Source: a virus | IMG/VR virus record: IMGVR_UViG_3300043570_000998 | Coordinates: 25,843-89,842 of that record | Length of the DNA: 64,000 nt | Direction: 5' to 3' (one strand) | Shown: piece after piece, positions 1 through 64,000 of the stretch | Numbering within the stretch: position 1 is the first letter of the stretch | Layout: the number at the start of each line of letters is the position of its first letter | Made by a program: the position numbers and the translations under genes | Notes under the pieces: generated by a model | The model's database searches: none | Told to the model about the DNA's origin: nothing | The model's input: the letters and a program-made list of their open reading frames with translations, nothing else

Positions 1-2
1 TG

Positions 3-2609
3 GCAAAAAATGCTAATGCTGCTGCAATATCTCTAGAACAGCTATATGCAACTGCAAGAGCATCTGCAACACAAGAATTGCGTCAGGCACTTGATACTGC
101 ACATACAACTCCAGGAGAGTTAAGATTTCAATCAAGTAGGCAGGGAAATCAAAAGTTCCCAGAAAGATTTAAAGGACTTTTAGCAAAGCAAGCAGAAACT
201 GAATCAAAAAACTTTAGTTCACAGCTAGAACGTTTTGCTCAAACAGCATCTCCATCAAAACGTACAAAAAAAGTTGCAAAAGATACTGTTGATGGCTATG
301 TTCAAGGTCTAAAAGAAGGAGAAAGCCAGATAAGAAAAGCTGGTAGAACAACAGGACGACGTGTAACACAAGCTACTGGTGGACCAATTGTTGTTGATCA
401 AACAGGAACTCAAGCAATGCCTACAGCAACCAGAAAGCCAAGACGTGCCACACGAGCACAAGGATCTCCTGGACCAATAGTATACTCTCCAGATAATATG
501 TTTGGTCCAGAGCCAGCTCCTAAGAAAAAGCCAGGACGTATTGCTAGTGCTGTTAAGGGTATGGGTGGTATGGGAGCAGGTATGGGTGTTGCTATGGCTG
601 GTGGAGCATTAGCTATCGTCCCTGGTCTTGAGGGGCTAGGAACTGCTGCAGGTCTTGCTGGTAGTGCAATGATGATGATTCCTGGACCAATTGGAATTGT
701 GGTTGCTGCCCTCATAGGATTTGTTGGTATTATAATGTCTGTAAAAGATGCGGTAGACAAACAAAAACAAGCAGCTATTGATCTTGCAAACGCTCAAATA
801 ATGAGTATGGAAAAACTTAATACAATGGCTGAAGATTTTGGAACTGTTAGTGCAACAGAGGCAAGGGTAGCAGCAGAAGATGCCGCTGCCGCAGGAGTTT
901 CTGAAAAACAAATGTCTGCTGGCACACAATATCTTACAGAAATGGTTAGTGGTCAACAGTTTGTTTCAGATGTAAAAACACAACAAGCTGCTGGAATATC
1001 TTCTGCAGAAATTGGAAAAAATGTTGCTGCAGATATGGCTACTGCTGTTGCACAAGGTGTTGTAACTCAGGAACAGGCTACAGAAATTATTGCTGCTCTT
1101 GGTTCTATGGTTGGAGACCGTGCAATTACTGCTGGGGCTTCTCAGCAATTTGGAACCTATATGGAAGATCCTACAAAGGCTTCTGGTTTGATTGGTCAGG
1201 ATAGGCTTACTCAACTACAAGGACAGTTTGGTGCTGCATCTCAGACAACAACCACTGCAGGTGGAAAAGGTGTTGTAACAACTATGGCAGATCCAAATGC
1301 TGCTTTAGGAGCAGTCTCTGCAACAATGAGTGCTTACGGTCAAACTGTTGGCGGTGTTGATGCAATTAATGCACAGTATGATGCTAAAGTAGCAGAGGCA
1401 ACAACTCTAAAAGAAATTAATGCACTAGAGGCACAAAGGACTATAGATGTTAATGCTCAAAGAGATCTTGCAGCAGCAACATATGCTGAACTTGAAAAAC
1501 AAAAAACTGCAATTGGTGCTGTAAAGTTTAATGAAGCATTCTTAAAGTCATTCGACAAAGATAGTGAAGCATACAAAACAGCAGAAAAGATTAATGCCCT
1601 TGAGGATAGTGAGTTTAAAACACAATTCCAAGCAGATTTTGCTGGTGGAAATATGAGCCAGGCAACTGCAGAAGCACTTGTTTTGCGTGGTAATAAAGGC
1701 GTTACAGCACATTATAAGATTAAAGCAAATGTTTCAATTAGCAAACAAGATGCTGCAATGCTAAACAGACTAGAAGAACAGTATGGTACTGGTGTTACTG
1801 GTGGTACTACGCCGCCAAAAAAGAAAAAGAAAAAAGAACCTGTTACTACTACTGGTGATAGTGGATCAGGAGCACCACCAGAAGATAAAAAACTTGCTAA
1901 ATATAATAAAAAACTTGACAAACAACAAAAAGCACTTAGTGTCATTAATCTAGAAGAAGATGCAATTAACAAAAAATACCAAGACCGTGCAAAAGCTCTT
2001 GAGGATATTGCAAAGCTTAATGAAAGAATTGCACAGGGACAAAAAGATCAGCTTGCGGTTGCAAATGCTTTGGCTTCTGGAGATATTGCTGCTGCAGCAA
2101 GTGCTGTGCAGTCTGCAAGAGAATCTTCAGCACAACAATCTGCACAAGCACAAAAAGAAGGACTTGACAAAGCAAAACAAAATGAATTAGATGCAGTTTC
2201 ATTTGGTGGAATGACAAGAAAATCGCTAGAAGCTTCTATGGCAGCTTTACAAATGGCAATAGCTAGAAGAGAATACAAGTTAGCATCTAGCGGAGGTATG
2301 ATGAGGGGATACTCTGTTGGTGGTAAGGTTATGTCATACTTTGCTGCTGGTGGAAAGCCACGAGGAAGTGATACAATCCCTGCTATGCTTACTCCTGGAG
2401 AGTTTGTTGTTAAACGACCTGCCGTGCAAAATTTTGGGGTAAAGAACCTACAAGCAATCAATAGTGGTAAATCTCCTAACGCTTCAGTGTATAATTATAG
2501 TGTGACCGTTAATGCTGGAAGTAATGCAAATGCAGATCAAATTGCAAGCACCGTTATGTCTAAGATTAAAAAGGTAGAAGGATATAGGATTAGGGGAAAT
2601 AGTCAATAA
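3..2609 (+). CDS. Tail tape measure protein, C-terminal part (5' truncated by window)
   Basis: Frame open from position 3; long Ala/Gly-rich helical protein with hydrophobic stretch; C-terminal GGKPRGSDTIPAMLTPGEFVV motif typical of tape-measure ends; precedes minor tail genes. Confidence 0.85.
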   Translation, partial: AKNANAAAISLEQLYATARASATQELRQALDTAHTTPGELRFQSSRQGNQKFPERFKGLLAKQAETESKNFSSQLERFAQTASPSKRTKKVAKDTVDGYVQGLKEGESQIRKAGRTTGRRVTQATGGPIVVDQTGTQAMPTATRKPRRATRAQGSPGPIVYSPDNMFGPEPAPKKKPGRIASAVKGMGGMGAGMGVAMAGGALAIVPGLEGLGTAAGLAGSAMMMIPGPIGIVVAALIGFVGIIMSVKDAVDKQKQAAIDLANAQIMSMEKLNTMAEDFGTVSATEARVAAEDAAAAGVSEKQMSAGTQYLTEMVSGQQFVSDVKTQQAAGISSAEIGKNVAADMATAVAQGVVTQEQATEIIAALGSMVGDRAITAGASQQFGTYMEDPTKASGLIGQDRLTQLQGQFGAASQTTTTAGGKGVVTTMADPNAALGAVSATMSAYGQTVGGVDAINAQYDAKVAEATTLKEINALEAQRTIDVNAQRDLAAATYAELEKQKTAIGAVKFNEAFLKSFDKDSEAYKTAEKINALEDSEFKTQFQADFAGGNMSQATAEALVLRGNKGVTAHYKIKANVSISKQDAAMLNRLEEQYGTGVTGGTTPPKKKKKKEPVTTTGDSGSGAPPEDKKLAKYNKKLDKQQKALSVINLEEDAINKKYQDRAKALEDIAKLNERIAQGQKDQLAVANALASGDIAAAASAVQSARESSAQQSAQAQKEGLDKAKQNELDAVSFGGMTRKSLEASMAALQMAIARREYKLASSGGMMRGYSVGGKVMSYFAAGGKPRGSDTIPAMLTPGEFVVKRPAVQNFGVKNLQAINSGKSPNASVYNYSVTVNAGSNANADQIASTVMSKIKKVEGYRIRGNSQ

Positions 2610-3505
2610 TGGCAACATATACATATTTAGACGCTCGTCAAAAATACAGTCGTCCACAGGCGATGCTTTGGTCTGACAATGCAGGACGTGAAGATGTAAA
2701 CAATGGCAACAAAATTGTTCCATATGGATACGAAGTTAATGCAGCTACTGGTGCTGGATCTGGCGTAACAATTACTACCCAAGATCCAATTAATGCCTTT
2801 ATGATACTTCCAGACCACAACAGGAGTCCTATTGATGTACAAATAGAAAGACTTGGACAACAGCAAAGAATGGTAAATGGTCGTATGCGTTCATTCTATA
2901 ATGCAGACAAAAAGAGTATATCTCTTTCTTGGGAAATGCTTCCGTCAAGATCTTTTGTTAGTCCCCCAAACTTTGAGGCAAGAGTTGGATCTATTACAGC
3001 TGTGTCTGGAAATGGAACAACAATAACTTATACAGCAAACGGAGATTTTTGTAATTCATTAACTGCAAATATAACTACGGTAAATATAACTGGAATTCTT
3101 CCAACAACATATAATCTTAGTAACGCATTGGTTACAGCAGCAAATGCAACAACGTTTTCTGTGACTAGCAATGTTACTACTACTGTTACCTTGGCAACTG
3201 GTACTGTAACATCTACAGAAATTGGAACATCACCAGTTGCAACAAATCCATCTAATCAATACATTGTCGATGGAGGTGCAGGAGCAGTCGATATCCTTGA
3301 CTGGTATGAAAAACATACTGGTCCATTTTACGTCTATCTTGCATATGATAAACTTGATAATTTTTCTGGTAACGATTACAACAGACTTAATGAATATAAC
3401 GAAGTTATTGAAATGTATATTACAAGTTTTTCTTATGACATTGCTAGACGCGGCAGCAATAACTATGATTTTTGGAATATCTCTGTTACGTTGGAAGAGG
3501 TATAA
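2609..3505 (+). CDS. Minor tail protein (distal-tail-like) with inserted Thr-rich beta module
   Basis: Directly after tape measure; RMVNGRMRS and C-terminal WNISVTLEEV motifs. Confidence 0.65.
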   Translation: MATYTYLDARQKYSRPQAMLWSDNAGREDVNNGNKIVPYGYEVNAATGAGSGVTITTQDPINAFMILPDHNRSPIDVQIERLGQQQRMVNGRMRSFYNADKKSISLSWEMLPSRSFVSPPNFEARVGSITAVSGNGTTITYTANGDFCNSLTANITTVNITGILPTTYNLSNALVTAANATTFSVTSNVTTTVTLATGTVTSTEIGTSPVATNPSNQYIVDGGAGAVDILDWYEKHTGPFYVYLAYDKLDNFSGNDYNRLNEYNEVIEMYITSFSYDIARRGSNNYDFWNISVTLEEV

Positions 3506-6500
3506 TGTATAACAATGCATCACTAAACACTCATTTAAAAAGTCAATCGGTTATTGAGTCTCAGGCAGGTATTTATGCAGAAATAAATATGAACTCTGCA
3601 GAAAATATTAAAGTTATTGGAAACTATCGCAACAGACCAGTAGTTCCTGAGACTATTAAAAGTACTTTTGTAGAAGAAACAGCCTCAACTCCAGCAGTGG
3701 ATGCAAAATATTTTGGCTATACCGACTCAGACGTTGTTGTTGATGGAGCGTCAGTTTCTGATGCTAACGTACCGCTTGCTTACGCATCAATTGATGAAAA
3801 GAAAAACTTGTTATTTTCTCTTGAGGATTGTTTTGGTCGTTTTCGTCCACGATCTGGAATCAATAAAGCAGTATTTTATGGTGGTGTTGGTGGACACTAT
3901 CTTCATCACACAAATCAGTTTATGATGAATCGTCCACGATATTATATGCCAAGTAAAAACGATCCATTTAAATACTGGACATCTTTTAGAAAAGAAGCAG
4001 TAACGTCTGGAACATCAACAGTTGAGGTTGAACGAGGAATTTCAAATAAACTTAAAGCAGGAACATCTGAATGGTATATTGATGATGTTGCACCATTTAT
4101 TGTTTATAAAGAAACAATACCAGTAAATAGAATCATTCTTAAAATGCAAACTCACGTTGGTACAGTTGATCTTGGTGCTAAATATGACGGTGTAAGTTTA
4201 GTAACAGATCCACTTTATGATATAGAAAATACTGCAACAAATAGATCAGTTCCAATTGGATGGAAAATTGAATACCTTGACGGAGCAGACAGTACTTGGA
4301 AAACAGCAAAAGCCTTTACCAGTGCAAACACACCAATTCCAAGAGACGGATATCTTGAGCTTCAATATCAATCAGGAGTTTGGTCTGTGGCAACAACAGA
4401 GACAACCTCCTCAACACCATTCTTTACGGAATTTAGTAATAGCTCTTCCTCACAAATAATGTATATTAAGGGTCTAAGAGTGGTTGTAGACACAATGAAT
4501 AAAAAAGACGCAACCTTTGATCTTATTGAATTATCTCCAAGACTATCAATGGACATAACTGATCTTACAGTAGACTATAACATTAGCAAAATTGCTTCAG
4601 ATCTTGGTGTAAGCGGAATGCCAGTTGGTCAACTGCTCGCCTCAACAGGATCAATTACTATAGCTGACTATGACCAGGTATTAAATTTAAACAATACTGC
4701 TAGTGTTATTGCAAAGTATGTTAAGCGTAATGTACAAATTAAGTTCTTTGAGATTATTGAAAAAGTTCCAGTAACAGTAGAAGGAACTACAACACTGCAA
4801 TCTTTTTATGTTCCGTTAAAAACATTATATGTAGAATCATTTCCAGAAATTAAAAATGAAACTCGTATGGCAAGTCTTCAACTTAGAGACCTATACGTAT
4901 ATCTAGAGTCATTGACAGCCCCAGAACTTTTAATTACAAATACATCACTTAGCTATGCCCTTGCTATGATATTTGACTCAATAGGTTTTTCAAATTATCT
5001 TTATTTAAAATCTGACAGTGACAAAGAACCAATTATTCCAAACTTCTTTGTTGCTCCAAATACAACTGTGGCACAAGTATTACAAAGCCTGGCAATTGCA
5101 ACACAAACGTCTATGTTCTTTGACGAGGATAACAACTTTGTCTTTATGAGTAAAAGCTATATGCTTGCAAATCCTGGAGACAGACTTGGAGACGCAAATG
5201 CTGCATCAGAAATTAACTCAGTTCTATATGGAACAATGGATAGCGAAAAAACTAAGGTATATACTAACAAGCCGACTACAGCAAACTTAGCAAATATTAT
5301 TGAAATAAGTAGTAAGAAGGATAACGTATATAATGATGGAAAAATTTCATACAAGTCTCGTTATATTCAAAAGAGTTATACGGAAACACGACAAGCAAGC
5401 CTAATAGATGAAGAAAAAGTCTGGCAGTATAAGCCAGCATTATTATGGGAAGTGGCTCCAGGAGAAACAACTAAATCCATCAATGAGGAAAAAGCTTCAC
5501 AGTCTGCATATTCTCTTTCAGCAATACCACTTAACTCTACACTAACAAGCACAGCTCCCACAGTTACTGGCGGTGTTGTTATAAATAATACAATGGATCT
5601 TGGAGAAGGTATTTATTGGATTAGTAGATACAACGGTTACTTTTATGCTAACAGTGAGATCATTCGTTATGATGCGGTAGAATATAGTATTCCCCAGCCA
5701 TCACAAACTGACATTCTTGAAACTACCGCAAATCTTGCTGCTGGAAATGTTGTTACTGTAGCAAGTACTGCAACTCTTCAGGTTGGTCAAAAACTTTCTA
5801 AAATATCTGGTGATGGTGCATTCGGTGCAGGAGCAAAAGTTGCCAGTATTACAAATGCAACATCGTTTATAACAACAGTAAGTCATTCAGTAACAGGTGA
5901 TGGGAAAACAGTTAAATTTGTAGGTCGTTCTGCAATAACAAACTATTGGATTAGCAGTCAAGAAGAATATCAAAAATACTTTGCAAGAATTCCATTTAAT
6001 GGAAAGATGTACCCTACTGGTCGTGTAAGAATTTATTCAGAACCAAACTATACAGATGATACTACTTTAGCAGAAGGTGCTGTTGCTCGTCACGGACGAG
6101 GACAGTTTGGATCTACTATTTCAGAGCATAGAGTTGGGCTTCCATCGTGGGTTACAGATAATACTGGCACAACTATTGCTGGGTGTGAAATGAGATCAGA
6201 ACTACTTTTTAATGATAAGGTAACAACATCTTTTAAGATTTCTACGCTTACAGCTCAGCCGACTGGACCAACAGCAAAAGTTCACGTTGACTCTGCCTAT
6301 AGAAAATATTTAAGGGTTGGTCAGAGTGTATCTGGAACTGGTATCCCCTCTGGTGCAAAAATTTCTGTAATTATTGCTCAAGGTTTTAAAATGAATAAGA
6401 ATAGAACATCAGCTCCCAGAAATGTAAACTTAACTATATCTGGCATAAACGTATATGATAGTAGCTTAATTACAACAGAGACTGGTAAATCTGGATTTGT

Positions 6501-8208
6501 TGATACTTCATTAACAAAAGACTCAACAAGCATTGCAAAAAAATCTTCTCGTACATCAATCATTCGAAATTTTATGAGCAGTGCTTACTATTCTGAGAAC
6601 ACACTTAATTCTTTAAAATCTACACAGACAGGAACTATTCAATCTTCTGGACTAGTTATGACTGGAACAACTTTAGACAAGCCTATGGATTTTATATCTT
6701 ATGTTCAAAAAGATTTAAATGATAAAATGTATACCCACTTTGGAACTAGGGTAAGAATTATTGGTGTTGCAGAAAATAATAGCAGCGTTTATCAAACACC
6801 AAGCGGATCTAGCGACTATTATTCACTTACCTCTACAGATGGAACAAACTCTACAACTATTAAGGGTGCGTCTGGAGGAATTGGTGTGCTTGTAAATAGG
6901 AATTATAATAGTGGTTATTTCTTTGAAATAGCTGCACTATCAGTTAACAACACAGAAGCATATGGCGATACAAATGATTTATTTAATGTTGTTTTTTATA
7001 AAACTAAAAAAGAAACTGGCTCAACAGATATAGCTAAATCTATTCCAATTAAACTTTGGACAGGAAGAACAAACATCCTAGTAGATGATGGAAGATTTAC
7101 TGGTCAGTATAGGGTAAGTGGTGAAACAAATCCAACAGTCTACGACCTTGCGGTAGAGTATGAAGTATTAAAAGATGGAGCTTTACACTTTTATCTTTAC
7201 ATTAATAATAGAATGGTTGGATCAGTTATTGATACAGATCCAATTCCAGCAACACATAGACAAAATAACTTATCACTATTTGTTCGTGGTAGCTCAAAAC
7301 TAATTTTTGAAAATGCCTATGCGTTAAAGCCAAATGAATCAGCTAACTATGTTAATGCTTCAGAGGCAGTTCTTAATGGTGCATCAAGTATAAATAAAGA
7401 ATATGAAGTAGATGATGCATTTAGAAGATATGCCCTACCAGAAGCAATCCAGAATACGTATTTGTCAAAGTTGAGTCCAATAGGACCTAGAGGAAATGAT
7501 CTGTACTTTGAAGAGTTTGGAACAATTATGCGTGAGTGTGCATATTTTGATATTAAATATGATAAGGCATACCCCACTCTATATGCAAAGATTGCACCTA
7601 CGTTTAATAAACTAAGGGGGTATGCAGTTTCTGGATTTGTTGCAGGTGCATATGGTGCAGAATTCCTTATATTTAATACAACAGATAAAGCTATTAGCCT
7701 AGATAGTTCGAGTGGTAATTACTTAAGAATTCTTGGCGTAACGTTTACCCAGGAATCAACGCACGATTACTCAGTTGACGAATACTTTCAACAGAAAGCA
7801 GATCTTTCAGATCCTGCTATGTATAAAAATACTGTAACAAATCAACCACTAACAAACAAGCGTAACTATTTATCAATTAAAAATAGTAGAATGACATATG
7901 GTAATAATGAGTTTAATATTTCTTCAGACTATATTCAAAGTCAAGATGCCGCAGAAGACCTGATGGGATGGATGATTTCTAAAATTATGCAACCAAGAAT
8001 TTCTGCTGGTATATCTATATTCCCAAATCCAGCATTACAGCTTGGAGACATTGTTACAATTAATTATAAGACTGGCAATACCCTTATCGATGAAATTGCA
8101 GGAACGTCTTCACGTTTTGTAATCTATAACATTGAATATTCAAGAAACTCATCTGGTCCAACTATGACAATATATGTTAGTCAGATTGCTTCGGAGGTGG
8201 CGGCATAA
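3505..8208 (+). CDS. Large minor tail / baseplate hub protein
   Basis: ~1570 aa; ATG overlaps previous stop (TAATG); C-terminal NPALQLGDIVTI motif typical of hub proteins. Confidence 0.65.
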   Translation: MYNNASLNTHLKSQSVIESQAGIYAEINMNSAENIKVIGNYRNRPVVPETIKSTFVEETASTPAVDAKYFGYTDSDVVVDGASVSDANVPLAYASIDEKKNLLFSLEDCFGRFRPRSGINKAVFYGGVGGHYLHHTNQFMMNRPRYYMPSKNDPFKYWTSFRKEAVTSGTSTVEVERGISNKLKAGTSEWYIDDVAPFIVYKETIPVNRIILKMQTHVGTVDLGAKYDGVSLVTDPLYDIENTATNRSVPIGWKIEYLDGADSTWKTAKAFTSANTPIPRDGYLELQYQSGVWSVATTETTSSTPFFTEFSNSSSSQIMYIKGLRVVVDTMNKKDATFDLIELSPRLSMDITDLTVDYNISKIASDLGVSGMPVGQLLASTGSITIADYDQVLNLNNTASVIAKYVKRNVQIKFFEIIEKVPVTVEGTTTLQSFYVPLKTLYVESFPEIKNETRMASLQLRDLYVYLESLTAPELLITNTSLSYALAMIFDSIGFSNYLYLKSDSDKEPIIPNFFVAPNTTVAQVLQSLAIATQTSMFFDEDNNFVFMSKSYMLANPGDRLGDANAASEINSVLYGTMDSEKTKVYTNKPTTANLANIIEISSKKDNVYNDGKISYKSRYIQKSYTETRQASLIDEEKVWQYKPALLWEVAPGETTKSINEEKASQSAYSLSAIPLNSTLTSTAPTVTGGVVINNTMDLGEGIYWISRYNGYFYANSEIIRYDAVEYSIPQPSQTDILETTANLAAGNVVTVASTATLQVGQKLSKISGDGAFGAGAKVASITNATSFITTVSHSVTGDGKTVKFVGRSAITNYWISSQEEYQKYFARIPFNGKMYPTGRVRIYSEPNYTDDTTLAEGAVARHGRGQFGSTISEHRVGLPSWVTDNTGTTIAGCEMRSELLFNDKVTTSFKISTLTAQPTGPTAKVHVDSAYRKYLRVGQSVSGTGIPSGAKISVIIAQGFKMNKNRTSAPRNVNLTISGINVYDSSLITTETGKSGFVDTSLTKDSTSIAKKSSRTSIIRNFMSSAYYSENTLNSLKSTQTGTIQSSGLVMTGTTLDKPMDFISYVQKDLNDKMYTHFGTRVRIIGVAENNSSVYQTPSGSSDYYSLTSTDGTNSTTIKGASGGIGVLVNRNYNSGYFFEIAALSVNNTEAYGDTNDLFNVVFYKTKKETGSTDIAKSIPIKLWTGRTNILVDDGRFTGQYRVSGETNPTVYDLAVEYEVLKDGALHFYLYINNRMVGSVIDTDPIPATHRQNNLSLFVRGSSKLIFENAYALKPNESANYVNASEAVLNGASSINKEYEVDDAFRRYALPEAIQNTYLSKLSPIGPRGNDLYFEEFGTIMRECAYFDIKYDKAYPTLYAKIAPTFNKLRGYAVSGFVAGAYGAEFLIFNTTDKAISLDSSSGNYLRILGVTFTQESTHDYSVDEYFQQKADLSDPAMYKNTVTNQPLTNKRNYLSIKNSRMTYGNNEFNISSDYIQSQDAAEDLMGWMISKIMQPRISAGISIFPNPALQLGDIVTINYKTGNTLIDEIAGTSSRFVIYNIEYSRNSSGPTMTIYVSQIASEVAA

Positions 8209-8690
8209 TGGTAGAAGCAACAAATCAATTTTTACCAGTACCAATTTATGTAACAAATAAAGCTGGAACAAAAACAGCAACACCAGACCTTCTTATTACT
8301 GAAGATCAAATATCAATTGATACAATGGCTGATTATATTTTTCCAATGATTGGTGGACAAGAAATTCTTTCGGTATCAAGATCAGATTTAATTAATAGTC
8401 CACTAAATAATAACTATACCCCAATGCTTGATGCAGGTAGTGCCTTTACAAATGAACTTCCAATTAGATTTATTGACGCATCTCCAAATATTTTTAATAC
8501 ATACCTTATTAATCTTAATGACCACATTCCGCAGGGTACAACATTAAATCCGATAAGCCCAGTAGAGTCCGACACAACAAATGGAACAATAAGCATTAGC
8601 CTAAAGAATCTTAGACCAAACTACCGCACTGAGGTAGAAATTGTAAAAGATGGCAGTATCGTTAGTGGTACAATAGAAGGAGGAGTTTAA
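8208..8690 (+). CDS. Putative minor tail protein
   Basis: Translationally coupled within tail operon. Confidence 0.5.
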   Translation: MVEATNQFLPVPIYVTNKAGTKTATPDLLITEDQISIDTMADYIFPMIGGQEILSVSRSDLINSPLNNNYTPMLDAGSAFTNELPIRFIDASPNIFNTYLINLNDHIPQGTTLNPISPVESDTTNGTISISLKNLRPNYRTEVEIVKDGSIVSGTIEGGV

Positions 8691-10565
8691 ATGATTACAA
8701 ATGACGGAAAGTCCATTGTTGGCAAATATTTAATTAACCAAGCACCAGCATACGCTGGGTTTATTGCTGTTGGTTGTGGGGCAGACCCAAAGCAAACATC
8801 TTCATCCAATATTACATCATTTTCTATTTCTGGTAGCACTGTAACAGTTACTGCAACAAATACCTTTAATGCAAATACGTCAGTCATAGTTTCTATTCCT
8901 GGAAATAGGTTTACTACACTAACCAATATTGCATCTGCCAATACAACAAGTTTTACCTATGCCTATGGGTCTACGCTACCAGCAATTACCAATGCAGTAT
9001 CTTCTGCAAATGTTGTAACCTACACAACAGCAACAGCACACGGATTAAGATCTGGAGATCGTGTAACTGTAGCAAATATTACAGCAGCATACATTGCAAC
9101 AAATGCAACAGTTAATGTTATAAATACAACAAGTTTTTCTACATATGTTGCTGCAAGTGGTACAGCAACTGCAGCAGATGGAGCAGGAGATTTTACTATG
9201 GAATTTACTCCACCAACAAACTCTATAGTTATTAAAGATAATGCAGACAAGACAACTCTTGATTATGAAATGTTTAGAATTCCAATTACTTCAAGAGGGT
9301 TTGATTCTGAATCTGCAATTAATAAAGTTATTCTAACTGGAGAACTTCCTACACAGGATAGATACTTAATGACAGAAATTGGGGTATTCTCTTCTGGAAC
9401 TAATCCCACAGCAACAACATCAGATAGCAGAGCAGTATTTACATTTACTGAAGGAGAAGGCTGGGAACATCACGCAGCAACTTCAGTATTAGTTACAAGT
9501 CCAATCCAGTTTCAATCAAATGTATCTGGAACAGTTAATACTGCAAGTACTTTAACAGCAAGTGAAGATGTATTCACATTGAATTCTACAGACTCAATTT
9601 TTGATGCAGATGCACACAAAATATCAAATGCAAAGCCAAGAAATCTTTCTAATTTTATTGTAGTTAGGACAGATTTATCACAAATAGATACTGCCAATAC
9701 ACTATGGACTGCAACTGGACAGCCACACATTCACCTAACTAATCAAAGATTTGCTTTTGATGCCAACTCATCAATCGATCAACTTAAACTTGCGTTTTCT
9801 GTAATTAATAGAAATCCACTTTCAGGAGCTAATGCTGCAGTTTCCCCAGATAATCTATATGTTATGGTAGAGTTTTCTAGTTCTGAAAGTGAAACAGATT
9901 CTGAAAATCAATATGCAAGAATGCAGCTAACATTAACCTCAACAGATTTTAATAATTCAACTGGAACAAGATATTTTGTTGCAACTAAAACATTTGGAGA
10001 ACTTTTAACAAGTGTTGGATTTACGTGGGACTCAGTAAAGGTTGTTAAGATGTATATTGAGGCAGGAGCAGTATCAACAATAGATAATACAGTTACGTTT
10101 AAAGCTTTGTCTGGCACAGGAAACGTAACCGCAAACCTAACTCTTGGAACTCTTTCGCACAAGTTTGATGTCGGTGATTTTGTAACAGTATCTGGTGTTG
10201 GGTCGCCATTTGATGGAACATTTGTAGTTAATGCTAAGTCCTCAGACGTTAGTAATTCAGCTAACAATTATATTGTATATACTGTTCCAGCTCAAACAAG
10301 TGCTATTGCTAGTACAGCAGTATCTCCTGCTGGAGTAGCATCTTTTCGTGCAAACTATTACGTTCTTTTGGACGGTATGAGATTTGAAAATATTTCCGAT
10401 ATGGAAAATAATCCACTTTATGGTATGACTGCTTATTCAACAATTCAAGGTACAAGTACATTAGCAGATAATGTGACAAGCACAATTGTTCCAGTAACAA
10501 AAGATACCAACACAAACAGTCTTTTGGAGTTTAAGCTAAATCTAGAGCTTAATGCGGAGGGGTAA
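8691..10565 (+). CDS. Putative tail/baseplate protein with repeated beta modules
   Basis: N-terminal MITNDGK...IAVGCG and EIGVFS motifs of tail-collar-like proteins; AHGL..GD.V modules. Confidence 0.6.
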   Translation: MITNDGKSIVGKYLINQAPAYAGFIAVGCGADPKQTSSSNITSFSISGSTVTVTATNTFNANTSVIVSIPGNRFTTLTNIASANTTSFTYAYGSTLPAITNAVSSANVVTYTTATAHGLRSGDRVTVANITAAYIATNATVNVINTTSFSTYVAASGTATAADGAGDFTMEFTPPTNSIVIKDNADKTTLDYEMFRIPITSRGFDSESAINKVILTGELPTQDRYLMTEIGVFSSGTNPTATTSDSRAVFTFTEGEGWEHHAATSVLVTSPIQFQSNVSGTVNTASTLTASEDVFTLNSTDSIFDADAHKISNAKPRNLSNFIVVRTDLSQIDTANTLWTATGQPHIHLTNQRFAFDANSSIDQLKLAFSVINRNPLSGANAAVSPDNLYVMVEFSSSESETDSENQYARMQLTLTSTDFNNSTGTRYFVATKTFGELLTSVGFTWDSVKVVKMYIEAGAVSTIDNTVTFKALSGTGNVTANLTLGTLSHKFDVGDFVTVSGVGSPFDGTFVVNAKSSDVSNSANNYIVYTVPAQTSAIASTAVSPAGVASFRANYYVLLDGMRFENISDMENNPLYGMTAYSTIQGTSTLADNVTSTIVPVTKDTNTNSLLEFKLNLELNAEG

Positions 10566-11260
10566 TGGCTGAAGATATTAAAAAAAGTTTTATCTTTGCA
10601 GATGAACTCCCCTTAGCAGGACCAGGAAATACTCACAGCTTAAGATATAGAATTGTTTCTGACGACGGACTTCAGATTTCTGCTTGGTCCCCAACCTATA
10701 CAGTAGCAGGGCAAACATTTTCTAGCTTAACAGGAAGTCTTGTTGCTGCAAGTACTACAACTTTTCAGGGTACGTGGGACGATGAATTTAACAGACCACT
10801 CTATGACGTATTTGTTGCATTTGGTATTCCAGTAACATATAGATCATTAACAAACAATATTTGTACAATCATTACATCTACAGCACACGGATTTGTTGTA
10901 GGAGATATGGTAAATGTTGCAGGTACTGGGTCTACAAGTATTAATAAAACAGATGCAGTAATTACATCTGTACCAAACACAATAGCAATTCAATATGCAA
11001 ATACTGCTGCTAATGTTGCTAACGCTGCAGCAACAGCTGGAGCATCTGTTCACGGATCAGATTCAGGAACATTGGCTCAATCAAACTATGTATATCACGG
11101 AAGTCCATCTGTACATTCATACTCCTTCCTTGCTGGACCAGATGTGGCAAATTCATCATATTATACTAGTGCTCAATTAGTTGTTCAGGTTGCAGGAATT
11201 AATAAAGAACTTGATAGTACATTGCAAATTTTTAAGTCAGCACGAGTCAATAAAGCCTAA
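10565..11260 (+). CDS. Putative minor tail protein
   Basis: Coupled to upstream gene; LRYRIVS..SAWSP motif plus AHGFVVGD module. Confidence 0.5.
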   Translation: MAEDIKKSFIFADELPLAGPGNTHSLRYRIVSDDGLQISAWSPTYTVAGQTFSSLTGSLVAASTTTFQGTWDDEFNRPLYDVFVAFGIPVTYRSLTNNICTIITSTAHGFVVGDMVNVAGTGSTSINKTDAVITSVPNTIAIQYANTAANVANAAATAGASVHGSDSGTLAQSNYVYHGSPSVHSYSFLAGPDVANSSYYTSAQLVVQVAGINKELDSTLQIFKSARVNKA

Positions 11261-11289
11261 CGTCTGATATAATATTTATAGGAGAAAAA

Positions 11290-11727
11290 ATGAAATTACC
11301 AGTGCCACAACGAGGACAGCCTCTAGACGTATCATTTGTATACGATATTGTTAACTCAATTAATGAGTTATGGAATAGGGTTGCTGTTAATGTATCTGCC
11401 TATGCATCATTATGGACTGTAGATGGTAGAAAAAGTGTTAGGGCAACAGAAATTAAATTTGTTACTGGACAAATTCCACTGAGCAAGACAGCTATTACTG
11501 CAAACTCGTTCCAAGATTTTTCTTATAACTTTGATATTTCTTTTAAATATCCACCAGTTGTAACAGCAACACCAATTTCAATTGCGTCAGTAACGGATGC
11601 ATCAAAAGCTTGTTATGCCATTATTACTGAAGTAACACCAAGTGGTGTCAAGGGTGTAGTTAAATTTGAAATTGCTGGCACAGTATCTATGGCAGTTAAC
11701 GTTATTGCTGTTGGTGTACCAGTATAA
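11290..11727 (+). CDS. Putative virion protein (H-type-lectin-like C-terminus)
   Basis: F..PPVVTAT...VNVIAVG pattern; RBS GGAG. Confidence 0.45.
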   Translation: MKLPVPQRGQPLDVSFVYDIVNSINELWNRVAVNVSAYASLWTVDGRKSVRATEIKFVTGQIPLSKTAITANSFQDFSYNFDISFKYPPVVTATPISIASVTDASKACYAIITEVTPSGVKGVVKFEIAGTVSMAVNVIAVGVPV

Positions 11728-12248
11728 TGGACAGGGAGCAGTATAACTCTGCCCCAGTCATTCCAGGAAGCAAAAAAGTTTGGTTTCTTAATGGTGATCT
11801 AGTTCGCATTCATCACTTCAACAGATCAAATGGAATTATGTCTGTCTATAACATTATAAAAGATCAAATTGAAAGTTGTTTAGTTACAGATTTTAAACGG
11901 AATCGTGAAAGAGCCTACACAGTAGGTGAAACAGCAATTCTAGTAAATAGACATAAAAAATATATGCCAAGCCTTATGAAGCGTGGAGTAATCCCTGAGC
12001 CTATGGGGTCTCAAAAGGGCGGAGAGCGTGGCTGGCAGGTTCGATGCTATTACTCAGAATCTCAAGTACGCGACATTCGTGATATACTTGCTACCTACCA
12101 TATTGGTAGACCAAGAAAAGACAAGTTAGTTACTAATGACATTACACCTTCACCACAGGAACTTACTAGAAGAATGGGTGATGGTATACTTACATATACA
12201 AGAACTGAAGACGGCAGGTTTGTCCCTGTGTGGTCAGAGAGTATTTAA
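11727..12248 (+). CDS. HTH (MerR-like) DNA-binding protein
   Basis: YTVGETAILVNRH...GVIPEP...RCYYSESQV pattern. Confidence 0.55.
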   Translation: MDREQYNSAPVIPGSKKVWFLNGDLVRIHHFNRSNGIMSVYNIIKDQIESCLVTDFKRNRERAYTVGETAILVNRHKKYMPSLMKRGVIPEPMGSQKGGERGWQVRCYYSESQVRDIRDILATYHIGRPRKDKLVTNDITPSPQELTRRMGDGILTYTRTEDGRFVPVWSESI

Positions 12249-12646
12249 TGGATAATTTCTATGACAAAGTTGATAAAACCGATACTTGCTGGAATTGGTT
12301 TGGATCAACAAATGAAAAAGGTTATGGGTTATTTAGATTTAATGGTAAAACATCAAAAGCACATCGTGTATCTTATATCTTAGCTAACGGATCAATTGAT
12401 CCTCATCTTGTTATAGATCATTTATGTAAAAATAAAAAGTGTGTTAATCCAGATCATCTAGACTTAGTTACACAAAAAGAAAATGTTATTCGTGGATTAG
12501 CTGGAAAAGTTAATAATCCACAATCGATTAAAACACATTGTCCAAATGGACACGAGTATTCTAGAATAGATAAAAATGGATATAGACTATGTGGTAAGTG
12601 TAGGTCTATTCAAACAATGAAGTCTAGAAAAAATAAAACACAGTAA
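12248..12646 (+). CDS. Free-standing HNH homing endonuclease
   Basis: CWNW..GYG..KAHRVSY..DHLC..CVNPDHL..EN motif and C-terminal Zn ribbon (CPNGH..CGKC). Confidence 0.85.
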   Translation: MDNFYDKVDKTDTCWNWFGSTNEKGYGLFRFNGKTSKAHRVSYILANGSIDPHLVIDHLCKNKKCVNPDHLDLVTQKENVIRGLAGKVNNPQSIKTHCPNGHEYSRIDKNGYRLCGKCRSIQTMKSRKNKTQ

Positions 12647-12675
12647 TTGACAAACACTAATTGCTGTGCTACTAT
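12647..12675 (+). promoter_or_regulatory. SigA-type promoter for replication operon
   Basis: TTGACA-N17-TACTAT. Confidence 0.7.
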
Positions 12676-12707
12676 TAGTAAACAACAACAATCCATAAGG
12701 GAGACAA

Positions 12708-12917
12708 ATGGAAAACGAAAACACAAAGATTAACATTGCATTGGGCTACACGCTCAATCTTGGTAACTTTCAATCACTCCGCATTGACTTAGGCGTTGAG
12801 GATTCACGCCGTGAGGGAGAAACGGTACAACAGGCATTTGACCGTGTGTATGAGTTTGTAGAAACAAAGCTTGTTGAAAAAATCAACGAGTCAAAAGAAG
12901 AGATCGATAGCAAGTAA
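12708..12917 (+). CDS. Hypothetical protein
   Basis: RBS AAGGGAG; YTLNLGNFQSLRID motif common in actinophages. Confidence 0.6.
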   Translation: MENENTKINIALGYTLNLGNFQSLRIDLGVEDSRREGETVQQAFDRVYEFVETKLVEKINESKEEIDSK

Positions 12918-13225
12918 TGGCTGAACGCAAAGACCGTATGGCTTTGCTCAGTAGATACTCTAAACTTTATCTTATAAAGTATGAGGAAAAGCCATTACTA
13001 AACTTAAACGTAGAACAGTGGGCTGCAGATGCACTCATTGAGTCATATGGAATATCTATGTGCTACGACCTACTAGAGTATTACTTTGATGTAGCAGAGA
13101 AGCCAACTTGGAAATATTTTGCACACTACACAGACAACCTAATCTCTGCAAGACAACAACAAAAAAATGACATATCAGAAAGAGCAATCCGCCGTGAACA
13201 AGCAAGGAAGTGGTTAAGTGAATGA
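12917..13225 (+). CDS. Hypothetical protein upstream of helicase
   Basis: Coupled ORF. Confidence 0.55.
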   Translation: MAERKDRMALLSRYSKLYLIKYEEKPLLNLNVEQWAADALIESYGISMCYDLLEYYFDVAEKPTWKYFAHYTDNLISARQQQKNDISERAIRREQARKWLSE

Positions 13226-14438
13226 TTCAGAAGCAAAACTTATTTCAGCAGTACTACAAGACAAGCAGGTACACGTACTTTTACAAGCCAACGTGGAGAA
13301 CATTCTTCGCACTCACAATGACATATGGCAGTTTATTAGGAACTACTCTGAGCATAACGGCACTGTCCCACCTATTACCCTTGTAGTAGACAAGTTCCGT
13401 GACTTTCATCCTATTGATGGCATAGGTGCAACCAAGCACCACCTAGAAGAATTACAGGCAGAGTATCTTAACGACAGCCTGAAGGATATCCTACGCAACA
13501 CTGCTGCAGACGTACAGGGTGGCAAGGGTACAGAAGCACTAGAGTCACTTATTCAAATGACTTCAGAGCTTAAGAAGAACACTGCCTCAATTCGTGACAT
13601 TGATGTTACAGATATTGACGATGCACTTGCATACTACGAGAATGTACAGAGGCAGAACGAGCTAGGGCAGATTGGTATCAAGACTGGTCTTCCTGGATTT
13701 GACAACTATCTTCCTGCTGGAATTATGCCAGGACAACTTGGTGTATTCCTTGCCTATCCAGGTATCGGTAAGTCGTGGCTATCGCTTTATTTTGCTGTGC
13801 AAGCTTGGAAGCAGGGTAAGTCACCAATGGTTGTAAGCCTTGAAATGAGCGAGACAGAGGTTCGCAATCGTGTCTACACAATTATGGGTAATGGTCTATG
13901 GTCACACCGTAAGCTATCCTCTGGCGAAGTAGAGCTAGATATGCTTAAGTCTTGGCACGAGAAGAACCTTCAGGGCAAACCTGAGTTCCACATTATCTCT
14001 AATGATTCTGGTGGAGAAGTTACTCCCTCAGTTATGCGAGGGAAGATTGATCAGTACAAGCCAGACTTTGTAATTGTAGACTACCTACAACTAATGTCAC
14101 CAAATCAGAAGTCAGACAATGAGACTGTTCGTATGAAGAACCTTTCTCGTGAACTAAAACTAATGGCTATTTCTGAAGAAGTACCCATTATTGCTATCTC
14201 GTCTGCTACACCCGACGACGTTAACAAGTTAGATACAGTTCCTACACTTGGACAAACTGCTTGGTCACGTCAGATTGCTTACGATGCTGACTGGGTAATG
14301 GCTCTTGGTCGTGGTGCTAACTCAGATGTTATTGAGTGCGTATTCCGTAAGAACCGTAATGGGTTTATGGGTGAATTTATGGTTCAGGTTGATTTTGACA
14401 AGGGGCTATATAAATACAAGGATTTTGAAGATAACTAG
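13218..14438 (+). CDS. dnaB: Replicative DnaB-like helicase
   Basis: Walker A AYPGIGKS, SLEM, VIVDYLQLM, QIAYDAD, KNRNG. Confidence 0.93.
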   Translation: MNDSEAKLISAVLQDKQVHVLLQANVENILRTHNDIWQFIRNYSEHNGTVPPITLVVDKFRDFHPIDGIGATKHHLEELQAEYLNDSLKDILRNTAADVQGGKGTEALESLIQMTSELKKNTASIRDIDVTDIDDALAYYENVQRQNELGQIGIKTGLPGFDNYLPAGIMPGQLGVFLAYPGIGKSWLSLYFAVQAWKQGKSPMVVSLEMSETEVRNRVYTIMGNGLWSHRKLSSGEVELDMLKSWHEKNLQGKPEFHIISNDSGGEVTPSVMRGKIDQYKPDFVIVDYLQLMSPNQKSDNETVRMKNLSRELKLMAISEEVPIIAISSATPDDVNKLDTVPTLGQTAWSRQIAYDADWVMALGRGANSDVIECVFRKNRNGFMGEFMVQVDFDKGLYKYKDFEDN

Positions 14439-14450
14439 TTATAATGGAGT

Positions 14451-14777
14451 ATGCAAAATCAACATCACAAAGCAATCAAACGATTTGGTTTGGATGGCAT
14501 TATTCACGATGAAGCTGCAATACCAAGGCTAAAACAAGAATATATTAGACTACTAAAAACTGAGATGATTCTAACTGGGTACGCACCTAGACTAGATATT
14601 GACCCAGACTTTACAATTTTTTATCTCCACGAGAAAGAAATCTTTGAATTTCAATTATCACTATATGGAACATACCTAGGAAAGAATAAAACACAATGGA
14701 TAACAGGAATAGACGGAACACAAATAGTTCCTACACACAAGAGCAAATCAAAAGAGTCCTTGCAGGATCAGGCATAG
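14451..14777 (+). CDS. Hypothetical protein (leaderless)
   Basis: TATAAT 5 nt before ATG. Confidence 0.5.
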   Translation: MQNQHHKAIKRFGLDGIIHDEAAIPRLKQEYIRLLKTEMILTGYAPRLDIDPDFTIFYLHEKEIFEFQLSLYGTYLGKNKTQWITGIDGTQIVPTHKSKSKESLQDQA

Positions 14778-15640
14778 ATATTGAATCAGAAGTAGATTCA
14801 GATTACATTATCTTCTGCCCTTTTCACGCTAATCATAGATCACCAGCAGGTGAAATTGATAAGCGTAATGGAACATTCTTTTGCTTTTCCTGTCACCACG
14901 TCGCAGACCTAGTTGAAGTTGTAGTAAAAACATCTGCTCGTACATATTTTGAAGCGGTACGTTTTATTAAGTCTAAGGGTACAGAGTCAGACCTTACATC
15001 TGAGATTAATCGTCAACTCTATACAAAGCCAGACTATGTACAGTTTGACGATGTACTTGTTAAAAGACTAAATCAACAAGCATTAGAGTCACCTCGTGCT
15101 ATGCGATATTTTGCTGGACGGTTTGTGACAGAGGCATCCGTAAAGAAGTTTGCACTTGGATTCTCTGAAAAACAGGATATGGTAACTATTCCTGTACAAG
15201 CCCCAGATGGTATGTCGATTGGCTTTGTAGGTCGTTCCATTGAAGGCAAGGAGTTTAAGAATACTCCAGGAATGCCTAAATCAAAACTTCTGTTTAACCT
15301 GCATAGGGTCAAAACAGCAGACAGGGTATATGTAGTCGAATCATCTTTCGATGCCATACGCCTTGATCAAGTTGGATTTCCAGCGGTAGCAACTTTAGGT
15401 TCTAACGTATCCAACATACAGATTGAATTGCTTAAGAAGTATTTCAATAACATAATCGTTATTGCAGATAATGATGAAGCAGGAGGAAATATGAAGTCCA
15501 AGATCATTGAGAAGCTTGGGTCTCGTGTATCCGTAATCACACTAGAAAAACAATACAAGGATATCGGAGATATGACGGATGAAGATATTGCAAAGCTGGA
15601 TGTTGCATTTGACAAAACCATCATATCTATGCTAAACTGA
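14696..15640 (+). CDS. dnaG: DNA primase (CHC2 Zn finger + TOPRIM)
   Basis: CPFH...CFSC; VVESSFDA; DNDEAG; KDIGD. Confidence 0.92.
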   Translation: MDNRNRRNTNSSYTQEQIKRVLAGSGIDIESEVDSDYIIFCPFHANHRSPAGEIDKRNGTFFCFSCHHVADLVEVVVKTSARTYFEAVRFIKSKGTESDLTSEINRQLYTKPDYVQFDDVLVKRLNQQALESPRAMRYFAGRFVTEASVKKFALGFSEKQDMVTIPVQAPDGMSIGFVGRSIEGKEFKNTPGMPKSKLLFNLHRVKTADRVYVVESSFDAIRLDQVGFPAVATLGSNVSNIQIELLKKYFNNIIVIADNDEAGGNMKSKIIEKLGSRVSVITLEKQYKDIGDMTDEDIAKLDVAFDKTIISMLN

Positions 15641-15667
15641 TAACCTCAACAATACAAGGAGAAAACA

Positions 15668-16318
15668 ATGAGTGCAATTAAGGGATTAAAAAATCTAAAC
15701 GCCCTACTCGAAAAACCAAAGTTCGAAGGAACAAAAGTTCGTTGGCTTAAGCTTGCTGACGGACAGTCTGCTGCGATTCGTTTCGTAGAAGAACTAGATG
15801 CAGATTCACCCTACTACGATGAAAGTCGTGGAGAGGCTTGTGTATTTGCAGAGCACACCAACCCAAAGGACTACAAGCGTAAAGCTGCTTGTACAGTGGA
15901 TTCGGAAGGTCGCTGCTACGGCTGTGAAATGGCTCGTAAGGAGCCTAAGTCTGGCTGGAGAGCACGTAACCGCTTCTATTGCAACGTCCTCGTTGAAGAC
16001 GGTCTTGAAGACCCTTACGTGGCTGTATGGTCACAGGGTATTTCAAAGCAGTCTGCTGTACCCACATTGATGGAGTACTTTGACGACACCAAGGGTATTT
16101 CAAATGTTGTTTGGAAGATCAAGCGTAACGGTCAGGGAACTGAAACAAGTTACACACTTCTTCCAAAGGGACCTGACACAGAGCCTTTTGACTGGTCAAC
16201 ACACGAGTTCCACAACTTGGAAAACGTTCTTCGTGAGATTCCTTACGCTGAACAGGAAGCATTCTACTTCGGTTTTGATGCTCCATCAATTACCTCAGCA
16301 ACTAATACTGACTGGTAA
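15668..16318 (+). CDS. Single-stranded DNA-binding protein (T4 gp32-like)
   Basis: His/Cys Zn ligands, KIKRNGQGTETSY motif, position between primase and polymerase. Confidence 0.75.
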   Translation: MSAIKGLKNLNALLEKPKFEGTKVRWLKLADGQSAAIRFVEELDADSPYYDESRGEACVFAEHTNPKDYKRKAACTVDSEGRCYGCEMARKEPKSGWRARNRFYCNVLVEDGLEDPYVAVWSQGISKQSAVPTLMEYFDDTKGISNVVWKIKRNGQGTETSYTLLPKGPDTEPFDWSTHEFHNLENVLREIPYAEQEAFYFGFDAPSITSATNTDW

Positions 16319-16323
16319 TATCC

Positions 16324-16352
16324 ATAGTGCTGGGCATCACTATAATCTGCCC
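16324..16352 (+). ncRNA. H-type pseudoknot motif, copy A
   Basis: ATAGTG-CT-GGGCA-T-CACTAT-AATC-TGCCC; same architecture as four minus-strand copies. Confidence 0.65.
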
Positions 16353-16385
16353 AACTTAAACTTTCACCTCTAACATAAGGATCTT

Positions 16386-19300
16386 ATGAGTTACGCTGGG
16401 CTACACGTTCATACACACTATAGTCTCTTTGACGGAATAGCTACCCCACAGGAATATGTGGATCGTGCGGTAGAGCTGGGTATGCCAGCAATTGCAATCA
16501 CAGATCACGGAAGTCTCTCAGGACACCGTGAGTTATATCGCTCTGCTAAAGAAGCTGGCATCAAGCCAATTCTTGGCATTGAGGGGTACATCACTAAAGA
16601 TCGCCTAGACCACACAGATAAAAAATATAAGCACGACCCCCTAGATCTTAACTATAATCACCTTATTATTCTTGCAAAGAACACTATAGGTCTAGAGAAC
16701 TTAAATAAGCTTAATGAGCTTGCTTGGACAGAAGGATTCTACAAGAAGCCTCGTATTGATTGGAAGATTCTTGAACAATACAAAGAGGGGCTTGTTATTA
16801 CTTCTGGCTGTTTGTCTGGGGTATTGGCTAAGGCAATCGAATCAGACAACCTAGCCTATGCCAAGGAACACATCAAGTGGTGTAAGGATACTTTTGGTGA
16901 CGACTACTACATTGAGGTAATGCCTCACAATCCTGCAGAAGTAAACAAGATGTTGCTTGAGCTTGCAGACGAGTTTGGTATTACACCTGTTGTTACACCT
17001 GACTGCCACCACTCCGATAAGAGCCAGAAAGAAATCCAGGAACTTAAACTAATCCTTAACTCATACTCAAATAAAACTGTTGGAGATGCAACATATAACG
17101 GTACAAAGAAGTATGATAACCTTATGGACAAGCTAGACTACCTCTACGGGGCTGACCGCCAGATGTCATTTAACAAGTTTGACATTCACCTTTTGTCAGA
17201 TGAAGAGATGCACAATGCAATGAAGGCTCAGGGTATTGACCGTGAGGATATGTACGAAGCAACTCTTGAGATCGTAAACAAGATTGAGGATTATGATATC
17301 CAGGACTACCGTGACTTGCTTCCTGTGCAGTACCAGGACCCTGACGGAGAGCTCCTCAGCCTCGCTCTAGAGGGCTTAAAGGCTAAGGGACTAGACCAGA
17401 ACCAGGAATATATTGACCGCCTTAACGAAGAGCTGATGATTATCAAGGATAAGAACTTTGGTCCATACTTTTTAGTTGTACGGTCTATGATTTCTTGGGC
17501 AAAGAAGGAAGGCATTATGGTTGGACCAGGACGTGGTTCATCTGCTGGTTCGCTTTTGTGCTATTCACTTGGCATCACTGACATTGATCCTATCATACAC
17601 GGCTTGCTATTCTTCCGATTTATTAATCCAGAACGTAATGACTTCCCAGATATTGATACAGATATCCAAGATACACGCCGTGAAGAAGTTAAAGATTACT
17701 TGGTTCGTCAGTATCGTCACGTTGCTTCTATTGCTACGTTCTTGCAGTTCAAAGATAAGGGTGTGGTACGAGACATTGCTCGTGTGCTAAACATCCCTCT
17801 TCCTGACGTTAATAAGGTTATGAAGCTTGTAGATACTTGGGAAGACTACTGCTCTTCATCATCTACAGCAGAGTTCCGTGAGAAGTATCCAGAGATTGAA
17901 TTATATGGAGAGCAACTGCGTGGTCGTATCCGTGGTACTGGCATCCACGCTGCAGGTGTTGTTACATCCAAAGAGCCTATCTTTAAGTTTGCTCCAATGG
18001 AAACTCGCACAGCACCAGGAACTAAAGAGCGTATCCCTGTTGTTGCAGTAGATATGACAGAGGCAGAGCGTATCGGTCTTATTAAGATTGATGCCCTTGG
18101 TCTAAAAACTCTTTCTGTTCTACAAGACACACTTGCAATTATTAAAGACCGTAGTGGCAAAGACATTGATCTTCTAAAGATTGATATGGATGATAAGAAT
18201 GTTTACGATATGCTTTCTAACGGATTTACTAAAGGTGTCTTTCAGTGTGAAGCAACACCATACACTAATCTACTTGTAAAAATGGGTGTAAAGAACTTTG
18301 CAGAACTTGCTGCTTCTAATGCTCTAGTCCGTCCAGGTGCAATGAATACAATTGGTAAAGATTACATTGCTCGTAAACACGGCAAGCAAAAGATTACCTA
18401 TCTTCACAGTGTTATGAAAGAGTTTACAGACGAGACCTATGGATGTGTTCTATATCAAGAACAGGTTATGATTGCTTGTACAAATCTTGGCGGTATGACA
18501 ATGGCAGAGGCTGATAAAGTTCGTAAGATTATTGGTAAAAAGAAAGATGCTCGTGAGTTTGACGTGTATAAAGATCAGTTTGTAAGAGGAGCTTCTCGAT
18601 ATGTAACTACCTTCCAAGCAGAAGAACTTTGGCACGACTTTGAGGCTCACGCAGGTTACTCTTTTAATAAGTCACACGCCGTAGCATACTCAACACTTTC
18701 TTACTGGACCGCTTGGTTAAAGTATCACTACCCAATTGAGTTTATGTTTGCACTTCTCAAGAACGAAAAAGACAAGGATGCTCGCACAGAGTACCTTATC
18801 GAAGCAAAGCGTATGGGTATCCCAATTAAGTTGCCACACGTTAATGATTCAGATGCTGACTTCAAGATTGAGGGCAAGGGTATTCGGTTTGGTCTTAGTG
18901 GTATCAAGTTCATTAGTGATAACATTGCAGAAAAGTATATCGCTGCTCGCCCCTTTAACTCTTACAAAGAACTAGAAGAGTTCTCGTTTGGCAAGGGTAA
19001 CGGAGTCAACTCTCGTGCATTGTCAGCACTAAGACTAATTGGTGCTGCTACATTCCCTGACCAGCCTCGTAATGATGAAGAGATTCGTGAGAACCTGTAC
19101 GAGTACTTAAACCTACCAGAGTTCAACACATCAATTCCACAGCACTATCACGCATTTATTAATGACGTTGAGGAGTATGAGGAAAAGGGAGCTTTTGTTA
19201 TTATGGGTATTGTCAAGGGTATCAAACGAGGCAAAGGCTGGTCACGAGTAGAGGTACTAGATAAGACAGGGGCTATCGGTATCTTTGACGAAGAACAGTC

Positions 19301-19664
19301 TAAGGTTGAGGCAGGACGTACATACCTTATTCTTGCAAGTGACAATCGTATTGTTACAGCAATCCCTGCGGATGAAATTAAGGGTAATGATTCAGGTCTT
19401 GTAAAGATTCTTAACTACCGTATGCTACCCTATACAGACGACCAATTAATGGTTGTGTCATTCAGACCACGTATCACTAAGGCTGGTAAAAAGATGGCAT
19501 CAATGGTGGTGGCAGACTCTTCACGAGAACTGCACTCAATCACAATCTTTCCAACTTCATTTCCTAAAGCATATATGAAGATCAAGGAAGGCAATGTATA
19601 TAAATTCTCTTTGGGTAAGACCAAAGATGGAACAACAATTATGGAGGATGTATTCGATGTTTGA
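16386..19664 (+). CDS. dnaE: DNA polymerase III alpha subunit
   Basis: PHP HVHTHYSL, TDHG, GRGSSAGS, PDIDTD, FNKSH. Confidence 0.96.
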   Translation: MSYAGLHVHTHYSLFDGIATPQEYVDRAVELGMPAIAITDHGSLSGHRELYRSAKEAGIKPILGIEGYITKDRLDHTDKKYKHDPLDLNYNHLIILAKNTIGLENLNKLNELAWTEGFYKKPRIDWKILEQYKEGLVITSGCLSGVLAKAIESDNLAYAKEHIKWCKDTFGDDYYIEVMPHNPAEVNKMLLELADEFGITPVVTPDCHHSDKSQKEIQELKLILNSYSNKTVGDATYNGTKKYDNLMDKLDYLYGADRQMSFNKFDIHLLSDEEMHNAMKAQGIDREDMYEATLEIVNKIEDYDIQDYRDLLPVQYQDPDGELLSLALEGLKAKGLDQNQEYIDRLNEELMIIKDKNFGPYFLVVRSMISWAKKEGIMVGPGRGSSAGSLLCYSLGITDIDPIIHGLLFFRFINPERNDFPDIDTDIQDTRREEVKDYLVRQYRHVASIATFLQFKDKGVVRDIARVLNIPLPDVNKVMKLVDTWEDYCSSSSTAEFREKYPEIELYGEQLRGRIRGTGIHAAGVVTSKEPIFKFAPMETRTAPGTKERIPVVAVDMTEAERIGLIKIDALGLKTLSVLQDTLAIIKDRSGKDIDLLKIDMDDKNVYDMLSNGFTKGVFQCEATPYTNLLVKMGVKNFAELAASNALVRPGAMNTIGKDYIARKHGKQKITYLHSVMKEFTDETYGCVLYQEQVMIACTNLGGMTMAEADKVRKIIGKKKDAREFDVYKDQFVRGASRYVTTFQAEELWHDFEAHAGYSFNKSHAVAYSTLSYWTAWLKYHYPIEFMFALLKNEKDKDARTEYLIEAKRMGIPIKLPHVNDSDADFKIEGKGIRFGLSGIKFISDNIAEKYIAARPFNSYKELEEFSFGKGNGVNSRALSALRLIGAATFPDQPRNDEEIRENLYEYLNLPEFNTSIPQHYHAFINDVEEYEEKGAFVIMGIVKGIKRGKGWSRVEVLDKTGAIGIFDEEQSKVEAGRTYLILASDNRIVTAIPADEIKGNDSGLVKILNYRMLPYTDDQLMVVSFRPRITKAGKKMASMVVADSSRELHSITIFPTSFPKAYMKIKEGNVYKFSLGKTKDGTTIMEDVFDV

Positions 19665-19992
19665 TGAAGTAACAAAACACCTGCACGAGATTGCAGTAGA
19701 GAAAGGTTTCTGGGATGTAATTAAAGATGCATCACAGGAGCAAAAAGATATATTTATGGCTAAACAGTTAATGATGATTGTGTCAGAAGCAGTTGAAGTT
19801 ATGGAAGCTATTCGCAAGTCAAAGGGTCCAGAAGATGTAGCAGATGAAATGGCAGATATTGTTATCCGCACACTTGACCTGTATGCTGGATTAGTGGAGC
19901 ACGAATACACACACGTATCGCTTGACGATGCATTTGAAAAAAAGACGACTTTCAATAAGTCCCGACCAGAAAAGCACGGAGTAAAGTTCTAA
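19657..19992 (+). CDS. MazG-like nucleotide pyrophosphohydrolase
   Basis: SEAVEVMEA..DEMADIVIR..D motif. Confidence 0.75.
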   Translation: MFDEVTKHLHEIAVEKGFWDVIKDASQEQKDIFMAKQLMMIVSEAVEVMEAIRKSKGPEDVADEMADIVIRTLDLYAGLVEHEYTHVSLDDAFEKKTTFNKSRPEKHGVKF

Positions 19993-20216
19993 TGACAGTA
20001 ACAGTATATACAAAAGACAATTGCGTACAATGTGAAGCAACTAAGCGTCACCTTGACAAGCTAGATGTTCCTTACGAGGTAATCAACATCACTAATAATG
20101 TTAGTGCTCTTGACAAGTTAATCTCACTTGGATATCGTTCAGCCCCTGTAGTTGTTGCAGGTAGTGATAGTTGGGCAGGATATGTACCAGACAAGATCGA
20201 TAAGTTGGCTGAATAA
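19992..20216 (+). CDS. nrdH: Glutaredoxin-like NrdH
   Basis: CVQC and SAPVV..WAGY motifs. Confidence 0.9.
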   Translation: MTVTVYTKDNCVQCEATKRHLDKLDVPYEVINITNNVSALDKLISLGYRSAPVVVAGSDSWAGYVPDKIDKLAE

Positions 20217-21226
20217 TGACAACAATGGAAGAGGCACTAGCACAGCTAGACCCAAGAATTCGCAAACGCTTGTCTAATGGTGCAGGGTTTAAGACAGACT
20301 TTCAGCCCACTCCCAGCTTTGGACTCAACCGTGCTCTAGGCGGTGGGTTGCCATATGGTCGTCAAGTTCTTATTTGGGGAAGCAAGTCTTCGGCAAAGTC
20401 TTCTCTATGTCTTCAGATGGTTGGTCTTGCACAGGCAGAAGGCAAACTCTGTGCTTGGATCGATGCAGAAATGTCATACGACGAAGCGTGGTCGAAGAAA
20501 CTTGGGGTAGATACAGAAAACCTTATTGTCTCACAGGCTCGTACTATTAACGAGATGGTAGACGTAGGCACAGCACTAATTAATGCAGGTGTAGACCTAG
20601 TGGTAGTTGATTCAATTACCTCACTACTTCCTGCTATCTACTTTGAAAAAGACTCTGACGAACTCAAGCAACTTGAGAACACTAAGCAGATTGGTGCTGA
20701 GTCACGAGACTTTAGCAACGCCTGGAAGATGATTAACTATGCTAACAACAAAGTCAAGCCAACACTGTTCGTCCTGATCTCTCAGTCACGAAACAACATT
20801 AGTGCTATGTACACACAGCAACAGCCTACAGGTGGACAAGCAACTAAATTCTATTCATCAACAGTCATTAAGTTGTTTAGTTCGGAGTCGGATAATCAAG
20901 CCATCAAGGGCAAAATTCCCATAGGAGATAAACTAATTGAACAAAAGATTGGTCGCAAGGTCAAGTGGGAATTACAGTTCTCTAAGACCTCTCCAGGCTT
21001 CCAGAGCGGTGAATATGACTTTTACTTCCGTGGGGATGGGGTAGGAATTGACAGCGTTGGTGACCTTGTGGACACCGCTGAGATGGCAGGTATTGTATCT
21101 CGTACAGGTGCTTGGTACATTGTATCGGAAGATAAAAAAGTTCAGGGCAGGGAAGCATTTATTAACTATGTCAAGGAAAATGACGACTTCCGTAAATCTA
21201 TTGAGGACCAGCTAAATGTCAGCTAA
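20216..21226 (+). CDS. recA: RecA/UvsX-like recombinase
   Basis: GGGLPYGR, GSKSSAKS, WIDAE, VVVDS, GAWY. Confidence 0.9.
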   Translation: MTTMEEALAQLDPRIRKRLSNGAGFKTDFQPTPSFGLNRALGGGLPYGRQVLIWGSKSSAKSSLCLQMVGLAQAEGKLCAWIDAEMSYDEAWSKKLGVDTENLIVSQARTINEMVDVGTALINAGVDLVVVDSITSLLPAIYFEKDSDELKQLENTKQIGAESRDFSNAWKMINYANNKVKPTLFVLISQSRNNISAMYTQQQPTGGQATKFYSSTVIKLFSSESDNQAIKGKIPIGDKLIEQKIGRKVKWELQFSKTSPGFQSGEYDFYFRGDGVGIDSVGDLVDTAEMAGIVSRTGAWYIVSEDKKVQGREAFINYVKENDDFRKSIEDQLNVS

Positions 21227-21404
21227 GTATGATGTTCACAAAGGTAAGTTTAATTGTCATACCTGCAAAACAGAAGTATCGTCAATTAGATGGTACTGGA
21301 CGTTAAAAGAGTTAACTTGGCTATGTCCAGAAGGACACCTTAGCAAAGTTGATCTTAACACTAAAAAAAGTAAGGGTAATTATGAGCGAGAAGAACGAAA
21401 GTAA
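21216..21404 (+). CDS. Small Zn-ribbon protein
   Basis: CHTC..CPEGH. Confidence 0.5.
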   Translation: MSAKYDVHKGKFNCHTCKTEVSSIRWYWTLKELTWLCPEGHLSKVDLNTKKSKGNYEREERK

Positions 21405-21669
21405 AAGAATCGGTGCGAAACAACATAAAAATTCTGGACGTAATACGACCAAAGGTGATGCTACTTGGGGACAGTTTGTTGTTGACTTTAAAGAAGTATC
21501 GAAATCATTTACTATCAATAGGGAGGTTTGGGCTAAAGCTACGACTGACGCAATACGTGGTAACAAAGACCCAGCAATTATTATTGTACTTGGCGAGGGT
21601 AATTCTAAAGTAAGACTAGCAGTCATTGAGCTGGGTATCCTAGAACAATTGACTGAATCATCAGAGTAG
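21382..21669 (+). CDS. Holliday junction resolvase-like PD-(D/E)xK nuclease
   Basis: SG..KGD..VVDFKE motif. Confidence 0.6.
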   Translation: MSEKNESKRIGAKQHKNSGRNTTKGDATWGQFVVDFKEVSKSFTINREVWAKATTDAIRGNKDPAIIIVLGEGNSKVRLAVIELGILEQLTESSE

Positions 21670-21693
21670 TGTATAATAGAAGGATAGTAGAAA

Positions 21694-22008
21694 TTGGAAA
21701 CAATGGAAGAAACAAAAACAACATTAGAACGAGTCAATGGTCTCACTGAGATCGCTGACTTTATGAACGATGAAGAGCTTACTGAAGCCCTCACGTTTAT
21801 TGCAAAGGTTATTTTCAAGCCAGAGATTCCTGCACAGGTAGCCTCTATTGAGATCGTTCGCTTGCAAGCCATTGCTGCTAAAATGTCATTCAAGGCTACT
21901 TGGATGGCTAACGTAGATAAGGGAGATAGAGCGAAGAAGAATATTTATTTTACTGCTGCTAGTTCAATTAATGAACTTGTTGCTGCACTTAAATATATTA
22001 CTCGTTAA
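21694..22008 (+). CDS. Hypothetical protein
   Basis: Preceded by TTGACT-N17-TATAAT (21649-21677) and RBS. Confidence 0.6.
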   Translation: METMEETKTTLERVNGLTEIADFMNDEELTEALTFIAKVIFKPEIPAQVASIEIVRLQAIAAKMSFKATWMANVDKGDRAKKNIYFTAASSINELVAALKYITR

Positions 22009-22015
22009 ACATACT

Positions 22016-22819
22016 ATGACTAAAAATTTACTAAACCAAGTTATGCTCAAGGGTGCATCAGATAAGAAAAGATCATTCCTAGATACTGACGAGCTTATTA
22101 AAAAGATTCAGCACGGATACATTATTAACCGTGTTGACAAGCACCAGCAGAAGAAAACTTTTGCACCTAGTACAATTGCATTCTCCCACGGAGAGTGTCC
22201 TCGTTACTGGTACATTGCCTTTGAGGGTGCAACATTTACAGACAATGCAGATGCATATGGCGGAGCTAATATGACTGCTGGAACCAAGTCGCACGAACGT
22301 ATCCAGTCAGCTATGGCAAATGTGCCAGACCTGCTCGTTGACTCTGAGTTTAAAATTACAAGTCAGGACCCACCTATCTTTGGTTACGGTGACGTAATCC
22401 TCAAGTGGGGTGGAGAAGATTTGCTTGGCGAAATTAAAACAATGCCAAACGAAGGATTCGAATATCGAAAAGCAGCAGGGAAACCAAAGCTTGGTCACCT
22501 CGTACAGTTGCTTATCTATATGAAAATTCTGGGGAGAGAACGTGCAGTACTAATCTATGAGAACAAGAATAACCACGAGTTGCTTGTCCTTCCAGTAGTA
22601 CTAAACGATTATCTTAAAGGGTGGGTAGACAGTACATTTGATTGGATGAGAGAAGTTCGTAGTGCTTGGGAGAATAAAACTCTTCCCACCAAGAACTACC
22701 GATCAAATTCGAAGATTTGCAAGACTTGTCCAGTAAGGTCAACTTGTGATATCGCTGGTCCAGGGACGCTACAAATAAAGTCTATGGAGCCAATCAATGA
22801 AGCATTGTCAATGGTGTGA
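22016..22819 (+). CDS. Cas4-like / RecB-family exonuclease
   Basis: CPR, GYGD..GEIKT, QLLIY, C..C.....C Fe-S pattern. Confidence 0.85.
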   Translation: MTKNLLNQVMLKGASDKKRSFLDTDELIKKIQHGYIINRVDKHQQKKTFAPSTIAFSHGECPRYWYIAFEGATFTDNADAYGGANMTAGTKSHERIQSAMANVPDLLVDSEFKITSQDPPIFGYGDVILKWGGEDLLGEIKTMPNEGFEYRKAAGKPKLGHLVQLLIYMKILGRERAVLIYENKNNHELLVLPVVLNDYLKGWVDSTFDWMREVRSAWENKTLPTKNYRSNSKICKTCPVRSTCDIAGPGTLQIKSMEPINEALSMV

Positions 22820-23090
22820 TAACCAATTTAAACCAAATGTATCTTATCAGATATATTGTTCTGCTGACTGTAGGGAACACGCAACTAGAGAGAAAATAGC
22901 TGAACGCTATGCTAGAAATCGTTTGCAAAAGCCCTCTCGAAAGAACAGAAAATGCAAAAATTGCGGATCAAAACTATCTATTTATAATGATGAAGAAACC
23001 TGCTCCATATGCGATATTAATCCTTCAGAAGTAAATAAAATATTAAAAGAGTTAAAGGGGATAGCCGATGGTAAAATTGAGCTTAATTAA
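22797..23090 (+). CDS. Cys-rich Zn-finger protein
   Basis: Four CxxC-like pairs. Confidence 0.55.
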   Translation: MKHCQWCDNQFKPNVSYQIYCSADCREHATREKIAERYARNRLQKPSRKNRKCKNCGSKLSIYNDEETCSICDINPSEVNKILKELKGIADGKIELN

Positions 23091-23643
23091 TCCAAAACCA
23101 AAAACAGTTTGCTCAATTGATGCAAGCACAAACAGCCTAGCCTTTGCTATTTTTGAGGACAAGTCTTTAATTAGATTTGGCAAGATTAATTTTACTGGTC
23201 GTAATGCATATGAAAAAGTTGGAGATGCTGCAAAGAAGTGTCTATCTTTCTTTAAACAATTTAATATTGATTCTATTATTATTGAGCACACGGTATTTAT
23301 TAACAGCCCTAAGACTGCTGCAGATCTTGCACTTGTTCAAGGAGCGATGCTTGGGTCAGCTCAAATTAATGGCATAAAGATTGCTGGATCAGTTAATCCA
23401 ATTACTTGGCAATCATTTATTGGCAACACAAAACTCTCGGCGGTAGAAAAACAACAACTTCGCAAAGAGAATCCTAACAAATCCGAGTCTTGGTATAAGG
23501 GGCAAGAACGTGAAATTAGAAAACAAAAAACAATACGTTATGTTGGTACGTATTATAATAAGTCTATTAGTGATAATGACGTGGCAGACGCTATCGGAAT
23601 TGGTCACTGGGCTATCCACAATTGGGAAAAGGTTGACAAATAG
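23068..23643 (+). CDS. RuvC-like resolvase
   Basis: SIDAST, IIIE, DVADAIGIG. Confidence 0.8.
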   Translation: MVKLSLINPKPKTVCSIDASTNSLAFAIFEDKSLIRFGKINFTGRNAYEKVGDAAKKCLSFFKQFNIDSIIIEHTVFINSPKTAADLALVQGAMLGSAQINGIKIAGSVNPITWQSFIGNTKLSAVEKQQLRKENPNKSESWYKGQEREIRKQKTIRYVGTYYNKSISDNDVADAIGIGHWAIHNWEKVDK

Positions 23644-23647
23644 ACTT

Positions 23648-23803
23648 ATGGCTGCTAAACTATATCAAAGCGAGGCGTGGCTTCGCAAACGCTACCACCT
23701 TGATCGCAAGACTCCAGAAGATATTGCAAAAGAGTGTGGCACTAGCGTTGAAACAATTTATGTATACCTTGCAAAGTTTGGACTAAGAAAGAGTAAAAGA
23801 TGA
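23648..23803 (+). CDS. Small HTH protein
   Basis: EDIAKECGTSVETIYVYL. Confidence 0.6.
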   Translation: MAAKLYQSEAWLRKRYHLDRKTPEDIAKECGTSVETIYVYLAKFGLRKSKR

Positions 23804-24042
23804 GTGAAAACCTTAAAATCACGGTAGACCAAGTTAACCATCCACCACACTATACAAAGGATCCTAGTGGTGTTGAGTGTATTGAGATTACACGTCACCG
23901 CACCTTTAACATTGGGAATGCTTTTAAGTATCTTTGGAGAGCTGGCATTAAGGACGAATCAAAGACCATCCAAGATCTTGAAAAAGCTATCTTCTATATT
24001 CAAGATGAAATCAAACGACTACAAGGAGAATACCGTGGCTAG
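23800..24042 (+). CDS. DUF3310-like protein
   Basis: VNHPPHY..ECI..GNAFKYLWRAG.K..DLEKA. Confidence 0.85.
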   Translation: MSENLKITVDQVNHPPHYTKDPSGVECIEITRHRTFNIGNAFKYLWRAGIKDESKTIQDLEKAIFYIQDEIKRLQGEYRG

Positions 24043-24337
24043 ACTTCGCAAGACAGAGTATAATAAGACTATGATTAAAGATCCTTATGAACGTGTCTAT
24101 GAGATGCCATTTGGCAATTTTGTAATTGAGCGTGGGGACTTAATTAAAGTTGCTGGAGAATATGGAACTAAATTTAAATTTGAGTCCATTACCACTAACC
24201 CCAAGAACGGTGCTGTGTGGGTAGATTGTTTTGAGACGTGGAGAGGACGAACAGGGGCATACCGTTCATTCTCTATTGACCGTATAAAGCGTATTCCAAA
24301 ACGTAGACCAAGGAAGGTTAAGCTAAGTGTCGTTTGA
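24035..24337 (+). CDS. Hypothetical protein
   Basis: GTG start after AAGGAG. Confidence 0.55.
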   Translation: MARLRKTEYNKTMIKDPYERVYEMPFGNFVIERGDLIKVAGEYGTKFKFESITTNPKNGAVWVDCFETWRGRTGAYRSFSIDRIKRIPKRRPRKVKLSVV

Positions 24338-24860
24338 AGATCTTACAGTAGAACACCTTGACGAAGTAAACAAGGTTGTTGAAAAGTATCTACAGGGCAA
24401 TGAACCTACCCAGATTTCAAAAGAACTATCGATTCCTCGTCAAAAAGTTGTTGCTCATATTAAAGAGTGGCAACTTATGGCTGCAGATAATGCGTTAATT
24501 CGTGCTCGTGCAAAGGAAGCACTTGTTGCTGCAGACACTCACTATAATAAACTAATCAGTAAAGCATATGAGGTTATTGACGATGCAACTACGCTTGCTA
24601 ATTTAGGTGCAAAGACCGCAGGTATTAAGTTAGTCTTGGACATTGAGTCTAGGCGTATTGATATGCTACAAAAAGCTGGACTGCTTGAAAATAAAGAACT
24701 GGCAGAAGAGATGCTTGAGATTGAACGTAGGCAAGACATTCTTAAAGATATCCTTAAAGACATTGCTGCAGAACATCCAGAGGTGCGTGACAAGATTATG
24801 CGTAGACTATCTGAGGTATCACGCAATGACGAGGTGATTACTGTTGTCAGAGATGTTTGA
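24327..24860 (+). CDS. HTH protein, probable terminase small subunit
   Basis: N-terminal HTH plus coiled coil, directly upstream of large terminase. Confidence 0.55.
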   Translation: MSFEDLTVEHLDEVNKVVEKYLQGNEPTQISKELSIPRQKVVAHIKEWQLMAADNALIRARAKEALVAADTHYNKLISKAYEVIDDATTLANLGAKTAGIKLVLDIESRRIDMLQKAGLLENKELAEEMLEIERRQDILKDILKDIAAEHPEVRDKIMRRLSEVSRNDEVITVVRDV

Positions 24861-26628
24861 TGATTTCTTTGAAGTTTTAAAAGATAACAACTTTGAGGAA
24901 ACGCCAGTAGACGCTAAGACGTTTGTTGAGGGTGAGGCATACCTTGGACAGCCACCACTATCTCAAATTCAGTATGACATTGTAGAGGCTATGAGCCAGA
25001 TCTATAAGCTTGAAGACCTAATTGATATTATGGGTACAGAAGAAGGTACACGCTATTACAAGAAGTACACCAAGAATGAGATTATTCTTCAGCTTGGTAA
25101 GGGTAGTGGTAAAGACTTCGTATCTACTGTAGCGTGTGCCTACATTGTATATAAACTATTATGCCTTAAAGATCCAGCTCGTTACTTTGGAAAGCCATCT
25201 GGCGATGCTATTGATATTATTAACGTGGCTATCAACGCACAACAGGCTAAGAACGTTTTCTTCAAAGGATTTAAAACAAAGATCGAACGCTCTCCTTGGT
25301 TTGCTGGCAAGTTTTACGCAAAGGTAGATAGTATTGAGTTTGATGATGCTATCACTGTTTACTCTGGTCACTCTGAAAGAGAATCTCACGAGGGTCTAAA
25401 CCTTATCCTTGCCGTACTTGATGAAATTTCTGGCTTTGCACAAGAAACAAATACTGGCAACGACCAGGGCAAGACCGCAGACAACATCTACAAAGCCTTC
25501 CGTGCCTCTGTAGACTCTCGTTTTCCAGACTTAGGGAAAGTAGCACTACTATCATTCCCTCGCTATCCTGGAGACTTTATCTCACAACGATATGATGATG
25601 TGATTATGGATAAAGAAATTATTACAAAGACTCATAAGTTTATTATGAATCCAGACCTTCCAGAAGATGCAGATGGAAACACTCTAGAAATTTCGTGGGA
25701 TGAAGATACAATCATTAACTATAAGTATCCTGGTATGTTTGCAGTAAAGAGACCAACGTGGGTAGTAAACCCTACTCGTAAGGTTGACGACTTTAAATTA
25801 GCATTCTATACGGACCTTGGAGACGCTATGATGCGATTTGCCTGTGTACCTACCTATAGCTCAGATGCATTTTTTAAGCAGATTGAGAAGGTTCAAGGTG
25901 CAATGACACTTCGTAATCCGCTAGACAACAATCGTCGTTTTGACGAGACATTTGTGCCAGATCCAGATAAGATTTATTACGTCCACGCCGACCTCGCACA
26001 ACGACACGACAAGTGTGCTGTGGCAATTGCTCACGTAGATAAGTGGGTAAATATTCAAGTGATTAAAGATTACCAGCAAGTAGCACCAGTAGTTGTAGTA
26101 GATGCTGTAGCGTGGTGGGAGCCAAAGGTAGAAGGTCCAGTTAACCTTTCAGAAGTCAAGCAGTGGATTCAAAACCTTCGTCGTGTAGGATTTAATCTGG
26201 GTATGGTAAGCTTTGACCGCTGGCAATCATTTGATATCCAGAATGAACTTAAACAAGTTGGCATTAGAACAGAAACTGTTTCAGTTGCCAAGAAGCACTA
26301 TGAAGATATGGCAATGCTTATTTATGAAGAGCGTCTCGCTATGCCATCCATTGATCTTTTATTTGAAGAATTAACAGAGCTTAAAATTATGAGAAACAAT
26401 AGGGTTGACCATCCTCGCAAGAAATCTAAAGACCTTGCAGACGCTGTGTGTGGAGCTGTCTTTGGTGCTATCTCACACACACCAAAAGACCTTAACCTTG
26501 AGGTAGAGATTCATACGTTTAAACAAAAACCAAAGAATGCTATTGCGGATCGTCCTAAAGATGTGATAGAATATAAATCCATACCAAATGATGTCAAGGG
26601 CTATCTTGATCAGTTCAATTTAATTTAG
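24853..26628 (+). CDS. Terminase large subunit
   Basis: Walker A GKGSGKD, Walker B AVLDE, nuclease HADLA..SFDRW..SKDLADA. Confidence 0.9.
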   Translation: MFDDFFEVLKDNNFEETPVDAKTFVEGEAYLGQPPLSQIQYDIVEAMSQIYKLEDLIDIMGTEEGTRYYKKYTKNEIILQLGKGSGKDFVSTVACAYIVYKLLCLKDPARYFGKPSGDAIDIINVAINAQQAKNVFFKGFKTKIERSPWFAGKFYAKVDSIEFDDAITVYSGHSERESHEGLNLILAVLDEISGFAQETNTGNDQGKTADNIYKAFRASVDSRFPDLGKVALLSFPRYPGDFISQRYDDVIMDKEIITKTHKFIMNPDLPEDADGNTLEISWDEDTIINYKYPGMFAVKRPTWVVNPTRKVDDFKLAFYTDLGDAMMRFACVPTYSSDAFFKQIEKVQGAMTLRNPLDNNRRFDETFVPDPDKIYYVHADLAQRHDKCAVAIAHVDKWVNIQVIKDYQQVAPVVVVDAVAWWEPKVEGPVNLSEVKQWIQNLRRVGFNLGMVSFDRWQSFDIQNELKQVGIRTETVSVAKKHYEDMAMLIYEERLAMPSIDLLFEELTELKIMRNNRVDHPRKKSKDLADAVCGAVFGAISHTPKDLNLEVEIHTFKQKPKNAIADRPKDVIEYKSIPNDVKGYLDQFNLI

Positions 26629-26637
26629 GAGCAAGAC

Positions 26638-27028
26638 GTGAGCTTTGACATTGTTTATTTTTCTAACTATTCTGGAAACACCAAAAGATTTGTAGATAAA
26701 TTAGATTTAAATTCAATTAGAATTCCGATAAGTGATTCTAATGACCCCATACTGGTGCAGAATAAGTTTGTATTATTTGTTCCAACTTATGGTGGTGGAA
26801 ATGAAGGACACGCTATTCCAAAGCAAGTCCGTTCCTTTCTCAACGTAGCAAGCAACAGAGATAAAATTATTGGCGTTGTTGGATTAGGAAACACAAACTT
26901 TGGAGAACACTACTGCAAGGCTGCAGAAATGATTGCAGCTAAGACAGGCGTACCAATTATAGGCAGGGTAGAAATATTCGGCACAGAAGAAGATGTAAAT
27001 ACAATTAATGAAAGGCTGGCGATGCTAG

Positions 27029-27039
<11 letters not shown>
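26638..27039 (+). CDS. nrdI: Class Ib RNR flavodoxin NrdI
   Basis: SGNTKRF, PTYGGG, GNTNFG. Confidence 0.93.
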
Positions 27040-30105
<3,066 letters not shown>

Positions 30106-30123
30106 CCTATTACATAAAAGATT

Positions 30124-30150
30124 GGGCTACTTTGGTAGCCCTTTTCTTTT
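30124..30150 (+). terminator. Intrinsic terminator
   Basis: GGGCTAC-TTTG-GTAGCCC followed by T tract. Confidence 0.8.
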
Positions 30151-30212
30151 GCAATAAAATGGTATAATTAGATAGTTAAGCTTCCCCAGGTTTAACAAAG
30201 GAGTGAAGGGAA

Positions 30213-31466
30213 ATCAAAAAATTAGTCTCGTATTTGAGTCTTATATTTTTAATGACAATTTACATTGTTGTTGCCTTTGCCGTACCTGCAAGAGCTGAAG
30301 GGTGCGTGTATGATCACGAAATTTATACCCCTGCGTCTGGCGAGGTAGCAACATTCAATACTTGTGGTGGAGATGATTCATCCTACAGAATTCCACTAGC
30401 AACACCAATCGTATTTGATGGAGTAGAATACTCAACGATTTATGCAACTACAAACTCAACAATAACATTCGGAACCCCCGACGGTACTTATTCTGATTAC
30501 CCAATGACACCATCACTATCAATTATGTCAATGGACTGGGTTGTATACCCACAAACTAGAGCAGATGAACATTTAATTATTACAGTTAGCGATGCAGGAT
30601 TTCAAATAGCTATTTCAGCTAGACCAATTTGGAATCAAGGAACGCCAGATACAACAAACATTACAGTTACAGCAATTAAAAGAACAGATAGCTCATACGA
30701 ATTAACATATACAATGAATGGAACAGACTGGAGCCAACAAGCTCAATTAAGAACTGGTGCTCGTCTACACGACAGAAGTATTGTTAGTCTAGAAGAAGCA
30801 GGATTTACTCAGGTAACAGAGCCTCCAGTCGTTCCTCCAACACCAGAACCAACACCTGAGCCAACAATAGAGCCTACCCCAGAACCCACTGTAGAGCCTA
30901 CACCAGAGCCTACGGTAGAACCTACACCAGAGCCTACGGTAGAACCTACACCAGAACCAACTGTAGAGCCTACTGAAGAGCCTACAGAGCCTCCTGTGGA
31001 CCCTGAGCCACCAATAGATCCTCCAGTAGAGCCAGAAGTTCCTATTAAAGTAGACCCACAAACTGAAGAGGTAATAGAAGAACCAACAACAGAAGAACTT
31101 CTATCAGAATCTCCACAAGATCTAACAGCACAAGAAGTAGTCCAAATTATGAGCGAAGCATACGAAACCTTAAACACATCTGAGCCAGGGTCTCAAGAAT
31201 ATGAAGAAGCCCTAGACGCAATATTTTTTGTTGCACAAGCAGACGACATTGTTCTTGATGAAGAGTTATTGGCAATTCCAATTGTTGGTAATATTGCTCA
31301 GGGATTAACAGATTTGATTAACTTTGCAGGAAACGTAGGATCGGACATAAGTCCAAAAGTACGTGAATCTGCAAAGAAAACAATTGTTGCAGCAGTCATT
31401 GTCGGACAAGTAGCACAAATTAGCACAATGTCAGCAATGTCTTCCGCATCGCTAAGGAGGATATAA
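30213..31466 (+). CDS. Secreted/membrane protein with Pro-Thr-Glu linker (start probably ATC 30213; ORF track uses TTG 30234)
   Basis: Signal peptide ending ARA; beta-rich domain; PTPEPTVE repeats; hydrophobic C-terminus. Confidence 0.65.
   Translation: MKKLVSYLSLIFLMTIYIVVAFAVPARAEGCVYDHEIYTPASGEVATFNTCGGDDSSYRIPLATPIVFDGVEYSTIYATTNSTITFGTPDGTYSDYPMTPSLSIMSMDWVVYPQTRADEHLIITVSDAGFQIAISARPIWNQGTPDTTNITVTAIKRTDSSYELTYTMNGTDWSQQAQLRTGARLHDRSIVSLEEAGFTQVTEPPVVPPTPEPTPEPTIEPTPEPTVEPTPEPTVEPTPEPTVEPTPEPTVEPTEEPTEPPVDPEPPIDPPVEPEVPIKVDPQTEEVIEEPTTEELLSESPQDLTAQEVVQIMSEAYETLNTSEPGSQEYEEALDAIFFVAQADDIVLDEELLAIPIVGNIAQGLTDLINFAGNVGSDISPKVRESAKKTIVAAVIVGQVAQISTMSAMSSASLRRI
30837..30990 (+). repeat. 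Coding 24-nt tandem repeat (PTPEPTVE)n
   Basis: cctacaccagagcctacggtagaa-type units. Confidence 0.85.
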
Positions 31467-31658
31467 ATGAAGAAATTTTTTGCAGATTTACTCAAAGATA
31501 TGATTGAGCAATCTTGGACACTTTTAGGTATGGCAATCGCCTGGCTAGTACTAGAAGGGTCTGCCAGAGAGTTAACAGGATATCTAATCTTAATAACTAT
31601 CTCAGTTTGGATAATAACATTCAGACTACGCAATCCAAAAAATAAAGGGAAGGAGTGA
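31467..31658 (+). CDS. Small membrane protein
   Basis: Two hydrophobic segments. Confidence 0.6.
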   Translation: MKKFFADLLKDMIEQSWTLLGMAIAWLVLEGSARELTGYLILITISVWIITFRLRNPKNKGKE

Positions 31659-31909
31659 TATATATGGATAAAGAAACAACAATGAGCATCATCGGAAGAA
31701 TGGTCGCACTATTCCTAGTTTCAGCATTAACAACCGTTGGTGCTGGTGCAATCATCGGAATTGACACCGTACAGACTGCAATTCTTGCAGGTGTAATGGG
31801 AGTTGCAAATGTTGTTGAGGATCTTTCTCGTAGCTACCTAAATGATGGTAAGCTTTCAAAGACAGAAATCAACGATGCATTCGCCGCAAACACACCAGAT
31901 CCAAGATAG
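31655..31909 (+). CDS. Small membrane protein (holin-like)
   Basis: Two TM segments, near endolysin. Confidence 0.5.
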   Translation: MIYMDKETTMSIIGRMVALFLVSALTTVGAGAIIGIDTVQTAILAGVMGVANVVEDLSRSYLNDGKLSKTEINDAFAANTPDPR

Positions 31910-31913
31910 TAAC

Positions 31914-31942
31914 TTGACACCCCTCTTAGGTTCCTGTATAAT
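31914..31942 (+). promoter_or_regulatory. SigA promoter of tRNA cluster
   Basis: TTGACA-N17-TATAAT. Confidence 0.85.
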
Positions 31943-31971
31943 AGGTATATAACTTAAGAGGGTTTGTCTAT

Positions 31972-32043
31972 TCCTCCTTAGCTCAGAGGCAGAGCAGAGA
32001 GCTGTTAACTCTAAGGTCCCTGGTTCGATCCCAGGAGGGGGAG
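31972..32043 (+). tRNA. tRNA-Asn(GTT)
   Basis: Cloverleaf; anticodon loop CT-GTT-AA; TTCGA T loop. Confidence 0.9.
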
Positions 32044-32047
32044 CAAA

Positions 32048-32120
32048 GGTCCTGTAGCTCAGTGGTTAGAGCACTACCCTGTCACGGTAGGGGTCGCCAG
32101 TTCAAGTCTGGTCAGGATCG
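32048..32120 (+). tRNA. tRNA-Asp(GTC)
   Basis: CTACC-CT-GTC-AC-GGTAG arm. Confidence 0.92.
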
Positions 32121-32124
32121 CAAA

Positions 32125-32197
32125 GCCGCCTTAGCTCATTTGGTAGAGCAACGCACTTGTAATGCGTAGGTGCAGAGTTCGAATCTCTGAGGTGGCT
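32125..32197 (+). tRNA. tRNA-Thr(TGT)
   Basis: ACGCA-CT-TGT-AA-TGCGT arm. Confidence 0.92.
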
Positions 32198-32198
32198 C

Positions 32199-32285
32199 GG
32201 AAATATGGCTGAGAGGTCTAAAGCACGTCACTGCTAATGACGAGTAGGGGAAACTCTACCGTAGGTTCGAATCCTACTATTTCCG
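32199..32285 (+). tRNA. tRNA-Ser(GCT)
   Basis: CGTCA-CT-GCT-AA-TGACG arm, long variable arm. Confidence 0.92.
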
Positions 32286-32291
32286 CACCCA

Positions 32292-32364
32292 GTCCCTCTA
32301 GCTCAGTTGGTAGAGCAACAGACTTTTAATCTGTGGGTCCACAGTTCGAATCTGTGGGGGGACA
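32292..32364 (+). tRNA. tRNA-Lys(TTT)
   Basis: ACAGA-CT-TTT-AA-TCTGT arm. Confidence 0.92.
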
Positions 32365-32407
32365 CAAAGAATCCTGGTATACTTGTATATAAGGAGGTCA
32401 TATAACT

Positions 32408-33205
32408 ATGGCAAAAACACAATTCCCCATTGATGGGAAACCTGGGAAAGACTGGAAAGTTACTTCCCTTATGGGTTGGAGAGTTCATCCAATCAAAAAA
32501 GTAAAGAAACATCACAATGGAACAGATATTGTTTCTAAGCACGAACCTTGTTGGATCGAAGCCCCTTACGATGGTACTGTTATCAACGTTGGAAATAATC
32601 CAAATGGTTTTGGTAATTCAGTAACAATTGCTCACAGCATTAATGGAGTAAGATACGTAACACTCTATGCTCATATGAAGAATGGATCTATTAAGGTTAA
32701 AAAGGGACAAGCAATTACTGCTGGAACCCCACTTGGCAAAATGGGTACAACTGGTATGTCAACTGGGAAGCACCTTCACTGGGAACTCCAGAAGGGCAAG
32801 AAGTGGGTATGGAACGATAATGGCAAGAACTTTATTGAGCCTGTTGCATTTTTCAAAGCACTAATGGATCTAGAAGCATCAGTAGCTACAGCACCACTTG
32901 TTACACCAGTAGATGCTCCTGTACAAGAAATGCCAGCACACTCAACAGTTGCAGAACCAGTAACTGAACCAAAGCCAGATGCAGTAGCTACACCTGCACC
33001 TGTTGCAGCTGCTCCAAAGGCACGTGCAACTCTTAAGGTTGGGTCTAAAGGAGCAGACGTTAAGTATCTACAGAAGAAACTTAAGATCACTGCAGACGGA
33101 GATTTTGGTCCTAATACAAAGAACGCAGTAGCTGCTTTTCAAAAGAAAAATGGTCTAACAGCTGATGGTATTGTTGGTCCAAATACTTGGAAAGCTATTG
33201 GATAA
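32408..33205 (+). CDS. Endolysin: M23 peptidase + peptidoglycan-binding domain
   Basis: HNGTD, YAHM, HLH motifs; C-terminal DGDFG..DGIVGPNTW. Confidence 0.9.
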   Translation: MAKTQFPIDGKPGKDWKVTSLMGWRVHPIKKVKKHHNGTDIVSKHEPCWIEAPYDGTVINVGNNPNGFGNSVTIAHSINGVRYVTLYAHMKNGSIKVKKGQAITAGTPLGKMGTTGMSTGKHLHWELQKGKKWVWNDNGKNFIEPVAFFKALMDLEASVATAPLVTPVDAPVQEMPAHSTVAEPVTEPKPDAVATPAPVAAAPKARATLKVGSKGADVKYLQKKLKITADGDFGPNTKNAVAAFQKKNGLTADGIVGPNTWKAIG

Positions 33206-33227
33206 ATAGCAATTTTATAGTATAATA

Positions 33228-33264
33228 GTATTCCCCCTAGATTTTTCTGGGGGGATTACTTTTT
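33228..33264 (+). terminator. Probable terminator
   Basis: TTCCCCTAG...CTGGGGGGA hairpin then T tract. Confidence 0.55.
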
Positions 33265-33274
33265 AAGGATTAGT

Positions 33275-33451
33275 ATGGCTTATTACGACTATAGATGTCA
33301 AGACTGTGAGAATACCGTAACGGTTAGTCGTGGGATGACAGAGGATGACCCTGGATACATCTGTGACACTTGCAATTCTGCACTAACTAGGGTATACTCT
33401 AATGTAGGAGTTAGTTTTAAAGGCTCTGGTTTTTATTCCACTGATAAGTAG
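33275..33451 (+). CDS. FmdB-family Zn-ribbon protein (58 aa, not in ORF track)
   Basis: MAYYDYRCQDC...CDTC...FKGSGFYSTDK. Confidence 0.85.
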   Translation: MAYYDYRCQDCENTVTVSRGMTEDDPGYICDTCNSALTRVYSNVGVSFKGSGFYSTDK

Positions 33452-33460
33452 GAGATCCCA

Positions 33461-33697
33461 ATGATTGAGACTGAAGCAAAAGAATTTATCCTTTCCGCAA
33501 CTGATAGATGTGATGCCTGTAACTCAGAAGCATACGTTAAAGCTACTGGAGTAACTGGAGATCTGTTCTTTTGTGCTCACCACTTTGGAAAGATTGAAAA
33601 CGATCCAGTTGCATCAGCCAAGATGCTGACATTTGCATTTGACTTAGTGGACGAGCGTGAAAAGCTTATTGAGAATCGATTGAAGGGTGATAACTAA
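33461..33697 (+). CDS. Conserved actinobacterial small protein
   Basis: DRCDAC..AYV..L.FCAHH motif. Confidence 0.7.
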   Translation: MIETEAKEFILSATDRCDACNSEAYVKATGVTGDLFFCAHHFGKIENDPVASAKMLTFAFDLVDEREKLIENRLKGDN

Positions 33698-34026
33698 TGA
33701 ATGAAAATCTTACTAAGATTGATGAGTTAATTCTTGGCGGTGCAGTAGAAGTTGCAAGCCTCACAGAGTCTGGCGATTTTTTATATAAATTTACAGACAA
33801 ACTAAAAGACATTGATCCAGAAGTTTATGACAAAGTTATACAGATGATGTATAAAGAAATTATATTTCTTTGGGAAAATGGATTTATTTCTATGGATATT
33901 ACTGCAAACAACCCATCGGTAACTCTAACAGATAAAGCATCCGATGCAGAAGCAATTTGGGCATTACCAGAGTCTATGCGACTAAATCTTCTTGCAGTAA
34001 TTAAATCAATTACAGAACAATCGTAG
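33697..34026 (+). CDS. Hypothetical protein
   Basis: Coupled ORF. Confidence 0.6.
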   Translation: MNENLTKIDELILGGAVEVASLTESGDFLYKFTDKLKDIDPEVYDKVIQMMYKEIIFLWENGFISMDITANNPSVTLTDKASDAEAIWALPESMRLNLLAVIKSITEQS

Positions 34027-34044
34027 TATAATTAATTAGGTGCT

Positions 34045-34440
34045 ATGTTAGAATATTTTCTTGGTTCAATAATTACTGCAACAACTATGTTTTTTACATA
34101 CAGATGGTTGCAAAAAAATAGTGGGCATATGGTAAAGCCACTGAAGATTGTTATTTCACAAAGCAATAATAATGAATTATTAAAAAAAATGTTTACGGAA
34201 GATCAGTCATTTCCAAAAGCAACAACACAATCTACCAAACACTTTGACAGCGTAAGTCTACGTATACTCATAGTAGATAGCCAAGCCTATTGGATCAAGA
34301 ACAACAGTGTCTTTATGGCTGATGTAGTAAATGGAGAAGTTGAAAAAGATACAGCCAGAGAGGTTGACACAATGGCTATGGATAAGGTACAATTAAACAA
34401 GATGATGTTCATTGTTGAGAAACTAAAAGAAGGATTGTAA
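34045..34440 (+). CDS. Hypothetical protein with N-terminal TM
   Basis: ORF with hydrophobic N-terminus. Confidence 0.55.
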   Translation: MLEYFLGSIITATTMFFTYRWLQKNSGHMVKPLKIVISQSNNNELLKKMFTEDQSFPKATTQSTKHFDSVSLRILIVDSQAYWIKNNSVFMADVVNGEVEKDTAREVDTMAMDKVQLNKMMFIVEKLKEGL

Positions 34441-34441
34441 A

Positions 34442-34792
34442 ATGAAGGTTGGTATTCAGGGGACGAGAGCCTTTGAGGACTACAATGTATTCCTACGTGC
34501 AATGCGTGTTGCTCTTTCAGAAATCAAAGAGGGCGATGAAGAATTTTTTATTTATACTGCTGGACCTGCTAGGACTAATGCCTTTGCAATGGAGTTTATC
34601 AATATAACAGAACGTAGTCTAAAAGCTCAGGGCATCCGTACCAGAGTATTTAAGTTACCACCAAAGGCATTGAAGGACGCTATCCATACCCTAGACTACT
34701 TTGCATTCTTCAGCAAGCCAAAAGAATCTACATCTGATCTTGTGCGTGAAGCAGAGGATAAAGATATTGAAGTTGGGATTTTTAGATACTAA
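34442..34792 (+). CDS. Hypothetical protein (SLOG/YspA-like)
   Basis: N-terminal GIQGTRAFEDY resembles GSR.F.DY start of that family. Confidence 0.45.
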   Translation: MKVGIQGTRAFEDYNVFLRAMRVALSEIKEGDEEFFIYTAGPARTNAFAMEFINITERSLKAQGIRTRVFKLPPKALKDAIHTLDYFAFFSKPKESTSDLVREAEDKDIEVGIFRY

Positions 34793-35172
34793 TGGAGTAT
34801 GACCTGAGTAACAGAGAAAAAGCTTATCTTTCTGTTGCACGATACTTTGCTTCGAAGTCGAAGTCTCGTAGAATGCACGGAGCGGTAGTAGTAAAGTCTG
34901 GACGAGTAATCGGTACAGGCTATAACAAGGATCGTAATAATCCTTATTATGTATCACCTGAGCACATCAAAACACATTGTTCTGTTCACGCAGAAGTTGA
35001 TGCAATCAGAGATGCAAATTGGAATGTCAAGGGTGCTATTATTTATGTAGCCAGAGTAAATAACAAAGGTCTAGATAGAGATAGCAAGCCTTGCATCCGA
35101 TGCCAGTCAGTAATTGATGCGGCAGAAATTAAAAAAGTAATATACACAATAGGAGAAGATAATGAAGATTAA
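34792..35172 (+). CDS. dCMP/cytidine deaminase family protein
   Basis: GYN, HAE, PCIRC. Confidence 0.85.
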   Translation: MEYDLSNREKAYLSVARYFASKSKSRRMHGAVVVKSGRVIGTGYNKDRNNPYYVSPEHIKTHCSVHAEVDAIRDANWNVKGAIIYVARVNNKGLDRDSKPCIRCQSVIDAAEIKKVIYTIGEDNED

Positions 35173-35383
35173 CTCTCTAGAACAAATGGAGACCATTGTA
35201 GAAAACAATAAGTCTCTTCTATGGGATGGCTGGAATGTAAAAGAAATTACACAGTCACCAACTGGATGGATGAAGCCAAACGGTGTTTTCCGTAAGGGAG
35301 AATGGTTCGTTCAGAAAAACTACGATCTTAAATATGAAGGTTGGGAGATTCCCAATAAGTTTGTGGGGAATGATGCAAAGTGA
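35162..35383 (+). CDS. Hypothetical protein
   Basis: RBS GGAG, coupled. Confidence 0.55.
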   Translation: MKINSLEQMETIVENNKSLLWDGWNVKEITQSPTGWMKPNGVFRKGEWFVQKNYDLKYEGWEIPNKFVGNDAK

Positions 35384-35654
35384 AAATTGGAAAAATGATG
35401 CACGATGCGAAGGTTATGATACCAACTTATTCTTTGACAAATATGAAGAAGATCTTAATCTTAGAGTAGGGATAGATAATCTTTGTTCGGGCTGTCCTGT
35501 TGCAAGATTATGTTTTGCTACTGGAGTCTCTCAAAAAGGTTGGGGAGTCTGGGGCGGAGTCTATCTTGAAAATGGAAAGATCTCACGAGAATTTAATAGG
35601 CATAGGTCAAAAGCTGATTGGGCTGAGACTTGGAAAAATCTAACAAACGATTAG
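35370..35654 (+). CDS. whiB: WhiB-family transcription factor
   Basis: C...FF...CSGCPV..C...GVWGG. Confidence 0.85.
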   Translation: MMQSENWKNDARCEGYDTNLFFDKYEEDLNLRVGIDNLCSGCPVARLCFATGVSQKGWGVWGGVYLENGKISREFNRHRSKADWAETWKNLTND

Positions 35655-35662
35655 GAGGTATT

Positions 35663-35908
35663 ATGTATACAGATGAAATGAAACGTGCCGTTCACTCAAT
35701 TACTGCACCAAAGGGATTTGGGCTAGATATTGTTGAGCATAATACTGAGGGTATTGGCTGGATTGAGTTAGTAGCAGATGAAATTAAGTTTATGAAACTA
35801 CTTGACACAGACAAACGTGCTGCTGTAGAATATATGGTAAGAGTAAAATCTGCACTAGAAGATAATGGTGCAATTGTACAGTTAACACGAAAGGCAGTAC
35901 CGCAGTGA
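35663..35908 (+). CDS. Hypothetical protein
   Basis: RBS AGGAGG. Confidence 0.6.
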   Translation: MYTDEMKRAVHSITAPKGFGLDIVEHNTEGIGWIELVADEIKFMKLLDTDKRAAVEYMVRVKSALEDNGAIVQLTRKAVPQ

Positions 35909-36318
35909 TTGAACTAATTGCAATTGCAACATTGCCAACAATAATTATAGCGTTGACAGGATTACTTACTAAAGAAAAGCTTCTTACAAAAAACTTAGCA
36001 GGTAAAGTAATTCAGTTAACTATTGATAATAAAATAATACTGGATAATATACAAGACAAGCCTTTTGAAAACAATATTGAACAAACAGAAGGCTTTGTAA
36101 CATTTTTATCTGAATCACGAGAATGGGCATTTGAATATATTGAAAATGTTCAGAGTGGTTTAAATAAGTTTGTCGAACAAGCAGGTCCACGACTTGAATA
36201 CTTTGACAAATATGGCAGGGTAATACCAAGTCCACATAATGATGGATTAGAAGATATTCTAACCGCATACCGTGAACTACAAAAATTACTACCTGAAACA
36301 AATAACAAGGAGAAATAA
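35905..36318 (+). CDS. Hypothetical protein, N-terminal TM
   Basis: Coupled ORF. Confidence 0.55.
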   Translation: MIELIAIATLPTIIIALTGLLTKEKLLTKNLAGKVIQLTIDNKIILDNIQDKPFENNIEQTEGFVTFLSESREWAFEYIENVQSGLNKFVEQAGPRLEYFDKYGRVIPSPHNDGLEDILTAYRELQKLLPETNNKEK

Positions 36319-36319
36319 A

Positions 36320-36550
36320 ATGAACACAAAGCAATTAGTAGAACTACTTGCATCATACGGACGCAGCCTCTTGGCTGCTGGTCTCGCACTCTATGCTGCA
36401 GGAGTCACAGACCCAATGCAGCTTGCTAATGCACTTTGGGCTGCATTGCTTCCAGTAGCTATTCGCTACGTCAACCCTAACGATCCAGCATTTGGTCGTG
36501 TCCCATCGGCTGAAGATGTTGCTGCTGCAGTTAAGACTGCAAAGAAGTAA
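36320..36550 (+). CDS. Holin-like membrane protein
   Basis: Two TM segments; NPNDPAFG motif. Confidence 0.55.
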   Translation: MNTKQLVELLASYGRSLLAAGLALYAAGVTDPMQLANALWAALLPVAIRYVNPNDPAFGRVPSAEDVAAAVKTAKK

Positions 36551-36562
36551 TCTAACACTAGA

Positions 36563-36592
36563 AGGTGGGCTATTTCGGTAGCCCACTTTTTA
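36563..36592. terminator. Terminator between convergent operons
   Basis: GTGGGCTA-TTTCGG-TAGCCCAC-TTTTT. Confidence 0.8.
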
Positions 36593-37624
36593 TTGTCCTA
36601 AAATCTCTAAATATTTAGACTTTAATACGTTTGGAGAAAATGACTTATATCCAATATTAAATGCACGTTGCTTTTCACTTTTCTTGTCAGACATTCCTAT
36701 ATAATAATCAATATTCTCTGCAAGCTTTTGTGCATTAACATCATAATAAATAACAGGAGCAGCTAATCTCATTATCCCAAGCTCTTCAGAGACAGTTAGC
36801 CATTCTTTTGGAAGGATTAAATTGTTTGGAGAAATGTCTGTCATAAAAACTGGTAGACCACTAAGCAAAGCTTCGTTCATAGGTAAACATAAACCAGCAT
36901 ATCTTCTAGGCAAGATCATACCGTCAAAGCCAGTATACATATCCTGTCTATGTTTTACATTATCAATTTCAATAGTGATGCGTGAGTCTAATCCTTTAGA
37001 GCTAATCGGTGTTTGACTTTTTATGACTAATTCAAAGTCTGCCTTAGAGTGTCGCATCATTTCAAGAACACTTTCTGTTCCATTACGATCATTTGCAGCA
37101 GCTTTACCAGCAATATGTAGCATACGCTTGTGATCTTTTGATGTATTTACTTCTAGTGCTTTTTCAAATAGTTCTGGTCTTGTGGGTGGAGGAAGATGTA
37201 GAACTTTTGCATAATTATAAAATCTATTATATACTTTTTCAATCATCCAGGGGCTTGGAGATATAAGAACATTCGCAACAGGTTTTTTCTCTCTCCTTAA
37301 GTTTCCAAATAATTCATAGTTATACTGAAGATATGTCCTTACTTCTTTTTTTCTTGCAAGTGCTGGGGTATTATCATTATAAAATGTTTCACAACTTAAT
37401 AAAACATCAATATCGTCAAGAAAATTATTCATTTCTTCATCAGTTGGAATGCCTTTACATATAGTATAGTCACGTTCTGCATACCACTCAAAGTGCTGTT
37501 GATTACCGTTATAAGATGTAAAATCAATAATCATAATTTTGTACGGATTTAACATTTGTGTCAGTTCATATGTTTGATTACCAAGACCAGTATTGTCTGC
37601 CCTTACAATCATTCCTAGCTTCAT
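36590..37624 (-). CDS. Glycosyltransferase (GT-B)
   Basis: TGLG N-terminal motif; LPRRYAGLCLPMNEAL.SGLPV. Confidence 0.8.
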   Translation of the reverse strand: MKLGMIVRADNTGLGNQTYELTQMLNPYKIMIIDFTSYNGNQQHFEWYAERDYTICKGIPTDEEMNNFLDDIDVLLSCETFYNDNTPALARKKEVRTYLQYNYELFGNLRREKKPVANVLISPSPWMIEKVYNRFYNYAKVLHLPPPTRPELFEKALEVNTSKDHKRMLHIAGKAAANDRNGTESVLEMMRHSKADFELVIKSQTPISSKGLDSRITIEIDNVKHRQDMYTGFDGMILPRRYAGLCLPMNEALLSGLPVFMTDISPNNLILPKEWLTVSEELGIMRLAAPVIYYDVNAQKLAENIDYYIGMSDKKSEKQRAFNIGYKSFSPNVLKSKYLEILGQ

Positions 37625-38358
37625 TCTGTATACCCCCAACTAATATCATCAGATGTAAACTTCTGCGTTCCATTCCTTCCATCTAAGTGATACGATCTCT
37701 TAATATTCTTTCCTTCATCTGGATAGTAAATCCAAAGTTTACTTTTGTCCCATTTGCGGTCTTGAACATATCCGTGAAAAGTATCTTCAATAAAAGTTTT
37801 TTCTGGAACATTTTTAAGCACCTGTGACCTATAGTAAGAGACAAGGCTAAGGTGTGGTCGTTGACTCCATTGTAATGTTTTTAAAAACCCATCCTCTACA
37901 TTAAACATAAGGTGATAGTGTGGCTCTGGTATTACTGACTCAAAATGAAATCTAATAGTAAAAGCCTTATTAGAATCAATCATATCTAAACAGGCTTGCC
38001 AATCAATAGGTAAATCTGGAGTTAGTGGAGTGTCAGACTCTACATAAAGAAGTGTAGGTGTCTTAATTAAATCAATAGTTCTTTGCATCATACCTGTCTG
38101 ATGTAGATGCTCATCAAATATTATTGGAAGAACGTTGGTCCACTCGTGAAGTGATTTCCACAAGAGTCTGTTTTTAAATTCATCATATCTGTCTTTCCAG
38201 TCCAGCCTCTCGTCTCTAAGACCATCAACCTGAATTATAATTTCATTGTCTGGAAGATGTACACGAATAGTATTGATTGTCTCTTCAATAATGTCGGTAC
38301 TTGGGTGACTTGGAATAACAGATGTAGGTATAATAACTGTGATATCTTTAATGTTCAT
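37621..38358 (-). CDS. Glycosyltransferase (GT-A-like)
   Basis: ITVIIPT..IQVDG..YVESD. Confidence 0.65.
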   Translation of the reverse strand: MNIKDITVIIPTSVIPSHPSTDIIEETINTIRVHLPDNEIIIQVDGLRDERLDWKDRYDEFKNRLLWKSLHEWTNVLPIIFDEHLHQTGMMQRTIDLIKTPTLLYVESDTPLTPDLPIDWQACLDMIDSNKAFTIRFHFESVIPEPHYHLMFNVEDGFLKTLQWSQRPHLSLVSYYRSQVLKNVPEKTFIEDTFHGYVQDRKWDKSKLWIYYPDEGKNIKRSYHLDGRNGTQKFTSDDISWGYTE

Positions 38359-39193
38359 TTATTTGCTCCATTATCTTATATGCAAAATCTCTTTTTTGTT
38401 TGATCCACCAAGACACAGCCCTATGCATATTTGCAGGATAGTCATTTTCTAGTTTTGTGATTAATGAATAAAGTTTCTTCCAATTCTTTATTTGATCTAT
38501 TGGCATATCTTTAAATAAGATTTCCCAAAATCCATAATCTTCACCAACACTACTTATTCTATCAGCAATTGGTAGAGACAACATTTCTAATCCTTCATAA
38601 AATCTAAATGAGTCAATTGTAGCGTTGCCAGCAGGGGCAGGAGCAAATCTAGAAGAAGCCAATAACCTGTAGTAGTCTTTTGGTGTTTCGCCTTGTGCAA
38701 ACTTTTTTGTAAGCTTATAGATTGCGTCTGGAAGCCTCTTTAAGGCTTGTGCAAGCTCTTGCCTACGTCGATGTGTTATTTGACCAGCAAAGTAAATATT
38801 TGTTGTTTTTTCTGGATAGTCTGGAATAACGTTATCTTTGTGGTTTGGGACACCAAGTGGTAGTTTGTTGTACGCTTCGTGTCGAGGGTACGGATACTGA
38901 ACCCAAATCTCTGCATTAGGATGGGAGATCTTATCAACATCAAATGCACCAAGTTCATCTGCTGTAATAAACAGAACAAGTCTTTTAATTTTAGAAAGGT
39001 TCTCATTAAGAACATCTTCAAAACTAATCCACTCAAAACCAGGGACTACAACAAAGGCTCTATCTGCTTCTGGAAGTTTGTTTACTTTGACAACCTCTAC
39101 ATTGTTCCTTGTAAATGCTTCTTGCAAGAATCCAAAGTCCCACTTTTCATCTGGGAAGCCTTTGCCCTTTGGAGTAAAAGAATAAGCTATCAC
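38348..39193 (-). CDS. Exostosin-like glycosyltransferase
   Basis: YFAGQ..Y..LASSRFAPAPAG..SFRFYEGLE. Confidence 0.7.
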   Translation of the reverse strand: MIAYSFTPKGKGFPDEKWDFGFLQEAFTRNNVEVVKVNKLPEADRAFVVVPGFEWISFEDVLNENLSKIKRLVLFITADELGAFDVDKISHPNAEIWVQYPYPRHEAYNKLPLGVPNHKDNVIPDYPEKTTNIYFAGQITHRRRQELAQALKRLPDAIYKLTKKFAQGETPKDYYRLLASSRFAPAPAGNATIDSFRFYEGLEMLSLPIADRISSVGEDYGFWEILFKDMPIDQIKNWKKLYSLITKLENDYPANMHRAVSWWIKQKRDFAYKIMEQINEH

Positions 39194-40146
39194 TTAATTT
39201 CTAGTTCCTTTAAAATTGTTGCCCATCTGTGTTTATATGTATGTTCACCCTTTGCACGTTCGTGTCCAGCAAGCCTAATAGCTTCTCGTTTTTCGTCGTG
39301 TTCAAGGTAGTAGTCAATTTTTTCTTTTAGGTCTCTAATGTTTCCGTGTTCGTAGAACACAATCTCTTCTTTGTCTTTAAAGAAATCGTTAAGCCCCACA
39401 ATATTTGGATAGATTGTAAACCCACCACGACCAGTAGATTCAAACAGTCTATCCGAAGAGTAATATGGATAGTTAAAATTAATGTTTAGCGTGTCACCAA
39501 TTGCAATCTTGCTACGAGCATAAATTCTATTTAACGCATCTCCACGAACTGTTCCTGTATCTCCGTCTCCACCAACGTGAAGAAATCTTTTGCCATAAAG
39601 CTCTCTCAAAGCATTTATGAGTTTTGGGCGGTAGGGATATTCAGGGTGATACCCTCTGCTACCAACAAAGATAACATCATAATCAAACGTACCATCATAG
39701 TCTGGATGAACATAACACTCAGGACCGAAGACTCCAGCAGGAAGAAAGTGACCCTTAACCTTAGTATTCTCGTTAAACCAATCAGCCATTAACTTATCAG
39801 TGGCAAAGAAGTGACCGATGTTTTTATAGAAAGGATCATTCTCAAGATCGTGCTGACGCTTAAGACCAAACCATAAGTCTAAGTGATATGTCATAGTTGG
39901 CACATTAGAATCTTTAAGCTCCTGAAGAATATCTATTCTTTCTTGACCAGGAGTGTTCCATCCGTGAGTATGAACCCAAACAAATAAGTCTGAAGTTACT
40001 GCTTCACGAAGCACTTTGCCCATTGTTGTACCACGTCCCTCTTGGAACTTTACAACTGTATGACCCAATGCCTCTAATGATTTTGCGTGATGATTCTCAC
40101 TGCTAAAATCTACCTGAAAGTTTCCCAGGAACGTAATCTTTGCCAA
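39190..40146 (-). CDS. CgeB-like glycosyltransferase
   Basis: DVIFVGS..YSSDRLFE..EHTYKHR. Confidence 0.8.
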   Translation of the reverse strand: MAKITFLGNFQVDFSSENHHAKSLEALGHTVVKFQEGRGTTMGKVLREAVTSDLFVWVHTHGWNTPGQERIDILQELKDSNVPTMTYHLDLWFGLKRQHDLENDPFYKNIGHFFATDKLMADWFNENTKVKGHFLPAGVFGPECYVHPDYDGTFDYDVIFVGSRGYHPEYPYRPKLINALRELYGKRFLHVGGDGDTGTVRGDALNRIYARSKIAIGDTLNINFNYPYYSSDRLFESTGRGGFTIYPNIVGLNDFFKDKEEIVFYEHGNIRDLKEKIDYYLEHDEKREAIRLAGHERAKGEHTYKHRWATILKELEIK

Positions 40147-40201
40147 AATAACCTCTTCTGTTCTCTATTAATTTTATCATATTAGGGAGTATAATTGTAT
40201 T

Positions 40202-40295
40202 GTCTCCACATAGGCATCGCTCTTAGGATGGACTAGTTACCCTGAAAATATAAAGACCGAGCCAAGGCAGGTTGAATCCTATGTGGGGACTTTTT
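40202..40295 (+). ncRNA. Putative ~95-nt small RNA
   Basis: TATAAT at 40190; 13-bp closing stem GTCTCCACATAGG/CCTATGTGGGGAC; T tract. Confidence 0.55.
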
Positions 40296-40318
40296 ATTTT
40301 GTGTGATATAATTGCGGT

Positions 40319-41431
40319 ATGCCATATAGCGTTGGAGAAAAAGGGTCTTACGCAGCCGTTAAAGACGACGGAACAGTAATGGGTTGCCACAAGACAGCTG
40401 AAGAAGCTGCTAATCAAATTTATGCTATCAATGTCAGTGAGGGCAACATCGATCCAAAGTCTGGACATTCTGGAATGGACGATGAAGAAAACGAACGTAT
40501 GGGTCGCCGTCGTAATGAAATGAAAAAAGATGGTCACATTAAAGAAGGTGACTACGTAATGGGAATGACCACAGAAGGTGTGGTCCACGGACGTGTTGAG
40601 CACATAATGTGGGAAGGTGGAACTCTTGGAGAGCCAGGCACAGACTATGCCATAGAATCAATGCCACCAGAAAACCCAGCAATGTCAGTTAGAGTTTTTG
40701 AAGAAGAGGACGAGGGTATGTGGCAAGAAACAGCATACAGTATTGGTATGATGTACCAGGATGCTACAGTCCTTGATGAATTGCAAGGACATTCTATGAG
40801 CGAAGAAGACGAAGAGATAGATATGATGTTCAAGGCAGAAACATTTAGCCCAACAGGTGGTATGAAAGCTGCTGCACGTCGTGCTCTTAAATGGAAAGAA
40901 GACGGTAAGGCTACAGGTGCAGGTACTCCAGTTGGTTGGGGCAGAGCATCAGATATCGTAGCAGGAAGAGCTATGTCTCTCAGTGTAGTTAGACGTATGT
41001 TCTCATTCTTCTCACGCCACGAGGTAGACAAGAAGGGCAAAGACTTTAACAACACTGCTAATCCTAGCAATGGTCGCATTATGTGGGACGCTTGGGGTGG
41101 AGATGCAGGATTCTCCTGGTCACGTGGCATCGTTGAGCGTATGAGAGACAAGGCATTGTTTGCTGATTTTGGCAAGGACTACACAAAGTCTACTAGAATG
41201 GTTGTTAAGGCAATTGGTGTAGGCTCTATGGTTAGCTGGAATTCTTCTGGCGGTAGAGCAAGCGGAAAGATTACCAGAATCATTCGTAATGGATCTTATA
41301 ATGTTCCAGGTACAGATGTAACAATCAATGGTACTCCAGATAACCCTGCTGCAGTCATTCGTCTATACCGTGATGGCAAGCCCACAGATACAATTGTTTC
41401 ACACAGAATGAACACTTTACGTTCAGCCTAG
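40319..41431 (+). CDS. Multidomain hypothetical protein with C-terminal DUF2945-like (Tudor) domain
   Basis: Leaderless start; RM.SFFSRH..WDAWGGDAG phage domain; VSWNSSGGRASGKI. Confidence 0.6.
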   Translation: MPYSVGEKGSYAAVKDDGTVMGCHKTAEEAANQIYAINVSEGNIDPKSGHSGMDDEENERMGRRRNEMKKDGHIKEGDYVMGMTTEGVVHGRVEHIMWEGGTLGEPGTDYAIESMPPENPAMSVRVFEEEDEGMWQETAYSIGMMYQDATVLDELQGHSMSEEDEEIDMMFKAETFSPTGGMKAAARRALKWKEDGKATGAGTPVGWGRASDIVAGRAMSLSVVRRMFSFFSRHEVDKKGKDFNNTANPSNGRIMWDAWGGDAGFSWSRGIVERMRDKALFADFGKDYTKSTRMVVKAIGVGSMVSWNSSGGRASGKITRIIRNGSYNVPGTDVTINGTPDNPAAVIRLYRDGKPTDTIVSHRMNTLRSA

Positions 41432-41433
41432 AC

Positions 41434-41462
41434 TTGACAACTGTTCTCATTTGCTGTAGAAT
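41434..41462 (+). promoter_or_regulatory. SigA promoter
   Basis: TTGACA-N17-TAGAAT. Confidence 0.75.
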
Positions 41463-41493
41463 ATAACTACAACACTAACGCATTAGGAGAGAA

Positions 41494-41700
41494 ATGCACG
41501 AGGAACACGCACACGAGGGCGAAACCCTTTTAGACACAATCATTGAGATCACGTTCGGTATTGAACATATGGCAGCAGAGTTTTTTTGGAATGCTGTCTT
41601 TTTGCTTGTTGGCTTTGCGGTATCAAAAGCAATCGCACTTCGCAAGATTCACAAGTACATTGACGAGAAGCACGGCGTAACACACGAGGAAGGTTATTAA
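41494..41700 (+). CDS. Small membrane protein
   Basis: RBS AGGAG; one TM; His-rich ends. Confidence 0.55.
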   Translation: MHEEHAHEGETLLDTIIEITFGIEHMAAEFFWNAVFLLVGFAVSKAIALRKIHKYIDEKHGVTHEEGY

Positions 41701-41993
41701 TGATTCAACCAATAGAAGACAAGGTAGTTATTAAAACTATCGAAGATGCTCAGGTAACAAAGTCTGGCATTATCATTACAGGAGACAAAGAAAAGCCTCA
41801 AGAGGCTATCGTCGTTGCTGTAGGAACAGGTGTCACAACTAAGAATGGCGTACACGTCCCCATCCCACTTGAGGTAGGACAGAAGGTAATCTTTGCAAAG
41901 TACAGCGGTACAGAGGTTCGACACGATGATACAGACTATGTAATCATTTCATACAACGACATTATTGCAGTAATTGAAGGTGAAGAAGATTAA
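41700..41993 (+). CDS. groES: Co-chaperonin GroES
   Basis: PIEDKVV, TKSGIII, VVAVG.G, KYSGTEV. Confidence 0.93.
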   Translation: MIQPIEDKVVIKTIEDAQVTKSGIIITGDKEKPQEAIVVAVGTGVTTKNGVHVPIPLEVGQKVIFAKYSGTEVRHDDTDYVIISYNDIIAVIEGEED

Positions 41994-42678
41994 GATAAGC
42001 GTACTTGATAAAGGCTATGTCCGTCTTGTTGATCAACTAGGTAATGATACATCAGTTGTAAATGCTGCTCGCGTATCATACGATAAAGAGTCTAAGGGCT
42101 TTGACGAGAAAGACGGAAAGCTACTCCACTTCCTCATTCGTGAGGGACATACAAGCCCATTTCGTCACGCTGCTCTAACCTTTGAGGTATACGCACCACT
42201 ATTTGTAGCACGTCAATGGTGGAAGTATGCAGTAGCATCTACACATATTGACGATCAGAATGGATGGAACGAGTCCTCACGTCGTTATATTACTGAGGAT
42301 GAAGAGTTTTATATTCCAGAGCCAGATCAATGGCGTAGCAAAGCTGAGAATAGTAAGCAAGGTAGTGGAGATCCAGTAGATGTAAGCATTGGCACAGACT
42401 ATACAGAAAGTCTCAAAGGTATGATTAGGGTTGGACAGTTTGCTTATCAAACTGCTATAAAGAATGGAATTGCTCCAGAACAGGCACGTCTATTCCTACC
42501 TGCATATGGAATGTATGTACGTTGGCGTTGGACTGTATCTCTTCAGGGTGCTATGACATTTCTTGAACAACGTCTAGGTCACGATGCACAGGTAGAGATC
42601 CAGGAGTATGCTAAGGCAGTTCAAAGTTTAACTAGACAAGCATTCCCTGCAACATTTATGGCGATGGATGGGGTATAA
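41974..42678 (+). CDS. thyX: Flavin-dependent thymidylate synthase
   Basis: NAARVSY, HTSPF, ARQW..NESSRRY, EQARLFLP, AQVEI. Confidence 0.9.
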   Translation: MKVKKIKISVLDKGYVRLVDQLGNDTSVVNAARVSYDKESKGFDEKDGKLLHFLIREGHTSPFRHAALTFEVYAPLFVARQWWKYAVASTHIDDQNGWNESSRRYITEDEEFYIPEPDQWRSKAENSKQGSGDPVDVSIGTDYTESLKGMIRVGQFAYQTAIKNGIAPEQARLFLPAYGMYVRWRWTVSLQGAMTFLEQRLGHDAQVEIQEYAKAVQSLTRQAFPATFMAMDGV

Positions 42679-42685
42679 TACTATT

Positions 42686-43366
42686 ATGGAACAGGAAAAT
42701 GCAAGTAGTTATCCACGTGCATATTTTGGAGAAACTATTCCTATACAAGAAAATACAGAGATGGTTATTATTGGTGAGACACCAGTAGCACCATCAAAAG
42801 GAGAAAACAAAGTGGTAACAGTAAAACGTAAACGAGTTAGCCCACAGCTATCTGCACAAAAGAAAGCTGAACGAGCAAAGAATGCATTGTATGCAAAACA
42901 GGAAGCCAGACGTGCTCCAAAAGTACAGGTTGACCAAGGGATAGTTCTTTGGACCTGGATTATTGGTATTGTAATTGCATTTGGTACATCAGCGGTAGTA
43001 TCTTTTAATGGAATTACTGCAGTTGCAACCTATGTAGGACTAGCAGCACCCTGGATGGCTACACTATTCTTCTTCTTTGTTGAGTTGATGTATGTGCTAT
43101 TCCTTATGGCGTACCTAGTTCTTCGATCTCGCATTGATGAAAATGGAAATCCTGAAAGATCAAGCGGAGCATTCTGGGGAATGTTTATGTTTGGTGCTAT
43201 TGCAGTTGCTGCTAATGGATTTCATACCCTGGACTTCTGGCAGTATGAGTGGACTAACCCACAAATGTGGGCAGGTATTATTCTAAGTATTGCTGCTCCT
43301 ATCGCTATTATTAGTGCCTCAAAGATGGCTTCTAGAGTAGTGTTTGCCAAGTCTATACAGCTCTAG
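42686..43366 (+). CDS. Membrane protein (DUF2637-like)
   Basis: Four TM segments; leaderless start. Confidence 0.55.
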   Translation: MEQENASSYPRAYFGETIPIQENTEMVIIGETPVAPSKGENKVVTVKRKRVSPQLSAQKKAERAKNALYAKQEARRAPKVQVDQGIVLWTWIIGIVIAFGTSAVVSFNGITAVATYVGLAAPWMATLFFFFVELMYVLFLMAYLVLRSRIDENGNPERSSGAFWGMFMFGAIAVAANGFHTLDFWQYEWTNPQMWAGIILSIAAPIAIISASKMASRVVFAKSIQL

Positions 43367-43373
43367 GTTAACT

Positions 43374-43447
43374 GGGGCAGTAGCATAACAGGTAAATGCA
43401 ATACTCTTATAAGGTATCGATAGCGAGTTCAAATCTCGTCTGCCCTA
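43374..43447 (+). tRNA. tRNA-Ile(TAT)
   Basis: GGGGCAG/CTGCCCT acceptor; ATACT-CT-TAT-AA-GGTAT arm. Confidence 0.85.
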
Positions 43448-43448
43448 C

Positions 43449-43520
43449 GCCCTTGTAGCTCAGAGGAAGAGCAGCAAGTTTCTACCTTGCGTGTCGCTGG
43501 TTCGATTCCAGTCAGGGGTT
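43449..43520 (+). tRNA. tRNA-Arg(TCT)
   Basis: GCAAG-TT-TCT-AC-CTTGC arm; TTCGA T loop. Confidence 0.85.
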
Positions 43521-44204
43521 CTCGTATTGCGAAGGATCTGGAAACATATCCTTTAAGATAAAATCAAGTATAAAGTCAAAGTTTGAGTCGTGACTAGATA
43601 TGTAGTTTAGGTCTTCTTTAATGAGGTCGTGGAACTTACCCTTTAATTCTGTATTACTATATACTTTTACATCGTAAGTCTTTGTGCCACCTACATTATA
43701 AACATTTCCATATGTTGATCTATGCAGTGTTTTATAGTTTAGTACTTCAAGAAGCTTTGCTTTGTTCATAGGCATAGGAACGTGCAGTTCATAATCTAAC
43801 TGATTCTTAATTCCCATTCTATTTAAATAATTTTGTGTTTTGCTAAACAGTCTTTGATATCCATAATTAGTCTGTCCTAAGTCTGAATAGTTTGCAAGCA
43901 CTTCTGCTATTGTTCCAGAATAAAAGTACTCAACCTTGTCTAGTTTCTTTACTGTAAAGAAGTCATCATTCATTAAAACAAAGTCATCGCTTATCTCTTC
44001 TGTCCTACAGATAACCTCTAGCTGTTTCCAGACGTTGGGATGTCCCAGACCAGTTTGCTGAACATAAATGTAATCCCCTGTGTACCAGTCTGGCTTTCCG
44101 CCAACCACCCAGATACGACCCTCTGGTAAATTTTTCACGGTAGACCTAATTGAGTATCTTAACTCTTCATTGTCTCCAGGACGACAAACATAAACGTAAT
44201 CCAT
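43512..44204 (-). CDS. Stealth-like sugar-phosphotransferase
   Basis: DYVY, DNEELRYSIRS, MNDDFF and H.P.PM motifs. Confidence 0.65.
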   Translation of the reverse strand: MDYVYVCRPGDNEELRYSIRSTVKNLPEGRIWVVGGKPDWYTGDYIYVQQTGLGHPNVWKQLEVICRTEEISDDFVLMNDDFFTVKKLDKVEYFYSGTIAEVLANYSDLGQTNYGYQRLFSKTQNYLNRMGIKNQLDYELHVPMPMNKAKLLEVLNYKTLHRSTYGNVYNVGGTKTYDVKVYSNTELKGKFHDLIKEDLNYISSHDSNFDFILDFILKDMFPDPSQYENP

Positions 44205-44255
44205 TGTTAATCCAATCTTTATTCTATTATATCATTAACTGGTATAATGGTTGTA

Positions 44256-44504
44256 ATGAGCGTGTCAGAGCATCTGGCGGTCCTTAGAGCCTATAAAGAG
44301 GACAAGGGTTGCACGGACTGCGGTTATAAATACCCTCATTTTATTCTTGAGTTTGACCACAAGCCAGGGTATCGTAAACTTGATAATGTCTATAGAGTAC
44401 TAAAAAAGTACGGAATAGATATGGCTTGGAAAGAGATAAGAAAATGTGACGTTGTTTGTTCTAACTGTCATAAGATAAGAACAAACGATAGAGAAGAGTC
44501 CTAG
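44256..44504 (+). CDS. Small HNH-like protein
   Basis: CTDC..FDH..KCDVVCSNCH. Confidence 0.75.
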   Translation: MSVSEHLAVLRAYKEDKGCTDCGYKYPHFILEFDHKPGYRKLDNVYRVLKKYGIDMAWKEIRKCDVVCSNCHKIRTNDREES

Positions 44505-44528
44505 GCTGCTATGGTGTATACTGAAGGT

Positions 44529-46322
44529 ATGAACTTTGAATATCCAATACACGCAGATCGCACCTATCGCATTGATGTAGATGGCGAACAGCATTACATC
44601 ACAGGCGAAAATCTTATTGCTATAGTACTTGACAAACTCAACCAAGAATGAGATAATAGGGGTATGAGAAAAATATTCATACCAACACCTAGTAACCTTA
44701 AACGTAGAGATGAGTTAATGATGAAGCGTGGTGCTCAAAGAATGAAGAGTCGTCTAGTAGATCTTGTAGAGGGTCGAATGGAGAACGGCATCTTTGAGGC
44801 ACAGGCTGCTTATGACCAAGGGCATCCAGATACTGGAGCCTATCTAAGTGGTGCTGTCGCTGCCTGTACTGCAATTATAGGTTCTATTCGAAAGGGAGAG
44901 TTCTAATGACTAACTATGTAAACCTTGACATTAAAGATATGAATGAAACCGAAAGAGAGATTGTGAACGCAGTTATTCACGAGGGAGAAATGAGACAGAA
45001 CGAAAAAATCATTGCCTTGCTTGAGCGTAAGGTCACAGAAGCTTATGGAAACAACAATCTTGAATTGATTGAGTTCCTTGAAGAACTTATCGTAGAAATT
45101 GAGAACATTTAATGGCTAAGACAATTGTACATTTTGGTTCTCCAAATGGAACTACCTATGGAGAGACAAAGAAAATCATTATCATAAAGGAATCAAAGAG
45201 TGAATACTCAGGTTGAGATGCGAGTAGGAGGAAATATTATTACGGTCCTCCACATAGCTCGCATTCAAGGAAACCCAGATAAGCATTCTATCAATAAATA
45301 TGTTGGTGGGTTCCGTCGTCCAGGTGAACAGCCAGATTGGTATGCTGACGATATGGTAGAGTTTGAGCACCGTTATGGTGATGGTATCGAAGAGCTTGTC
45401 CGTAAAGGATTAAACGCAATAAAAGAATCGGAGGAGTTGCAATGATTAAGCTTATGCACTATGAAACAAAAGAGGTAGTAGAGGTAGACCCAGTTGGCAT
45501 TGCTAATGGTTGGATGCTATGTATGGGCGGATACACATACAATATGAGATATTGGAGTCAGGTCTAGTGGATCGTAAAGCACGTAGAGACAATAAGAAAG
45601 TTCTTGAAACGGTCAAGCGTAAAGCCAAACAGGATATGGCAGAGTGGATTCTTGAAATTGATCGTATGCCAAGCGAACAAGAGATGCTTGCATTTCAGGC
45701 AGGGTACATTTCAGGAATGAATAGAGGAGCTAATAATGAAAGATAAAGTAGAGATGAAATATGTCTCCGACGATTCTGGGTACTGGGAACTTACAGTTAG
45801 CAATAAGTTTATTGGAGAACAGGTAGTAAGACTTGATGCCAGCAATGCTATGTTAATTGCTATGGCTATTGGTACTGTACGAGATTTGGGTAGACAAGAA
45901 GGTTACGAGAAAGCTCACAAGAAATATAAAGCTATCCACAAACTTTCTAATTTTACTACTCCCCTTACAACAGAAACAAACCGTCCTTGGGATGATGCAG
46001 ATACTCCAATGCGTTGGAATCCTGAGTGGAAGTTAAATGATCCAAACAAGTAATCATTTAGTTTGTATTTGTGGAACGACGTGTACAAATATGCTACATC
46101 CAGAACAGATACAGGATTTTTGGGATGCACACGAGGAGTGCTATGAACAACGATAAACTTGAAGAGATGTACAACAGGATTGTCCAGTCTTCTATGCAAG
46201 AAGGACGACTAATGGAACAAATTAAAATACTTAAGATAGTTTCTGCACTACATCAGCAGGGTAGAATAAGTGACGAAGTTATGCAAGTATTCTTTATGGA
46301 GCTATCACTTGACATAGATTGA
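44529..46322 (+). other. Cluster of small hypothetical genes (e.g. 44664-44906, 44906-45112, 45200-45445, 45736-46053)
   Basis: Tightly packed ORFs with RBS or leaderless starts; promoter TTGACA-N17-GATAAT at 44629. Confidence 0.55.
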
Positions 46323-46337
46323 CCCAACCTGTATAAT
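46309..46337 (+). promoter_or_regulatory. Consensus SigA promoter, leaderless transcript of nuclease gene
   Basis: TTGACA-N17-TATAAT, ATG 6 nt later. Confidence 0.85.
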
Positions 46338-46343
46338 AGAGGT

Positions 46344-47057
46344 ATGAGAGACATTAAGACCTATGCCCAATTGCGTACCTACCTTAATGATGGTAAGCGT
46401 TCGCAGTCACCTAAGACACAGGCTGTTCTTAATATCTTAATCGATAATCCTACTGGAGTGTTTCGTTGTTGTCTTCGTGCTAGGCTACAGGAGCAGGGGA
46501 TTGATGTTGGTCAGCCAGCAGCACAGATCCGTGACCTTCGTGCTAGTGGAGTAAACATTCCCAAGCAACCTAGCAAGGGATACTGTGACACACATAACCG
46601 TACAGACACTCTTGATATGTTAGAAGCACCTTACATTACTGGCAATGATTATGCTCGTGCAATCTATAGCCCTAAAGAAATTAAATCTATTCAAACACTT
46701 CTTGGCAACACTGATGCATTTACAATGATTCGTGTCAGCACTGCACTTGAAGTGGACCATCGCATTCCTGTTGGTCGTATGATGCTCTCGGATGAAGTCA
46801 AGGAGTCTAGGGTTAACGCTACAGACTTTGAGGCGGTAAATAAACAATACCAACTTCTTACTAGAGAAACCAACCTATACAAATCACGTATGTGTGAACG
46901 TTGTGTAGATACAGAAACAAAGCCAGAAGCGTTCCTTGGCATTGAGATACCAAAGTCTATGGGTGGTAACCAACCATTTGTAGAAGGCAAGAATGATTGT
47001 TCGTCTTGTCCATTCGCATTCCCAGAGAAGTTCCGTTCACAAATTAAATTCGCATAG
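46344..47057 (+). CDS. HNH restriction-endonuclease-like protein (NlaIII/IceA/NspI/SphI-like)
   Basis: LEVDH...YQLL...N..K...CERC...CSSC...P..FR parallels NlaIII IEIDH...FQPL...N..K...CKAC...CVGC...P..YR (alignment from memory). Confidence 0.65.
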   Translation: MRDIKTYAQLRTYLNDGKRSQSPKTQAVLNILIDNPTGVFRCCLRARLQEQGIDVGQPAAQIRDLRASGVNIPKQPSKGYCDTHNRTDTLDMLEAPYITGNDYARAIYSPKEIKSIQTLLGNTDAFTMIRVSTALEVDHRIPVGRMMLSDEVKESRVNATDFEAVNKQYQLLTRETNLYKSRMCERCVDTETKPEAFLGIEIPKSMGGNQPFVEGKNDCSSCPFAFPEKFRSQIKFA

Positions 47058-47065
47058 GAGATACA

Positions 47066-47545
47066 ATGCAAACATTCCTTCCATACGCAGACTTCAATAA
47101 GTCTGCAGAAGTTCTAGATAACCGACGACTCAACAAGCAGATCCTTGAAGGCTATCAAATCCTCAAGGTTCTTGGCAACCCTGACCCTCGTGCTGGATGG
47201 CGTAATCATCCTGCTGTTAAGATGTGGCGTGGTCACGAGTTCTCATTGTTTGGATACGTAATGACTATGGTTGATGAAGCCAAGGCTCGTGGCATCAAGA
47301 CTGATAAGAACGAAGAGAACCTTTGGAATCTTCACGCAGATCGATTCCTTGATTGGGGTGTAGGTGCTCCAGAATGGTGGGGTAACGAAGATAAGATGTC
47401 TCGCATTGTTACTACACACAAAGCTAATCTATATAAGAAAGATCCTATGTACTACCACGAATTTATTGATGCGGTCAATGATACAGACAACAAGCCTTGC
47501 TGCGATACTTGTCAGTACTACTGGGTTACACACGAGGTGGCATAA
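47066..47545 (+). CDS. MSMEG_6728 / pyrimidine-dimer glycosylase-like protein
   Basis: MQTFLPY..LD.RRL.KQ..E..Q...GW.NHPAV.MW.G. Confidence 0.85.
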   Translation: MQTFLPYADFNKSAEVLDNRRLNKQILEGYQILKVLGNPDPRAGWRNHPAVKMWRGHEFSLFGYVMTMVDEAKARGIKTDKNEENLWNLHADRFLDWGVGAPEWWGNEDKMSRIVTTHKANLYKKDPMYYHEFIDAVNDTDNKPCCDTCQYYWVTHEVA

Positions 47546-47748
47546 TGATTAAGTTTGAACACAATATGCTGGTTCTCAATAATGCATTTTCTAATGAGGA
47601 CGTCGAGCAGATCAATGCATTTGCAGAGTATGTTCGTAGCCAAGAACGTGATCGTATCATTGCACTACTTGAATCCAAGAATGAATGGCACTATGCGTTT
47701 TCAGACGTTTCTGATGTTATCGCACTTATTCAAGGAGAGAACAAATGA
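47545..47748 (+). CDS. Hypothetical protein
   Basis: Coupled; ERDRIIALLE motif shared with 44906 ORF. Confidence 0.5.
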   Translation: MIKFEHNMLVLNNAFSNEDVEQINAFAEYVRSQERDRIIALLESKNEWHYAFSDVSDVIALIQGENK

Positions 47749-47905
47749 TTCTAGCCTGGACATTGTTTACCGTAGGACTCGTTCTAGGTCTGATGGGTGG
47801 ACTCACTTGGGTAACCTGGTGGTTTGCTATTGCATTTAAAGACTATAAGCCTGAATCTGAATAAATAGTTCGGCGGAAAAGTTCGGCGGTATAGAGGACC
47901 TAAGC

Positions 47906-47934
47906 TTGACAAGCAAGCAAGTAATTGGTATAAT
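47906..47934 (+). promoter_or_regulatory. SigA promoter
   Basis: TTGACA-N17-TATAAT. Confidence 0.85.
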
Positions 47935-47960
47935 AGATATAACACAACAAGGAGAACACA

Positions 47961-48182
47961 TTGACAGTTAAGAAAACATACGATGCATTTGATGCACGTG
48001 GATGGAAGACACACGATGGCAAGGATCGAAGGATTACGCTGTATGTGCAAGGACAGCACGGAAGCGTACAGCACGATCTTTCATTGGCAGAGGTTGTTGA
48101 ATTGCAGGAACTCTTGGCACGAGCTGTTGCTCAGTCTGCTGAAGAGCCTAATAACAATCCCTGGAACGAGACTCCATTCTAA
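47961..48182 (+). CDS. Hypothetical protein
   Basis: TTG after AAGGAG. Confidence 0.55.
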   Translation: MTVKKTYDAFDARGWKTHDGKDRRITLYVQGQHGSVQHDLSLAEVVELQELLARAVAQSAEEPNNNPWNETPF

Positions 48183-48203
48183 TTCGGAGGTAGACGCAAA
48201 TAG

Positions 48204-48232
48204 TGAGGGGTAACGAAAGTTGCCCCTCATTT
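48204..48232 (+). terminator. Terminator hairpin
   Basis: TGAGGGGTAAC-GAAA-GTTGCCCCTCA. Confidence 0.75.
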
Positions 48233-48248
48233 GTTATATAATAATAGT

Positions 48249-48875
48249 ATGGAAACCACCCTAGTTAAATTGGTCCCATTGAAGGAAGGTCACGCCAGTG
48301 GTCTATACTTTAGCGTTGGGGCAAATGATAATGTGTTTCGTAATCTATTATGGGACACACCACAGTCAATCCTTGACTATGCCATAATCGTAAAGCAAAT
48401 CAAAAAGAATAATAATAAAAGCTTTGCGGTTATAGATAAAGCCACAAAACAAATTGTTGGCACAACATCCTATGTTGATTACTCCAAGCACGATAGGTCA
48501 GCAGAAATTGGCGGTACATTCTATTCAGAGTCAGTATGGAAAAGTCACATTAACACCCATAGTAAATACCTTATGCTGCAATATGCATTTGAGGTATTGG
48601 AGTGTGAGAGAGTAGCCTTCAAGACAGATGCACTCAACGAACGATCTCAGAAAGCAATCCTGCGTCTAGGTGCTACCTACGAAGGAACTAAGCGTCATAA
48701 CAAACTACGACCTGATGGAACCTGGAGAGACACCTCATACTTCTCTATTCTTGGAGATGAATGGGATGACATCAAAGCTACAATTTTCGGGGGAATTAAA
48801 AGTGATAACGAATATCCCCTATATAACAACATACCTATAACACCTATAGGAACATATAAGTCTATGTGGTTTTAG
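48249..48875 (+). CDS. GNAT acetyltransferase (RimJ/RimL family)
   Basis: AEIG..W...N..SK.L..YAFE..RV.FKTD.LN.RSQ.AI.RLGA.YEG..R....DG.WRDT. Confidence 0.88.
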   Translation: METTLVKLVPLKEGHASGLYFSVGANDNVFRNLLWDTPQSILDYAIIVKQIKKNNNKSFAVIDKATKQIVGTTSYVDYSKHDRSAEIGGTFYSESVWKSHINTHSKYLMLQYAFEVLECERVAFKTDALNERSQKAILRLGATYEGTKRHNKLRPDGTWRDTSYFSILGDEWDDIKATIFGGIKSDNEYPLYNNIPITPIGTYKSMWF

Positions 48876-49602
48876 GGATATAGAGCTGTTTGAGATCAAG
48901 GATAATAGCCCCACACAGCCCATTCTGAGGCTTCTGAGGACACATTTATCCACAGTTTTATCCACAATCATCTTACTGATATGGATATTATCTGACTGAA
49001 AGAGGATGTTGGATAAGTTGTTTGATGTACTGACTATATATAGTAGGCGTTCGTAATCCCAAACACTACATCTTGTGTCCCCATATACGCCAAACATCCC
49101 TTCTAGCACATCTACCCCCATTTGTCAACCCCTATATGTAGTGTATTTTATGCCCAGAAACCACTATATATTGTGTATAAACATATCAAAACATTCTATT
49201 TTATATCAGAAAATGTACAATTTGTGCAAGAATCTGGGAAAAATAATCAAGGGTTCGTAATGTCTATGTTTGTTATTATATAGGGGATAATGGGTATACT
49301 TAGCTGCCCCAAAATATTTATATCAAACCATCCTATTAGACATATCCACATTTCGGGGGTATCAAATAGAAGATCGTAATCCTTTAGTATATATATTACC
49401 TATAGGGGAAATACTCTATCATCTGATACCCTCCAAACTTTCTGGGATTTTTTGGAAAGGGTTCTTAATGTCTGTAGAATTTGGGAAATATATTTAGGGG
49501 TTCGTAATAGCTGTTCGTAAAGGTGTTTGTTAGTATGTTATAACATTTTGCGCAGCCACCTGGGGATAACTCTGTGGATAGAGCTACCCCCCTGTGGATA
49601 GA
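48876..49602. other. Non-coding convergence zone with DnaA boxes and TTCGTAA repeats (candidate origin or injection-control region)
   Basis: TTATCCACA at 48946 and 48958; TGTGGATAG at 49573 and 49593; repeated (GGG)TTCGTAAT; AT-rich. Confidence 0.55.
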
Positions 49603-49881
49603 TTACTCTGACTCTAGCGGAGTATCCCCTGTAGCCATAAGCAAATCGTCTAGCGAAATCCAGCCCTCGTCTTCTGTACCAAGACCAGAAAGCAAAAGGT
49701 CAAAGGTTTCGTCAATAAACTTATTGGACAATTCTGTTCCCTTGACAACTCCCTCGGACAAGGCATAAGCCAAAGGCAAGCCCATATCGTTATATTGGAT
49801 AAAGTCCTCGAACTGTTCATCATCACGAAAGTTTAGCCAAAGGTCAGCAAGGATAAGACACTTGTTCTCAAATGTAGTCAT
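49603..49881 (-). CDS. Acidic hypothetical protein
   Basis: ORF with RBS. Confidence 0.6.
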   Translation of the reverse strand: MTTFENKCLILADLWLNFRDDEQFEDFIQYNDMGLPLAYALSEGVVKGTELSNKFIDETFDLLLSGLGTEDEGWISLDDLLMATGDTPLESE

Positions 49882-50062
49882 TGTGTTTGCTCTCTTTCTC
49901 ATCTTTTAGAAAATCTGCCATAAGCAGGATACGGTTGATTGTTACATTGGGTGACAGTTGGTGAACATAAAGTGAAATCATTTCCAAATCCAAACGCAAG
50001 TCTGAAATCATATCTGATAATCGCTTTGCCACCTTTTCCTCGTCTGTTACTATTTTTCTCAT
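49868..50062 (-). CDS. Hypothetical protein
   Basis: TGGTATAAT promoter and GAGGAG RBS. Confidence 0.55.
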   Translation of the reverse strand: MRKIVTDEEKVAKRLSDMISDLRLDLEMISLYVHQLSPNVTINRILLMADFLKDEKESKHNDYI

Positions 50063-50085
50063 ATTACTCCTCAATCCATTATACC

Positions 50086-50200
50086 AAAAGTGGGGCAGGA
50101 ACGCAAGTGCTGAAAGGAATAAAGTCACTTACGTCCCCACCCAGTTTGTAGACGGAACCCCCATTCAACGTCTACTGTCCGTCACGCCATTGTGACAGGC
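50086..50200 (-). ncRNA. Three-hairpin structured RNA/terminator with anti-SD loop
   Basis: Stems CTGTCAC/GTGACGG, GTAGACG/CGTCTAC, GTGGGG-ACGTAAGTG/CACTTGCGT-CCCCAC, then T tract. Confidence 0.5.
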
Positions 50201-50207
50201 TATGTGT

Positions 50208-50543
50208 CTATATATAGTTAAGGGCTAGAGCACCTGGACGACGCTCTCCCAAATCGATCCCCTTGAGTATCTTACCAATACGACGTGTAGGAATCTTTAC
50301 CTCGTTGGCAAACACCCACCAGTCACTGCCGTACTCGTCCATAGGGAACTGGTCTGCAAGCCACTCAGTCTCATAGAAGTCACACTTGATGAGGACACCA
50401 GTTTCAATGTTACGAATACCTTCGTCATCCTCTTCCCTGATGTATACTTCAATGGTTAGTTTGTCATCCCACCAGGTCCCCAACTCTTTCGTGTAGAACT
50501 CCTTGTAGAACATATTTAGGTCTAGCGTTCTATACCCTCGCAT
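50208..50543 (-). CDS. Hypothetical protein
   Basis: RBS GAAAGG. Confidence 0.6.
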   Translation of the reverse strand: MRGYRTLDLNMFYKEFYTKELGTWWDDKLTIEVYIREEDDEGIRNIETGVLIKCDFYETEWLADQFPMDEYGSDWWVFANEVKIPTRRIGKILKGIDLGERRPGALALNYI

Positions 50544-50557
50544 AATTACCTTTCGAT

Positions 50558-51076
50558 TTAGAAGTGGAAGTCAACAGGGACAAGGAACCAAAGTGTACCG
50601 TTGTTGATACGGTCTTTAGTCATATGAACAGGATTAGTTGACCAGTTCTCAAGGTCAAAGAAGTAGGAGTTGAAGTCCCAGTTACCCTGAGCCATATCAA
50701 TCATCTTGCCGAGGGTATAGAGTTTCATAGAGTAGTCCATAGTACCGTCAAACTCATCAAAGTAAGAATCAAGATTGATGTTGCTCTGCTCCCACTCGGC
50801 ACGGTAACGACGGAATTCTGAAAGACGTGACTCAATGCATTCATCTAGAATCTTCTCGAATGCTTCACTATCTTTAGAAGAAACAACCATACTCTCGTCA
50901 CCGTCTTTGTATGGGTCAGCGTTAGGATTGAAACGTCCACCACCAGTTACGAACCAGTCGTACCAAGAAGTAGTGGAACCGTCATTGCCAAGCATTGATT
51001 CTAAAGTTGAACGAATACTGTAAATGGCTTCTTCAGGGGAATCAGCCTTTACTGCGATGTATTGTAGAACGTGCAT
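50558..51076 (-). CDS. Hypothetical protein (WYDWF.TGGGRF family)
   Basis: RBS; promoter TTGACA-N17-TATAAT at 51134-51106. Confidence 0.65.
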   Translation of the reverse strand: MHVLQYIAVKADSPEEAIYSIRSTLESMLGNDGSTTSWYDWFVTGGGRFNPNADPYKDGDESMVVSSKDSEAFEKILDECIESRLSEFRRYRAEWEQSNINLDSYFDEFDGTMDYSMKLYTLGKMIDMAQGNWDFNSYFFDLENWSTNPVHMTKDRINNGTLWFLVPVDFHF

Positions 51077-51397
51077 TTGTTTTTCCTTTTGTTGTAAGTT
51101 ATCTTATTATATCAAGATTCGGGGTTTTTGTCAAGAGGTTCGTAAGGGAACTTTGTCATTAGGTGTTCGTATGCTTCGACGATACCTTGCAGGTAGTCAG
51201 AACCTTGTCCATCTTGTAAGACAGACTCTTCCCAATCCTCAAGAACGTCAGGGTATTGATTAGTTATATAAGATAAGATCTGATTATCCATTACAGTTCT
51301 CCTACTACTACCTTGCCAAAACAATCAGTACAAAGATAGTTATAGTCTTCTACATCTGCATACACAGCATAATTGGTACATCCATTTATCTCACACA

Positions 51398-51565
51398 TTA
51401 TTCATTGTCCTGAATCTCAAAGTCCCACTCTGCGTGGTTCTTGTATGGGTCAAAGTCATCTAGAATCCAGTCGTCCAATGAGGCATAGGCTGCATCCTCA
51501 CTCTCTGCTTCAACAGGAACGAGATACTCAGTACGCACGGTTGCTGTGATTAGATATTTACGCAT
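51398..51565 (-). CDS. Small acidic protein (VEAESEDAA family; not in track)
   Basis: MRKYLITATVRTEYLVPVEAESEDAAY... Confidence 0.6.
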   Translation of the reverse strand: MRKYLITATVRTEYLVPVEAESEDAAYASLDDWILDDFDPYKNHAEWDFEIQDNE

Positions 51566-51800
51566 ACACCCTCTTATCGTCAGTTACAAATACATCTTCA
51601 ATCCACGGCTTCTCGGTAACGAAATAGCCAAGACGATTGAATCGGCGGTAGCCATTGGTTAGATTAGCGTACCGTCCATCTCCGTCAATCATTGTCCAAA
51701 CATAGTTAGGCAAAGTACCGTCAGGGATATCGTCAAGGTCATCGTAAGCCAATGGGGTAGTTGGCAGATAGGTGTCTTCCCATTCGTCCCAAGTAATCAT
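51558..51800 (-). CDS. Hypothetical protein
   Basis: VWT..DG...G...NRLGYFVTE.PW. Confidence 0.6.
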   Translation of the reverse strand: MITWDEWEDTYLPTTPLAYDDLDDIPDGTLPNYVWTMIDGDGRYANLTNGYRRFNRLGYFVTEKPWIEDVFVTDDKRVYA

Positions 51801-51991
51801 TACTCTACAATCTCCATTTCGATACAGTTATAAAGGTCTTCCCCTTGATAAGACATCTGAACTAGGTCTTGTGCCATAGTCTCTCTGAAATAATCTAGTT
51901 TCTCTTCTAGAGTTGCTTCCTCGCTAAACATCTCAAAGAGTGGGTCTTCGTCAAGGTTGAACTCAAAGGTAATAGTTCCTCGTGCAATCAT
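51800..51991 (-). CDS. Small acidic protein
   Basis: Coupled ORF. Confidence 0.55.
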   Translation of the reverse strand: MIARGTITFEFNLDEDPLFEMFSEEATLEEKLDYFRETMAQDLVQMSYQGEDLYNCIEMEIVE

Positions 51992-52152
51992 TACTTATCT
52001 CCAAAGTTATTGCTGTCATAGGGGTCAATCATTGCTTCCCAATCACCGTCAGGCATATCTTCGTGCTGAATGATAGCCAACTCGATTGCTTGCTCTTCGC
52101 TATCTGCTTCTACCCAATAGGTAGCATTGTATTCTACTTGATAAGTCTTCAT
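51991..52152 (-). CDS. Small acidic protein (VEADSEEQA family; not in track)
   Basis: MKTYQVEYNATYWVEADSEEQAIE..., RBS GAGGAG. Confidence 0.6.
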   Translation of the reverse strand: MKTYQVEYNATYWVEADSEEQAIELAIIQHEDMPDGDWEAMIDPYDSNNFGDK

Positions 52153-52323
52153 CTTACTCCTCGTCCATAAATTTGATGAATGTCTTTATTAGGTTTAGTC
52201 CAATTATAGCATTGAGGTACGACACGGAACTATCGTTCAGCAACTCGTCAATCTTGGTCGTAATCTCTTGCTTGACAGATTCCCTGGATTCTAAAATGGC
52301 ATCCGTAATCATTTCTCTGCTGG

Positions 52324-52554
52324 TCATAAGGACACCTTCCCATAGTCGTCAAATTCTTCAGCCTTGCCCTCGTCTTCCCAATCTGAATTGAGACTCCAGT
52401 TCTTAGCATCATCGTTGAAAAGACTAATAAGCATATTCTGAGATTCATCATCAAACCTGCCAATGTCCCACTCGTCCGTGCCTACAATAGCAAACTTGAT
52501 TTCGGCAGGGTATTTGTTGTGGTCATAAATATAAACCATTACCTTAGTACTCAT
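52324..52554 (-). CDS. Small acidic protein
   Basis: RBS GGAGAGG. Confidence 0.55.
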   Translation of the reverse strand: MSTKVMVYIYDHNKYPAEIKFAIVGTDEWDIGRFDDESQNMLISLFNDDAKNWSLNSDWEDEGKAEEFDDYGKVSL

Positions 52555-52610
52555 TGCTCATATCCTCTCCACAGAACATACAGTAGTCACCGTCATTAGG
52601 GACACAGTTA

Positions 52611-52823
52611 TCACTCTTCATCTTCAGGCTCACATTCACACTCTTCAATGTCTGATTCACAGTCTTCACACACTTCTCCATCTTCTTCAATCTCTAACTC
52701 ATCAGTACCGTGATAGTAGTCATTGAGATTTTTGAGGAAGATATCATAAGCCTCATCTTCAGTTTCAGCAATGATACCCTCAGCCACATATTCATATGTA
52801 GCACGAACATCAAACTTCTTCAT
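52611..52823 (-). CDS. Very acidic small protein (IAETEDEA family)
   Basis: First gene after cassette promoter. Confidence 0.6.
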   Translation of the reverse strand: MKKFDVRATYEYVAEGIIAETEDEAYDIFLKNLNDYYHGTDELEIEEDGEVCEDCESDIEECECEPEDEE

Positions 52824-53004
52824 TTCATACCTTTCATTAGGGGATACTTCTATTATACTGCGTACCACCGACATAAAACAAGAGGAATTCGGGTGATTTT
52901 TTTAGAGGTTCGTAATTGATTTTTAATGATTAACTATCTATGTTTAGAAATTTTGGGGCGCAGCTCCTGTGGATAACTTATCCCCAATCGATCCCCCTAG
53001 GGGG

Positions 53005-53031
53005 AGGCAGTTTAGACTGTTGCCTAGCAGT
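53005..53031 (-). ncRNA. H-type pseudoknot motif, copy B
   Basis: ACTG-CT-AGGCA-A-CAGT-CTAAAC-TGCCT. Confidence 0.65.
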
Positions 53032-53037
53032 TAGGGA

Positions 53038-54060
53038 TTAGACTCCCAGCATTACGGAAGCAACGACACGAGCAAGACGGTTCTTCTCTGCCGTGATAGC
53101 AGGGTCAAAACCACTAGCACCAGCCAAGATGTTTTCGGTGTTACCACCACGAGCAGTCCTGTGCCAATCAAGGCGTTCGGTGAGAGCGTTGAGAGTACCC
53201 CACGCCGTTCCTGTAATCGTGTTGTTGAAGTCACCAACATAAATGTCGTTGATGAGGTCAATCTTGTTCTCGTGCTTTTTGAACGAACCCTTGCTATCCT
53301 TTTCAGGAGCAGGGTAAGCGAGAGCAACAATCTGGTCAAACTCTGCCTTTGTGACTTCGGTTTCAATCATAGCGTTAGCCATAATGGAAAACTCGTCAAG
53401 GTAAGTCTGTGCCAAGCCCAATGCTTCACGAGCAACTTGAACCTTACCGTCAGCAGTCTGCGTGTGACGGATTTTGAACGACTGCTTGACATTACGCCAC
53501 TTGCCAACTCCGCCACCAAGAGCAAGGTTGAGAGTGTTAGCACACACAACACGAACAGGCGTGATACTTGCCATAATGGAGATAGAGCCGTCGTGACTTG
53601 TGTTGATGAGTAGGTAGTTGTCAATCTTGTCAGCACGACCATTAGGGTCAAGCGTGATTGAATTGTCAAGAGCAAGCGAGCCAAAGACTACACGACCACC
53701 CTTGATTGAACCAGCGGTTTCCCAACGACCACCACCGTCAAGCAGGTTGTCACCAAAAGTGAACAAGTCCTCGTTTTGGAGAGTGTGGTATCGTTCTCCA
53801 ACTACGCCAAGCACATCATTCTGTGTCTTGTCAAATGGGTTAGTACGGCAGACAAAGTAGTTTGTCTTGTCCGATACATATCCCTCTGGAAATGACAGTT
53901 CTTCCAAACGGACATTCCAATTATCAAGGTGAGCGAGTTTGAGCATTTCGGAAGTCTTTACTTCCTCTTCAAACACAGTACCCAACTTGTGCCAAGCAGG
54001 TTCTCGCAAAGAAGCAAAAGCCACTTCGCCATTAGCACCAATTTCTAAATCGTGAGCCAT
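53038..54060 (-). CDS. DUF932-family (phage/plasmid) protein
   Basis: PAWH.LG, ETAGS..GG, YLL..SHDG, RVVCANTL, GTAWG..NA..E. Confidence 0.85.
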   Translation of the reverse strand: MAHDLEIGANGEVAFASLREPAWHKLGTVFEEEVKTSEMLKLAHLDNWNVRLEELSFPEGYVSDKTNYFVCRTNPFDKTQNDVLGVVGERYHTLQNEDLFTFGDNLLDGGGRWETAGSIKGGRVVFGSLALDNSITLDPNGRADKIDNYLLINTSHDGSISIMASITPVRVVCANTLNLALGGGVGKWRNVKQSFKIRHTQTADGKVQVAREALGLAQTYLDEFSIMANAMIETEVTKAEFDQIVALAYPAPEKDSKGSFKKHENKIDLINDIYVGDFNNTITGTAWGTLNALTERLDWHRTARGGNTENILAGASGFDPAITAEKNRLARVVASVMLGV

Positions 54061-54369
54061 TGTATACCTTTCGTTTTGTTGTTAGTTCTATTATACAGCC
54101 GACCACCGACATATAACTATTTCAGGGAACATTTTGGGAGCTTCGTAACCTAACCGTAATAAGTATGTTCTAACAAATCGGGGGCGCAAATCGATCCCCT
54201 ACCCATACAAAAATCCCCCTGTTTACCAGCAGTCTATCCAGACCACTTCACAGGGGGACTAATGTGTGAAAGTTTATTTTAGTAAAGACCCATCATTTCA
54301 CCGTAGTAACTTCTTTACCTAGACAGTTCCTATATATCAACTGACAACTTCAACCTCTGTTTCAAGGTG

Positions 54370-54441
54370 CGATTTCACAGGGACTCGAACCCTGACTACT
54401 ACTTCGACAGAGTAGCGTGATAACCTTTTCACTATGAAACC
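54370..54441 (-). tRNA. Second, divergent tRNA-Asp(GTC)
   Basis: GGTTTCA/TGAAATC acceptor; CTACT-CT-GTC-GA-AGTAG; CAGGG-TTCGAGT-CCCTG. Confidence 0.8.
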
Positions 54442-54468
54442 TAGTGTATCTCTATGTAGTTTTAGATT

Positions 54469-54496
54469 GGGTAGTTTTATGTGATACCCAGCACAT
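54469..54496 (-). ncRNA. H-type pseudoknot motif, copy C
   Basis: ATGTG-CT-GGGTA-T-CACAT-AAAAC-TACCC. Confidence 0.65.
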
Positions 54497-54501
54497 TCTC
54501 G

Positions 54502-54951
54502 TTAGAGAAGTTCCAGAACCGAATTGTAGGTTGAGGAAGTAACGAACTCTTGCGGAGTAAGACGGAGAAGAGCGAGTGTCTTTTCCAACTCTTGGAGTTT
54601 GCTTGCCGTTCCGCCGTATCCGCTAGGGCTGTTTGGTTCGACAGGTGGCTTTCCCAAGTCAAACTGCTCAATGAGGTTAGCCCCAACTGTCAGGTCTAGA
54701 TTACCGTTGTATCCACGATTTGAGATACGAATGGTGTCTACCCACTCACCCTCAAAGATTTCCTGCCCACCAACAGTAATAATGTTGGCAACCATTTCAG
54801 CAATACGCTTGGTGTAAGCCTTGCGTTCGTACTTGTATTCCTCAACCTTTGTGGGGTATTCAGCGATTTCAGTTTTCAGTTGTGCTACCTTGTCCTCAAC
54901 CATTGTGAGAACACTTGCGGTAGGGATTTTTACAGAGATACTGCGAGCCAT
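54502..54951 (-). CDS. Hypothetical protein
   Basis: RBS GAAAGGA after cassette promoter. Confidence 0.65.
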   Translation of the reverse strand: MARSISVKIPTASVLTMVEDKVAQLKTEIAEYPTKVEEYKYERKAYTKRIAEMVANIITVGGQEIFEGEWVDTIRISNRGYNGNLDLTVGANLIEQFDLGKPPVEPNSPSGYGGTASKLQELEKTLALLRLTPQEFVTSSTYNSVLELL

Positions 54952-55024
54952 TTGTTTAGTCCTTTCTATTGGCTGTATTACTATTATACTGTGGGGGTAT
55001 GACATATAACTATTGAGTTAGAGT

Positions 55025-55051
55025 GGGTAGTTTAGTCTGATACCCAGCAGA
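55025..55051 (-). ncRNA. H-type pseudoknot motif, copy D
   Basis: TCTG-CT-GGGTA-T-CAGA-CTAAAC-TACCC. Confidence 0.65.
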
Positions 55052-55056
55052 TACGA

Positions 55057-55209
55057 TTACTTGGAAGTAACCGTAGTCCAACGAGGCTGTCCAGCAACAT
55101 CAAGACGGACACGGAATGAACCGTTTGCGTTCTTGACAATCTCCTGAACCGTTCCCGAAACACCAGACTTCTGCGTGGTGAGGGTCGAACCGATTTCGAT
55201 TTCCGACAT
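55057..55209 (-). CDS. Small SH3-like protein
   Basis: 50 aa; two tandem upstream promoters (TTGACA-N17-TATAAT 55293-55265 and cassette promoter 55383-55362). Confidence 0.6.
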   Translation of the reverse strand: MSEIEIGSTLTTQKSGVSGTVQEIVKNANGSFRVRLDVAGQPRWTTVTSK

Positions 55210-55483
55210 ATTATTACCTTGCTTCCTTGTAGTGAGCCAACTTGTTGTTTGCTTCGTTATTACCATTATACAGGCTGGGAAAGAGTTTGTCAAGCCTTTT
55301 CTCAAAGTTTTTTATTTATTTTGTGGGGACTTCCGACTTCGTTTCCCTTGCCTGTAATACAAGTATACCAACGACCACCGACATATAACTAATCGAATCT
55401 GGAGATTTTTGTAACAGTTCGTAACTTGTTTGTCATAACAAAGGGGTGCGCAGGTCCACCGATCTTGGCAGGGTACTAAGAAA

Positions 55484-55514
55484 GGACAGTTTATAAAGGT
55501 CATATCCAGGACCT
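55484..55514 (-). ncRNA. H-type pseudoknot motif, copy E
   Basis: AGGTC-CT-GGATA-T-GACCT-TTATAAAC-TGTCC. Confidence 0.6.
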
Positions 55515-55562
55515 ATCACCACTGCAGGAAAGGACAAGAATACTACAGTGGGAGACTAGCGG

Positions 55563-55967
55563 CTATATCTCTTCAATATTATCAACTTCAAATGAGTGAA
55601 CAGTAAAGTCTTCAACCTCAGTATTGAAGGCATCCATTCTAACATCTTCAATTGAAAGGCTGTCAACATCGAAGTTTGAAGGAACCAGCAATGTTGCTTC
55701 CGCAGTAAGAGAAATGCTAACGGTGATTTCTTTCAGGAGCGAGAGAGCAAACACATCGGCAATAGAATTTGCCAAAATATTTACGTCAACGTCTTCACTT
55801 TGCTCAATCGACAAAGCGTCCAAAAGAATCAATCGAACATTCTCCACGTCCTGAGAGTAGTCCTGCTTGATACGGTCATTGTCATTACGAAGTGATTTGA
55901 CTTCAAATTCCAACAACTCAATCTGTCGTCGTAGGTTTGTAAGTACTGGGTGCTGATTGTCTTCCAT
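55563..55967 (-). CDS. Acidic hypothetical protein
   Basis: Coupled ORF. Confidence 0.6.
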   Translation of the reverse strand: MEDNQHPVLTNLRRQIELLEFEVKSLRNDNDRIKQDYSQDVENVRLILLDALSIEQSEDVDVNILANSIADVFALSLLKEITVSISLTAEATLLVPSNFDVDSLSIEDVRMDAFNTEVEDFTVHSFEVDNIEEI

Positions 55968-56227
55968 TAGTTGTCCTCTTCCATTCCACCGATTTCGATA
56001 AGTTCACCAATAGTTGCGGTAAGAGCGGTGAAGTCCTCTTCCGACAGTAGGAGTTCTGACATAGCAAATGCCATAAGCCCTGTGATTGTTTGTCCAAAGT
56101 TATTCAGGGCATAGTTACGCTCGTCTTCTGTTTCTGCTTCCATTACAAGAAAGCCAGCGTACATAACCATAGGGTCTACGGCAATATCTTCACTTACTTT
56201 TCGTAGAGCAAATGCCTTGTCTAACAT
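55967..56227 (-). CDS. Acidic hypothetical protein
   Basis: First gene after cassette promoter. Confidence 0.6.
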   Translation of the reverse strand: MLDKAFALRKVSEDIAVDPMVMYAGFLVMEAETEDERNYALNNFGQTITGLMAFAMSELLLSEEDFTALTATIGELIEIGGMEEDN

Positions 56228-56919
56228 ATTTGTCCTCTCGTTGTTTATATTATAATTATACAGGTGACCTACGACATCAAACTCTGGGAATCTGGACAGT
56301 TAGTCGTAATTCTTAATAACGGTTTGGTAACGAGGTGGGCGCAGCTCCCTCAGTCAGCCATCACCAAACGATGTTCAGCCACAGAGTCATAGATAAATGC
56401 CTTTGGGTAAAAATCCTTGACACCATTCAGAAATAACTCTGCCTGTTCCAAGTGACGGAACGTTGCCAACTTGCCATCGGTGTCGCCATTCCAAACCTGA
56501 TACTTCAATACATAGTCAGTCATTATATTCCCCTATCTCCGTGCTACCCTCAATAAATTCATAGTCGTTTGCGTTGGGGAACTGAGTGTATTCCATATTG
56601 TCCAACACAAAGTCAAGGTCATTAGTGTCCACAACAAATGTGTGATGAACGGTTATTAGATGTTTAGTCATTAGTAGTCCTCTCCGAACATATTCAGTAT
56701 AGCAAGTACCTCGTCTTTTGTCAAGGCTTCGACACGTTCCCAGTCAATTACGTTTTCCCAATTCATTACTTATCCTTTTCTTCACATTGATTACAGTATC
56801 CCCATAGGGCAAATTGTTCACAGTCTTCCATTACTGTTCTCCAAACGTAGGGTCGCAGGGGTAGCAATAAGGCTCTCCCTCGTCACGATTAGTTTCATTA
56901 GCACAAGAGTCACACTTCA

Positions 56920-57192
56920 TTAGTCCTCGTCCTCTAAGAATCCCTCTAAGCGGTGTTGTTCGATAAAAGTCCAAGCGTCTACAAACTGACTGTCACGATA
57001 CGTCACGCCCATTGGCAATTCGATAACCTCGTTGTAGTCACCTTGATTACACGCCACGATTGCGGCGACGGCAGACTGAACCATAAACTGCGGAATAGGC
57101 GGATACACATTAGAGGCAAAGTGAAGACTCACCATATCCTCTAATTGGATATCGCCTAATTCTTTGATACCCTCTACAAACATTCTTCCCAT
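56920..57192 (-). CDS. Hypothetical protein
   Basis: H...N.YPPIP motif; RBS GAAAGGAA. Confidence 0.65.
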   Translation of the reverse strand: MGRMFVEGIKELGDIQLEDMVSLHFASNVYPPIPQFMVQSAVAAIVACNQGDYNEVIELPMGVTYRDSQFVDAWTFIEQHRLEGFLEDED

Positions 57193-57365
57193 TGTGTTCC
57201 TTTCATCGATAGTCTAATTATACAGGGTAGCACCGACATATAACTATGCCAGATACATTTCTACTAGGTATAGGTCCTCGTCGTGCTCAGGGCAGACTGC
57301 TGAATACCCTGGCGATACGCCATAGTAAACAACGGCGGTATCACATCGGTTACAGTATCGTTTCA

Positions 57366-57644
57366 TTAGTGCTTAGCCAGCCATAACTCTATGTTGTTAG
57401 CAATATCCCAGATAGCAAGTTGGTTGTGCTTGTTGCCCAAGTCTATTGCTTCTGTAACATCAGCAACCCATACGGTGCGGTCATAGTAAGTTACGCCAGA
57501 CACAGGATTAGTCCACACGCCCACATACTGCCCCTCTATGATATTTTCAGGGGTAGTGTTATAGAGAGCCACCCAATATCCACTAGTGGCACTAGTGATA
57601 AGAGTAAACTCGTCACCGTCTTTGATATAAGTTCCGTCGTTCAT
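57366..57644 (-). CDS. Hypothetical protein (NQLAIWD family)
   Basis: RBS GAAAGGAC. Confidence 0.65.
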   Translation of the reverse strand: MNDGTYIKDGDEFTLITSATSGYWVALYNTTPENIIEGQYVGVWTNPVSGVTYYDRTVWVADVTEAIDLGNKHNQLAIWDIANNIELWLAKH

Positions 57645-57840
57645 TGTTGTCCTTTCGTTGGTATATCTCCATTATAGCGTGTACCTATGACATATAACTC
57701 TGGGATTTCGGGAAACGAATCGTAAGGTTAGTAATAGAGTTTATTGTGACAGGGAGGGCGCAAAATTTTTGATCCCTAGCTATTGAGCCACGCCAGCAGG
57801 AGGGTTAGTCCTGCCAGCGTAGCAACAATAAGAATTTCCA

Positions 57841-58017
57841 CTACTGTTCGCCATTCCAACAAGCGGAGATGAAACGGTCAGCCATAAACCGTTCATTGTC
57901 CTCTGCCATTATTCCTGCGAAGTCGTGAATGAGAGTGTCAAAAGTATTCTCGTCAATTTTGAGAGCGTAACAGTTGAGCAGTTGTGAGATAGTCACATAG
58001 TCTTTGCGTGTCATCAT
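57841..58017 (-). CDS. Hypothetical protein (MTRKDY..N.RF...RF..AC family)
   Basis: Coupled ORF. Confidence 0.6.
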   Translation of the reverse strand: MMTRKDYVTISQLLNCYALKIDENTFDTLIHDFAGIMAEDNERFMADRFISACWNGEQ

Positions 58018-58214
58018 TAGGATACACTCACCCATTCCATAGCGGTACGCAAAAGGTTGTCATAGTCACCAGACATAGATTGCGTAGTGTATTCGTTGAT
58101 TTTATCTTTGGTAACGCCACCCTTGCGGAGAGCATTGGATACAGCACCCATAATTGCGAATGCGTTTCCGTCTTGTCCTGTGAGTTGTACTTCGATTTCT
58201 GGATACTTTACCAT
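58017..58214 (-). CDS. Hypothetical protein (DGNAFAIMG..SGDYD.LL family)
   Basis: Motif common in phage early regions. Confidence 0.65.
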   Translation of the reverse strand: MVKYPEIEVQLTGQDGNAFAIMGAVSNALRKGGVTKDKINEYTTQSMSGDYDNLLRTAMEWVSVS

Positions 58215-58417
58215 TAGTTGTTTTCCTTTTTTTGGTCGGCAATATAAGTGTTGAGAAAAATCAGTCGTTCCATTGACTCTGCCGAAACGCCTACCGAAAG
58301 AGCACCAGCCAATCTTGCGTAGAATGTGTGATTGTCAGGCTCTTCTGCTCTAATAATTTTACGCAAACGGTCATACTGTTCTTGTGTTGCTGGATTTTCG
58401 GGGAGTGAACCATTCAT
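58214..58417 (-). CDS. Hypothetical protein, paralog of 59771-59959
   Basis: Shared MERLIFLNT. Confidence 0.6.
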   Translation of the reverse strand: MNGSLPENPATQEQYDRLRKIIRAEEPDNHTFYARLAGALSVGVSAESMERLIFLNTYIADQKKENN

Positions 58418-58546
58418 TTTGTTGTCCTTTTCTTTGTTCATATTATTATTATACAGCAGGGGTACGACATATAACTATTCATTTTGGGGAAAACGCAACG
58501 ATCTTCTTAATTACGCAACAAACCTGCGTGGGCGCAGCTCCCCTGC

Positions 58547-59098
58547 CTAGATTGCCGACCCTCTCACGACAATCCAAATCAGAGCCTGTGCGGTGCGAGG
58601 TGTCAGACCAAACTCACCAGCGACCTGAACGACTGCCTGACTAATGGCGTGATACTGTCCCTGCGTAGGGCTGTCGTTTTTCATCTGGGCTGCTCTCATC
58701 ATCCACACATCTACAACCACAGCGTCAGTGTCGCCAGCAATAGCCTTAGCGAATGCGTTAGTTTTGAGACCCTTGAGAGCGTCAATGCCACCTGCCAACA
58801 CATCGTTAGCCATTTTAGTATTGTTCTTTAGACCAGACACAGAGTGTCCAAGCGAGAACGCCACTGCCTTAGTCACGTTAGACGACCAACGCTCACGTGG
58901 GGAGAATGCGGAAACAACGCCAGCACCAATCTCAAGCGAGGCGTTTAGGTTGTGAGCGACTGCCTGTGCCACTTCCTGTGCTTCGTGATACCAGACACTA
59001 GCCTGTTCGACCTGTCCAAGTGTCGCCTTGAGAATGAGCGAACGGAACAAATCCGTAGAGGTAGCGGTTACGATTTCGTTTGCGGTGAGAGTAGTCAT
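58547..59098 (-). CDS. Hypothetical protein, possible HhH DNA-glycosylase-like fold
   Basis: WY..A, SP..W..N, K..AF, VVVDVWM.R, QA..W. Confidence 0.5.
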   Translation of the reverse strand: MTTLTANEIVTATSTDLFRSLILKATLGQVEQASVWYHEAQEVAQAVAHNLNASLEIGAGVVSAFSPRERWSSNVTKAVAFSLGHSVSGLKNNTKMANDVLAGGIDALKGLKTNAFAKAIAGDTDAVVVDVWMMRAAQMKNDSPTQGQYHAISQAVVQVAGEFGLTPRTAQALIWIVVRGSAI

Positions 59099-59247
59099 TA
59101 CTTTGTCCTTTGTTTGGTTGATAGTTCTATTATACATTCGACCTACGACATATAACTAGCAAAATTCCAGGGTATTTTTAATGCTTACGTAATTAAAGCA
59201 AGGATCTAAAATTGCGCCCACCCTGTGCGTAACCTTGGGGATAACCC

Positions 59248-59577
59248 CTAACGGTTAGCGTTGTGGCAACCAGCACACCGACCAGTGGAATCTCCATTGA
59301 GATAGAATAGACCGTTCACAGCGTAGTCGCACACAGCACAGATAGCATACATATCAGGAATGTCCTCGTCAGTGTCACAGTCACACACAGAATAGTTAGA
59401 GTAACAAAACGCACAGATAAGCGACCTGTCCAAGTCCTCGTTGATACATCCGCAGTAAATATACTGAACGCCACAGTTGCCACAGTGAGTAGAGGTGTCC
59501 CAAGCCGACTGAGGCTCTGTGACCATAGTTCCCATAGCCGTCTGGTAGAAATCTGAGTGAGTGTTTGAGTAAGCCAT
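59248..59577 (-). CDS. Cys-rich hypothetical protein
   Basis: Multiple CxxC/CxC motifs. Confidence 0.55.
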   Translation of the reverse strand: MAYSNTHSDFYQTAMGTMVTEPQSAWDTSTHCGNCGVQYIYCGCINEDLDRSLICAFCYSNYSVCDCDTDEDIPDMYAICAVCDYAVNGLFYLNGDSTGRCAGCHNANR

Positions 59578-59770
59578 TTGCTTTTGTCCTTTCGTTATAT
59601 CAACAGTATACCATTGACCACAGACATATAACTCTGGGGAATAGGAAAATGTTTTCTTAATTCGTAAATATGTTATAAAAAATTTTGGGGCGCAAATTTT
59701 GCAAAAATCTTGCGTGGGGAGAGGATTGTTTGCTCTTGCGAGGCTCACCTCTCCCCAAACTTATACGAAA

Positions 59771-59959
59771 CTATTTCGTGTTGAGAAAAATAAGTCGTTC
59801 CATAGCGTCACGCTCTACGCCTACGGTGAGTATTCCCGAAAGTGTTGCGTACAACATTTCGTTATTGTAAGTTGGGTACTGCTCACGAATGAGAGTTTTG
59901 AGTTTCTCGACTTGTTCCGTAGTGGCGAATTGACGAGGGAGAGAATCTGCGTTTGTCAT
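59771..59959 (-). CDS. Hypothetical protein, paralog of 58214-58417
   Basis: Shared MERLIFLNT. Confidence 0.6.
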   Translation of the reverse strand: MTNADSLPRQFATTEQVEKLKTLIREQYPTYNNEMLYATLSGILTVGVERDAMERLIFLNTK

Positions 59960-60013
59960 TTTTGTCCTTTTCTTTGTTATATTTACATTATACCGTAGGG
60001 GTACGACATCAAA

Positions 60014-60178
60014 CTATTCGTTTTCACGAATGGCTTGTGTCTGGATAGCCTTGCGAGTACGCAAACGGTTAGGGCGATTGTCGTGAGTGCCAGCCGCAGA
60101 CGAGCGACGGAGTTCACGCATAGCCTCAATGTATGGCTTATTCTCAATGCCTTTGTGAGTTGGGTTCTTTTTCTTCAT
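60014..60178 (-). CDS. Small basic protein (leaderless)
   Basis: ELRRS.AAG.H..R..R.RTR motif. Confidence 0.6.
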   Translation of the reverse strand: MKKKNPTHKGIENKPYIEAMRELRRSSAAGTHDNRPNRLRTRKAIQTQAIRENE

Positions 60179-60509
60179 AGTATTAGTATACATCAGACCA
60201 CCGACATATAACCCCCCCAATTCGGGGAAACGCAATAATCCTTCGTAACTCGCAAAAATATTGCGTGGGCGCACCCTGTGGATAACTTATACACATTCCA
60301 TTTTTGGCATATGTCGATCCGCCTATTGTTCCAAATAGCACGAGAGGCAAATATCATAGGGGATAAATTCCTTAGACTGCTCGCTTACTTTTCTTCCACA
60401 GTCATTACATTTAGTCATTTAGTTTACCTTCGATTAGCAACGCGATTAGATAGACGGTAGCGAAAATAGTTAGGATAAATCCGATATTGGATATGAGCAT
60501 TCCCATAGC

Positions 60510-60692
60510 CTATCGTTTCATCAACTGACGAGTGAGCGTTAGGGCTTCCTCGAAATCGTGATTCGTGAATACATTACCCTTAGCCAAACGGATAAGAGAA
60601 TTTAGACGGAGAGCCTTTTGCTTAGGCGTGAGAGCGTTGATATTGATATCCTCTGTTTCGTTGATATCAATTTCAATTTCTAATTCATTCAT
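60510..60692 (-). CDS. Hypothetical protein
   Basis: RBS AAAGGAC after cassette promoter. Confidence 0.55.
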   Translation of the reverse strand: MNELEIEIDINETEDININALTPKQKALRLNSLIRLAKGNVFTNHDFEEALTLTRQLMKR

Positions 60693-60746
60693 TTTATTCT
60701 GTCCTTTGTTTATATCTTGATTCTATCAGAGGGGTATGACAGGTAA

Positions 60747-60884
60747 CTAGACTACCTGACCACAACCTGAGCAGTAGAGAGGAGAGAGATATTTTTCTCC
60801 ATACTCCAAGTGTCCAGCAGTAGAACCACATTCACACTTTATAGAGAACCTAGCCACTTGGCAGGTATTCATCCATTCATTCAT
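60747..60884 (-). CDS. 45-aa Zn-ribbon microprotein (not in track)
   Basis: MNEWMNTCQVARFSIKCECGSTAGHLEYGEKYLSPLYCSGCGQVV. Confidence 0.65.
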   Translation of the reverse strand: MNEWMNTCQVARFSIKCECGSTAGHLEYGEKYLSPLYCSGCGQVV

Positions 60885-61092
60885 TTTAGTTTTCCTTTCT
60901 TTTTCTTTCTATATCTTTATTCTAGCAGTGACCTACGACATATAACTAACTATATGGCGTAACATTAGGTAACAGAATGGTAACGAATATGGGGAACTTA
61001 TACGCACCTCGTAACGCTGCCTGTGGATAACTTTTGGGGCGCATTTTCTTGTGCATAACTTATACACACCCCTTGCTAGGGGCGGTAGTTAG

Positions 61093-61233
61093 TTAGTGTT
61101 GCTTACCGCAACCATCACAGTATGAGTATGAGAGATACACTTCACCATATTCTAGGTGAGCACTAGTAGCACCACATTCACAGTTGTAAGAGAATCCGTT
61201 ACCTACTGGGCAACTATTTTTGAATTCATTCAT
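61093..61233 (-). CDS. 46-aa Zn-ribbon microprotein, paralog of previous (not in track)
   Basis: MNEFKNSCPVGNGFSYNCECGATSAHLEYGEVYLSYSYCDGCGKQH. Confidence 0.65.
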   Translation of the reverse strand: MNEFKNSCPVGNGFSYNCECGATSAHLEYGEVYLSYSYCDGCGKQH

Positions 61234-61583
61234 TATTTTCTATCCTTATCTGAAACCTTGATATTTATTTGCTCTGATACTTACTTGCTAGGCTCACCTT
61301 GCGGATTATTTGCTAGGCTCATTATCTGAGGCTCACTATCTTTGGTTTCTCTGTTTATCTTTATATATTTAGTGTAACATCGACCTACGACATATAACTA
61401 CCCAAAACAGGCTAAAAATAGGGAAAACGCAATAATGTTGCGTAAGAGTATAAACAACGCAAGAAAATTTTGGGGCGCAAATTTTTATTTATTTTATTAT
61501 TTATCGGCGTGTCGTTTAGTTAGATGGGGTAGGTAGGTGCTATGCTTATAGTATAGAAAGAAACAAAAGAAAGGAAAACTAAA

Positions 61584-61709
61584 ATGAATGAAATCAAAAA
61601 GTTTGAACAAGATGTTTACTGCACAGATTGCGGTAAGTATGTTGGAACTAGTGTTCACTATGGACAGTATGCTCCAAACTTTACGGGCGAATGCCCTAGG
61701 GGTTGCTAG
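61584..61709 (+). CDS. 41-aa Zn-ribbon microprotein (not in track)
   Basis: RBS GAAAGGAA; MNEIKKFEQDVYCTDCGKYVGTSVHYGQYAPNFTGECPRGC. Confidence 0.55.
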   Translation: MNEIKKFEQDVYCTDCGKYVGTSVHYGQYAPNFTGECPRGC

Positions 61710-61920
61710 TTATTAGGTGGCACTAGTCACCAACTATTAGGTGGCGATAGTGCTAGTTATTAGGTGGCACTAGTGTGCTCACTAATTTAGTGTCCTTTAT
61801 TCTTGTAGATCGTGTATCGTACATCTTTACAAATTATTCAGATTTTGTACAAATCGAATTTATAAAAATTATTCAGATTTCATCGCATACGACAAATAAA
61901 AAAATATTCAGATTTTTGTC
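61704..61920. repeat. Two sets of short direct repeats
   Basis: TATTAGGTGGC x3 (two within identical 24-mers) and A(T/A)TATTCAGATTT x3. Confidence 0.75.
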
Positions 61921-62359
61921 AATACGAATATTTGTGCGGTATTAGAATTACTTATCCTTGAACATATCTTCATCAAACTTAGAAGCAACCCAGAAGCATA
62001 GTGTTCCAATAAGAATAGCTAAGCTGGGTGCTAAACAGATAATTATTATGATTTCGTTATAATTCACGGTAGATCATTCTCTTCCAATTCATCTCTAGTA
62101 ATAAGACCAAAGTTCAATAGACAAGCGTTCACAATCTTTCTTGATACTCTAAACTCTTGTGAGATATGACGAGATGTTTTCTCTAATTGTACAAAATGTT
62201 CATTGAGAAATTCTTTTGTTAAGTGTTTTGTTTCCATATGTCTATTATATCACAAGCTCTCAGAGGCTCTGTAAGGAGCTAGAATATAATTTGGTATGCA
62301 GATACGAAATAGCTTATTTTTCGACGGTATACAGCAAGCAACGCTTGCCTGATGTGTAT

Positions 62360-62590
62360 TCACCATTTATGTATAGGACAATAAGCCTTCTCTAGCTTAG
62401 TCTTCATCCTCATAAAACATTTACATATTGTACACGTATGGGCAAATGCATTATATAAAGGACATTCTCCACATATGGCTAATCGTTCTGATTGAAGTTC
62501 TTTGGTGGTACGAGGCTGGTTTGGATTAAGCAGGTCCCAGGGCATCACAGGTTTGGGGCTATTGCCATTAGGCATATCCTCATTTGTCAT
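62360..62590 (-). CDS. Cys-rich small protein
   Basis: ERL.IC..CP...C..C.CFM..K..L....CP..KW; leaderless. Confidence 0.7.
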   Translation of the reverse strand: MTNEDMPNGNSPKPVMPWDLLNPNQPRTTKELQSERLAICGECPLYNAFAHTCTICKCFMRMKTKLEKAYCPIHKW

Positions 62591-62790
62591 ATATCTAGTA
62601 TATCAACACATTCAGTATATCAACACATACTGCCCCATATGAGATGTTTTGTTATCCTTATTTGGGGATAGGGTGTTTGGGGTACTCTATCCGCCGCCGA
62701 ATTTTCCGCTTCGCTTAAATGACACTATATCTAGTTATTGTCGAAGAACTTTATATCAACATATAGTAAAAGTCTGTGTATAATATTAAT

Positions 62791-63081
62791 ATGGACCTCG
62801 CTTTGCTTCAAATGATACTAGGAATATGTATCAGTGTTGCTACAGTTATTACTATTTCAGCAACTGGAGTTAGATGGCTAGTCAGACACTACTTTGAAGA
62901 TATCAAAAAAGAACTTAAACCAAATAGTGGTAGTTCTATGAAAGATCAAGTAACTAGACTTGAAAATGATGTTTTAGACTTAAAAGTTCAGAATCAGCAA
63001 GGTGAAAGATTTCACGAAAAGCTAGATGATAAAATTGATAAATTAACTGAGATGTTTGTCAATTATGTTGCTAAAAAATAA
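62791..63081 (+). CDS. Membrane protein with coiled coil
   Basis: TM then PNSGSSMKD motif; leaderless. Confidence 0.6.
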   Translation: MDLALLQMILGICISVATVITISATGVRWLVRHYFEDIKKELKPNSGSSMKDQVTRLENDVLDLKVQNQQGERFHEKLDDKIDKLTEMFVNYVAKK

Positions 63082-63370
63082 GTAACACTAATGTCCTTCG
63101 GACTTGATTTGACTTGTTTTCGAAGAACTTTTCTTAGGGGATTCTTTCTTCTATTTGGTTTTTCTTATACTTCTATTCCCCCCATTATAGTAAGATACCA
63201 CAGTATGGAGAACGTTGTCAACCCTGATGCCAAAATTCGTTATATTTACTGGTGTAACATTTCGTAACAATTCAAAGTTGTGGTATTTTAAAAATTCTGC
63301 TATACTGGTGTTTACAACACCTTAACTTAGGGTGTTTTTCTCTTTATGAGAAGGAGGAGGTATCTGAAAT

Positions 63371-64000
63371 ATGAAAACAAATCCTAGAGTAAAGAGCTTT
63401 TTAATAAGTTCTATTATTTTATTTATATTGTTTGGAATGAGTGTATGCTCACCCTCAAACGCCCTGGCAGAAAATATTGATGCTAGTATATCTAGGTCAG
63501 GTCTTGATCGATCTGAAATCCGAGAGACAATTGCTGCTATTGAAGCAGAAAAACAAATTGAATATGAAACAATCTATAATCAAGTTGTGCAAGAAGAAGA
63601 AAGTAGAATTGCTAACCCAGAATCAACGCAATCTAAATTTGTAAAATTTGCACTTAAGTTTGAAGGAACGCCATACTGGTACGGAGGATCTACCCCATCT
63701 GGGTTTGATTGTTCTGGATTTGTAGGATATGTTCTTAAGCACGAGCTTGGAATAAAGTCTAGACATTCTGCTACTGCTCAAATGCAATTGGGTAAGAGAG
63801 TTAAAAATCCTCTACCTGGAGATCTTGTAGGTTTTGGTTACCGCAATCACTTTGGTCATATTGGTATTTATATTGGCAATGGCAAAGTTATTGACGCACT
63901 AAATCCTACTTATGATACTCAAATACGCAGTCTATCTTGGTTAAAAAGATCTGTTGGTCCAGCAGTATTTGTTAGAGTTATTGAACCATACAGAGATTTT
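63371..64000 (+). CDS. NlpC/P60 peptidoglycan hydrolase (runs off window; not in track)
   Basis: RBS AAGGAGG; signal peptide; GTPYWYGG..GFDCSG..GDLV.F..HIGIYIGNG. Confidence 0.9.
   Translation, partial: MKTNPRVKSFLISSIILFILFGMSVCSPSNALAENIDASISRSGLDRSEIRETIAAIEAEKQIEYETIYNQVVQEEESRIANPESTQSKFVKFALKFEGTPYWYGGSTPSGFDCSGFVGYVLKHELGIKSRHSATAQMQLGKRVKNPLPGDLVGFGYRNHFGHIGIYIGNGKVIDALNPTYDTQIRSLSWLKRSVGPAVFVRVIEPYRDF

What the first reader, a model, noticed from the sequence alone, without database searches (positions are those of the whole stretch)
46309..47057. Solitary NlaIII/NspI-like HNH nuclease in a genome apparently free of CATG
Seen: I found no CATG in the stretches I scanned (about 200 expected in 64 kb). 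His codons followed by G read CAC-G (e.g. gcacgaggaacacgcacacgag near 41496), and the start codons I checked never follow C. The 237-aa ORF has a perfect SigA leaderless promoter and a motif order matching, from memory, the HNH family that includes NlaIII (CATG), NspI (RCATGY) and SphI (GCATGC). No methyltransferase is in the window. Inference: a restriction-type nuclease used against host or competitor DNA, with self-protection by site avoidance rather than methylation. CCGG and GGCC also looked absent, so host R-M pressure is an alternative cause.
Basis: partly seen in the sequence, partly recalled or inferred. Interest (0 to 1): 0.8.

Follow-up and report, generated by a model that had tools for sequence, protein, structure and literature searches.

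The report
Orphan restriction-type nuclease in CATG-free phage
A lake-water phage of actinobacteria has erased every CATG, CCGG and GGCC from its DNA and also carries a lone, mobile restriction-enzyme-like nuclease gene, but comparison with relatives indicates that the two features are probably unrelated.

Summary
CATG, CCGG and GGCC each occur 0 times in the 64-kb window and in the whole 89,842-bp phage genome (321 CATG expected).

The 237-aa ORF is real and sits behind a 12/12 consensus promoter. It is a winged-helix domain plus a zinc HNH nuclease. Its C-terminal half is a remote homologue of NlaIII/IceA1 (Pfam ICEA): no direct Pfam hit, but 52 of 70 relatives hit it, and hhalign gives 97.9%. 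Cellular relatives sit beside DNA methylases. The phage gene has none.

The proposed link between nuclease and CATG loss is not supported:
- A collinear relative lacks exactly this ORF and has 1 CATG in 93,875 bp.
- An intact 86%-identical copy sits in a backbone with 9 CATG in 10 kb.
- All 10 carriers of 49-54%-identical copies keep CATG.
- In 80 related loci, all-or-none loss also affects CCGG (78), CGCG (75), GCGC (66), GGCC (28), AGCT (18), GATC (15) and TCGA (2). This fits host restriction avoidance.

My reading is a mobile orphan restriction-type nuclease of unknown target. The scan noted similar orphan nucleases on other DNA.

The parts
1..64000 (.). Genome-wide absence of CATG, CCGG and GGCC, and near-absence of CGCG and GCGC
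   Evidence: k-mer counts. (codon-pair choice). (site-by-site replacement relative to L010/L011).
46309..46337 (+). Consensus sigma-70/SigA-type promoter: TTGACA, 17 nt, TATAAT. ATG lies 6 nt after the -10 box, so a leaderless mRNA is likely.
   Evidence: 12/12 match, the only perfect one in 45400-47800. G001 keeps the promoter, where it precedes the denV-like gene.
46344..47057 (+). 237-aa orphan restriction-type endonuclease gene (winged helix + zinc HNH)
   Evidence: ORF. (35 and 92 homologues). (invariant residues). (dN/dS 0.13).
46356..46631 (+). N-terminal winged-helix domain, about residues 5-96, with conserved C42, C43, C81 and H84
   Evidence: HTH_39 hit in 23 of 33 family members. 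In the AF2 model, residues 3-99 match PerR/Fur/Zur-type winged helices with Z 8.0-8.8.
46614..47039 (+). C-terminal ICEA-like (NlaIII/IceA1-like) His-Me finger half, residues 91-232. Conserved: D138, H139, N177; C184, C187, C219, C222.
   Evidence: hhalign of the family profile against a true ICEA protein: 97.9%, E 3.5e-13. 52 of 70 relatives hit PF05315. Invariant columns.
46341..47052 (.). ORF-sized presence/absence segment; 9 bp stand in its place in relative G001
   Evidence: Also absent in G026, G856, L130 and L133. An HNH-less junction contig occurs in lake run X5.
47066..47545 (+). Downstream gene behind the same promoter: pyrimidine-dimer DNA glycosylase (T4 DenV-like)
   Evidence: Pfam Pyr_excise, E 1.4e-19. 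94% identical in G001.

Best explanation
Two separate things lie here.

(a) The missing sites. The phage infects an actinobacterium in lake water. It has removed every CATG, CCGG and GGCC, and nearly every CGCG and GCGC, by point changes. The cause is most likely that its hosts' Type II restriction systems cut those sites. Sister phages show the same all-or-none loss for other sets of 4-letter palindromes.

(b) The ORF at 46344-47057. It encodes a site-specific DNA endonuclease descended from a Type II restriction enzyme lineage. An N-terminal winged helix binds DNA. A C-terminal zinc-stabilised His-Me finger cuts it: D138/H139 and N177 are the catalytic and metal residues, and C184/C187/C219/C222 form a Cys4 zinc site.

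The gene has lost its methylase partner. It behaves as a mobile accessory gene: it comes and goes as an exact ORF-sized unit between a strong early promoter and a denV-like gene, and it sits in other slots in more distant phages. I infer that it cuts DNA of genomes that lack it (co-infecting relatives or the host), much as the free-standing homing/exclusion nucleases of T-even phages do. I also infer that its target is not tied to CATG.

Shown: homology, architecture, orphan status, mobility, purifying selection, and the lack of a strict link with CATG. Inferred: activity, target and biological role.
For: Avoidance:
- Sites were purged one at a time.
- Zero counts in 80 DnaE-related loci: CCGG 78, CGCG 75, GCGC 66, GGCC 28, AGCT 18, GATC 15, CATG 5, TCGA 2.
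- Three near-complete collinear genomes: G000 HNH+ with CATG 0/321; G001 HNH- with 1/340; G856 HNH- with 93/327. All three have 0 CCGG and 0 GGCC.
- Complete or almost complete site elimination is reported for about one-tenth of prokaryotic virus genomes (PMC6286503, abstract read).

Host: the genome has a WhiB gene (39.8 bits), and runs labelled lake water or freshwater metagenome hold the stretch.

Nuclease identity:
- 52 of 70 relatives hit PF05315.
- P0125 passes the ICEA cut-off (35.3 bits) and is 30% identical to query residues 44-234.
- hhalign of family profile A2 against a true ICEA protein (165.6 bits) gives 97.9%, E 3.5e-13.
- The nearest ESM Atlas clusters to the C-terminal part are ICEA clusters, score 0.93.

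Restriction ancestry:
- Cellular relatives lie directly downstream of Dam-family methylases in L101, L103, L104 and L108. hhalign of A1 against the L104 nuclease gives 95.4%, E 2e-8.
- Others lie beside methylases with a DPPY motif in L111, L112 and L115.

Orphan status: no methylase found.

Mobility:
- ORF-exact indel.
- The same slot is filled in a G026/G856-type backbone, L166.
- Other slots are used in L001/L002, L003-type loci, L005 and L009.
- Both alleles occur in run X5.

Selection: dN/dS is 0.13 and 0.15.
Against: - No activity, cut site or expression was measured.
- No ββα-Me structure match was obtained. Fold searches returned only winged-helix hits, and a model of the C-terminal domain alone could not be made.
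- Carriage of close copies (74% identity or more) is strongly skewed to CATG-free DNA: 9 of 10 informative carriers. The one 57% copy (G043, 0/103) is also CATG-free. Only 1 of 5 HNH-less near relatives that cover the slot is CATG-free. A CATG-cutting enzyme would predict this skew. I explain it by shared hosts and gene pools, which I have not shown.
- Other small non-nuclease ORFs in this region also come and go as gene-sized units, for example 45736-46053. The indel is therefore not specific evidence for homing.
- The host and its restriction systems are unknown.
Confidence: 0.5

Rival explanations
1. The enzyme cuts CATG, or a CATG-containing site, in host or rival DNA. The phage is safe because it has no CATG. 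Only CATG-free genomes can carry the gene.
For: - CATG is the only adenine-containing 4-bp palindrome absent from this genome, and cellular relatives pair with adenine methylases.
- 9 of 10 informative carriers of copies 74% identical or more have no CATG: G000 0/321, G027 0/84 and 0/51, G029 0/77, L165 0/77, L167 0/17, L169 0/25, L172 0/16, L175 0/9, L176 0/10.
- G043, with a 57% copy, has 0/103.
- CATG-free loci are rare among relatives: 5 of 80.
- The catalytic half is homologous to the family of the CATG enzymes NlaIII/IceA1.
- G001 (no gene, no CATG) is compatible with a model in which the CATG-free state permits carriage.
Against: - L166 has an intact 237-aa copy, 86% identical. The flanks on both sides are most like CATG-bearing HNH-less phages (up to 99% to G026). 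It has 9 CATG in 10 kb, the nearest about 1.45 kb from the gene.
- All 10 informative carriers of 49-54% copies keep CATG at 26-70% of expectation, and those genes are under purifying selection.
- In the protein tree, the CATG-free carrier L005 groups with CATG-bearing clades (support 83/95), not with the window's clade.
- The ICEA profile and the true ICEA protein align only with the C-terminal part of this family; Pfam matches begin at profile position 74 or later.
- In CATG-bearing carriers, RCATGY is present: 11 ACATGC/GCATGT.
Confidence: 0.13
2. An orphan restriction enzyme used to degrade the host chromosome early in infection. Its target is another site that all carriers lack, for example a longer or GC-rich site.
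For: - Strong early-type promoter.
- Restriction-enzyme ancestry.
- The only 4-mer absent from all 10 carrier sequences analysed (244 kb) is CCGG. Several 6-mers, such as GTCGAC, are also absent.
- Viral use of restriction systems is known: PBCV-1 encodes the CviAII CATG system (PMC7248222, passages read).
Against: - CCGG is equally absent from relatives without the gene (78 of 80 loci), so nothing ties it to the enzyme.
- Adenine methylase partners in cellular relatives argue for a site containing A.
- L128, a distant phage copy, lies in DNA where no 4-mer palindrome is avoided.
- Sister phages do without the gene.
Confidence: 0.2
3. Not a nuclease in vivo. The protein acts as a winged-helix DNA-binding regulator, or as a helper of the adjacent denV-like repair gene.
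For: The N-terminal winged helix resembles Fur/PerR/MarR regulators. The gene shares an operon with denV in this genome.
Against: D138, H139, N177 and the four zinc cysteines are invariant or nearly so across 70 sequences. The denV adjacency is not conserved in L001, L002, L003 or L005.
Confidence: 0.07

Closest known systems
NlaIII / IceA1 restriction endonucleases (Pfam PF05315 ICEA; His-Me finger group 27 in PMC5714182)
   Same: The C-terminal zinc HNH half is homologous (hhalign 97.9%). Motif order is shared: xDH, then N..K...C..C, then C..C. Size is similar, about 200-240 aa. Cellular members sit next to a methylase.
   Different: The phage protein has no direct Pfam hit. The N-terminal half is an HTH_39-like winged helix that does not align with ICEA positions 1-73. 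There is no methylase. The target is unknown, and CATG is not supported by comparison with relatives.
Uncharacterised bacterial winged-helix + HNH nucleases paired with Dam-family methylases (loci L101, L103, L104, L108)
   Same: Same two-domain architecture and length. Homology spans residues 54-237 (95.4%).
   Different: These form methylase-nuclease operons in Bacteroidales and Gammaproteobacteria. The phage gene is solitary. Identity is low.
Free-standing homing/exclusion endonucleases of phages (T4 seg and mob genes, I-HmuI; recalled, not checked here)
   Same: An intergenic, ORF-sized presence/absence polymorphism between conserved flanks. Sporadic spread across backbones. An HNH catalytic domain.
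   Different: The gene belongs to a restriction-enzyme lineage, not the usual HNH/HNH_3 homing families. No target in the empty allele is known.
Restriction-site avoidance in virulent dsDNA phages (Rusinov et al. 2018, PMC6286503)
   Same: Complete elimination of short palindromes by point changes.
   Different: An unusually large and lineage-variable set of eliminated 4-mers within one phage family.
Chlorovirus PBCV-1 R.CviAII/M.CviAII (a viral CATG system; PMC7248222)
   Same: A virus-encoded restriction-type nuclease.
   Different: PBCV-1 protects itself by methylation and keeps its CATG sites. I made no sequence comparison.

Membership tests
Pfam PF05315 ICEA (NlaIII/IceA1) | The protein itself reaches the family's curated score (24 bits) | tested here: not met
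   No ICEA hit at E up to 1 for the protein or at E up to 10 in the whole genome. Relatives do pass: P0050 27.8, P0125 35.3, P0122 38.2 bits.
Pfam PF05315 ICEA (NlaIII/IceA1) | Homology of the catalytic HNH half | tested here: met
   52 of 70 relatives hit ICEA. hhalign of A2 against a 165.6-bit ICEA protein gives 97.9%, E 3.5e-13, over query residues 91-232. A1 alone against one ICEA sequence is weak: 16.5%, E 0.0015.
Pfam PF05315 ICEA (NlaIII/IceA1) | N-terminal half alignable with the family | tested here: not met
   All matches of relatives start at profile position 74 or later. hhalign covers only residues 91-232.
Pfam PF05315 ICEA (NlaIII/IceA1) | CATG specificity | not testable with these tools
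   Indirect evidence is mixed: 9 of 10 close-copy carriers are CATG-free, but L166 and all 10 carriers of 49-54% copies hold CATG.
His-Me finger (HNH, ββα-Me) nucleases | Catalytic His with a preceding Asp, a helix Asn, and zinc-binding Cys pairs | tested here: met
   D138, H139, N177, K180, C184 and C187 are invariant in 70 sequences; C219 and C222 are conserved in 90% or more. The roles assigned to these residues are recalled from Hpy99I and T4 endonuclease VII, not tested here.
His-Me finger (HNH, ββα-Me) nucleases | ββα fold | tested here: inconclusive
   The AF2 model (pLDDT 87.7) has strand 136-139, strand 169-172 and helix 174-190. Fold searches listed only winged-helix matches to residues 3-99.
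Type II restriction-modification system | A cognate methyltransferase in the same genome | tested here: not met
   No D12 methylase in 11 phage records including this one. No N6_N4 or C5 methylase in this genome. Cellular relatives do have one.
SphI (group 28) and NspI HNH families | Sequence membership | not tested
   No sequences of these enzymes were on hand. The literature lists them apart from NlaIII.
Free-standing homing endonuclease | Presence/absence polymorphism between conserved flanks | tested here: met
   Window 46341-47052 corresponds to 9 bp in G001. The gene is absent in G026, G856, L130 and L133. It is present in the same slot in L165 and L166. An HNH-less junction contig occurs in run X5.
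Free-standing homing endonuclease | Cleavage of the empty allele | not testable with these tools
   Needs an enzyme assay or a co-infection experiment.
Restriction-site avoidance | Sites far below expectation and removed by point changes | tested here: met
Restriction-site avoidance | The host encodes enzymes for the avoided sites | not testable with these tools
   The host is unknown beyond an actinobacterial signature (WhiB) and a lake-water origin.

The most novel reading that the evidence does not exclude
The window's nuclease clade cuts CATG, and only CATG-free genomes can carry it. The phage would then use a methylase-less restriction enzyme as a self-safe weapon against its own CATG-bearing sister phages, such as G856, and against the host. 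The copies in CATG-bearing phages would have switched target.
Probability: 0.13. Interest if true: 0.7.

Novelty: new member of a known kind. Interest (0 to 1): 0.38.

Why it matters
As it stands, this is a clean natural example of two known things.

First, it shows extreme restriction-site avoidance that varies by lineage within one family of uncultured freshwater actinophages.

Second, it shows a restriction-enzyme gene living without its methylase as a mobile phage gene. The phage family offers a natural experiment. Near-identical backbones occur with and without the gene, and with and without CATG. This would let a cut-site assay decide quickly whether phages use site-free genomes to carry self-safe nucleases.

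The uncharacterised winged-helix + HNH enzymes paired with Dam-family methylases could also yield new restriction specificities.

Tried and rejected
Searches that gave nothing:
- Direct family and structure searches of the protein found nothing: PHROGs, PDB sequences, NCBIfam. The A1 profile against PDB gave only a chance-level row, E 0.83.
- tblastn against 50,697 phage records found no match. Megablast of the 6-kb neighbourhood found no match.
- Foldseek and VIA searches with the whole model returned only winged-helix proteins. This says nothing about the C-terminal fold.
- The A1 pattern scan of species genomes found no relative.
- Names from sources: none of the 35 proteins or 53 proteins carries more than 'hypothetical protein'.

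Search for a target by k-mers:
- Only CCGG among 4-mers is absent from all 10 carrier sequences, and it is equally absent from non-carriers.
- NspI-type RCATGY is not avoided in CATG-bearing carriers. For GCATGC (0 seen, 4 expected) the sample is too small.

Two-part chimera reading of L166: rejected as unlikely, because the best matches on both sides of the gene are CATG-bearing phages. Read-level proof is lacking.

Rows dropped:
- From the CATG tally of carriers, for fewer than 9 expected sites: L164 0/8, L168 0/6, L170 0/5, L171 0/4, L180 2/5, L182 1/4.
- L173 was dropped as the same contig as G030.
- L008 was dropped because its protein is identical to that of L007.

Limits of other steps:
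- Read laying used contigs only. No contig spans the whole stretch, and depth is not informative.
- Supplementary files of papers were not consulted.
Full report
**1. Observation**

The window (64,000 bp, GC 39.9%) has no CATG. Base composition predicts 229 and a second-order Markov estimate predicts 204. It also has no CCGG and no GGCC, 4 CGCG and 12 GCGC. Several 6-mer palindromes with no depleted 4-mer core are missing too: GGTACC 0 against 10.9, GTGCAC 0 against 7.7, GCTAGC 0 against 6.1.

The window is part of a single 89,842-bp virus contig. In the printout, its last 150 or so bases repeat its first ones. The whole contig has CATG 0/321, CCGG 0/141 and GGCC 0/141.

Codon choice shows how the sites were avoided, in 37 long ORFs:
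- His before a G-initial codon is CAC 80 times and CAT never.
- 0 of 322 codons before ATG end in C.

Two relatives that are 89% identical in DNA carry 13 and 19 CATG sites. This genome has changed every one of them to a near variant, nearly all by a single base.

**2. The gene**

ORF 46344-47057 encodes 237 aa. It follows TTGACA, 17 nt, TATAAT at 46309-46337, the only 12/12 promoter match in 45400-47800. ATG lies 6 nt after the -10 box.

The protein has no significant hit of its own:
- Pfam gives only a weak HTH_39 match.
- PHROGs, NCBIfam and PDB sequences give nothing.
- 50,697 phage records give no tblastn match.

It does have 35 close and 92 detectable homologues in metagenomes, none of them named. 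Alignments show invariant or nearly invariant D138, H139, N177, K180, C184, C187, C219 and C222, with C42, C81 and H84 in the N-terminal part.

The AlphaFold model (pLDDT 87.7) has an N-terminal winged helix. Residues 3-99 match PerR, Zur and Fur with Z 8.2-8.8. After it comes a strand, a strand and a long helix carrying the conserved residues.

**3. Relation to NlaIII/IceA1**

Of 70 relatives found by phmmer, 52 hit Pfam PF05315 (ICEA), best E 8e-14. The hits always fall on profile positions about 74-212 of 218.
- P0125 passes the family cut-off and is 30% identical to query residues 44-234.
The family profile aligns to one of them with 97.9% probability, E 3.5e-13, over query residues 91-232. 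The narrower profile A1 against a single ICEA sequence is weak: 16.5%.
- The nearest ESM Atlas clusters to the C-terminal part are ICEA clusters, score 0.93. I treat this as a lead only.

So the catalytic half is a remote homologue of NlaIII/IceA1, and the N-terminal half is not alignable. In the classifications I read as passages, PF05315 holds NlaIII and IceA1, while SphI and NspI are listed separately (PMC5714182; PMC2441816).

**4. Restriction ancestry and orphan status**

In cellular genomes, relatives sit in methylase-nuclease pairs.
- Six Bacteroidales or Gammaproteobacteria loci have an ORF of about 300 aa abutting the nuclease gene upstream.
- All four that I scanned are D12/Dam-family adenine methylases.
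- The L104 nuclease aligns to the phage family over residues 54-237, at 95.4%, E 2e-8.

The phage genome has no D12, N6_N4 or C5 methylase. Ten other phage records, nine of them carriers, have no D12 methylase either.

**5. Host and habitat**

- The DnaE-type polymerase is closest to those of Streptomyces phages, at about 55%.
- The genome has a WhiB gene.
- The stretch is held by runs labelled lake water or freshwater metagenome.

An actinobacterial host in lakes is likely. It is not identified.

**6. Is the nuclease linked to CATG loss?**

*Against the link*

(i) G001 is a collinear relative of 93,875 bp, 82.6% identical over 77% of the genome. It lacks any homologue. Window 46341-47052 is replaced there by 9 bp, and the promoter then precedes the denV-like gene. 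G001 has 1 CATG (340 expected), 0 CCGG and 0 GGCC.

(ii) L166 carries an intact 237-aa copy, 86% identical. The flanks on both sides are most like CATG-bearing HNH-less phages, up to 99% to G026. It has 9 CATG in 10 kb.

(iii) All 10 informative carriers of 49-54% copies keep CATG:

| Carrier | CATG observed/expected |
|---|---|
| G030 | 96/147 |
| L004 | 18/40 |
| L006 | 25/50 |
| L007 | 30/63 |
| L008 | 17/38 |
| L009 | 38/71 |
| L174 | 10/39 |
| L177 | 7/10 |
| L178 | 13/39 |
| L179 | 30/55 |

These genes are under purifying selection, dN/dS 0.15. More distant copies also lie in CATG-bearing DNA: L128 36/53 and L181 39/48.

(iv) In the protein tree, the CATG-free carrier L005 groups with CATG-bearing clades (support 83/95), not with the window's clade.

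(v) CATG is one item in a patchwork. Among 80 loci with DnaE 77-97% identical, zero counts occur as follows:

| Site | Loci with zero count (of 80) |
|---|---|
| CCGG | 78 |
| CGCG | 75 |
| GCGC | 66 |
| GGCC | 28 |
| AGCT | 18 |
| GATC | 15 |
| CATG | 5 |
| TCGA | 2 |

*For the link*

- 9 of 10 informative carriers of copies 74% identical or more are CATG-free.
- G043, with the 57% copy, has 0/103.
- Only 1 of 5 HNH-less near relatives that cover the slot is CATG-free: G001 1/340, against G856 93/327, G026 61/175, L130 21/59 and L133 19/42.
- By DnaE and by an anchor gene, the window is closer to CATG-bearing phages (97% and 96%) than to the other carriers G027/G029 (82% by DnaE for G027; 82% and 75% by the anchor gene). 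The co-occurrence is therefore not simple common descent.

I weigh these as roughly cancelling. The CATG reading stays near its prior, at about 0.13.

**7. Mobility**

The gene occupies the same slot, after an 83-aa ORF, in G000, L165 and L166. The denV-like gene follows it in G000 and L166. The nearest relatives of these backbones lack it.

It lies elsewhere in other phages:
- upstream context conserved but no denV downstream in L001/L002;
- directly after the DnaB-like helicase in G030;
- next to a homologue of 40319-41431 in G043.

In lake run X5, one contig runs from the promoter straight into a denV start (the HNH-less allele), while other contigs hold the gene. This rests on contigs only, and on a single record. 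dN/dS between the window and the L001 copy is 0.13.

**8. Verdict**

The sequence observation is confirmed. The identification as an NlaIII-like HNH nuclease holds, as a remote relationship limited to the catalytic half.

The site losses are best explained by host restriction pressure, a known strategy. Complete or almost complete elimination is reported for about one-tenth of prokaryotic virus genomes (PMC6286503, abstract read).

The gene is best read as a mobile orphan restriction-type endonuclease of unknown target. It acts like a free-standing homing or exclusion nuclease. That part is inferred.

Notes of this scan describe orphan NlaIII-like nucleases in CATG-free phages on other DNA. 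I did not test those.

Noticed in passing
L010-L089 (relatives by DnaE, window 16386-19664): Within one phage family (DnaE 77-97% identical), different lineages have completely lost different 4-mer palindromes. GATC is 0 in 15 of 80 loci, AGCT in 18, GGCC in 28, TCGA in 2. CCGG, CGCG and GCGC are gone in almost all. TGCA is over-represented (578 against 321 expected in this genome).
   Followed up: partly
window 35388-35561 (G000:61230-61403): WhiB-like gene (39.8 bits), a marker of actinobacteria and their phages. A second weak match lies at G000:48533-48589.
   Followed up: no
window 47066-47545: T4 DenV-like pyrimidine-dimer glycosylase (Pyr_excise, E 1.4e-19) behind the same promoter. It is absent from this slot in L001, L002 and G026, and lies elsewhere in G027/G029.
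   Followed up: partly
window 45746-46052: A second gene-sized indel: the 105-aa ORF 45736-46053 is missing in G001 and G026. Small accessory ORFs here come and go as whole units.
   Followed up: partly
G003:C1:33971-34213 (locus L095): A weak match to the nuclease profile (19.6 bits, E 2.3e-5), broken by four stop codons, in a 103-kb relative. It may be a decayed copy.
   Followed up: no
window 36590-40146, minus strand: Four consecutive ORFs, the first matching a glycosyltransferase PHROG (E 5e-8). Their role, whether in DNA or cell-surface modification, was not examined.
   Followed up: no
G000 ends (1 to about 150 and the last 150 or so bases): The contig's ends repeat each other with one mismatch visible in the printout. 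The genome may therefore be complete and circularly permuted, although the source classes it as linear and 83% complete.
   Followed up: no
It lies next to genes whose products look high-GC, which suggests a recently acquired island.
   Followed up: no
L152 and L181: High-GC contigs (64% and 74%) carry distant homologues of the anchor gene or of the nuclease. All palindromes there are at normal frequency.
   Followed up: no

What the first reader, a model, noticed from the sequence alone, without database searches (positions are those of the whole stretch)
49550..61478. GCGC is absent from the window except once per repeated cassette
Seen (manual scan of CGC contexts): I found 12 GCGC sites in 64 kb, at 49550, 52958, 54184, 55448, 56339, 57758, 58532, 59214, 59690, 60269, 61039 and 61475. 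None lies in the first 49.5 kb or in a coding sequence I accept. All sit in a GGGCGCA-like box, about 60-100 nt upstream of a cassette promoter (except 49550). Roughly 100 would be expected at ~40% GC. Known: GCGC is the HhaI/HinP1I restriction-methylation site. Inference: a site purged genome-wide is retained at regular intervals in one region. It may be a decoy or methylation sensor, a deliberate cleavage point next to damage-responsive promoters, or the core of a protein-binding or recombination site.
Basis: partly seen in the sequence, partly recalled or inferred. Interest (0 to 1): 0.85.

Follow-up and report, generated by a model that had tools for sequence, protein, structure and literature searches.

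The report
Private boundary word of phage cassettes
In this uncultured lake phage the restriction-type word GCGC has been removed everywhere except at the start of each small promoter-gene cassette, where it is the core of a short boundary signal that sister phages replace, in all their cassettes at once, with a different word.

Summary
GCGC occurs 12 times in the window and in the whole 89.8-kb virus record, at the stated places. About 72 are expected. With the 12 boxes masked, the 12-kb cassette array holds 0 GCGC against 13-15 expected.

Each site is the core of a word, usually T-GCGC-CCC. In 11 of 12 cases it lies 61-97 nt upstream of a PafBC/RecA-NDp-like promoter core on the minus strand.

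Related lake-phage records decide the reading.
- All eleven fully fetched records lack GCGC outside the array, apart from 1 site in G006 and 3 in G010.
- Five of these, and three partial contigs, keep GCGC once per cassette.
- The others carry a different word at the same joints: CCCGAG/CTCGGG, GCCCGAC, TTGGGCAA or GGTGCCC. The word is uniform within a record.
- Sister phages G005 and G001 differ in it.

Cassettes are permuted between relatives, and homology often breaks at the word.

So GCGC is kept because it belongs to a functional, lineage-private boundary word. This is most likely a docking site for a reader I could not identify. A decoy or methylation sensor is less likely.

Earlier follow-ups of this scan reported the same 'private GC word' on other DNA. 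I found no paper describing it.

The parts
49550..49553 (-). GCGC box at the far (3') end of the minus-strand cassette array; no PafBC-like core within 160 nt
   Evidence: orthologous terminal box in G001 (CTCGGG), G002, G004 and G005 (GCGC):
52958..52961 (-). GCGC box, TTATCCACAGG just upstream (minus strand); promoter core 52852-52874
54184..54187 (-). GCGC box; promoter core 54090-54112
   Evidence: orthologous joints in G002, G004, G005 (GCGC) and G001 (CCCGAG):
55448..55451 (-). GCGC box; promoter core 55362-55384
   Evidence: ortholog G005:6262 (GCGC) against G001:73364 (CCCGAG):
56339..56342 (-). GCGC box 8 nt after a TGA stop; promoter core 56255-56277
57758..57761 (-). GCGC box; promoter core 57671-57693; one end of a natural 807-nt cassette deletion
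58532..58535 (-). GCGC box 12 nt after the stop of the 196-aa DUF7178 gene; promoter core 58448-58470; other end of the 807-nt deletion
59214..59217 (-). GCGC box in flipped polarity (GGCGCA on the minus strand); promoter core 59129-59151
59690..59693 (-). GCGC box flanked by A/T runs; promoter core 59603-59627
60269..60272 (-). GCGC box, TTATCCACAGG just upstream; promoter core 60185-60207
61039..61042 (-). GCGC box; promoter core 60919-60941 (97 nt away)
61475..61478 (-). GCGC box at the head of the array; promoter core 61371-61393
52203..60009 (-). four PafBC-like promoter cores without a box or upstream module (52203-52225, 54983-55005, 57217-57239, 59985-60009); they follow coding sequence directly

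Best explanation
The 12 GCGC are the invariant core of a short GC-rich boundary word, usually T-GCGC-CCC on the transcribed (minus) strand. This word opens each full promoter cassette of the phage's accessory and early gene array.

A cassette reads, in the direction of transcription: boundary word; an operator-like palindrome; TTACGAA-type repeats; a CCCGAAAT motif; a PafBC/RecA-NDp-like promoter; then one to a few small genes.

The genome is otherwise cleared of GCGC, and also of CATG, CCGG, GGCC and most CGCG. That is ordinary restriction avoidance. The word survives because it is a working cis element that has to be the same in all cassettes of one genome.

The most likely mechanism (inferred, not shown) is that the word is the docking site of one sequence-specific DNA-binding factor. 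The factor would mark or insulate the upstream edge of each cassette. I could not identify it.

Because a lone mutant copy would no longer match, single sites cannot be purged one by one. Lineages escape only by switching the word in all cassettes together, as sister phages have done: to CCCGAGC, GCCCGAC, T-run-GGGC-A-run or GGTGCCCC. The same edges are where cassettes are gained, lost and permuted between relatives.
For: Shown:
(1) Exact count, and the purge holds inside the array.
(2) Anatomy. 11 of 12 boxes lie 61-97 nt upstream of a TGTC...-N8-TAnnnT core. Of 15 such cores on the minus strand of 49-62 kb, 4 lack the box and the whole upstream module.
(3) Conservation against counter-selection. 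Of 11 fully fetched records, G000, G002, G004, G005 and G010 have 12, 13, 13, 11 and 18 GCGC. All lie in their arrays except 3 in G010. G001, G003, G007, G008 and G009 have 0 and G006 has 1. Partial contigs L040/L072, L077 and L078/L085 also carry GCGC near promoter cores: 13 of 21, 6 of 6 and 20 of 22 sites have a core within 150 nt.
(4) Replacement at the same joints, uniform within a genome. G001 has 14 CCCGAG/CTCGGG, all in its array; G003 has 2; contig 3300007708_000018 has 12; contig 3300028569_001031 has 8. G006 has 14 GCCCGAC/GTCGGGC. G007 has 12 (+1) TTGGGCAA/TTGCCCAA. G008 has 12 GGGCACC/GGTGCCC. All 11 G005 boxes pair best with a G001 box region; most of these alignments carry flanks on both sides of the box, in which GCGC is exchanged for CCCGAG or CTCGGG.
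(5) Fast, repeated switching. G001 (CCCGAG) and G005 (GCGC) are sisters, with Pol III alpha branch lengths of 0.0024 and 0.0039, nested among GCGC phages. G010 (GCGC) is sister to G006 (GCCCGAC). G003 (CCCGAG) lies elsewhere.
(6) Boundary role. 47 of 541 blastn HSP ends lie within 10 nt of a box, against a random mean of 9.6 (max 20 in 1000 trials). Of 81 junction comparisons, 58 are non-colinear. In 30 of those 58 the downstream homology starts within 12 nt of the box, and in 6 it starts at its first base. Four of the 30 sit at the -12 limit of the query. Two natural contigs join window 57737 to 58545 and 60295 to 61492; every end lies within 25 nt of a box. The first join carries a CTCGGG word in between.
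(7) Both polarities occur. GCGC boxes: 51 (T/C)GCGCC against 13 (T/G)GCGCA out of 64 after orienting each box by its C-run. G001: 8 against 5. G006: 8 against 3. G007: 6 against 3. This fits a DNA-level reading rather than an RNA-level one.
Against: - No reader was found. No gene co-varies with word type in presence/absence, identity or discriminating-column screens. The records are only 28-87% complete by the tool's estimate.
- Uniformity could come from gene conversion between repeated modules, without any reader.
- In the more distant relatives (G006, G007, G008, G010) the distance from word to promoter varies from 19 to 98 nt. The word is therefore not a phased promoter sub-element.
- HSP ends at the box may be partly an artefact. 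All modules resemble one another downstream of the box and are unrelated upstream of it, so blast extension tends to stop there. My only counter is qualitative: orthologous cassettes share cassette-specific module sequence from the box onward.
- GCGC, CYCGRG and GGYRCC are classic restriction words (names recalled), and GCGC and CCCGAG recur in separate clades. A link to restriction enzymes is not excluded.
Confidence: 0.5

Rival explanations
1. Recombination core. The word is the crossover point (or the microhomology anchor) at which self-contained promoter-gene cassettes are inserted, deleted and permuted, as with PeSL elements of T4-type phages or, more loosely, integron attC sites. The word must be identical in all cassettes because exchange happens between copies.
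For: Breakpoints of permuted cassettes and of natural deletions fall at the word. The word is uniform within a genome and differs between genomes. The phage encodes RecA, a RuvC-like resolvase and a weak PD-(D/E)XK hit. PeSL precedent: abstracts of PMC2839356 and PMC4122927.
Against: No tyrosine or serine recombinase in 5 records that are 66-87% complete. A 4-8-nt word is too short for RecA-type homology on its own. Evolvability gives no immediate benefit that would hold 12 restriction sites against a purge that removed all the others. The breakpoint signal may partly be an alignment artefact (see best explanation).
Confidence: 0.2
2. Restriction-modification-coupled element. The word is the target of a strain-specific host (or unseen phage) methylase or nuclease, and its modification or cutting state gates the neighbouring damage-type promoters.
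For: Three of the word types contain classic type II words that are purged elsewhere in the family: GCGC, CYCGRG (0-1 outside arrays in G000, G002, G004, G005) and GGYRCC (0 in G000, G001, G004, G005, G006, G007). GCGC and CCCGAG recur in separate clades, as if drawn from a limited list. No phage-encoded reader was found, which would fit a host-encoded one. Both polarities are allowed.
Against: Other word types are not palindromes: GCCCGAC, and T-run-GGGC-A-run, which is one base away from T-run-GCGC-A-run. Five of six types share a GCCC/GGGC core, which suggests one kind of reader whose specificity drifts. In G008 the GGYRCC word is not purged outside boxes: 3 sites in the remaining 23 kb. 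The absence of CCCGAG elsewhere is weak evidence, because all CCCG is about 5-fold depleted. No C5 or N4/N6 methylase in 5 records. A phage cut at 12 sites is dead, so a benefit from cleavage is hard to see.
Confidence: 0.12
3. Localized nick sites. A phage nickase cuts one strand at each word in packaged DNA, as in T5, phiKMV-like phages and Pseudomonas phage tf.
For: The T5 major-nick consensus is quoted as R/GCGCRGG, and tf has 14 sites of a private 9-mer that its relatives replace with a variant (passages read in PMC3517423). Here the + strand reads G-GCGC-A in 9 of 12 boxes, and 11 of 12 share one polarity in G000.
Against: The GG of the T5 consensus is absent. In the known cases all sites lie on one strand. 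Here both polarities occur in every type. No nickase candidate was found: HNH hits in 1 of 5 records, not G000. Only assembled contigs were available, so nicks could not be seen.
Confidence: 0.08
4. No function of its own. The word is a passenger of a repeated promoter module. It is kept uniform by gene conversion and is replaced when a variant that lacks the currently restricted site sweeps through the copies.
For: The modules are repeated 11-15 times and clearly recombine. The conversion-like tract between G005 and G001 covers the box plus about 25 nt. Word changes remove restricted sites, for example GCGC to GGGC in G007.
Against: The rest of each module has diverged strongly between cassettes, while the word is 100% kept: 12 of 12, 13 of 13, 13 of 13 and 11 of 11. 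Without function the cheapest escape is any point mutation in each box, which would give mixed decayed boxes. None were seen in 11 records. GCGC persists in lineages as far apart as G000 and G010, whose Pol III alpha is about 82% identical.
Confidence: 0.1

Closest known systems
PeSL (promoter-early stem-loop) mobile regulatory cassettes of T4-type phages (PMC2839356, PMC4122927; abstracts and outlines read)
   Same: Small repeated regulatory units between non-essential ORFan genes in a hyperplastic region. Insertions, deletions and swaps between close relatives break at the repeated unit.
   Different: The promoter here is PafBC/RecA-NDp-like, not sigma-70 early type. No strict hairpin precedes the box in G000: 0 of 12, against a random mean of 0.7. 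The unit opens with a 4-8-nt word that is private to each lineage and switches in concert. I did not see that described in the parts of those papers that I read.
Stoperators of Cluster A mycobacteriophages (PMC6550527; passages read)
   Same: An actinobacterial-phage precedent for many copies per genome of a short non-promoter DNA word in gene gaps, with a consensus that differs between related phages and matches their own repressor.
   Different: Stoperators are 13-14 bp, number 20-30, are spread over the whole genome and mostly share one orientation. Their reader (the immunity repressor) is known. Here the core is 4-8 nt, there are 11-15 copies confined to one array, both polarities occur, and no repressor or integrase was found.
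Restriction-site (palindrome) avoidance in phage genomes (general knowledge, recalled)
   Same: Complete or near-complete loss of CATG, CCGG, GGCC, GCGC and CGCG, plus several 6-mers.
   Different: The interest lies in the exception: one purged word survives only in a functional box.
Localized single-strand interruptions of T5, phiKMV-like phages and phage tf (PMC3517423; passages read)
   Same: About a dozen copies of a private word. Relatives use a variant word. T5's consensus contains GCGC.
   Different: All known sites lie on one strand. Here both polarities occur, and nicks could not be tested.
PafBC-dependent (RecA-NDp) promoters of Actinobacteria (PMC8635444, PMC11804915, PMC6789036; search listing only; the consensus is recalled)
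   Same: The cores downstream of the boxes fit TGTC(G/A)GTG-N8-TAnnnT and lack a -35.
   Different: No upstream element at about -95 is known to me for PafBC promoters. The box is not part of that core, and 4 cores work without it.

Membership tests
Restriction-site avoidance | Short palindromes far below Markov expectation genome-wide | tested here: met
   In G000: CATG 0/289, CCGG 0/51, GGCC 0/89, CGCG 7/43, GCGC 12/71. Similar in 10 relatives.
PeSL-type mobile regulatory cassette | Repeated promoter unit between ORFan genes in a variable region | tested here: met
   15 core promoters in 12 kb. Of 20 cassette ORFs scanned in Pfam, only DUF932 and DUF7178 pass the cut-off.
PeSL-type mobile regulatory cassette | Terminator stem-loop joined to the promoter | tested here: not met
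   0 of 12 G000 boxes have a perfect hairpin (at least 5 bp, loop 3-8) ending within 25 nt upstream. The figure is 6 of 14 in G006 and 6 of 12 in G007. Terminator-like sites in the array: 8, against 8.6 in shuffles. Longer-loop hairpins exist before some boxes.
PeSL-type mobile regulatory cassette | Indels and swaps between relatives break at the unit | tested here: met
   with the caveat about blast extension.
Stoperator / operator array with cognate repressor | 13-14-bp asymmetric site, 20-30 copies genome-wide, one orientation | tested here: not met
   Information is confined to about 7-8 positions. Copies occur only in the array. Both polarities occur.
Stoperator / operator array with cognate repressor | A repressor gene that co-varies with the site | tested here: inconclusive
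   None found, but the records are incomplete.
T5-type localized nick site | Consensus R/GCGCRGG, all sites on one strand | tested here: not met
   R-GCGC-R in 9 of 12 boxes but no GG. Flipped copies occur.
T5-type localized nick site | Physical nick in virion DNA | not testable with these tools
   Only Logan contigs were available.
Integron-like attC cassette array | Tyrosine recombinase beside the array | tested here: not met
   PF00589: 0 of 5 records. PF00239: 0 of 5. Records are 66-87% complete.
Methylation-gated promoter (Dam/mom-type logic) | A methylase of matching specificity | tested here: inconclusive
   Phage: PF00145 0 of 5, PF01555 0 of 5. The host is unknown, so its enzymes cannot be tested.
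PafBC/RecA-NDp promoter | TGTC(G/A)GTG, 8 nt, TAnnnT, no -35 (consensus recalled) | tested here: met
   11 cores downstream of boxes and 4 more without boxes. Dependence on PafBC was not tested.

The most novel reading that the evidence does not exclude
The boundary word is the target of a restriction-type enzyme: a nickase, a cutter or a methylase. The enzyme would be host strain-specific, or phage-encoded in the unseen 13-17% of the genome. The word sits about 95 nt upstream of promoters built like those of PafBC, an activator switched on by single-stranded DNA. A nick, cut or modification mark at each word would then gate the whole cassette array. The phage would carry its own 'damage signal', or a memory of its last host. 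Word switching between sister phages would track the enzyme repertoire of the host population.
Probability: 0.1. Interest if true: 0.85.

Novelty: new variant of a known kind. Interest (0 to 1): 0.6.

Why it matters
It shows selection holding a dozen restriction sites in a genome that has otherwise removed every copy. That makes an unknown cis element stand out. The family gives a natural experiment: the same joints, at least five interchangeable words, and switches between near-identical sister phages. This points to an unidentified sequence-specific reader, or an unusual concerted-evolution process, in abundant freshwater phages that are probably actinobacterial. If a reader exists, its word-switching could define incompatibility or 'immunity' groups among co-circulating lytic phages. 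The words are also easy markers for cassette boundaries in metagenomic phage annotation.

Tried and rejected
Near-identity search of the array against cultured phages: no match.

Search for a phage gene that tracks word type:
- Presence/absence screens.
- Identity anomalies between G005 and G001.
- The one strong anomaly is a 245-aa ORF in a glycosyltransferase cluster. It has two alleles that do not follow word type; G004 (GCGC) shares the G001 allele.
- Discriminating-column screen over 94 families. The top hits are mutually divergent tail-region proteins, with G001-G003 only 32-39% identical, so I read them as chance.

Pfam and PHROG scans of candidate ORFs gave ThyX, GroES, a DenV-like glycosylase, GNAT, glycosyltransferases, DUF932 and DUF7178. 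None is a DNA-binding regulator.

Whole-record family searches:
- Phage_integrase: 0 of 5.
- Resolvase: 0 of 5.
- HNH: 1 of 5 (G002 only).
- C5 methylase: 0 of 5.
- N4/N6 methylase: 0 of 5.

Other ideas tested:
- Terminator idea: simple terminator scan 8 against 8.6 expected, with only the box at 58532 inside a small hairpin. Strict hairpin test 0 of 12 in G000.
- Helical phasing idea: 60-64, 70-73 and 78-83 nt peaks appear in the close group, but the distance ranges from 19 to 98 nt in distant relatives. Dropped.
- Rfam: only a tRNA in the array.

Sequencing runs: 24 lake-water or metagenome runs hold the stretch, all as Logan contigs. No RNA holder is listed. Reads that could show nicks, ends or expression were not available.

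Literature. A search for 'restriction site avoidance' + bacteriophage + GCGC + intergenic listed nothing on retained sites in cassettes, in the 10 of 96 hits shown. No other search on this specific point was made, so 'not in print' rests on that search plus the PeSL, stoperator and PafBC searches.

Its repeated word AAGCTT follows hairpins, is not depleted, and no PafBC-like core was found in the right arm with my pattern. It is a related design at most.

Full report
**What the window is.** The window is bases 25843-89842 of an 89,842-nt IMG/VR virus record, estimated 83% complete. It encodes a DnaB-type helicase, a Pol III alpha polymerase, class Ib ribonucleotide reductase, primase, RecA, a RuvC-like resolvase, a terminase-like protein, an M23 endolysin, ThyX, GroES and a glycosyltransferase cluster. 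The best cultured match of the polymerase is Streptomyces phage BillNye at 55.6% identity. The DNA is found in lake-water metagenomes. The promoter type described below fits the PafBC/RecA-NDp promoters of Actinobacteria.

**The observation.** The whole record has no further copy. Expected numbers are 72 +/- 8 by dinucleotide shuffles of the window and 71 by the Markov estimate for the record.
- The genome also has 0 CATG (289 expected), 0 CCGG (51), 0 GGCC (89) and 7 CGCG (43).
- It has no CYCGRG, GGYRCC, CGATCG or GCAGGC.
- This is broad restriction avoidance.
- The array is not simply an un-purged region. With the 12 boxes masked, the stretch 49,500-61,600 has 0 GCGC against 13-15 expected, and none of 500 simulations gave 0.

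**Anatomy.** The genes of 49.6-61.4 kb lie on the minus strand. Read on that strand, each box is usually T-GCGC-CCC. Then come about 60 nt with an operator-like palindrome (TTTGT-N4-ACAAA or ACGCAA-N5-TTGCGT type), one or two TTACGAA-like words and a CCCGAAAT-like word. Then comes a core ATGTCGGTGGTC-N5-TATAAT, a GGA-rich ribosome site and a small gene.
- The distance from box to core is 61-64 nt in 7 cases, then 71, 81, 83 and 97 nt. The box at 49550, at the far end of the array, has no such core.
- Four further cores lack the box and the whole upstream module. They follow coding sequence directly.
- A TTATCCACA word (DnaA-box type, name recalled) lies just upstream of some boxes. There are 5 in the window, 3 of them beside boxes.
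- Most cassette genes have no family. DUF932 and DUF7178 are the only solid hits among 20 ORFs.

**Relatives.** Two pattern scans of IMG/VR with the promoter core found related contigs. Ten records were fetched whole.
- All eleven records, G000 included, lack CCGG. All lack GGCC except G003 (29) and G008 (1).
- Outside their arrays they have almost no GCGC: 0 in nine records, 1 in G006 and 3 in G010.
- Inside the arrays they fall into classes.

| Boundary word | Records | Copies |
|---|---|---|
| GCGC | G000, G002, G004, G005, G010 | 12, 13, 13, 11, 15 |
| GCGC | contigs L040/L072, L077, L078/L085 | 21, 6, 22 sites |
| CCCGAG/CTCGGG | G001, G003 | 14, 2 (array cut by the contig end) |
| CCCGAG/CTCGGG | contigs 3300007708_000018, 3300028569_001031 | 12, 8 |
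| GCCCGAC/GTCGGGC | G006 | 14 |
| TTGGGCAA/TTGCCCAA within T-run/A-run | G007 | 12 |
| GGGCACC/GGTGCCC | G008 | 12 |
| GCCTCGGC | G009 | 1 (array cut) |

- GCGC phages have no CCCGAG/CTCGGG, and CCCGAG phages have no GCGC.
- Oriented logos show information only in the word and one or two neighbours: tGCGCCCc, gCCCGAGCC, GCCCGACC, GGTGCCCCC and TTTTTGCCCAAAAA.
- Five of the six types contain GCCC/GGGC.
- In the G010 group the box reads T-run-GCGC-A-run. G007 differs from that by one base.

**Same joints, different word.** Each of the 11 G005 boxes finds its best partner at a G001 box. In most of these alignments recognisable flanks carry on both sides of the box, while GCGC is replaced by CCCGAG or CTCGGG. 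In the clearest case the changed tract is the box plus about 25 nt. Trees of Pol III alpha, the terminase-like protein and the DUF932 protein put G001 and G005 as sisters on very short branches, inside a group of GCGC phages. They pair G010 (GCGC) with G006 (GCCCGAC) and put G003 (CCCGAG) elsewhere. So the word has switched several times, quickly and in all cassettes of a genome. I saw no array of mixed type. The one exception is a cassette of contig 3300028569_001031 with a GC-rich insert next to its CCCGAG.

**Boundary role.** Cassette order differs between relatives. For example, one unit of G005 matches G004 from box to next box inclusive but sits in another place.
- HSP ends pile up on boxes: 47 of 541 within 10 nt, against a random 9.6 (max 20).
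- Of 81 junction comparisons with both flanks matched, 58 are non-colinear. In 30 of those the downstream homology starts within 12 nt of the box. Six start at its first base, and four sit at the limit of the query. In 16, both flanks end within about 36 nt of the box.
- In lake contigs, one variant joins 57737 to 58545, removing the unit between two boxes and carrying a CTCGGG word at the joint. Another joins 60295 to 61492. Two other long joints, 54497-55073 and 55116-57212, are not at boxes.
- Caveat: all modules look alike downstream of the box and unlike upstream of it. Blast extension alone would therefore tend to stop at the box. Orthologous units do share unit-specific module sequence from the box onward, which speaks for real co-travel, but I did not quantify it.

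**What it is most likely doing.** A word kept at 100% in every cassette, against a purge that removed about 70 other copies, is under selection. Sister phages use other words, some of them non-palindromic and in both polarities. What is selected is therefore a match, not GCGC as such. The match is either to one reader or among the copies.
- I favour a sequence-specific DNA-binding reader that marks or insulates the cassette edge. The stoperator system of Cluster A mycobacteriophages is a precedent for private multi-copy words matched to a phage protein.
- No integrase, resolvase or methylase genes were found in five records that are 66-87% complete.
- A crossover-site role, as in PeSL elements, is the main rival.
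- A tie to restriction-type enzymes or to T5-like nicks remains possible but fits fewer facts.

**Novelty.** Earlier follow-ups of this scan, on other genomes, describe the same design ('private GC word joining phage early-gene cassettes', cassette swaps at boundary elements, PafBC-type phage promoters). I reached the reading from my own calls before seeing them, and they are not independent proof. This window adds three things:
- the clean case in which the private word is itself a fully purged restriction word;
- the reciprocal GCGC/CCCGAG exclusion;
- the sister pair G001/G005.

In the literature I searched I found PeSLs, stoperators and nick sites as the nearest kinds, and nothing on this.

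Noticed in passing
whole record; window 46344-47057 (+): CATG is completely absent (0 of about 289 expected). It is also 0-1 in G002 and G004, but 28-164 in G001, G003 and G005-G010.
   Followed up: partly
window 55293-55265, 51134-51106, 56724-56696 (-): Three consensus sigma-70-type promoters (TTGACA-17-TATAAT; 12, 12 and 11 of 12 matches) lie inside the array, beside the PafBC-like class.
   Followed up: no
window 54370-54441 (-): A tRNA gene sits inside the cassette array (Rfam 62.8 bits). In G010 a tRNA-like sequence directly precedes one box.
   Followed up: no
window-wide; 48788-61684: CCCG/CGGG is about 5-fold depleted (21 against 117 expected in G000). About half the survivors lie in the array, in the TCCCGAAAT promoter-upstream motif. 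This is a second purged word kept in the cassettes.
   Followed up: partly
L104 (Streptomyces phage BillNye NC_042105.1, 80001-127084): 25 of 43 AAGCTT directly follow a perfect GC-rich hairpin in the gaps between small genes (random 1.2, max 5). AAGCTT is not depleted there. GATC is 0 of about 265 expected in the 92 kb read. TTCGTAAAGG and ATCTCGGGAG are also repeated.
   Followed up: partly
L013 about 9183-9290 (IMGVR_UViG_3300028569_001031): One cassette of a CCCGAG-type phage has a GC-rich insert with four GCGC, a CGCG and a GGCGCC right beside its CCCGAG box. It is the only mixed joint seen.
   Followed up: no
G007 and G010 (whole records): These two relatives also lack every GATC (0 of 79 and 0 of 180 expected) and every AGCT (0 of 107 and 0 of 288). 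G008 lacks GATC too (0 of 82). The set of avoided words differs between lineages.
   Followed up: no
window 36590-40146 (-): A four-gene glycosyltransferase cluster. Its 245-aa member exists as two alleles about 52% identical that are shuffled among otherwise close phages, independently of word type.
   Followed up: partly
G006 44432-44451 and 45369, 46245, 46856; G008 20274, 20627, 21402: In some cassettes of distant relatives the word is the 3' arm of an inverted repeat (GCCCGAC-6 nt-GTCGGGC), or follows a conserved small CACGC...GCGTG hairpin.
   Followed up: no

Follow-up and report, generated by a model that had tools for sequence, protein, structure and literature searches.

Promoters resembling host PafBC boxes in a block of small genes of an uncultured lake phage of actinobacteria

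An uncultured lake-water phage of actinobacteria carries, within a 9-kb block of small genes of unknown function, 16 promoters that lack the usual -35 box and instead display, at the exact spacing, the TGTC element that actinobacteria use for genes switched on by PafBC, their single-stranded-DNA alarm protein. On sequence evidence alone, the phage probably borrows this host switch, a reading that we consider the best available but only slightly more likely than not. The sites came to attention through an original prediction, made from the sequence of a 64,000-nt stretch (hereafter, the window) of the 89.8-kb phage record, that 15 minus-strand promoters share the geometry of host PafBC (RecA-NDp) DNA-damage promoters. 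We confirm that the pattern described there is real. The accompanying interpretation, that a block of probable early genes is wired to the host damage sensor or to a phage-encoded equivalent, is only partly supported.

We first asked whether the pattern exceeds chance. TGTC-N12-TANNNT gave 23 matches in the window against 12.7 +/- 3.3 in shuffled sequence, with 0 of 100 shuffles reaching 23. Sixteen of the 23 lie on the minus strand between 52203 and 61392 (Table 1)—the 15 predicted originally, including the three given there as examples, whose coordinates were correct, plus one just outside the range considered. Over the whole record, however, the count on this strand (18) is not above that of a reversed-pattern control (25); the signal instead resides in clustering and position, as 16 of the 18 copies fall in 9.2 kb and nearly all are intergenic, whereas the control hits are scattered and the only 4 in the block overlap the promoters themselves. 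All 16 copies keep TGTC and the spacing, but only 5 have the full TGTCGG, the others reading GT (7), AT (3), or TG (1) at positions 5-6. The -10 hexamers are TATAAT (9), TATACT (3), TAGAAT (2), TACACT (1), and, at 52203, TATAAT (1). The heptamer AGTTATA sits immediately upstream in 10 of 16 copies, with close variants in the other 6; it belongs only to this phage's closest relatives, and is not part of the conserved element. None of the 16 passes a sigma-70 scan requiring at least 4 of 6 matches in a -35 hexamer, while three true TTGACA-N17 promoters in the same block (55293, 51134, and 56724) do pass, and perfect TTGACA-N17-TATAAT sites also stand elsewhere at 31914+, 46309+, and 47906+.

Table 1. 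Coordinates of the promoters and the WhiB-like gene within the window; distances to start codons are counted from the -10
Position	Strand	Feature	Box sequence	What follows
61371..61392	-	TGTC-type promoter	TGTCGTAGGTC..TACACT	137-nt leader, then the 46-codon zinc-ribbon-like gene at 61233-61093
60919..60940	-	TGTC-type promoter		start codon after 34 nt (45 codons)
60720..60741	-	TGTC-type promoter	TGTCATACCCC sub-type	start codon after 27 nt (60 codons)
60185..60206	-	TGTC-type promoter	TGTCGGTGGTC sub-type	ATG at 60178, 6 nt after the -10; mRNA for the roughly 54-aa gene ending at 60014 predicted to be leaderless
59987..60008	-	TGTC-type promoter	TGTCGTACCCC	start codon after 27 nt (62 codons)
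59605..59626	-	TGTC-type promoter		start codon after 27 nt (109-codon Cys-rich protein)
59129..59150	-	TGTC-type promoter		start codon after 30 nt; gene at 59098-58547 is DUF7178
58448..58469	-	TGTC-type promoter	TGTCGTACCCC	start codon after 30 nt (67 codons)
57671..57692	-	TGTC-type promoter		start codon after 26 nt (92 codons)
57217..57238	-	TGTC-type promoter	TGTCGGTG	start codon after 24 nt (90 codons)
56255..56276	-	TGTC-type promoter		start codon after 27 nt (86 codons)
55362..55383	-	TGTC-type promoter		no gene directly behind it; about 70 nt, then the canonical promoter at 55293-55265
54983..55004	-	TGTC-type promoter	TGTCATACCCCC	start codon after 31 nt (149 codons)
54090..54111	-	TGTC-type promoter	TGTCGGTGGTCGGCTG-TATAAT	start codon after 29 nt; gene at 54060-53038 is DUF932
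52852..52873	-	TGTC-type promoter	TGTCGGTGGTAC	start codon after 28 nt (70 codons)
52203..52224	-	TGTC-type promoter, sixteenth copy, outside the range of the original prediction	TGTCGTACCTC..TATAAT	inside or at the end of a small ORF, 50 nt before the next start codon
55265..55293	-	canonical promoter inside the block, example of the second promoter class	TTGACA-N17-TATAAT
51106..51134	-	canonical promoter	TTGACA-N17-TATAAT	heads the next group of minus-strand genes (51076 to about 49600)
35370..35654	+	WhiB-like gene; marks an actinobacterial host, and candidate partner of sigma region 4

The arrangement of the sites is that of promoters, as 12 of the 16 lie 24-34 nt before a Shine-Dalgarno site and a start codon. 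To examine whether the element is conserved, we turned to 56 related uncultured phage loci, where the box peaks only at spacing 12 (716 copies on the gene strand, against 55-162 at other spacings from N6 to N18). Anchored on the -10 alone, GTC falls at one offset in 80 of 115, 144 of 288, 30 of 114, 36 of 203, and 6 of 21 promoters in the five groups of relatives, and in at most 16 at any other offset, with a TTGACA-type class forming a separate set. The core TGTC(A/G)G stays the same across relatives whose DUF932 protein is only 59-94% identical, while the flanks change, which fits a conserved host reader. Among 650 distinct copies in these loci, 68 have a start codon opening at least 40 codons exactly 6 nt after the -10 and 16 have one at 7 nt, whereas offsets 2-5 and 8-15 hold 0-5 each; this indirect signal implies leaderless mRNAs and would place the transcription start 6-7 nt after TANNNT. 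One such case lies in the window (60206-60178), and no RNA run holds this DNA. The leaderless start codons give a further clue that the hosts are actinobacteria.

The geometry and core sequence equal the published PafBC consensus, tGTCgg(N10)tA(N3)T, which pairs a -26 element with a canonical -10 and has no -35 (PMC8635444). As a cellular control, we searched upstream of recA in sampled Actinomycetota genomes, finding TGTC-N12-TANNNT within 400 nt before the gene in 15 of 24 genomes with an HTH_PafC hit and in 0 of 7 without; the box was also found in 6 of 12 further rhodopsin-bearing genomes, and overall in 21 of 43 recA loci. Likeness to some cellular boxes extends beyond TGTC: of 12 distinct phage 8-mers following TGTC, 4 match a cellular recA box at 7 of 8 or better, and the mean best identity is 5.25 of 8, with 0 of 5000 letter shuffles reaching either value. 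The four best matches nevertheless come from one phage sub-family (RTACCCC), and so count as one or two independent events.

The phage is a distant relative of the Streptomyces BE-cluster phages, which are its nearest cultured relatives, and it carries a WhiB gene, supporting an actinobacterial host of undetermined species. HTH_PafC hits occur in 238 of 301 sampled Actinomycetota and, among the 29 rhodopsin-bearing (aquatic-type) genomes covered by both searches, 15 have a hit at E <= 1e-20. On the contrary, 12 of 16 small (1.3-1.9 Mb) actinobacterial genomes sampled have no WYL gene, such that the reading would fail if the host is a streamlined lineage of this kind, and we could not identify Nanopelagicales among the genomes. 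Searches of the phage record found no WYL domain and no sigma-70 region 2 or 4, and in 5 relatives that are 99-100% complete found no WYL and no sigma-70 region 2. The suggestion in the original prediction that a phage-encoded equivalent lies outside the window is therefore unlikely, and its description of the genes as early rests on inference from the homologous block in the terminal repeats of BE-cluster phages.

Taken together, these observations are best explained if the 16 sites are promoters of the PafBC (RecA-NDp) class, with a good -10 read by the host housekeeping sigma factor, no -35, and, at -28 to -23, the TGTC(R/G) element that the host activator would contact when it sits between the DNA and sigma region 4 ('sigma adaptation'). 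In this view, the phage has no such activator of its own, and the block of small accessory genes would be transcribed when host PafBC is loaded with single-stranded DNA, the likely source being the incoming or replicating phage genome, or damage to the cell. The analysis itself establishes the sites, their position before genes, their conservation in the phage family, and their likeness to cellular recA boxes; that PafBC binds and reads them, that their activity depends on it and on DNA damage or single-stranded DNA, what the trigger is, and that the block is expressed early are inferences. One difficulty is that PafBC is inactive without single-stranded DNA (PMC11804915), which is awkward for genes that would have to be the very first expressed.

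Each of three rival explanations appears less likely. A phage-encoded activator of an unknown fold might re-target host RNA polymerase, as T4 MotA with AsiA does at middle promoters ('sigma appropriation'), in which case the block would be a middle class switched on by a product of the canonical-promoter genes. The phage does have two exclusive promoter classes, and an unrecognized DNA-binding protein could be among the genes in and around the block, as 16 of 20 proteins tested matched no Pfam family and 7 of 10 found none in PHROGs. T4 middle promoters have a similar layout, with a box near -30 about 12 bp from TAnnnT, and a parallel between PafBC and MotA/AsiA has itself been drawn (PMC8635444). 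However, searches of the record for MotCF and AsiA homologues, weak in that neither had a positive control, found none; the lack of a detected WYL domain or sigma factor also weighs against this possibility, as do the identity of the box to the cellular recA box, including bases beyond TGTC, and its constancy across very divergent relatives, whereas a co-evolving phage factor would be free to drift.

Somewhat less likely still, host RNA polymerase with its housekeeping sigma factor might read the sites unaided as -35-independent promoters, with TGTC either an operator for a repressor or simply inherited because one promoter cassette was copied many times. Consistent with this, the -10 hexamers are near-perfect, 6 of 16 copies have T-15 G-14 and 11 of 16 have G at -13, more distant relatives show TGcTA (an extended -10), and the three sub-families of boxes, together with the AGTTATA flank found only in close relatives, indicate cassette copying. 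Yet copying within one genome does not explain an identical core at an identical offset in five divergent groups of relatives whose flanks differ, nor the same box before cellular recA genes, and a repressor site would not need a single fixed distance from the -10. Finally, we regard as very unlikely that the phage's own WhiB-like protein, close copies of which are mostly viral, directs the polymerase to these promoters: although WhiB-like proteins bind region 4 of the principal sigma factor, they are not known to read a specific box such as TGTC, and the cellular recA boxes were found only in the genomes with PafC-type genes (15 of 24 against 0 of 7).

PafBC-type promoters are known only as the cellular DNA-damage regulon of actinobacteria, and our literature searches found no paper describing them in a phage. 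If phages carry arrays of them, infection itself would be read by the cell as a single-stranded-DNA signal, the phage would turn the host's alarm into its own gene switch, and the class of 'sigma adaptation' promoters would extend to viruses. A bolder possibility, which we hold tentatively and consider slightly less likely than not, is that a whole, widespread family of large actinobacterial phages, including lake phages like this one and, in weaker form, the cultivable Streptomyces BE-cluster phages, uses PafBC as the obligatory switch for its accessory-gene block, with the phage's own entering or replicating DNA triggering the alarm; the 16-30 strong boxes on a multiplying genome might also soak up PafBC and so blunt the host's damage and defence response. 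This would be the first virus known to exploit sigma adaptation. The idea is amenable to testing in cultivable systems, as Samisti12 and Coruscant on Streptomyces carry the same box and pafBC mutants exist in mycobacteria, and the finding also provides a sequence signature that marks one gene class in hundreds of uncultured lake phage genomes.

Among known systems, the PafBC-dependent promoters of Mycobacterium, Streptomyces, and other Actinobacteria (PMC8635444, PMC6789036, PMC8223512) share with the phage sites a TGTC element at -28 to -25, exactly 12 nt before a TANNNT -10, an invariant GTC triplet, and the absence of a -35, and box variants such as TGTCGTACCCC, TGTCACACCCC, and TGTCAGTGG are shared with cellular recA promoters; the phage sites differ in standing 16 in a row before small genes of unknown function rather than before DNA-repair genes, in their near-perfect TATAAT -10, and in the small number with full TGTCGG. 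The terminal repeats of the BE-cluster phages Samisti12 and Coruscant, which infect PafBC-bearing Streptomyces, contain a homologous block of small leftward genes that includes the DUF932 gene (54-55% identity), with TGTC exactly 12 nt before the -10 in 5 and 6 promoters, respectively, against 0-2 at other spacings. Those promoters, which no paper we saw mentions (the word 'promoter' occurs 0 times in PMC7650747), keep a TTG at -35 next to the TGTC and a TAGACT or TAAGCT -10, such that TGTC may act together with sigma region 4 rather than in its place, while other promoters in the same repeats are plain TTGACA or TAGACA types. T4 middle promoters likewise form a phage class in which an upstream box replaces the -35 at a fixed short distance from a normal -10, next to a class of ordinary promoters, but there the reader is phage-encoded, whereas the box here equals a host box. 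Lastly, the arrays of strong early promoters in the terminal redundancy of SPO1- and T5-like phages are similar in comprising many closely spaced promoters, each before one or a few tiny host-takeover-type genes, but are ordinary housekeeping-sigma promoters with a -35.

Read on the minus strand, the stretch 62000-52000 is a row of small genes, and it is within this row that the promoter-like element is concentrated. The pattern TGTC-N12-TANNNT occurs 23 times in the window against 12.7 +/- 3.3 in shuffled sequences; sixteen of the 23 lie on the minus strand between 52203 and 61392, while the other seven are scattered over both strands, as chance predicts. The original prediction, which described fifteen phage promoters with the geometry of host PafBC promoters, is thus borne out as an observation, with one further copy found just outside the range it gave. 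AGTTATA stands directly before TGTC in ten copies and close variants stand there in six, whereas the twelve bases between TGTC and the -10 fall into three sub-families—GGTGGTC, GTAGGTC, and (G/A)TACCCC—that average 59% GC in a 40% GC window. Twelve copies lie 24-34 nt before a Shine-Dalgarno site and a start codon that opens 45-340 codons, one lies 6 nt before an ATG, one is followed by about 70 nt and a perfect TTGACA-N17-TATAAT promoter, and two have longer leaders. None of the 16 has a -35 by the criterion of the promoter scan used, though three ordinary promoters in the same block do, and further perfect ones stand elsewhere in the window.

Coordinates of individual promoters, genes, and repeats (window positions)
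Feature	Position	Strand	Description
Sixteenth TGTC-type copy	52203-52224	-	Just outside the range of the original prediction
TGTC-type promoter and predicted leaderless gene	60014-60206	-	Promoter at 60206-60185; ATG at 60178, 6 nt after the -10; basic protein of about 54 aa
Tandem promoters	55265-55383	-	TGTC-type promoter (55383-55362), about 70 nt without a gene, then a perfect TTGACA-N17-TATAAT promoter for the 50-codon gene at 55209
Perfect TTGACA-N17-TATAAT promoters	31914, 46309, 47906	+	
Near mirror repeats	54116, 56281, 57243, 58474	-	Upstream TTATATGTC (TTTGATGTC in one of the four) and downstream CTGTATAAT
Recurring cassette elements	52900-61500	-	Upstream of about 10 of the 16 promoters: GCGCC(C/A) followed by an A/T run, DnaA-box-like 9-mers, and TTACG; GCGCC at 66-102 nt upstream
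Direct repeats	61690-61800	-	Several copies of a motif of about 20 nt containing GCCACCTAATA, just upstream of the block
Two pairs of small paralogous genes	61093-61233 and 60747-60884; 59771-59959 and 58214-58417	-	One pair has paired-cysteine (zinc-ribbon-like) motifs, the other shares an ...ERLIFLNT ending; each gene has its own TGTC promoter
Second tRNA-Asp(GTC) gene	54369-54441	-	Alone inside the promoter block
Other tRNA-Asp(GTC) copy	32048-32121	+	In the tRNA cluster
Pyrimidine-dimer DNA glycosylase (T4 endonuclease V type), ThyX, and a cluster of glycosyltransferase-like genes	47066-47545, 41974-42678, 36590-40146	+, +, -	Glycosyltransferase-like genes on the opposite strand
Repeated ends of the record	63860-64000 and the record start		First 138 or so bases of the 89,842-bp record recur at its end

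To test whether these counts reflect a simple enrichment, we compared them with the pattern read backwards. Over the whole 89.8-kb record the minus-strand count is 18, while the reversed pattern gives 25, and the total is therefore not above this control. However, the backward hits are scattered, with only four in the block, all on top of the promoters themselves, whereas 16 of the 18 true hits sit in 9.2 kb; the signal is therefore in clustering and position, not in total number. In four promoters, the sequences on either side form a near mirror repeat, which is why the reversed pattern also hits them. The cassette elements that recur upstream lie at variable distances from the promoters, and we do not count them as part of the promoter. 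The direct repeats just upstream of the block could be an origin, a packaging site, or a binding array, and the gene-free stretch between the tandem promoters could be a small RNA or a regulatory leader.

The window is bases 25843-89842 of an 89,842-bp virus record. The repeated ends of this record mean that the assembly is circular or closes on a repeat, although IMG/VR lists it as linear and 83% complete. Its DNA was found in lake-water metagenomes from many studies; among 24 runs, all lake-water or unspecified metagenome DNA, none was an RNA run. A megablast search against cultured phages found no close DNA relatives. At the protein level, the DnaE-type polymerase and the DUF932 protein of the block are 54-56% identical to those of the Streptomyces BE/BK-cluster phages of the family Stanwilliamsviridae, and the record carries a WhiB gene, a family that was detected only in Corynebacterium among the control genomes searched. 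The host is therefore an actinobacterium, though one that we could not resolve further. In the cultured phages Samisti12 and Coruscant, the DUF932 gene lies in a block of small leftward genes at the genome end, and for Coruscant a 12-kb terminal repeat has been described (PMC7650747); this is the only basis for inferring that the block examined here is early.

Several approaches to the host did not narrow it. A WhiB search of genome contigs returned only 8 phage-like contigs binned into unrelated MAGs, a protein atlas gave viral WhiB clusters, phage DNA compared with 5 small actinobacterial genomes matched only tRNAs at 77-85% identity, and the strict box in 5 small genomes was near the control count. 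Rhodopsin, used as a marker of planktonic actinobacteria, was found in 0 of 16 small genomes (a search without a positive control) and in 38 of 401 in the wider sample; of those 38, GC was measured at the recA locus of 14 (two in the first recA comparison described below and 12 in the further set), and all 14 were at or above 0.52, such that acI/Nanopelagicales could not be picked out. Published work on Nanopelagicales phages describes unrelated 39-kb phages (PMC10202952), PMC12143481 was not informative on this point, and a literature search for Nanopelagicales with proteasome or pupylation found nothing relevant. We also rejected phage GC as a guide to host GC, as Coruscant has 48% GC against 72% in its host (PMC7650747), and the low GC of this phage thus does not point to a low-GC host.

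We next examined the element across related phages. A scan of IMG/VR with AGTTATATGTC-N12-TANNNT was not informative, giving mostly single chance hits, but the DUF932 protein retrieved 56 related loci from IMG/VR at 59-94% identity. On the gene strand of these loci, TGTC-Nk-TANNNT counts 716 at k = 12 and 55-162 at every other k from 6 to 18, with no peak on the opposite strand. Anchoring only on a -10 followed by a ribosome site and start codon, without asking for TGTC, we found that GTC sits at one offset in 80 of 115, 144 of 288, 30 of 114, 36 of 203, and 6 of 21 promoters in five groups of decreasing relatedness, and at most 16 times at any other offset; TTGACA-like hexamers at a 17-bp spacing make up a second, separate class. 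The flanks differ between groups—AGTTATA-TGTCGGTGGTC here, and AAATGTC.G, AAATGTCAGTCCC, and TTGTCAGACC in others—whereas the core TGTC(A/G)G stays the same. In a complete relative, about 22 copies are packed into one 15-kb stretch on one strand. Three other cultured phages with a DUF932 gene, Pipefish, Weasels2, and Karp, show no excess at N12.

Although no RNA data exist for these promoters, the sequences give an indirect reading of where transcription would start. Among 650 distinct copies in the 56 loci, a start codon that opens at least 40 codons lies exactly 6 nt after the -10 in 68 and 7 nt after it in 16, an arrangement that thus recurs 84 times, while offsets 2-5 and 8-15 hold 0-5 each; a second broad mode at 24-33 nt corresponds to genes with a ribosome site. 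A start codon at the predicted first transcribed base means a leaderless mRNA, and leaderless mRNAs are common in actinobacteria. This fits a start 6-7 nt after TANNNT, a point on which the original prediction had said it could fail.

Which factor reads the box must be inferred. Six-frame searches found no WYL domain and no sigma-70 region 2 or 4 in this record, and no WYL and no region 2 in five relatives that are 99-100% complete. The proteins of the block are a DUF932, a DUF7178, one PHROG family of unknown function, and small proteins that match no family. A conserved host factor therefore explains the data most simply, and PafBC is the only described factor with this box and this geometry, a reading that we consider slightly more likely than not. 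It is weakened by the unresolved host, particularly as 12 of 16 small actinobacterial genomes in the sample have no WYL gene and our marker tests did not reveal which of these, if any, belong to the abundant lake lineage Nanopelagicales. PafBC also needs single-stranded DNA to act (PMC11804915), and any trigger during infection is pure inference. Among the alternatives, an unrecognised phage activator working like T4 MotA/AsiA seems unlikely, no MotCF or AsiA having been found in searches that lacked a positive control; somewhat less likely still is that unaided housekeeping polymerase uses these -35-less promoters, with TGTC as an operator or a copied relic, and we regard it as very unlikely that the phage WhiB directs the polymerase by acting on sigma region 4.

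Taken together, the sites themselves are real and fit the PafBC class on every sequence criterion that we could test, whereas their reading by PafBC remains inferred—plausible, and testable in cultivable relatives, but not shown—so that the interpretation offered in the original prediction is only partly supported. Searches of the literature on PafBC with phage, on RecA-NDp, and on 'sigma adaptation' with bacteriophage promoters, supplementary files excluded, found no paper describing PafBC-type promoters in a phage, and searches on Streptomyces phage terminal repeats and on a Coruscant transcriptome gave nothing relevant; a study by Rafique et al. 2025, cited in PMC12848934, reportedly concerns PafBC and mycobacteriophage resistance.

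Finally, we compared the phage element with its closest known counterparts. In the terminal repeats of the cultured Streptomyces BE-cluster phages (examined within bases 1-14000 of Samisti12 and 1-16000 of Coruscant), promoters of the form TTGnnn-n-TGTC-N12-TA(G/A)(A/G)CT occur in 5 and 6 copies, respectively, with spacing 12 only, an arrangement of which we saw no published mention. TGTC at the same offset there stands beside a TTG at -35, which also weakens the PafBC reading, and the element there may work with sigma region 4 rather than in its place. In cells, the in vivo PafBC motif is given as tGTCgg(N10)tA(N3)T, in promoters with a canonical -10, a PafBC-specific element at -23 to -28, and no -35, and with read-out of the two guanines of the GTC triplet by PafB (PMC8635444). 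This motif has been equated with the RecA-NDp motif and extends to other Actinobacteria (PMC6789036, PMC8223512); a fuller form, tTGTCRgtg-N8-TAnnnT, was reportedly given by Gamulin et al. 2004. To examine the cellular motif with the same methods, we sampled Actinomycetota genomes, of which 238 of 301 have an HTH_PafC hit. TGTC-N12-TANNNT lies within 400 nt before recA in 15 of 24 genomes with such a hit and in 0 of 7 without, and was also found in 6 of 12 further rhodopsin-bearing genomes. Of the 12 distinct phage 8-mers after TGTC, 4 match a cellular box at 7 of 8 or better, with a mean best identity of 5.25, and 0 of 5000 letter shuffles reach either figure, although the four matches belong to one phage sub-family and the number of independent events is therefore one or two. 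Reversed 8-mers, and the eight bases nearer the -10, show no such likeness. The cellular boxes include TGTCGTACCCC, TGTCGTACCTG, TGTCACACCCC, TGTCAGACC, and TGTCAGTGG, which are the same variants seen in this phage and its relatives.

Follow-up and report, generated by a model that had tools for sequence, protein, structure and literature searches.

A compact RNA pseudoknot of uncultured lake phages that probably shields or marks RNA ends

What is the short structured RNA that recurs just behind stop codons at this phage locus, and what might it do there? A preliminary description of the window, by which we mean the whole analyzed stretch of 64,000 nucleotides, had listed five copies of a compact H-type pseudoknot, and this observation was confirmed position for position. 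Four copies lie on the minus strand and one on the plus strand, and all fit the pattern S1-CU-GRGYA-W-S1'-..AA(A/U)C-S2'. Every pairing reported for the stems S1 and S2 was correct, GGAUA/UGUCC containing one U-G pair, and the linkers are indeed fixed: CU, then U or A, then a stretch ending in AAAC (AAUC in the plus-strand copy). A U tract is absent at all of the window copies, the nearest being UUUCUU right after position 55484. The motif occurs in none of the RNA catalogues searched, and its sequence and placement suggest that it probably shields or marks RNA ends.

Copy 1 (53005 to 53031, minus strand; ACUG-CU-AGGCA-A-CAGU-CUAAAC-UGCCU; 34.6 bits under the covariance model) begins 6 nt 3' of the TAA of a DUF932 gene (53038 to 54060, minus strand). 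Directly downstream it is adjoined by a small hairpin of a C run and a G run, without a U tract (52993 to 53004, minus strand), which is retained with altered loops in the related loci L001 to L006 and L053. Copy 2 (54469 to 54496, minus strand; AUGUG-CU-GGGUA-U-CACAU-AAAAC-UACCC; 35.7 bits) starts 5 nt past the TAA of a 149-amino-acid (aa) gene without an assigned family (54502 to 54951, minus strand), and a tRNA-Asp (GTC; 54369 to 54441, minus strand) follows 27 nt downstream. This unit reads promoter, 149-aa gene, knot, tRNA-Asp, and an ordinary hairpin-plus-T-run terminator; since the separate terminator closes the unit, the knot sits between message and tRNA and not at the end. Copy 3 (55025 to 55051, minus strand; UCUG-CU-GGGUA-U-CAGA-CUAAAC-UACCC; 36.2 bits) lies 5 nt past the TAA of a 50-aa gene (55057 to 55209, minus strand) and is followed by the promoter-like sequence TATATGTC..TATAAT. 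The divergent copy 4 (55484 to 55514, minus strand; AGGUC-CU-GGAUA-U-GACCU-UUAUAAAC-UGUCC), which the model matched at 55484 to 55513 with only 7.7 bits (E = 3), is found 48 nt past the TAG of a 134-aa open reading frame (ORF). Copy 5 (16324 to 16352, plus strand; AUAGUG-CU-GGGCA-U-CACUAU-AAUC-UGCCC; 30.1 bits) begins 5 nt past the TAA of a 216-aa SSB homologue (15668 to 16318, plus strand) and 33 nt ahead of the start of a DnaE-type DNA polymerase gene (16386 to 19664, plus strand); a counterpart occupies the same place in loci L057 and L058. The short stop-to-S1 distances originally given for four of the copies, and the long one for copy 4, were therefore accurate.

The 216-aa protein is 36% identical (E = 7e-27) to a protein annotated as SSB in Streptomyces phage BillNye. 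Searches with the 149-aa and 50-aa proteins yielded zero matches among 50,697 phage records. The 50-aa protein belongs to a small conserved family that is often encoded just upstream of a knot in other phages; no relative was found in Pfam, PHROG, or PDB, and the hits in the Atlas were confined to unnamed clusters and SH3-like leads below threshold. Among cultured phages, six Streptomyces phage records showed DNA similarity to the region, limited to short parts of the DUF932 gene. The covariance model detected a knot neither around DUF932 in phage Coruscant nor around dnaE in BillNye. A scan for consensus promoters and terminators between 48.5 and 62 kb performed no better than on shuffled sequence.

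The fold together with the conserved letters was matched at 5 sites in the window, and none of 100 dinucleotide-preserving shuffles contained a match. With CU and W as its only anchors, the bare fold was found 14 times, compared with 6.9 ± 1.9 in shuffled sequence (maximum, 11), so that the nine fold-only matches are background. A looser scan of the whole 89,842-base genome recovered the same five copies plus two fold-only matches within ORFs, which were taken as chance. Under the covariance model, four copies scored 30 to 36 bits and the next-best site 12.4 bits. The case for the low-scoring copy 4 is made by its orthologues in L002 and L004 to L006, which carry compensatory changes (GAGGAC..GUCCUU with GGACA/UGUCC). 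The nested folding energy of the stems alone was unremarkable (-3.8 to -5.8 kcal/mol; z, -0.1 to -0.6), each stem being weak, and the support is thus comparative, not thermodynamic.

This comparison used a covariance model, with S2 left out, that was run on the window and 56 related IMG/VR loci. It produced 186 matches, all 186 of which lie on the gene-sense strand. Of 666 pair cells, 97.7% were paired, compared with 73.0 ± 1.2% after shuffling and 28 to 45% with slid partners. Within S2, which the search model lacked, 99.2% of cells were paired and both-sided changes occurred at three pairs; at pair 8-49, AU stood in 49 rows and GC in the other 25, with no row unpaired. When sites were picked blind to S1, 52 of 73 had at least four S1 pairs, as did 11 more with a 3-nt L2. 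The proposal of covarying stems and fixed linkers was well supported, with S2 covarying outside the model and S1 forming in S1-blind sites. A U-G pair stood at one S2 position in 28 of 74 rows, which, together with the all-sense matches, points to RNA of the gene-sense strand. A self-contained H-type pseudoknot of 27 to 31 bases on the sense transcript is therefore well supported by sequence comparison.

In this fold, S1 has 4 to 6 variable pairs, L1 is CU, and S2 has 5 pairs, GRGYA with UGCYC or UACCC; the U of L1 and an A usually found just 3' of the knot possibly form a sixth. The junction, L2, is a single nucleotide in 279 of the 309 distinct knot contexts. The distance from S1' to S2' varies from 3 to 12 nt, most commonly 6, and L3, which ends in AAAC, would be positioned in the minor groove of S1. 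AAAC is nearly invariant and the following U is retained in 71 of 74 rows; the base after AAACU is A in window copies 2 and 3 and G in most rows. The strictly conserved letters, namely, CU, positions 3 (G) and 5 (A) of S2, and AAAC, are located around the helical junction. The 8 nt downstream of the knot are G-poor (0 to 11% G) and likely unstructured.

The motif is frequent in viral contigs, with at least 120 stretches carrying it, and near chance level in prokaryote genomes (596 Gb). The knot is an element of uncultured lake phages and, judged by these counts, almost only phage-borne. That it could not be assigned to a named family still holds, as Rfam 15 gave no match at the knots. In the window, the tRNA alone passed the gathering score; searches with E values of up to 10 on 2751, 611, and 91 bases returned only chance-level snoRNA and sRNA rows, and the knots of five related loci matched no family, preQ1-I and other small knot riboswitches included. 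Literature searches found no description of the motif; the supplementary tables of PMC10690425, which reports 10,006 RNA candidates drawn from IMG/VR and from datasets of RNA viruses, lay outside the search and may include it unnamed. The class 3 plant xrRNA, as outlined in PMC11702639, has a different, larger fold, and the RNAs presented in the Minerva preprint are others.

Placement was counted over the 309 contexts. An ORF ends within 60 nt upstream in 252 and in none of the other 57. Spacing from stop to knot ranges from 0 to 58 nt, with fewer than 3 nt in only 3 contexts and a peak at 5 to 6 nt (60 of 309). The preliminary description had stressed this last spacing, which stands as the commonest value but is not a rule, given the 57 contexts without a nearby ORF end. 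A tRNA starts 4 to 11 nt downstream of 27 knots, and all 35 tRNAs with a knot at most 30 nt upstream are the first in their cluster, in loci chosen for having knots. Behind the DUF932 gene, a knot is present in 43 of 56 relatives; when read by eye, at least 6 of the 13 knot-less relatives have a GC hairpin and T run there instead. Small RNAs driven by a promoter likewise end in a knot, with no other structure before the next -10 box. Some knots lie 8 to 10 nt upstream of a ribosome-binding site (RBS) and some in 5' leaders, preceded by a promoter that separates them from the upstream gene. Many are followed by a promoter, a T run comes right after 37 of the 309, and the neighboring genes are many and unrelated. 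Within the window, only 4 of about 11 promoter cassettes have a knot. Small shares of two lake metatranscriptome runs yielded assembled contigs of relatives, which give no RNA starts or ends; one such 885-base RNA contig (54514 to 55398) spans copy 3 and breaks off 18 nt short of copy 2, a weak indication at best, and stretches that lack coverage carry no meaning. A tRNA-like 3' end was also considered and dropped because ACCA is scarce, being found downstream of only 17 of the 309 knots.

Among the functions initially listed, this placement favors a role at RNA ends or boundaries, and nothing supported antitermination or ligand sensing. We hypothesize, at a probability of roughly 40%, that the knot is a cis-acting RNA-end or boundary element that stalls exonucleases. 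The RNA end would arise by termination further downstream or by a cut, such as one made by RNase P where a tRNA lies a few bases past the knot. The compact knot would then stall exoribonucleases, and the adjoining unit, above all the upstream message, would gain a defined, protected end and outlive its neighbors. The same knot could also stop 5'-to-3' decay entering the downstream unit. A more specific form of this idea, which we offer tentatively and as the less likely of the two, is a minimal phage "xrRNA": a 27-nt coremin-like triple-stranded knot that may block bacterial exoribonucleases, be it PNPase or RNase R arriving from 3' or RNase J from 5'. By analogy, it would set and protect transcript ends together with nearby downstream tRNA processing, giving 3' ends in the style of MALAT1-mascRNA without a terminator. 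Several findings sit poorly with an end shield. Knots occur in 5' leaders, where shielding the upstream message would be senseless because the promoter sits between gene and knot. The near absence of the motif from cellular genomes is odd if only host nucleases are involved, the single stems are weak, a downstream hairpin of the coremin type is not enriched, and most promoter cassettes of the window do without a knot. Finally, a protein or ligand partner could explain just as well why CU, G3, A5, and AAAC are so strictly conserved.

A protein partner is indeed the basis of one alternative, in which the knot junction is bound by a protein of the host or of the phage (the gp32-like SSB homologue, the recurrent 50-aa protein, or a further candidate) that controls translation or decay of the neighbors. 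We consider such an operator unlikely, yet weighty enough to be kept in view. It would account for the ring of invariant letters around the junction, for the phage specificity of the motif, for the retention of copy 5 between the SSB homologue and dnaE in L057 and L058, and for the G-poor, likely unstructured nucleotides that follow, with some knots shortly before an RBS. Precedent comes from T4 gp32, which, according to PMC3014915, binds a pseudoknot and then spreads across an unstructured A+U-rich tract to the ribosome-binding site. Copy 5, however, lies behind the SSB gene and not ahead of it, and what comes after many knots is a promoter or tRNA instead of an RBS. None of seven tested proteins is encoded near all knots, the commonest being present in 35 of 120 loci, and the 50-aa protein has no recognized fold or family. 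Base triples of the BWYV type would likewise demand a conserved junction. If, instead, the knot alone or with a factor stopped or paused RNA polymerase at cassette ends, as a terminator or attenuator, one would understand the common order of promoter, gene, knot, and next promoter, the alternation with ordinary terminators 3' of DUF932, the immediate T run in 37 contexts, and the small promoter-driven RNAs that offer no other structure. This reading is improbable in our view. The tRNAs that start 4 to 11 nt after 27 knots leave no room for a promoter, and dnaE and other genes start 20 to 35 nt after knots without a visible one, so that polymerase must read through. The window has a separate, ordinary terminator after the knot and tRNA, the U tract of intrinsic terminators is missing at all window copies, and several of the T runs pass directly into a TTGACA box, perhaps as part of the following promoter. 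The relative's RNA contig that spans copy 3 also speaks weakly against termination.

A shield or folding insulator serving the downstream unit only, against 5'-to-3' decay and in the manner of a bacterial coremin-type xrRNA facing RNase J, would suit the knots directly ahead of tRNAs, RBSs, and dnaE, and it appears slightly less probable again. The AAAC-U(A/G)C stretch and a loop that is pyrimidine-first and A-(A/U)-last recall the Xrn1-stalling coremin and its Watson-Crick variant as presented in PMC6546385 and PMC10321173. The hairpin that coremin requires is nevertheless not enriched after the knot, a G-C pair closes the loop in 4 of 5 window copies (36 of 309 overall), and known frameshift knots of similar size did not stall Xrn1 in the data of PMC10321173. 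Moreover, promoters follow many knots, so most downstream RNA would start past the knot. Signals to the ribosome are far less probable than any of these. Stimulators of frameshifting and read-through act with a spacer of 5 to 6 nt, which equals the commonest stop spacing here, and the knot has the architecture of luteovirus frameshift knots; a knot past a stop might thus cause readthrough, frameshifting, or a stall at termination. Coremin itself promotes -1 frameshifting in a reporter, as reported in PMC10321173. Against recoding, the median run to the next stop for the 135 knots within 12 nt of a stop is 8, 8, or 6 codons, depending on the frame, and no slippery heptamer precedes the five window copies. 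Stop spacing is variable, 57 contexts lack a nearby ORF end, and knots also occur in 5' leaders and at small-RNA ends. A comparably slight chance is left to a site acting in DNA (a palindromic protein site, a cassette recombination site, or a single-stranded DNA fold) or to a small-molecule riboswitch. The former draws on GRGYA..UGCYC, which is an inverted repeat, and on the position of the elements at cassette borders, the latter on small knots with an A-rich third loop that can bind ligands, such as preQ1-I. S1, though, pairs the 5' flank with the interior of the repeat and covaries, which a double-stranded DNA site cannot explain; the opposite strand would have an A-C mismatch for each of the frequent U-G pairs, and every match is on the sense strand. 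No Rfam riboswitch matched, and many copies stand beside unrelated genes.

If the knot is a nuclease stop or processing mark, no smaller natural protector of RNA ends would be known from bacteria or their viruses. Phages would then have their own alternative to terminator hairpins, and synthetic transcripts could be stabilized or insulated with a ready part of 27 bases. For uncultured lake phages, a large group, the knot also offers a cheap marker by which gene ends and transcript units can be recognized, and it provides a concrete target for structural work.

Among known systems, REP elements, intercistronic stem-loops, and T7 RNase III sites punctuate and stabilize bacterial and phage transcripts, and they are plain hairpins of 20 to 60 nt. 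Like the REP-type elements, the knot is a strand-specific, repeated intergenic structure just past stops for which differential cistron stability is proposed; it differs in being a 27-nt pseudoknot with fixed loop letters and in being almost phage-only. An intrinsic terminator was rejected on the missing U tract of the window copies and on the tRNAs and genes directly downstream. Like the T4/T2 gene 32 element, it is a small H-type knot of a phage mRNA whose stems would stack coaxially and whose downstream flank is likely unstructured, and one copy adjoins an SSB homologue. The T4 knot, as described in PMC3014915, is single-copy and 5' of gene 32, whereas the present knot comes after the SSB homologue and after many unrelated genes, with protein binding putative. 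A gene 32-type translational operator was not adopted because copy 5 follows the stop of the SSB homologue and precedes dnaE.

Luteovirus-type knots have a short L1, about 1 junction nucleotide, an A-rich last loop, and a total length below 35 nt, and the phage knot has the same architecture. It has a longer S2 (5 to 6 pairs) and neither a slippery heptamer nor an overlapping frame, and it stands behind stops in untranslated RNA. A -1 frameshift knot was discarded for that reason, stops and not slippery sites lying upstream and the next stop following at a median of 6 to 8 codons. The luteovirus stimulators of BWYV and PLRV are themselves named as coremin look-alikes in PMC10321173. In the MALAT1/MEN-beta 3' module, as portrayed in PMC13170383 and PMC4824109, a triple helix is followed by a tRNA-like RNA that is cut by RNase P. 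The proposed analogy is one of order: a message, a compact triple-stranded cap, and a tRNA-shaped RNA whose 5' processing would make the 3' end, with a real tRNA as the phage counterpart shortly after 27 of the 309 knots. That module is eukaryotic and nuclear, and its U-A-U triple helix engages an A-rich tail in place of an H-type knot; most phage knots have no downstream tRNA, and phage cutting and protection are putative.

The closest likeness is to coremin (xrRNA-C) and its Watson-Crick variant (xrRNA-WCC) from plant and picorna-like RNA viruses, which stall Xrn1 (Dilweg 2019, PMC6546385; Dilweg 2023, PMC10321173). In these accounts, coremin has a hairpin of 3 to 5 pairs, a YGAD or YGNNAD loop (4 or 6 nt), and 0 to 3 loop-spacer pairs (PMC6546385, PMC10321173); a G-C loop-closing pair nearly abolished resistance (PMC6546385), and a second hairpin of at least 4 pairs directly downstream is required for Xrn1 resistance (PMC6546385, PMC10321173). 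The phage S1 agrees in stem length, at 4 to 6 pairs. Its 8-nt loop, CUGRGYAW, fits the consensus only at the first letter and the last two, a G-C pair closes it in 4 of 5 window copies, and a coremin-type downstream hairpin is present at only 1 of 5. Overall, a hairpin follows within 0 to 3 nt in 33 of 309 contexts, compared with 36 and 42 at control positions +40 and +70 and about 27 in shuffled sequence. Loop and downstream hairpin thus set the knot outside coremin proper, and its carriers are DNA phages of bacteria, whose hosts lack Xrn1. Both elements nonetheless begin with a very short hairpin and continue into a spacer. In coremin this spacer is conserved and 10 nt long, with A15 to A17, C18, U19, A20, and C21 essential (PMC6546385), and the phage knot resembles it in part. 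Window copies 2 and 3 carry exactly these letters, AAACUAC, where L3 meets S2', most relatives having AAACUGC. Both loops are pyrimidine-first and end in A-(A/U), with adenines proposed to lie in the minor groove, and xrRNA-WCC forms an H-type knot by antiparallel Watson-Crick loop-spacer pairing, of 3 pairs as published and 5 in the phage. The resemblance prompts one to ask whether the two converged or share a physical solution, and if the phage-xrRNA reading is true, one RNA device would be common to eukaryotic RNA viruses and DNA phages.

All five copies of the compact H-type RNA pseudoknot (order S1-L1-S2-L2-S1'-L3-S2', with stems S1 and S2 and loops L1 to L3) were present as described when the window sequence was re-read, each on the sense strand of its own genes. 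Copies 1 to 4 share one 2.5-kb minus-strand block of short genes. Copy 4 (55484-55514) follows a 134-aa ORF, and copy 3 (55025-55051) follows a promoter-like region and a 50-aa gene (55057-55209). At copy 2 (54469-54496), the order is promoter-like motif, 149-aa gene (54502-54951), knot, tRNA-Asp, and an ordinary hairpin-plus-T-run terminator. This terminator (54200-54260, minus strand), which reads CCCCCUG ... CAGGGGG and then AUUUUUG with a long loop, closes the unit, and the related phage locus L011 has a similar one. Copy 1 (53005-53031) is preceded by a promoter-like motif and the DUF932 gene (53038-54060) and followed by a small C/G hairpin; 3' of this hairpin, a TTATCCACA-like box (52960-52990, minus strand) is kept in related loci L001-L006 and L053. 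The promoter-like motif, TATATGTC plus 10-12 nt plus TAnnnT, occurs in 11 copies on the minus strand of 54115-61396, one before each short gene cassette. Copy 5 (16324-16352, plus strand) lies between the gene for a 216-aa phage SSB homologue (15668-16318) and dnaE (16386-19664), a location at which two relatives retain the knot. The parent virus record comprises 89,842 bases with 40% G+C, the window being its bases 25843-89842. DNA near-identical to the window is contained in lake-water metagenome runs, and the closest matches to the DnaE and DUF932 genes are in Streptomyces phages of Stanwilliamsviridae (about 55% protein identity, or short DNA stretches only).

The window contains five sites that combine the fold with the conserved letters, and no such site arose in 100 dinucleotide shuffles. 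For the bare fold, the count was 14 against 6.9 ± 1.9 expected from shuffles, so the nine other matches were regarded as background. Nested folding energies of the knots were ordinary; since the folding program cannot model pseudoknots, the case for the knot rests on comparison. Using the DUF932 protein, 56 related IMG/VR loci were retrieved, and a covariance model with S1 as its sole structure was built from 30 copies. It gave 186 matches at an E value of ≤0.1 across the window and the retrieved loci. The retrieved loci account for 182 of them, every one on the DUF932 strand and either upstream of or just behind the DUF932 gene. Across 74 distinct alignment rows, 97.7% of pair cells were paired, compared with 73% in shuffles (none of 500 reached the observed value) and 28 to 45% with slid partners. 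Each S1 pair showed both-sided changes in 22 to 43 rows. S2, plain sequence to the model, covaried as well: one pair was AU in 49 rows, GC in 25, and unpaired in none; another was GC in 62, AU in 8, and GU in 4; a third was CG in 41, UG in 28, and UA in 5.

Because the covariance alignment is fitted to S1, an unbiased test was made with a pattern whose only fixed parts were both sides of S2, L1, and the last letters of L3. It matched more than 120 IMG/VR stretches among the matches listed. Of the 73 distinct matches listed, 52 carried an S1 of at least four contiguous pairs in the expected register and 11 more a 6-pair S1 with a 3-nt L2, with almost no pairing in wrong registers. In prokaryote genomes totaling 596 billion bases, a similar, slightly tighter pattern had only 90 matching stretches. 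Among the 80 of these that were listed, S1 had three pairs or fewer in 65, which is the chance level; the other 15, mostly on contigs of metagenome-assembled genomes, have S1. The covariation proposed in the preliminary description was thus borne out for both stems, and the comparative and prokaryote-genome results indicate that the knot is a real motif, that it folds as sense-strand RNA, and that it is essentially a phage motif. The idea of a duplex-DNA site was rejected, given the covariation of S1 and the frequency of U-G pairs.

With a broader scanner, 1.68 Mb of phage DNA yielded 358 instances, which collapse to 309 distinct contexts; shuffled DNA yielded one. S1 has four pairs (up to seven) of any sequence; C-G closes its loop in 271 contexts, G-C in 36. 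L1 is CU, and S2 is GAGCA, GAGUA, GGGUA, GGGCA, AAGCA, AGGCA, or GGACA, with UGCYC or UACCC as partner. L2 is a single nucleotide in 279 contexts; at L040:2267-2308 (plus strand), a 16-nt insert replaces this junction nucleotide and both stems are intact. L3 has 3 to 12 nt and ends in AAAC. All invariant letters lie around the junction of the two helices, the site of base triples in known compact knots. The 3' flank is poor in G (0 to 11% in the first 8 nt); position +1 is A in 65% of contexts, and +2 is C in 52% and never G. Given this composition, the motif may extend beyond S2' or need a single-stranded tail. The A after the knot is a possible pairing partner for the U of L1.

An ORF ends within 60 nt upstream of the knot in 252 of the 309 contexts and not in the remaining 57. 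The commonest stop-to-knot spacing is 5 to 6 nt (60 contexts), and smaller peaks occur at 9 and 17 nt; spacings below 3 nt are confined to three contexts. Genes recurring before knots encode 50-aa, 140- to 149-aa, and 138- to 143-aa families, Hsp20-like proteins, DUF932, the SSB homologue, and RNR-like C termini. The 50-aa family (window 55057-55209 and homologues, alignment A3) has 48 to 56 residues, 10 of them invariant, and is often encoded just before a knot; it had no relative in Pfam, PHROG, or PDB, and in Atlas only unnamed clusters and weak, subthreshold SH3-like leads. Downstream, a tRNA starts 4 to 11 nt from the knot in 27 contexts, and each of the 35 tRNAs preceded by a knot at a distance of 30 nt or less was first in its cluster, a share inflated by choosing loci for having knots. 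By crude regular-expression classes, an RBS-like site lies within 60 nt in about 80 contexts, a -10-like hexamer in about 100, and a T run in 37. Read by eye, 43 of 56 relatives have a knot behind DUF932; these knots are followed by a C/G hairpin, a promoter box, a T run, or, in 16 loci, a tRNA. At least 6 of the other 13 relatives have an ordinary GC hairpin with a T run in place of the knot, again read by eye. In a separate arrangement, at L064:2641-2774 (plus strand) and 19 more distinct loci, a TATAAT box directly follows a gene that encodes an Hsp20-like or small membrane protein, just past its stop codon. Hairpins that show some covariation occupy about the next 85 nt, ahead of a knot with a 6-pair S1 and a 3-nt L2, and another -10 box lies 11 nt on. 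This hairpin-plus-knot RNA, which had no match in Rfam, has the appearance of either a small RNA with its own promoter or a long leader, with the knot as its cap. In a further class of arrangement, the knot stands 8 to 10 nt before an RBS.

Judged from these positions, the knot is most likely a boundary module of RNA units. To the reading that we favor, in which it stalls exonucleases, we would give a probability of about 40%. An RNA end would arise by termination further on, or by cutting at the neighboring tRNA or elsewhere; exonucleases would stall at the knot, and the adjoining RNA would retain its protected end. These steps, like those of the rival readings, are all ones that we infer. 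The RNA evidence consists of assembled contigs of relatives. Protection of the downstream unit alone is improbable, the least likely of three rival roles alongside a protein operator and a terminator or attenuator. A recoding signal was rejected because extension past the stop runs for only 6 to 8 codons in every frame, slippery sites are absent before the knot, and the spacing varies. A plain terminator was rejected, since downstream tRNAs and genes start so near the knot that there is no space for promoters of their own, and the copy 2 unit ends in a separate terminator; a role as terminator or attenuator is improbable. A protein operator is unlikely, though the likeliest of these rivals. 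The operator of T4 gene 32 (PMC3014915) is placed differently from the phage knot and has a different copy number.

The knot structure is well supported by the sequence comparisons, and the phage RNA pseudoknot is real, widespread, and uncatalogued. It matched no Rfam family, and no paper describing the motif was found in the literature; it may be among the 10,006 candidate RNAs of phages and viruses in the supplementary tables of PMC10690425. Luteovirus frameshift knots have the same architecture, but the phage knot is without a slippery site or second frame. Coremin depends on three parts (PMC6546385 and PMC10321173): a hairpin of 3 to 5 pairs whose loop is YGAD, a conserved spacer of 10 nt with AAA, CU, and A as its essential letters, and another hairpin immediately downstream. 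Its Watson-Crick variant folds into a 3-pair knot (PMC10321173). The letters AAACUAC, which window copies 2 and 3 share with coremin, are striking, and the phage knot may have a similar mode of action. However, it is not a member of the coremin family because its loop has 8 nt, four window copies have a G-C loop-closing pair, and a second hairpin is not enriched after it (33 of 309 contexts versus 36 and 42 in controls). The 3' end of MALAT1 is made by RNase P and guarded by a triple helix (PMC13170383), and the cases in which a knot has a tRNA as its neighbor are proposed to copy the same logic.
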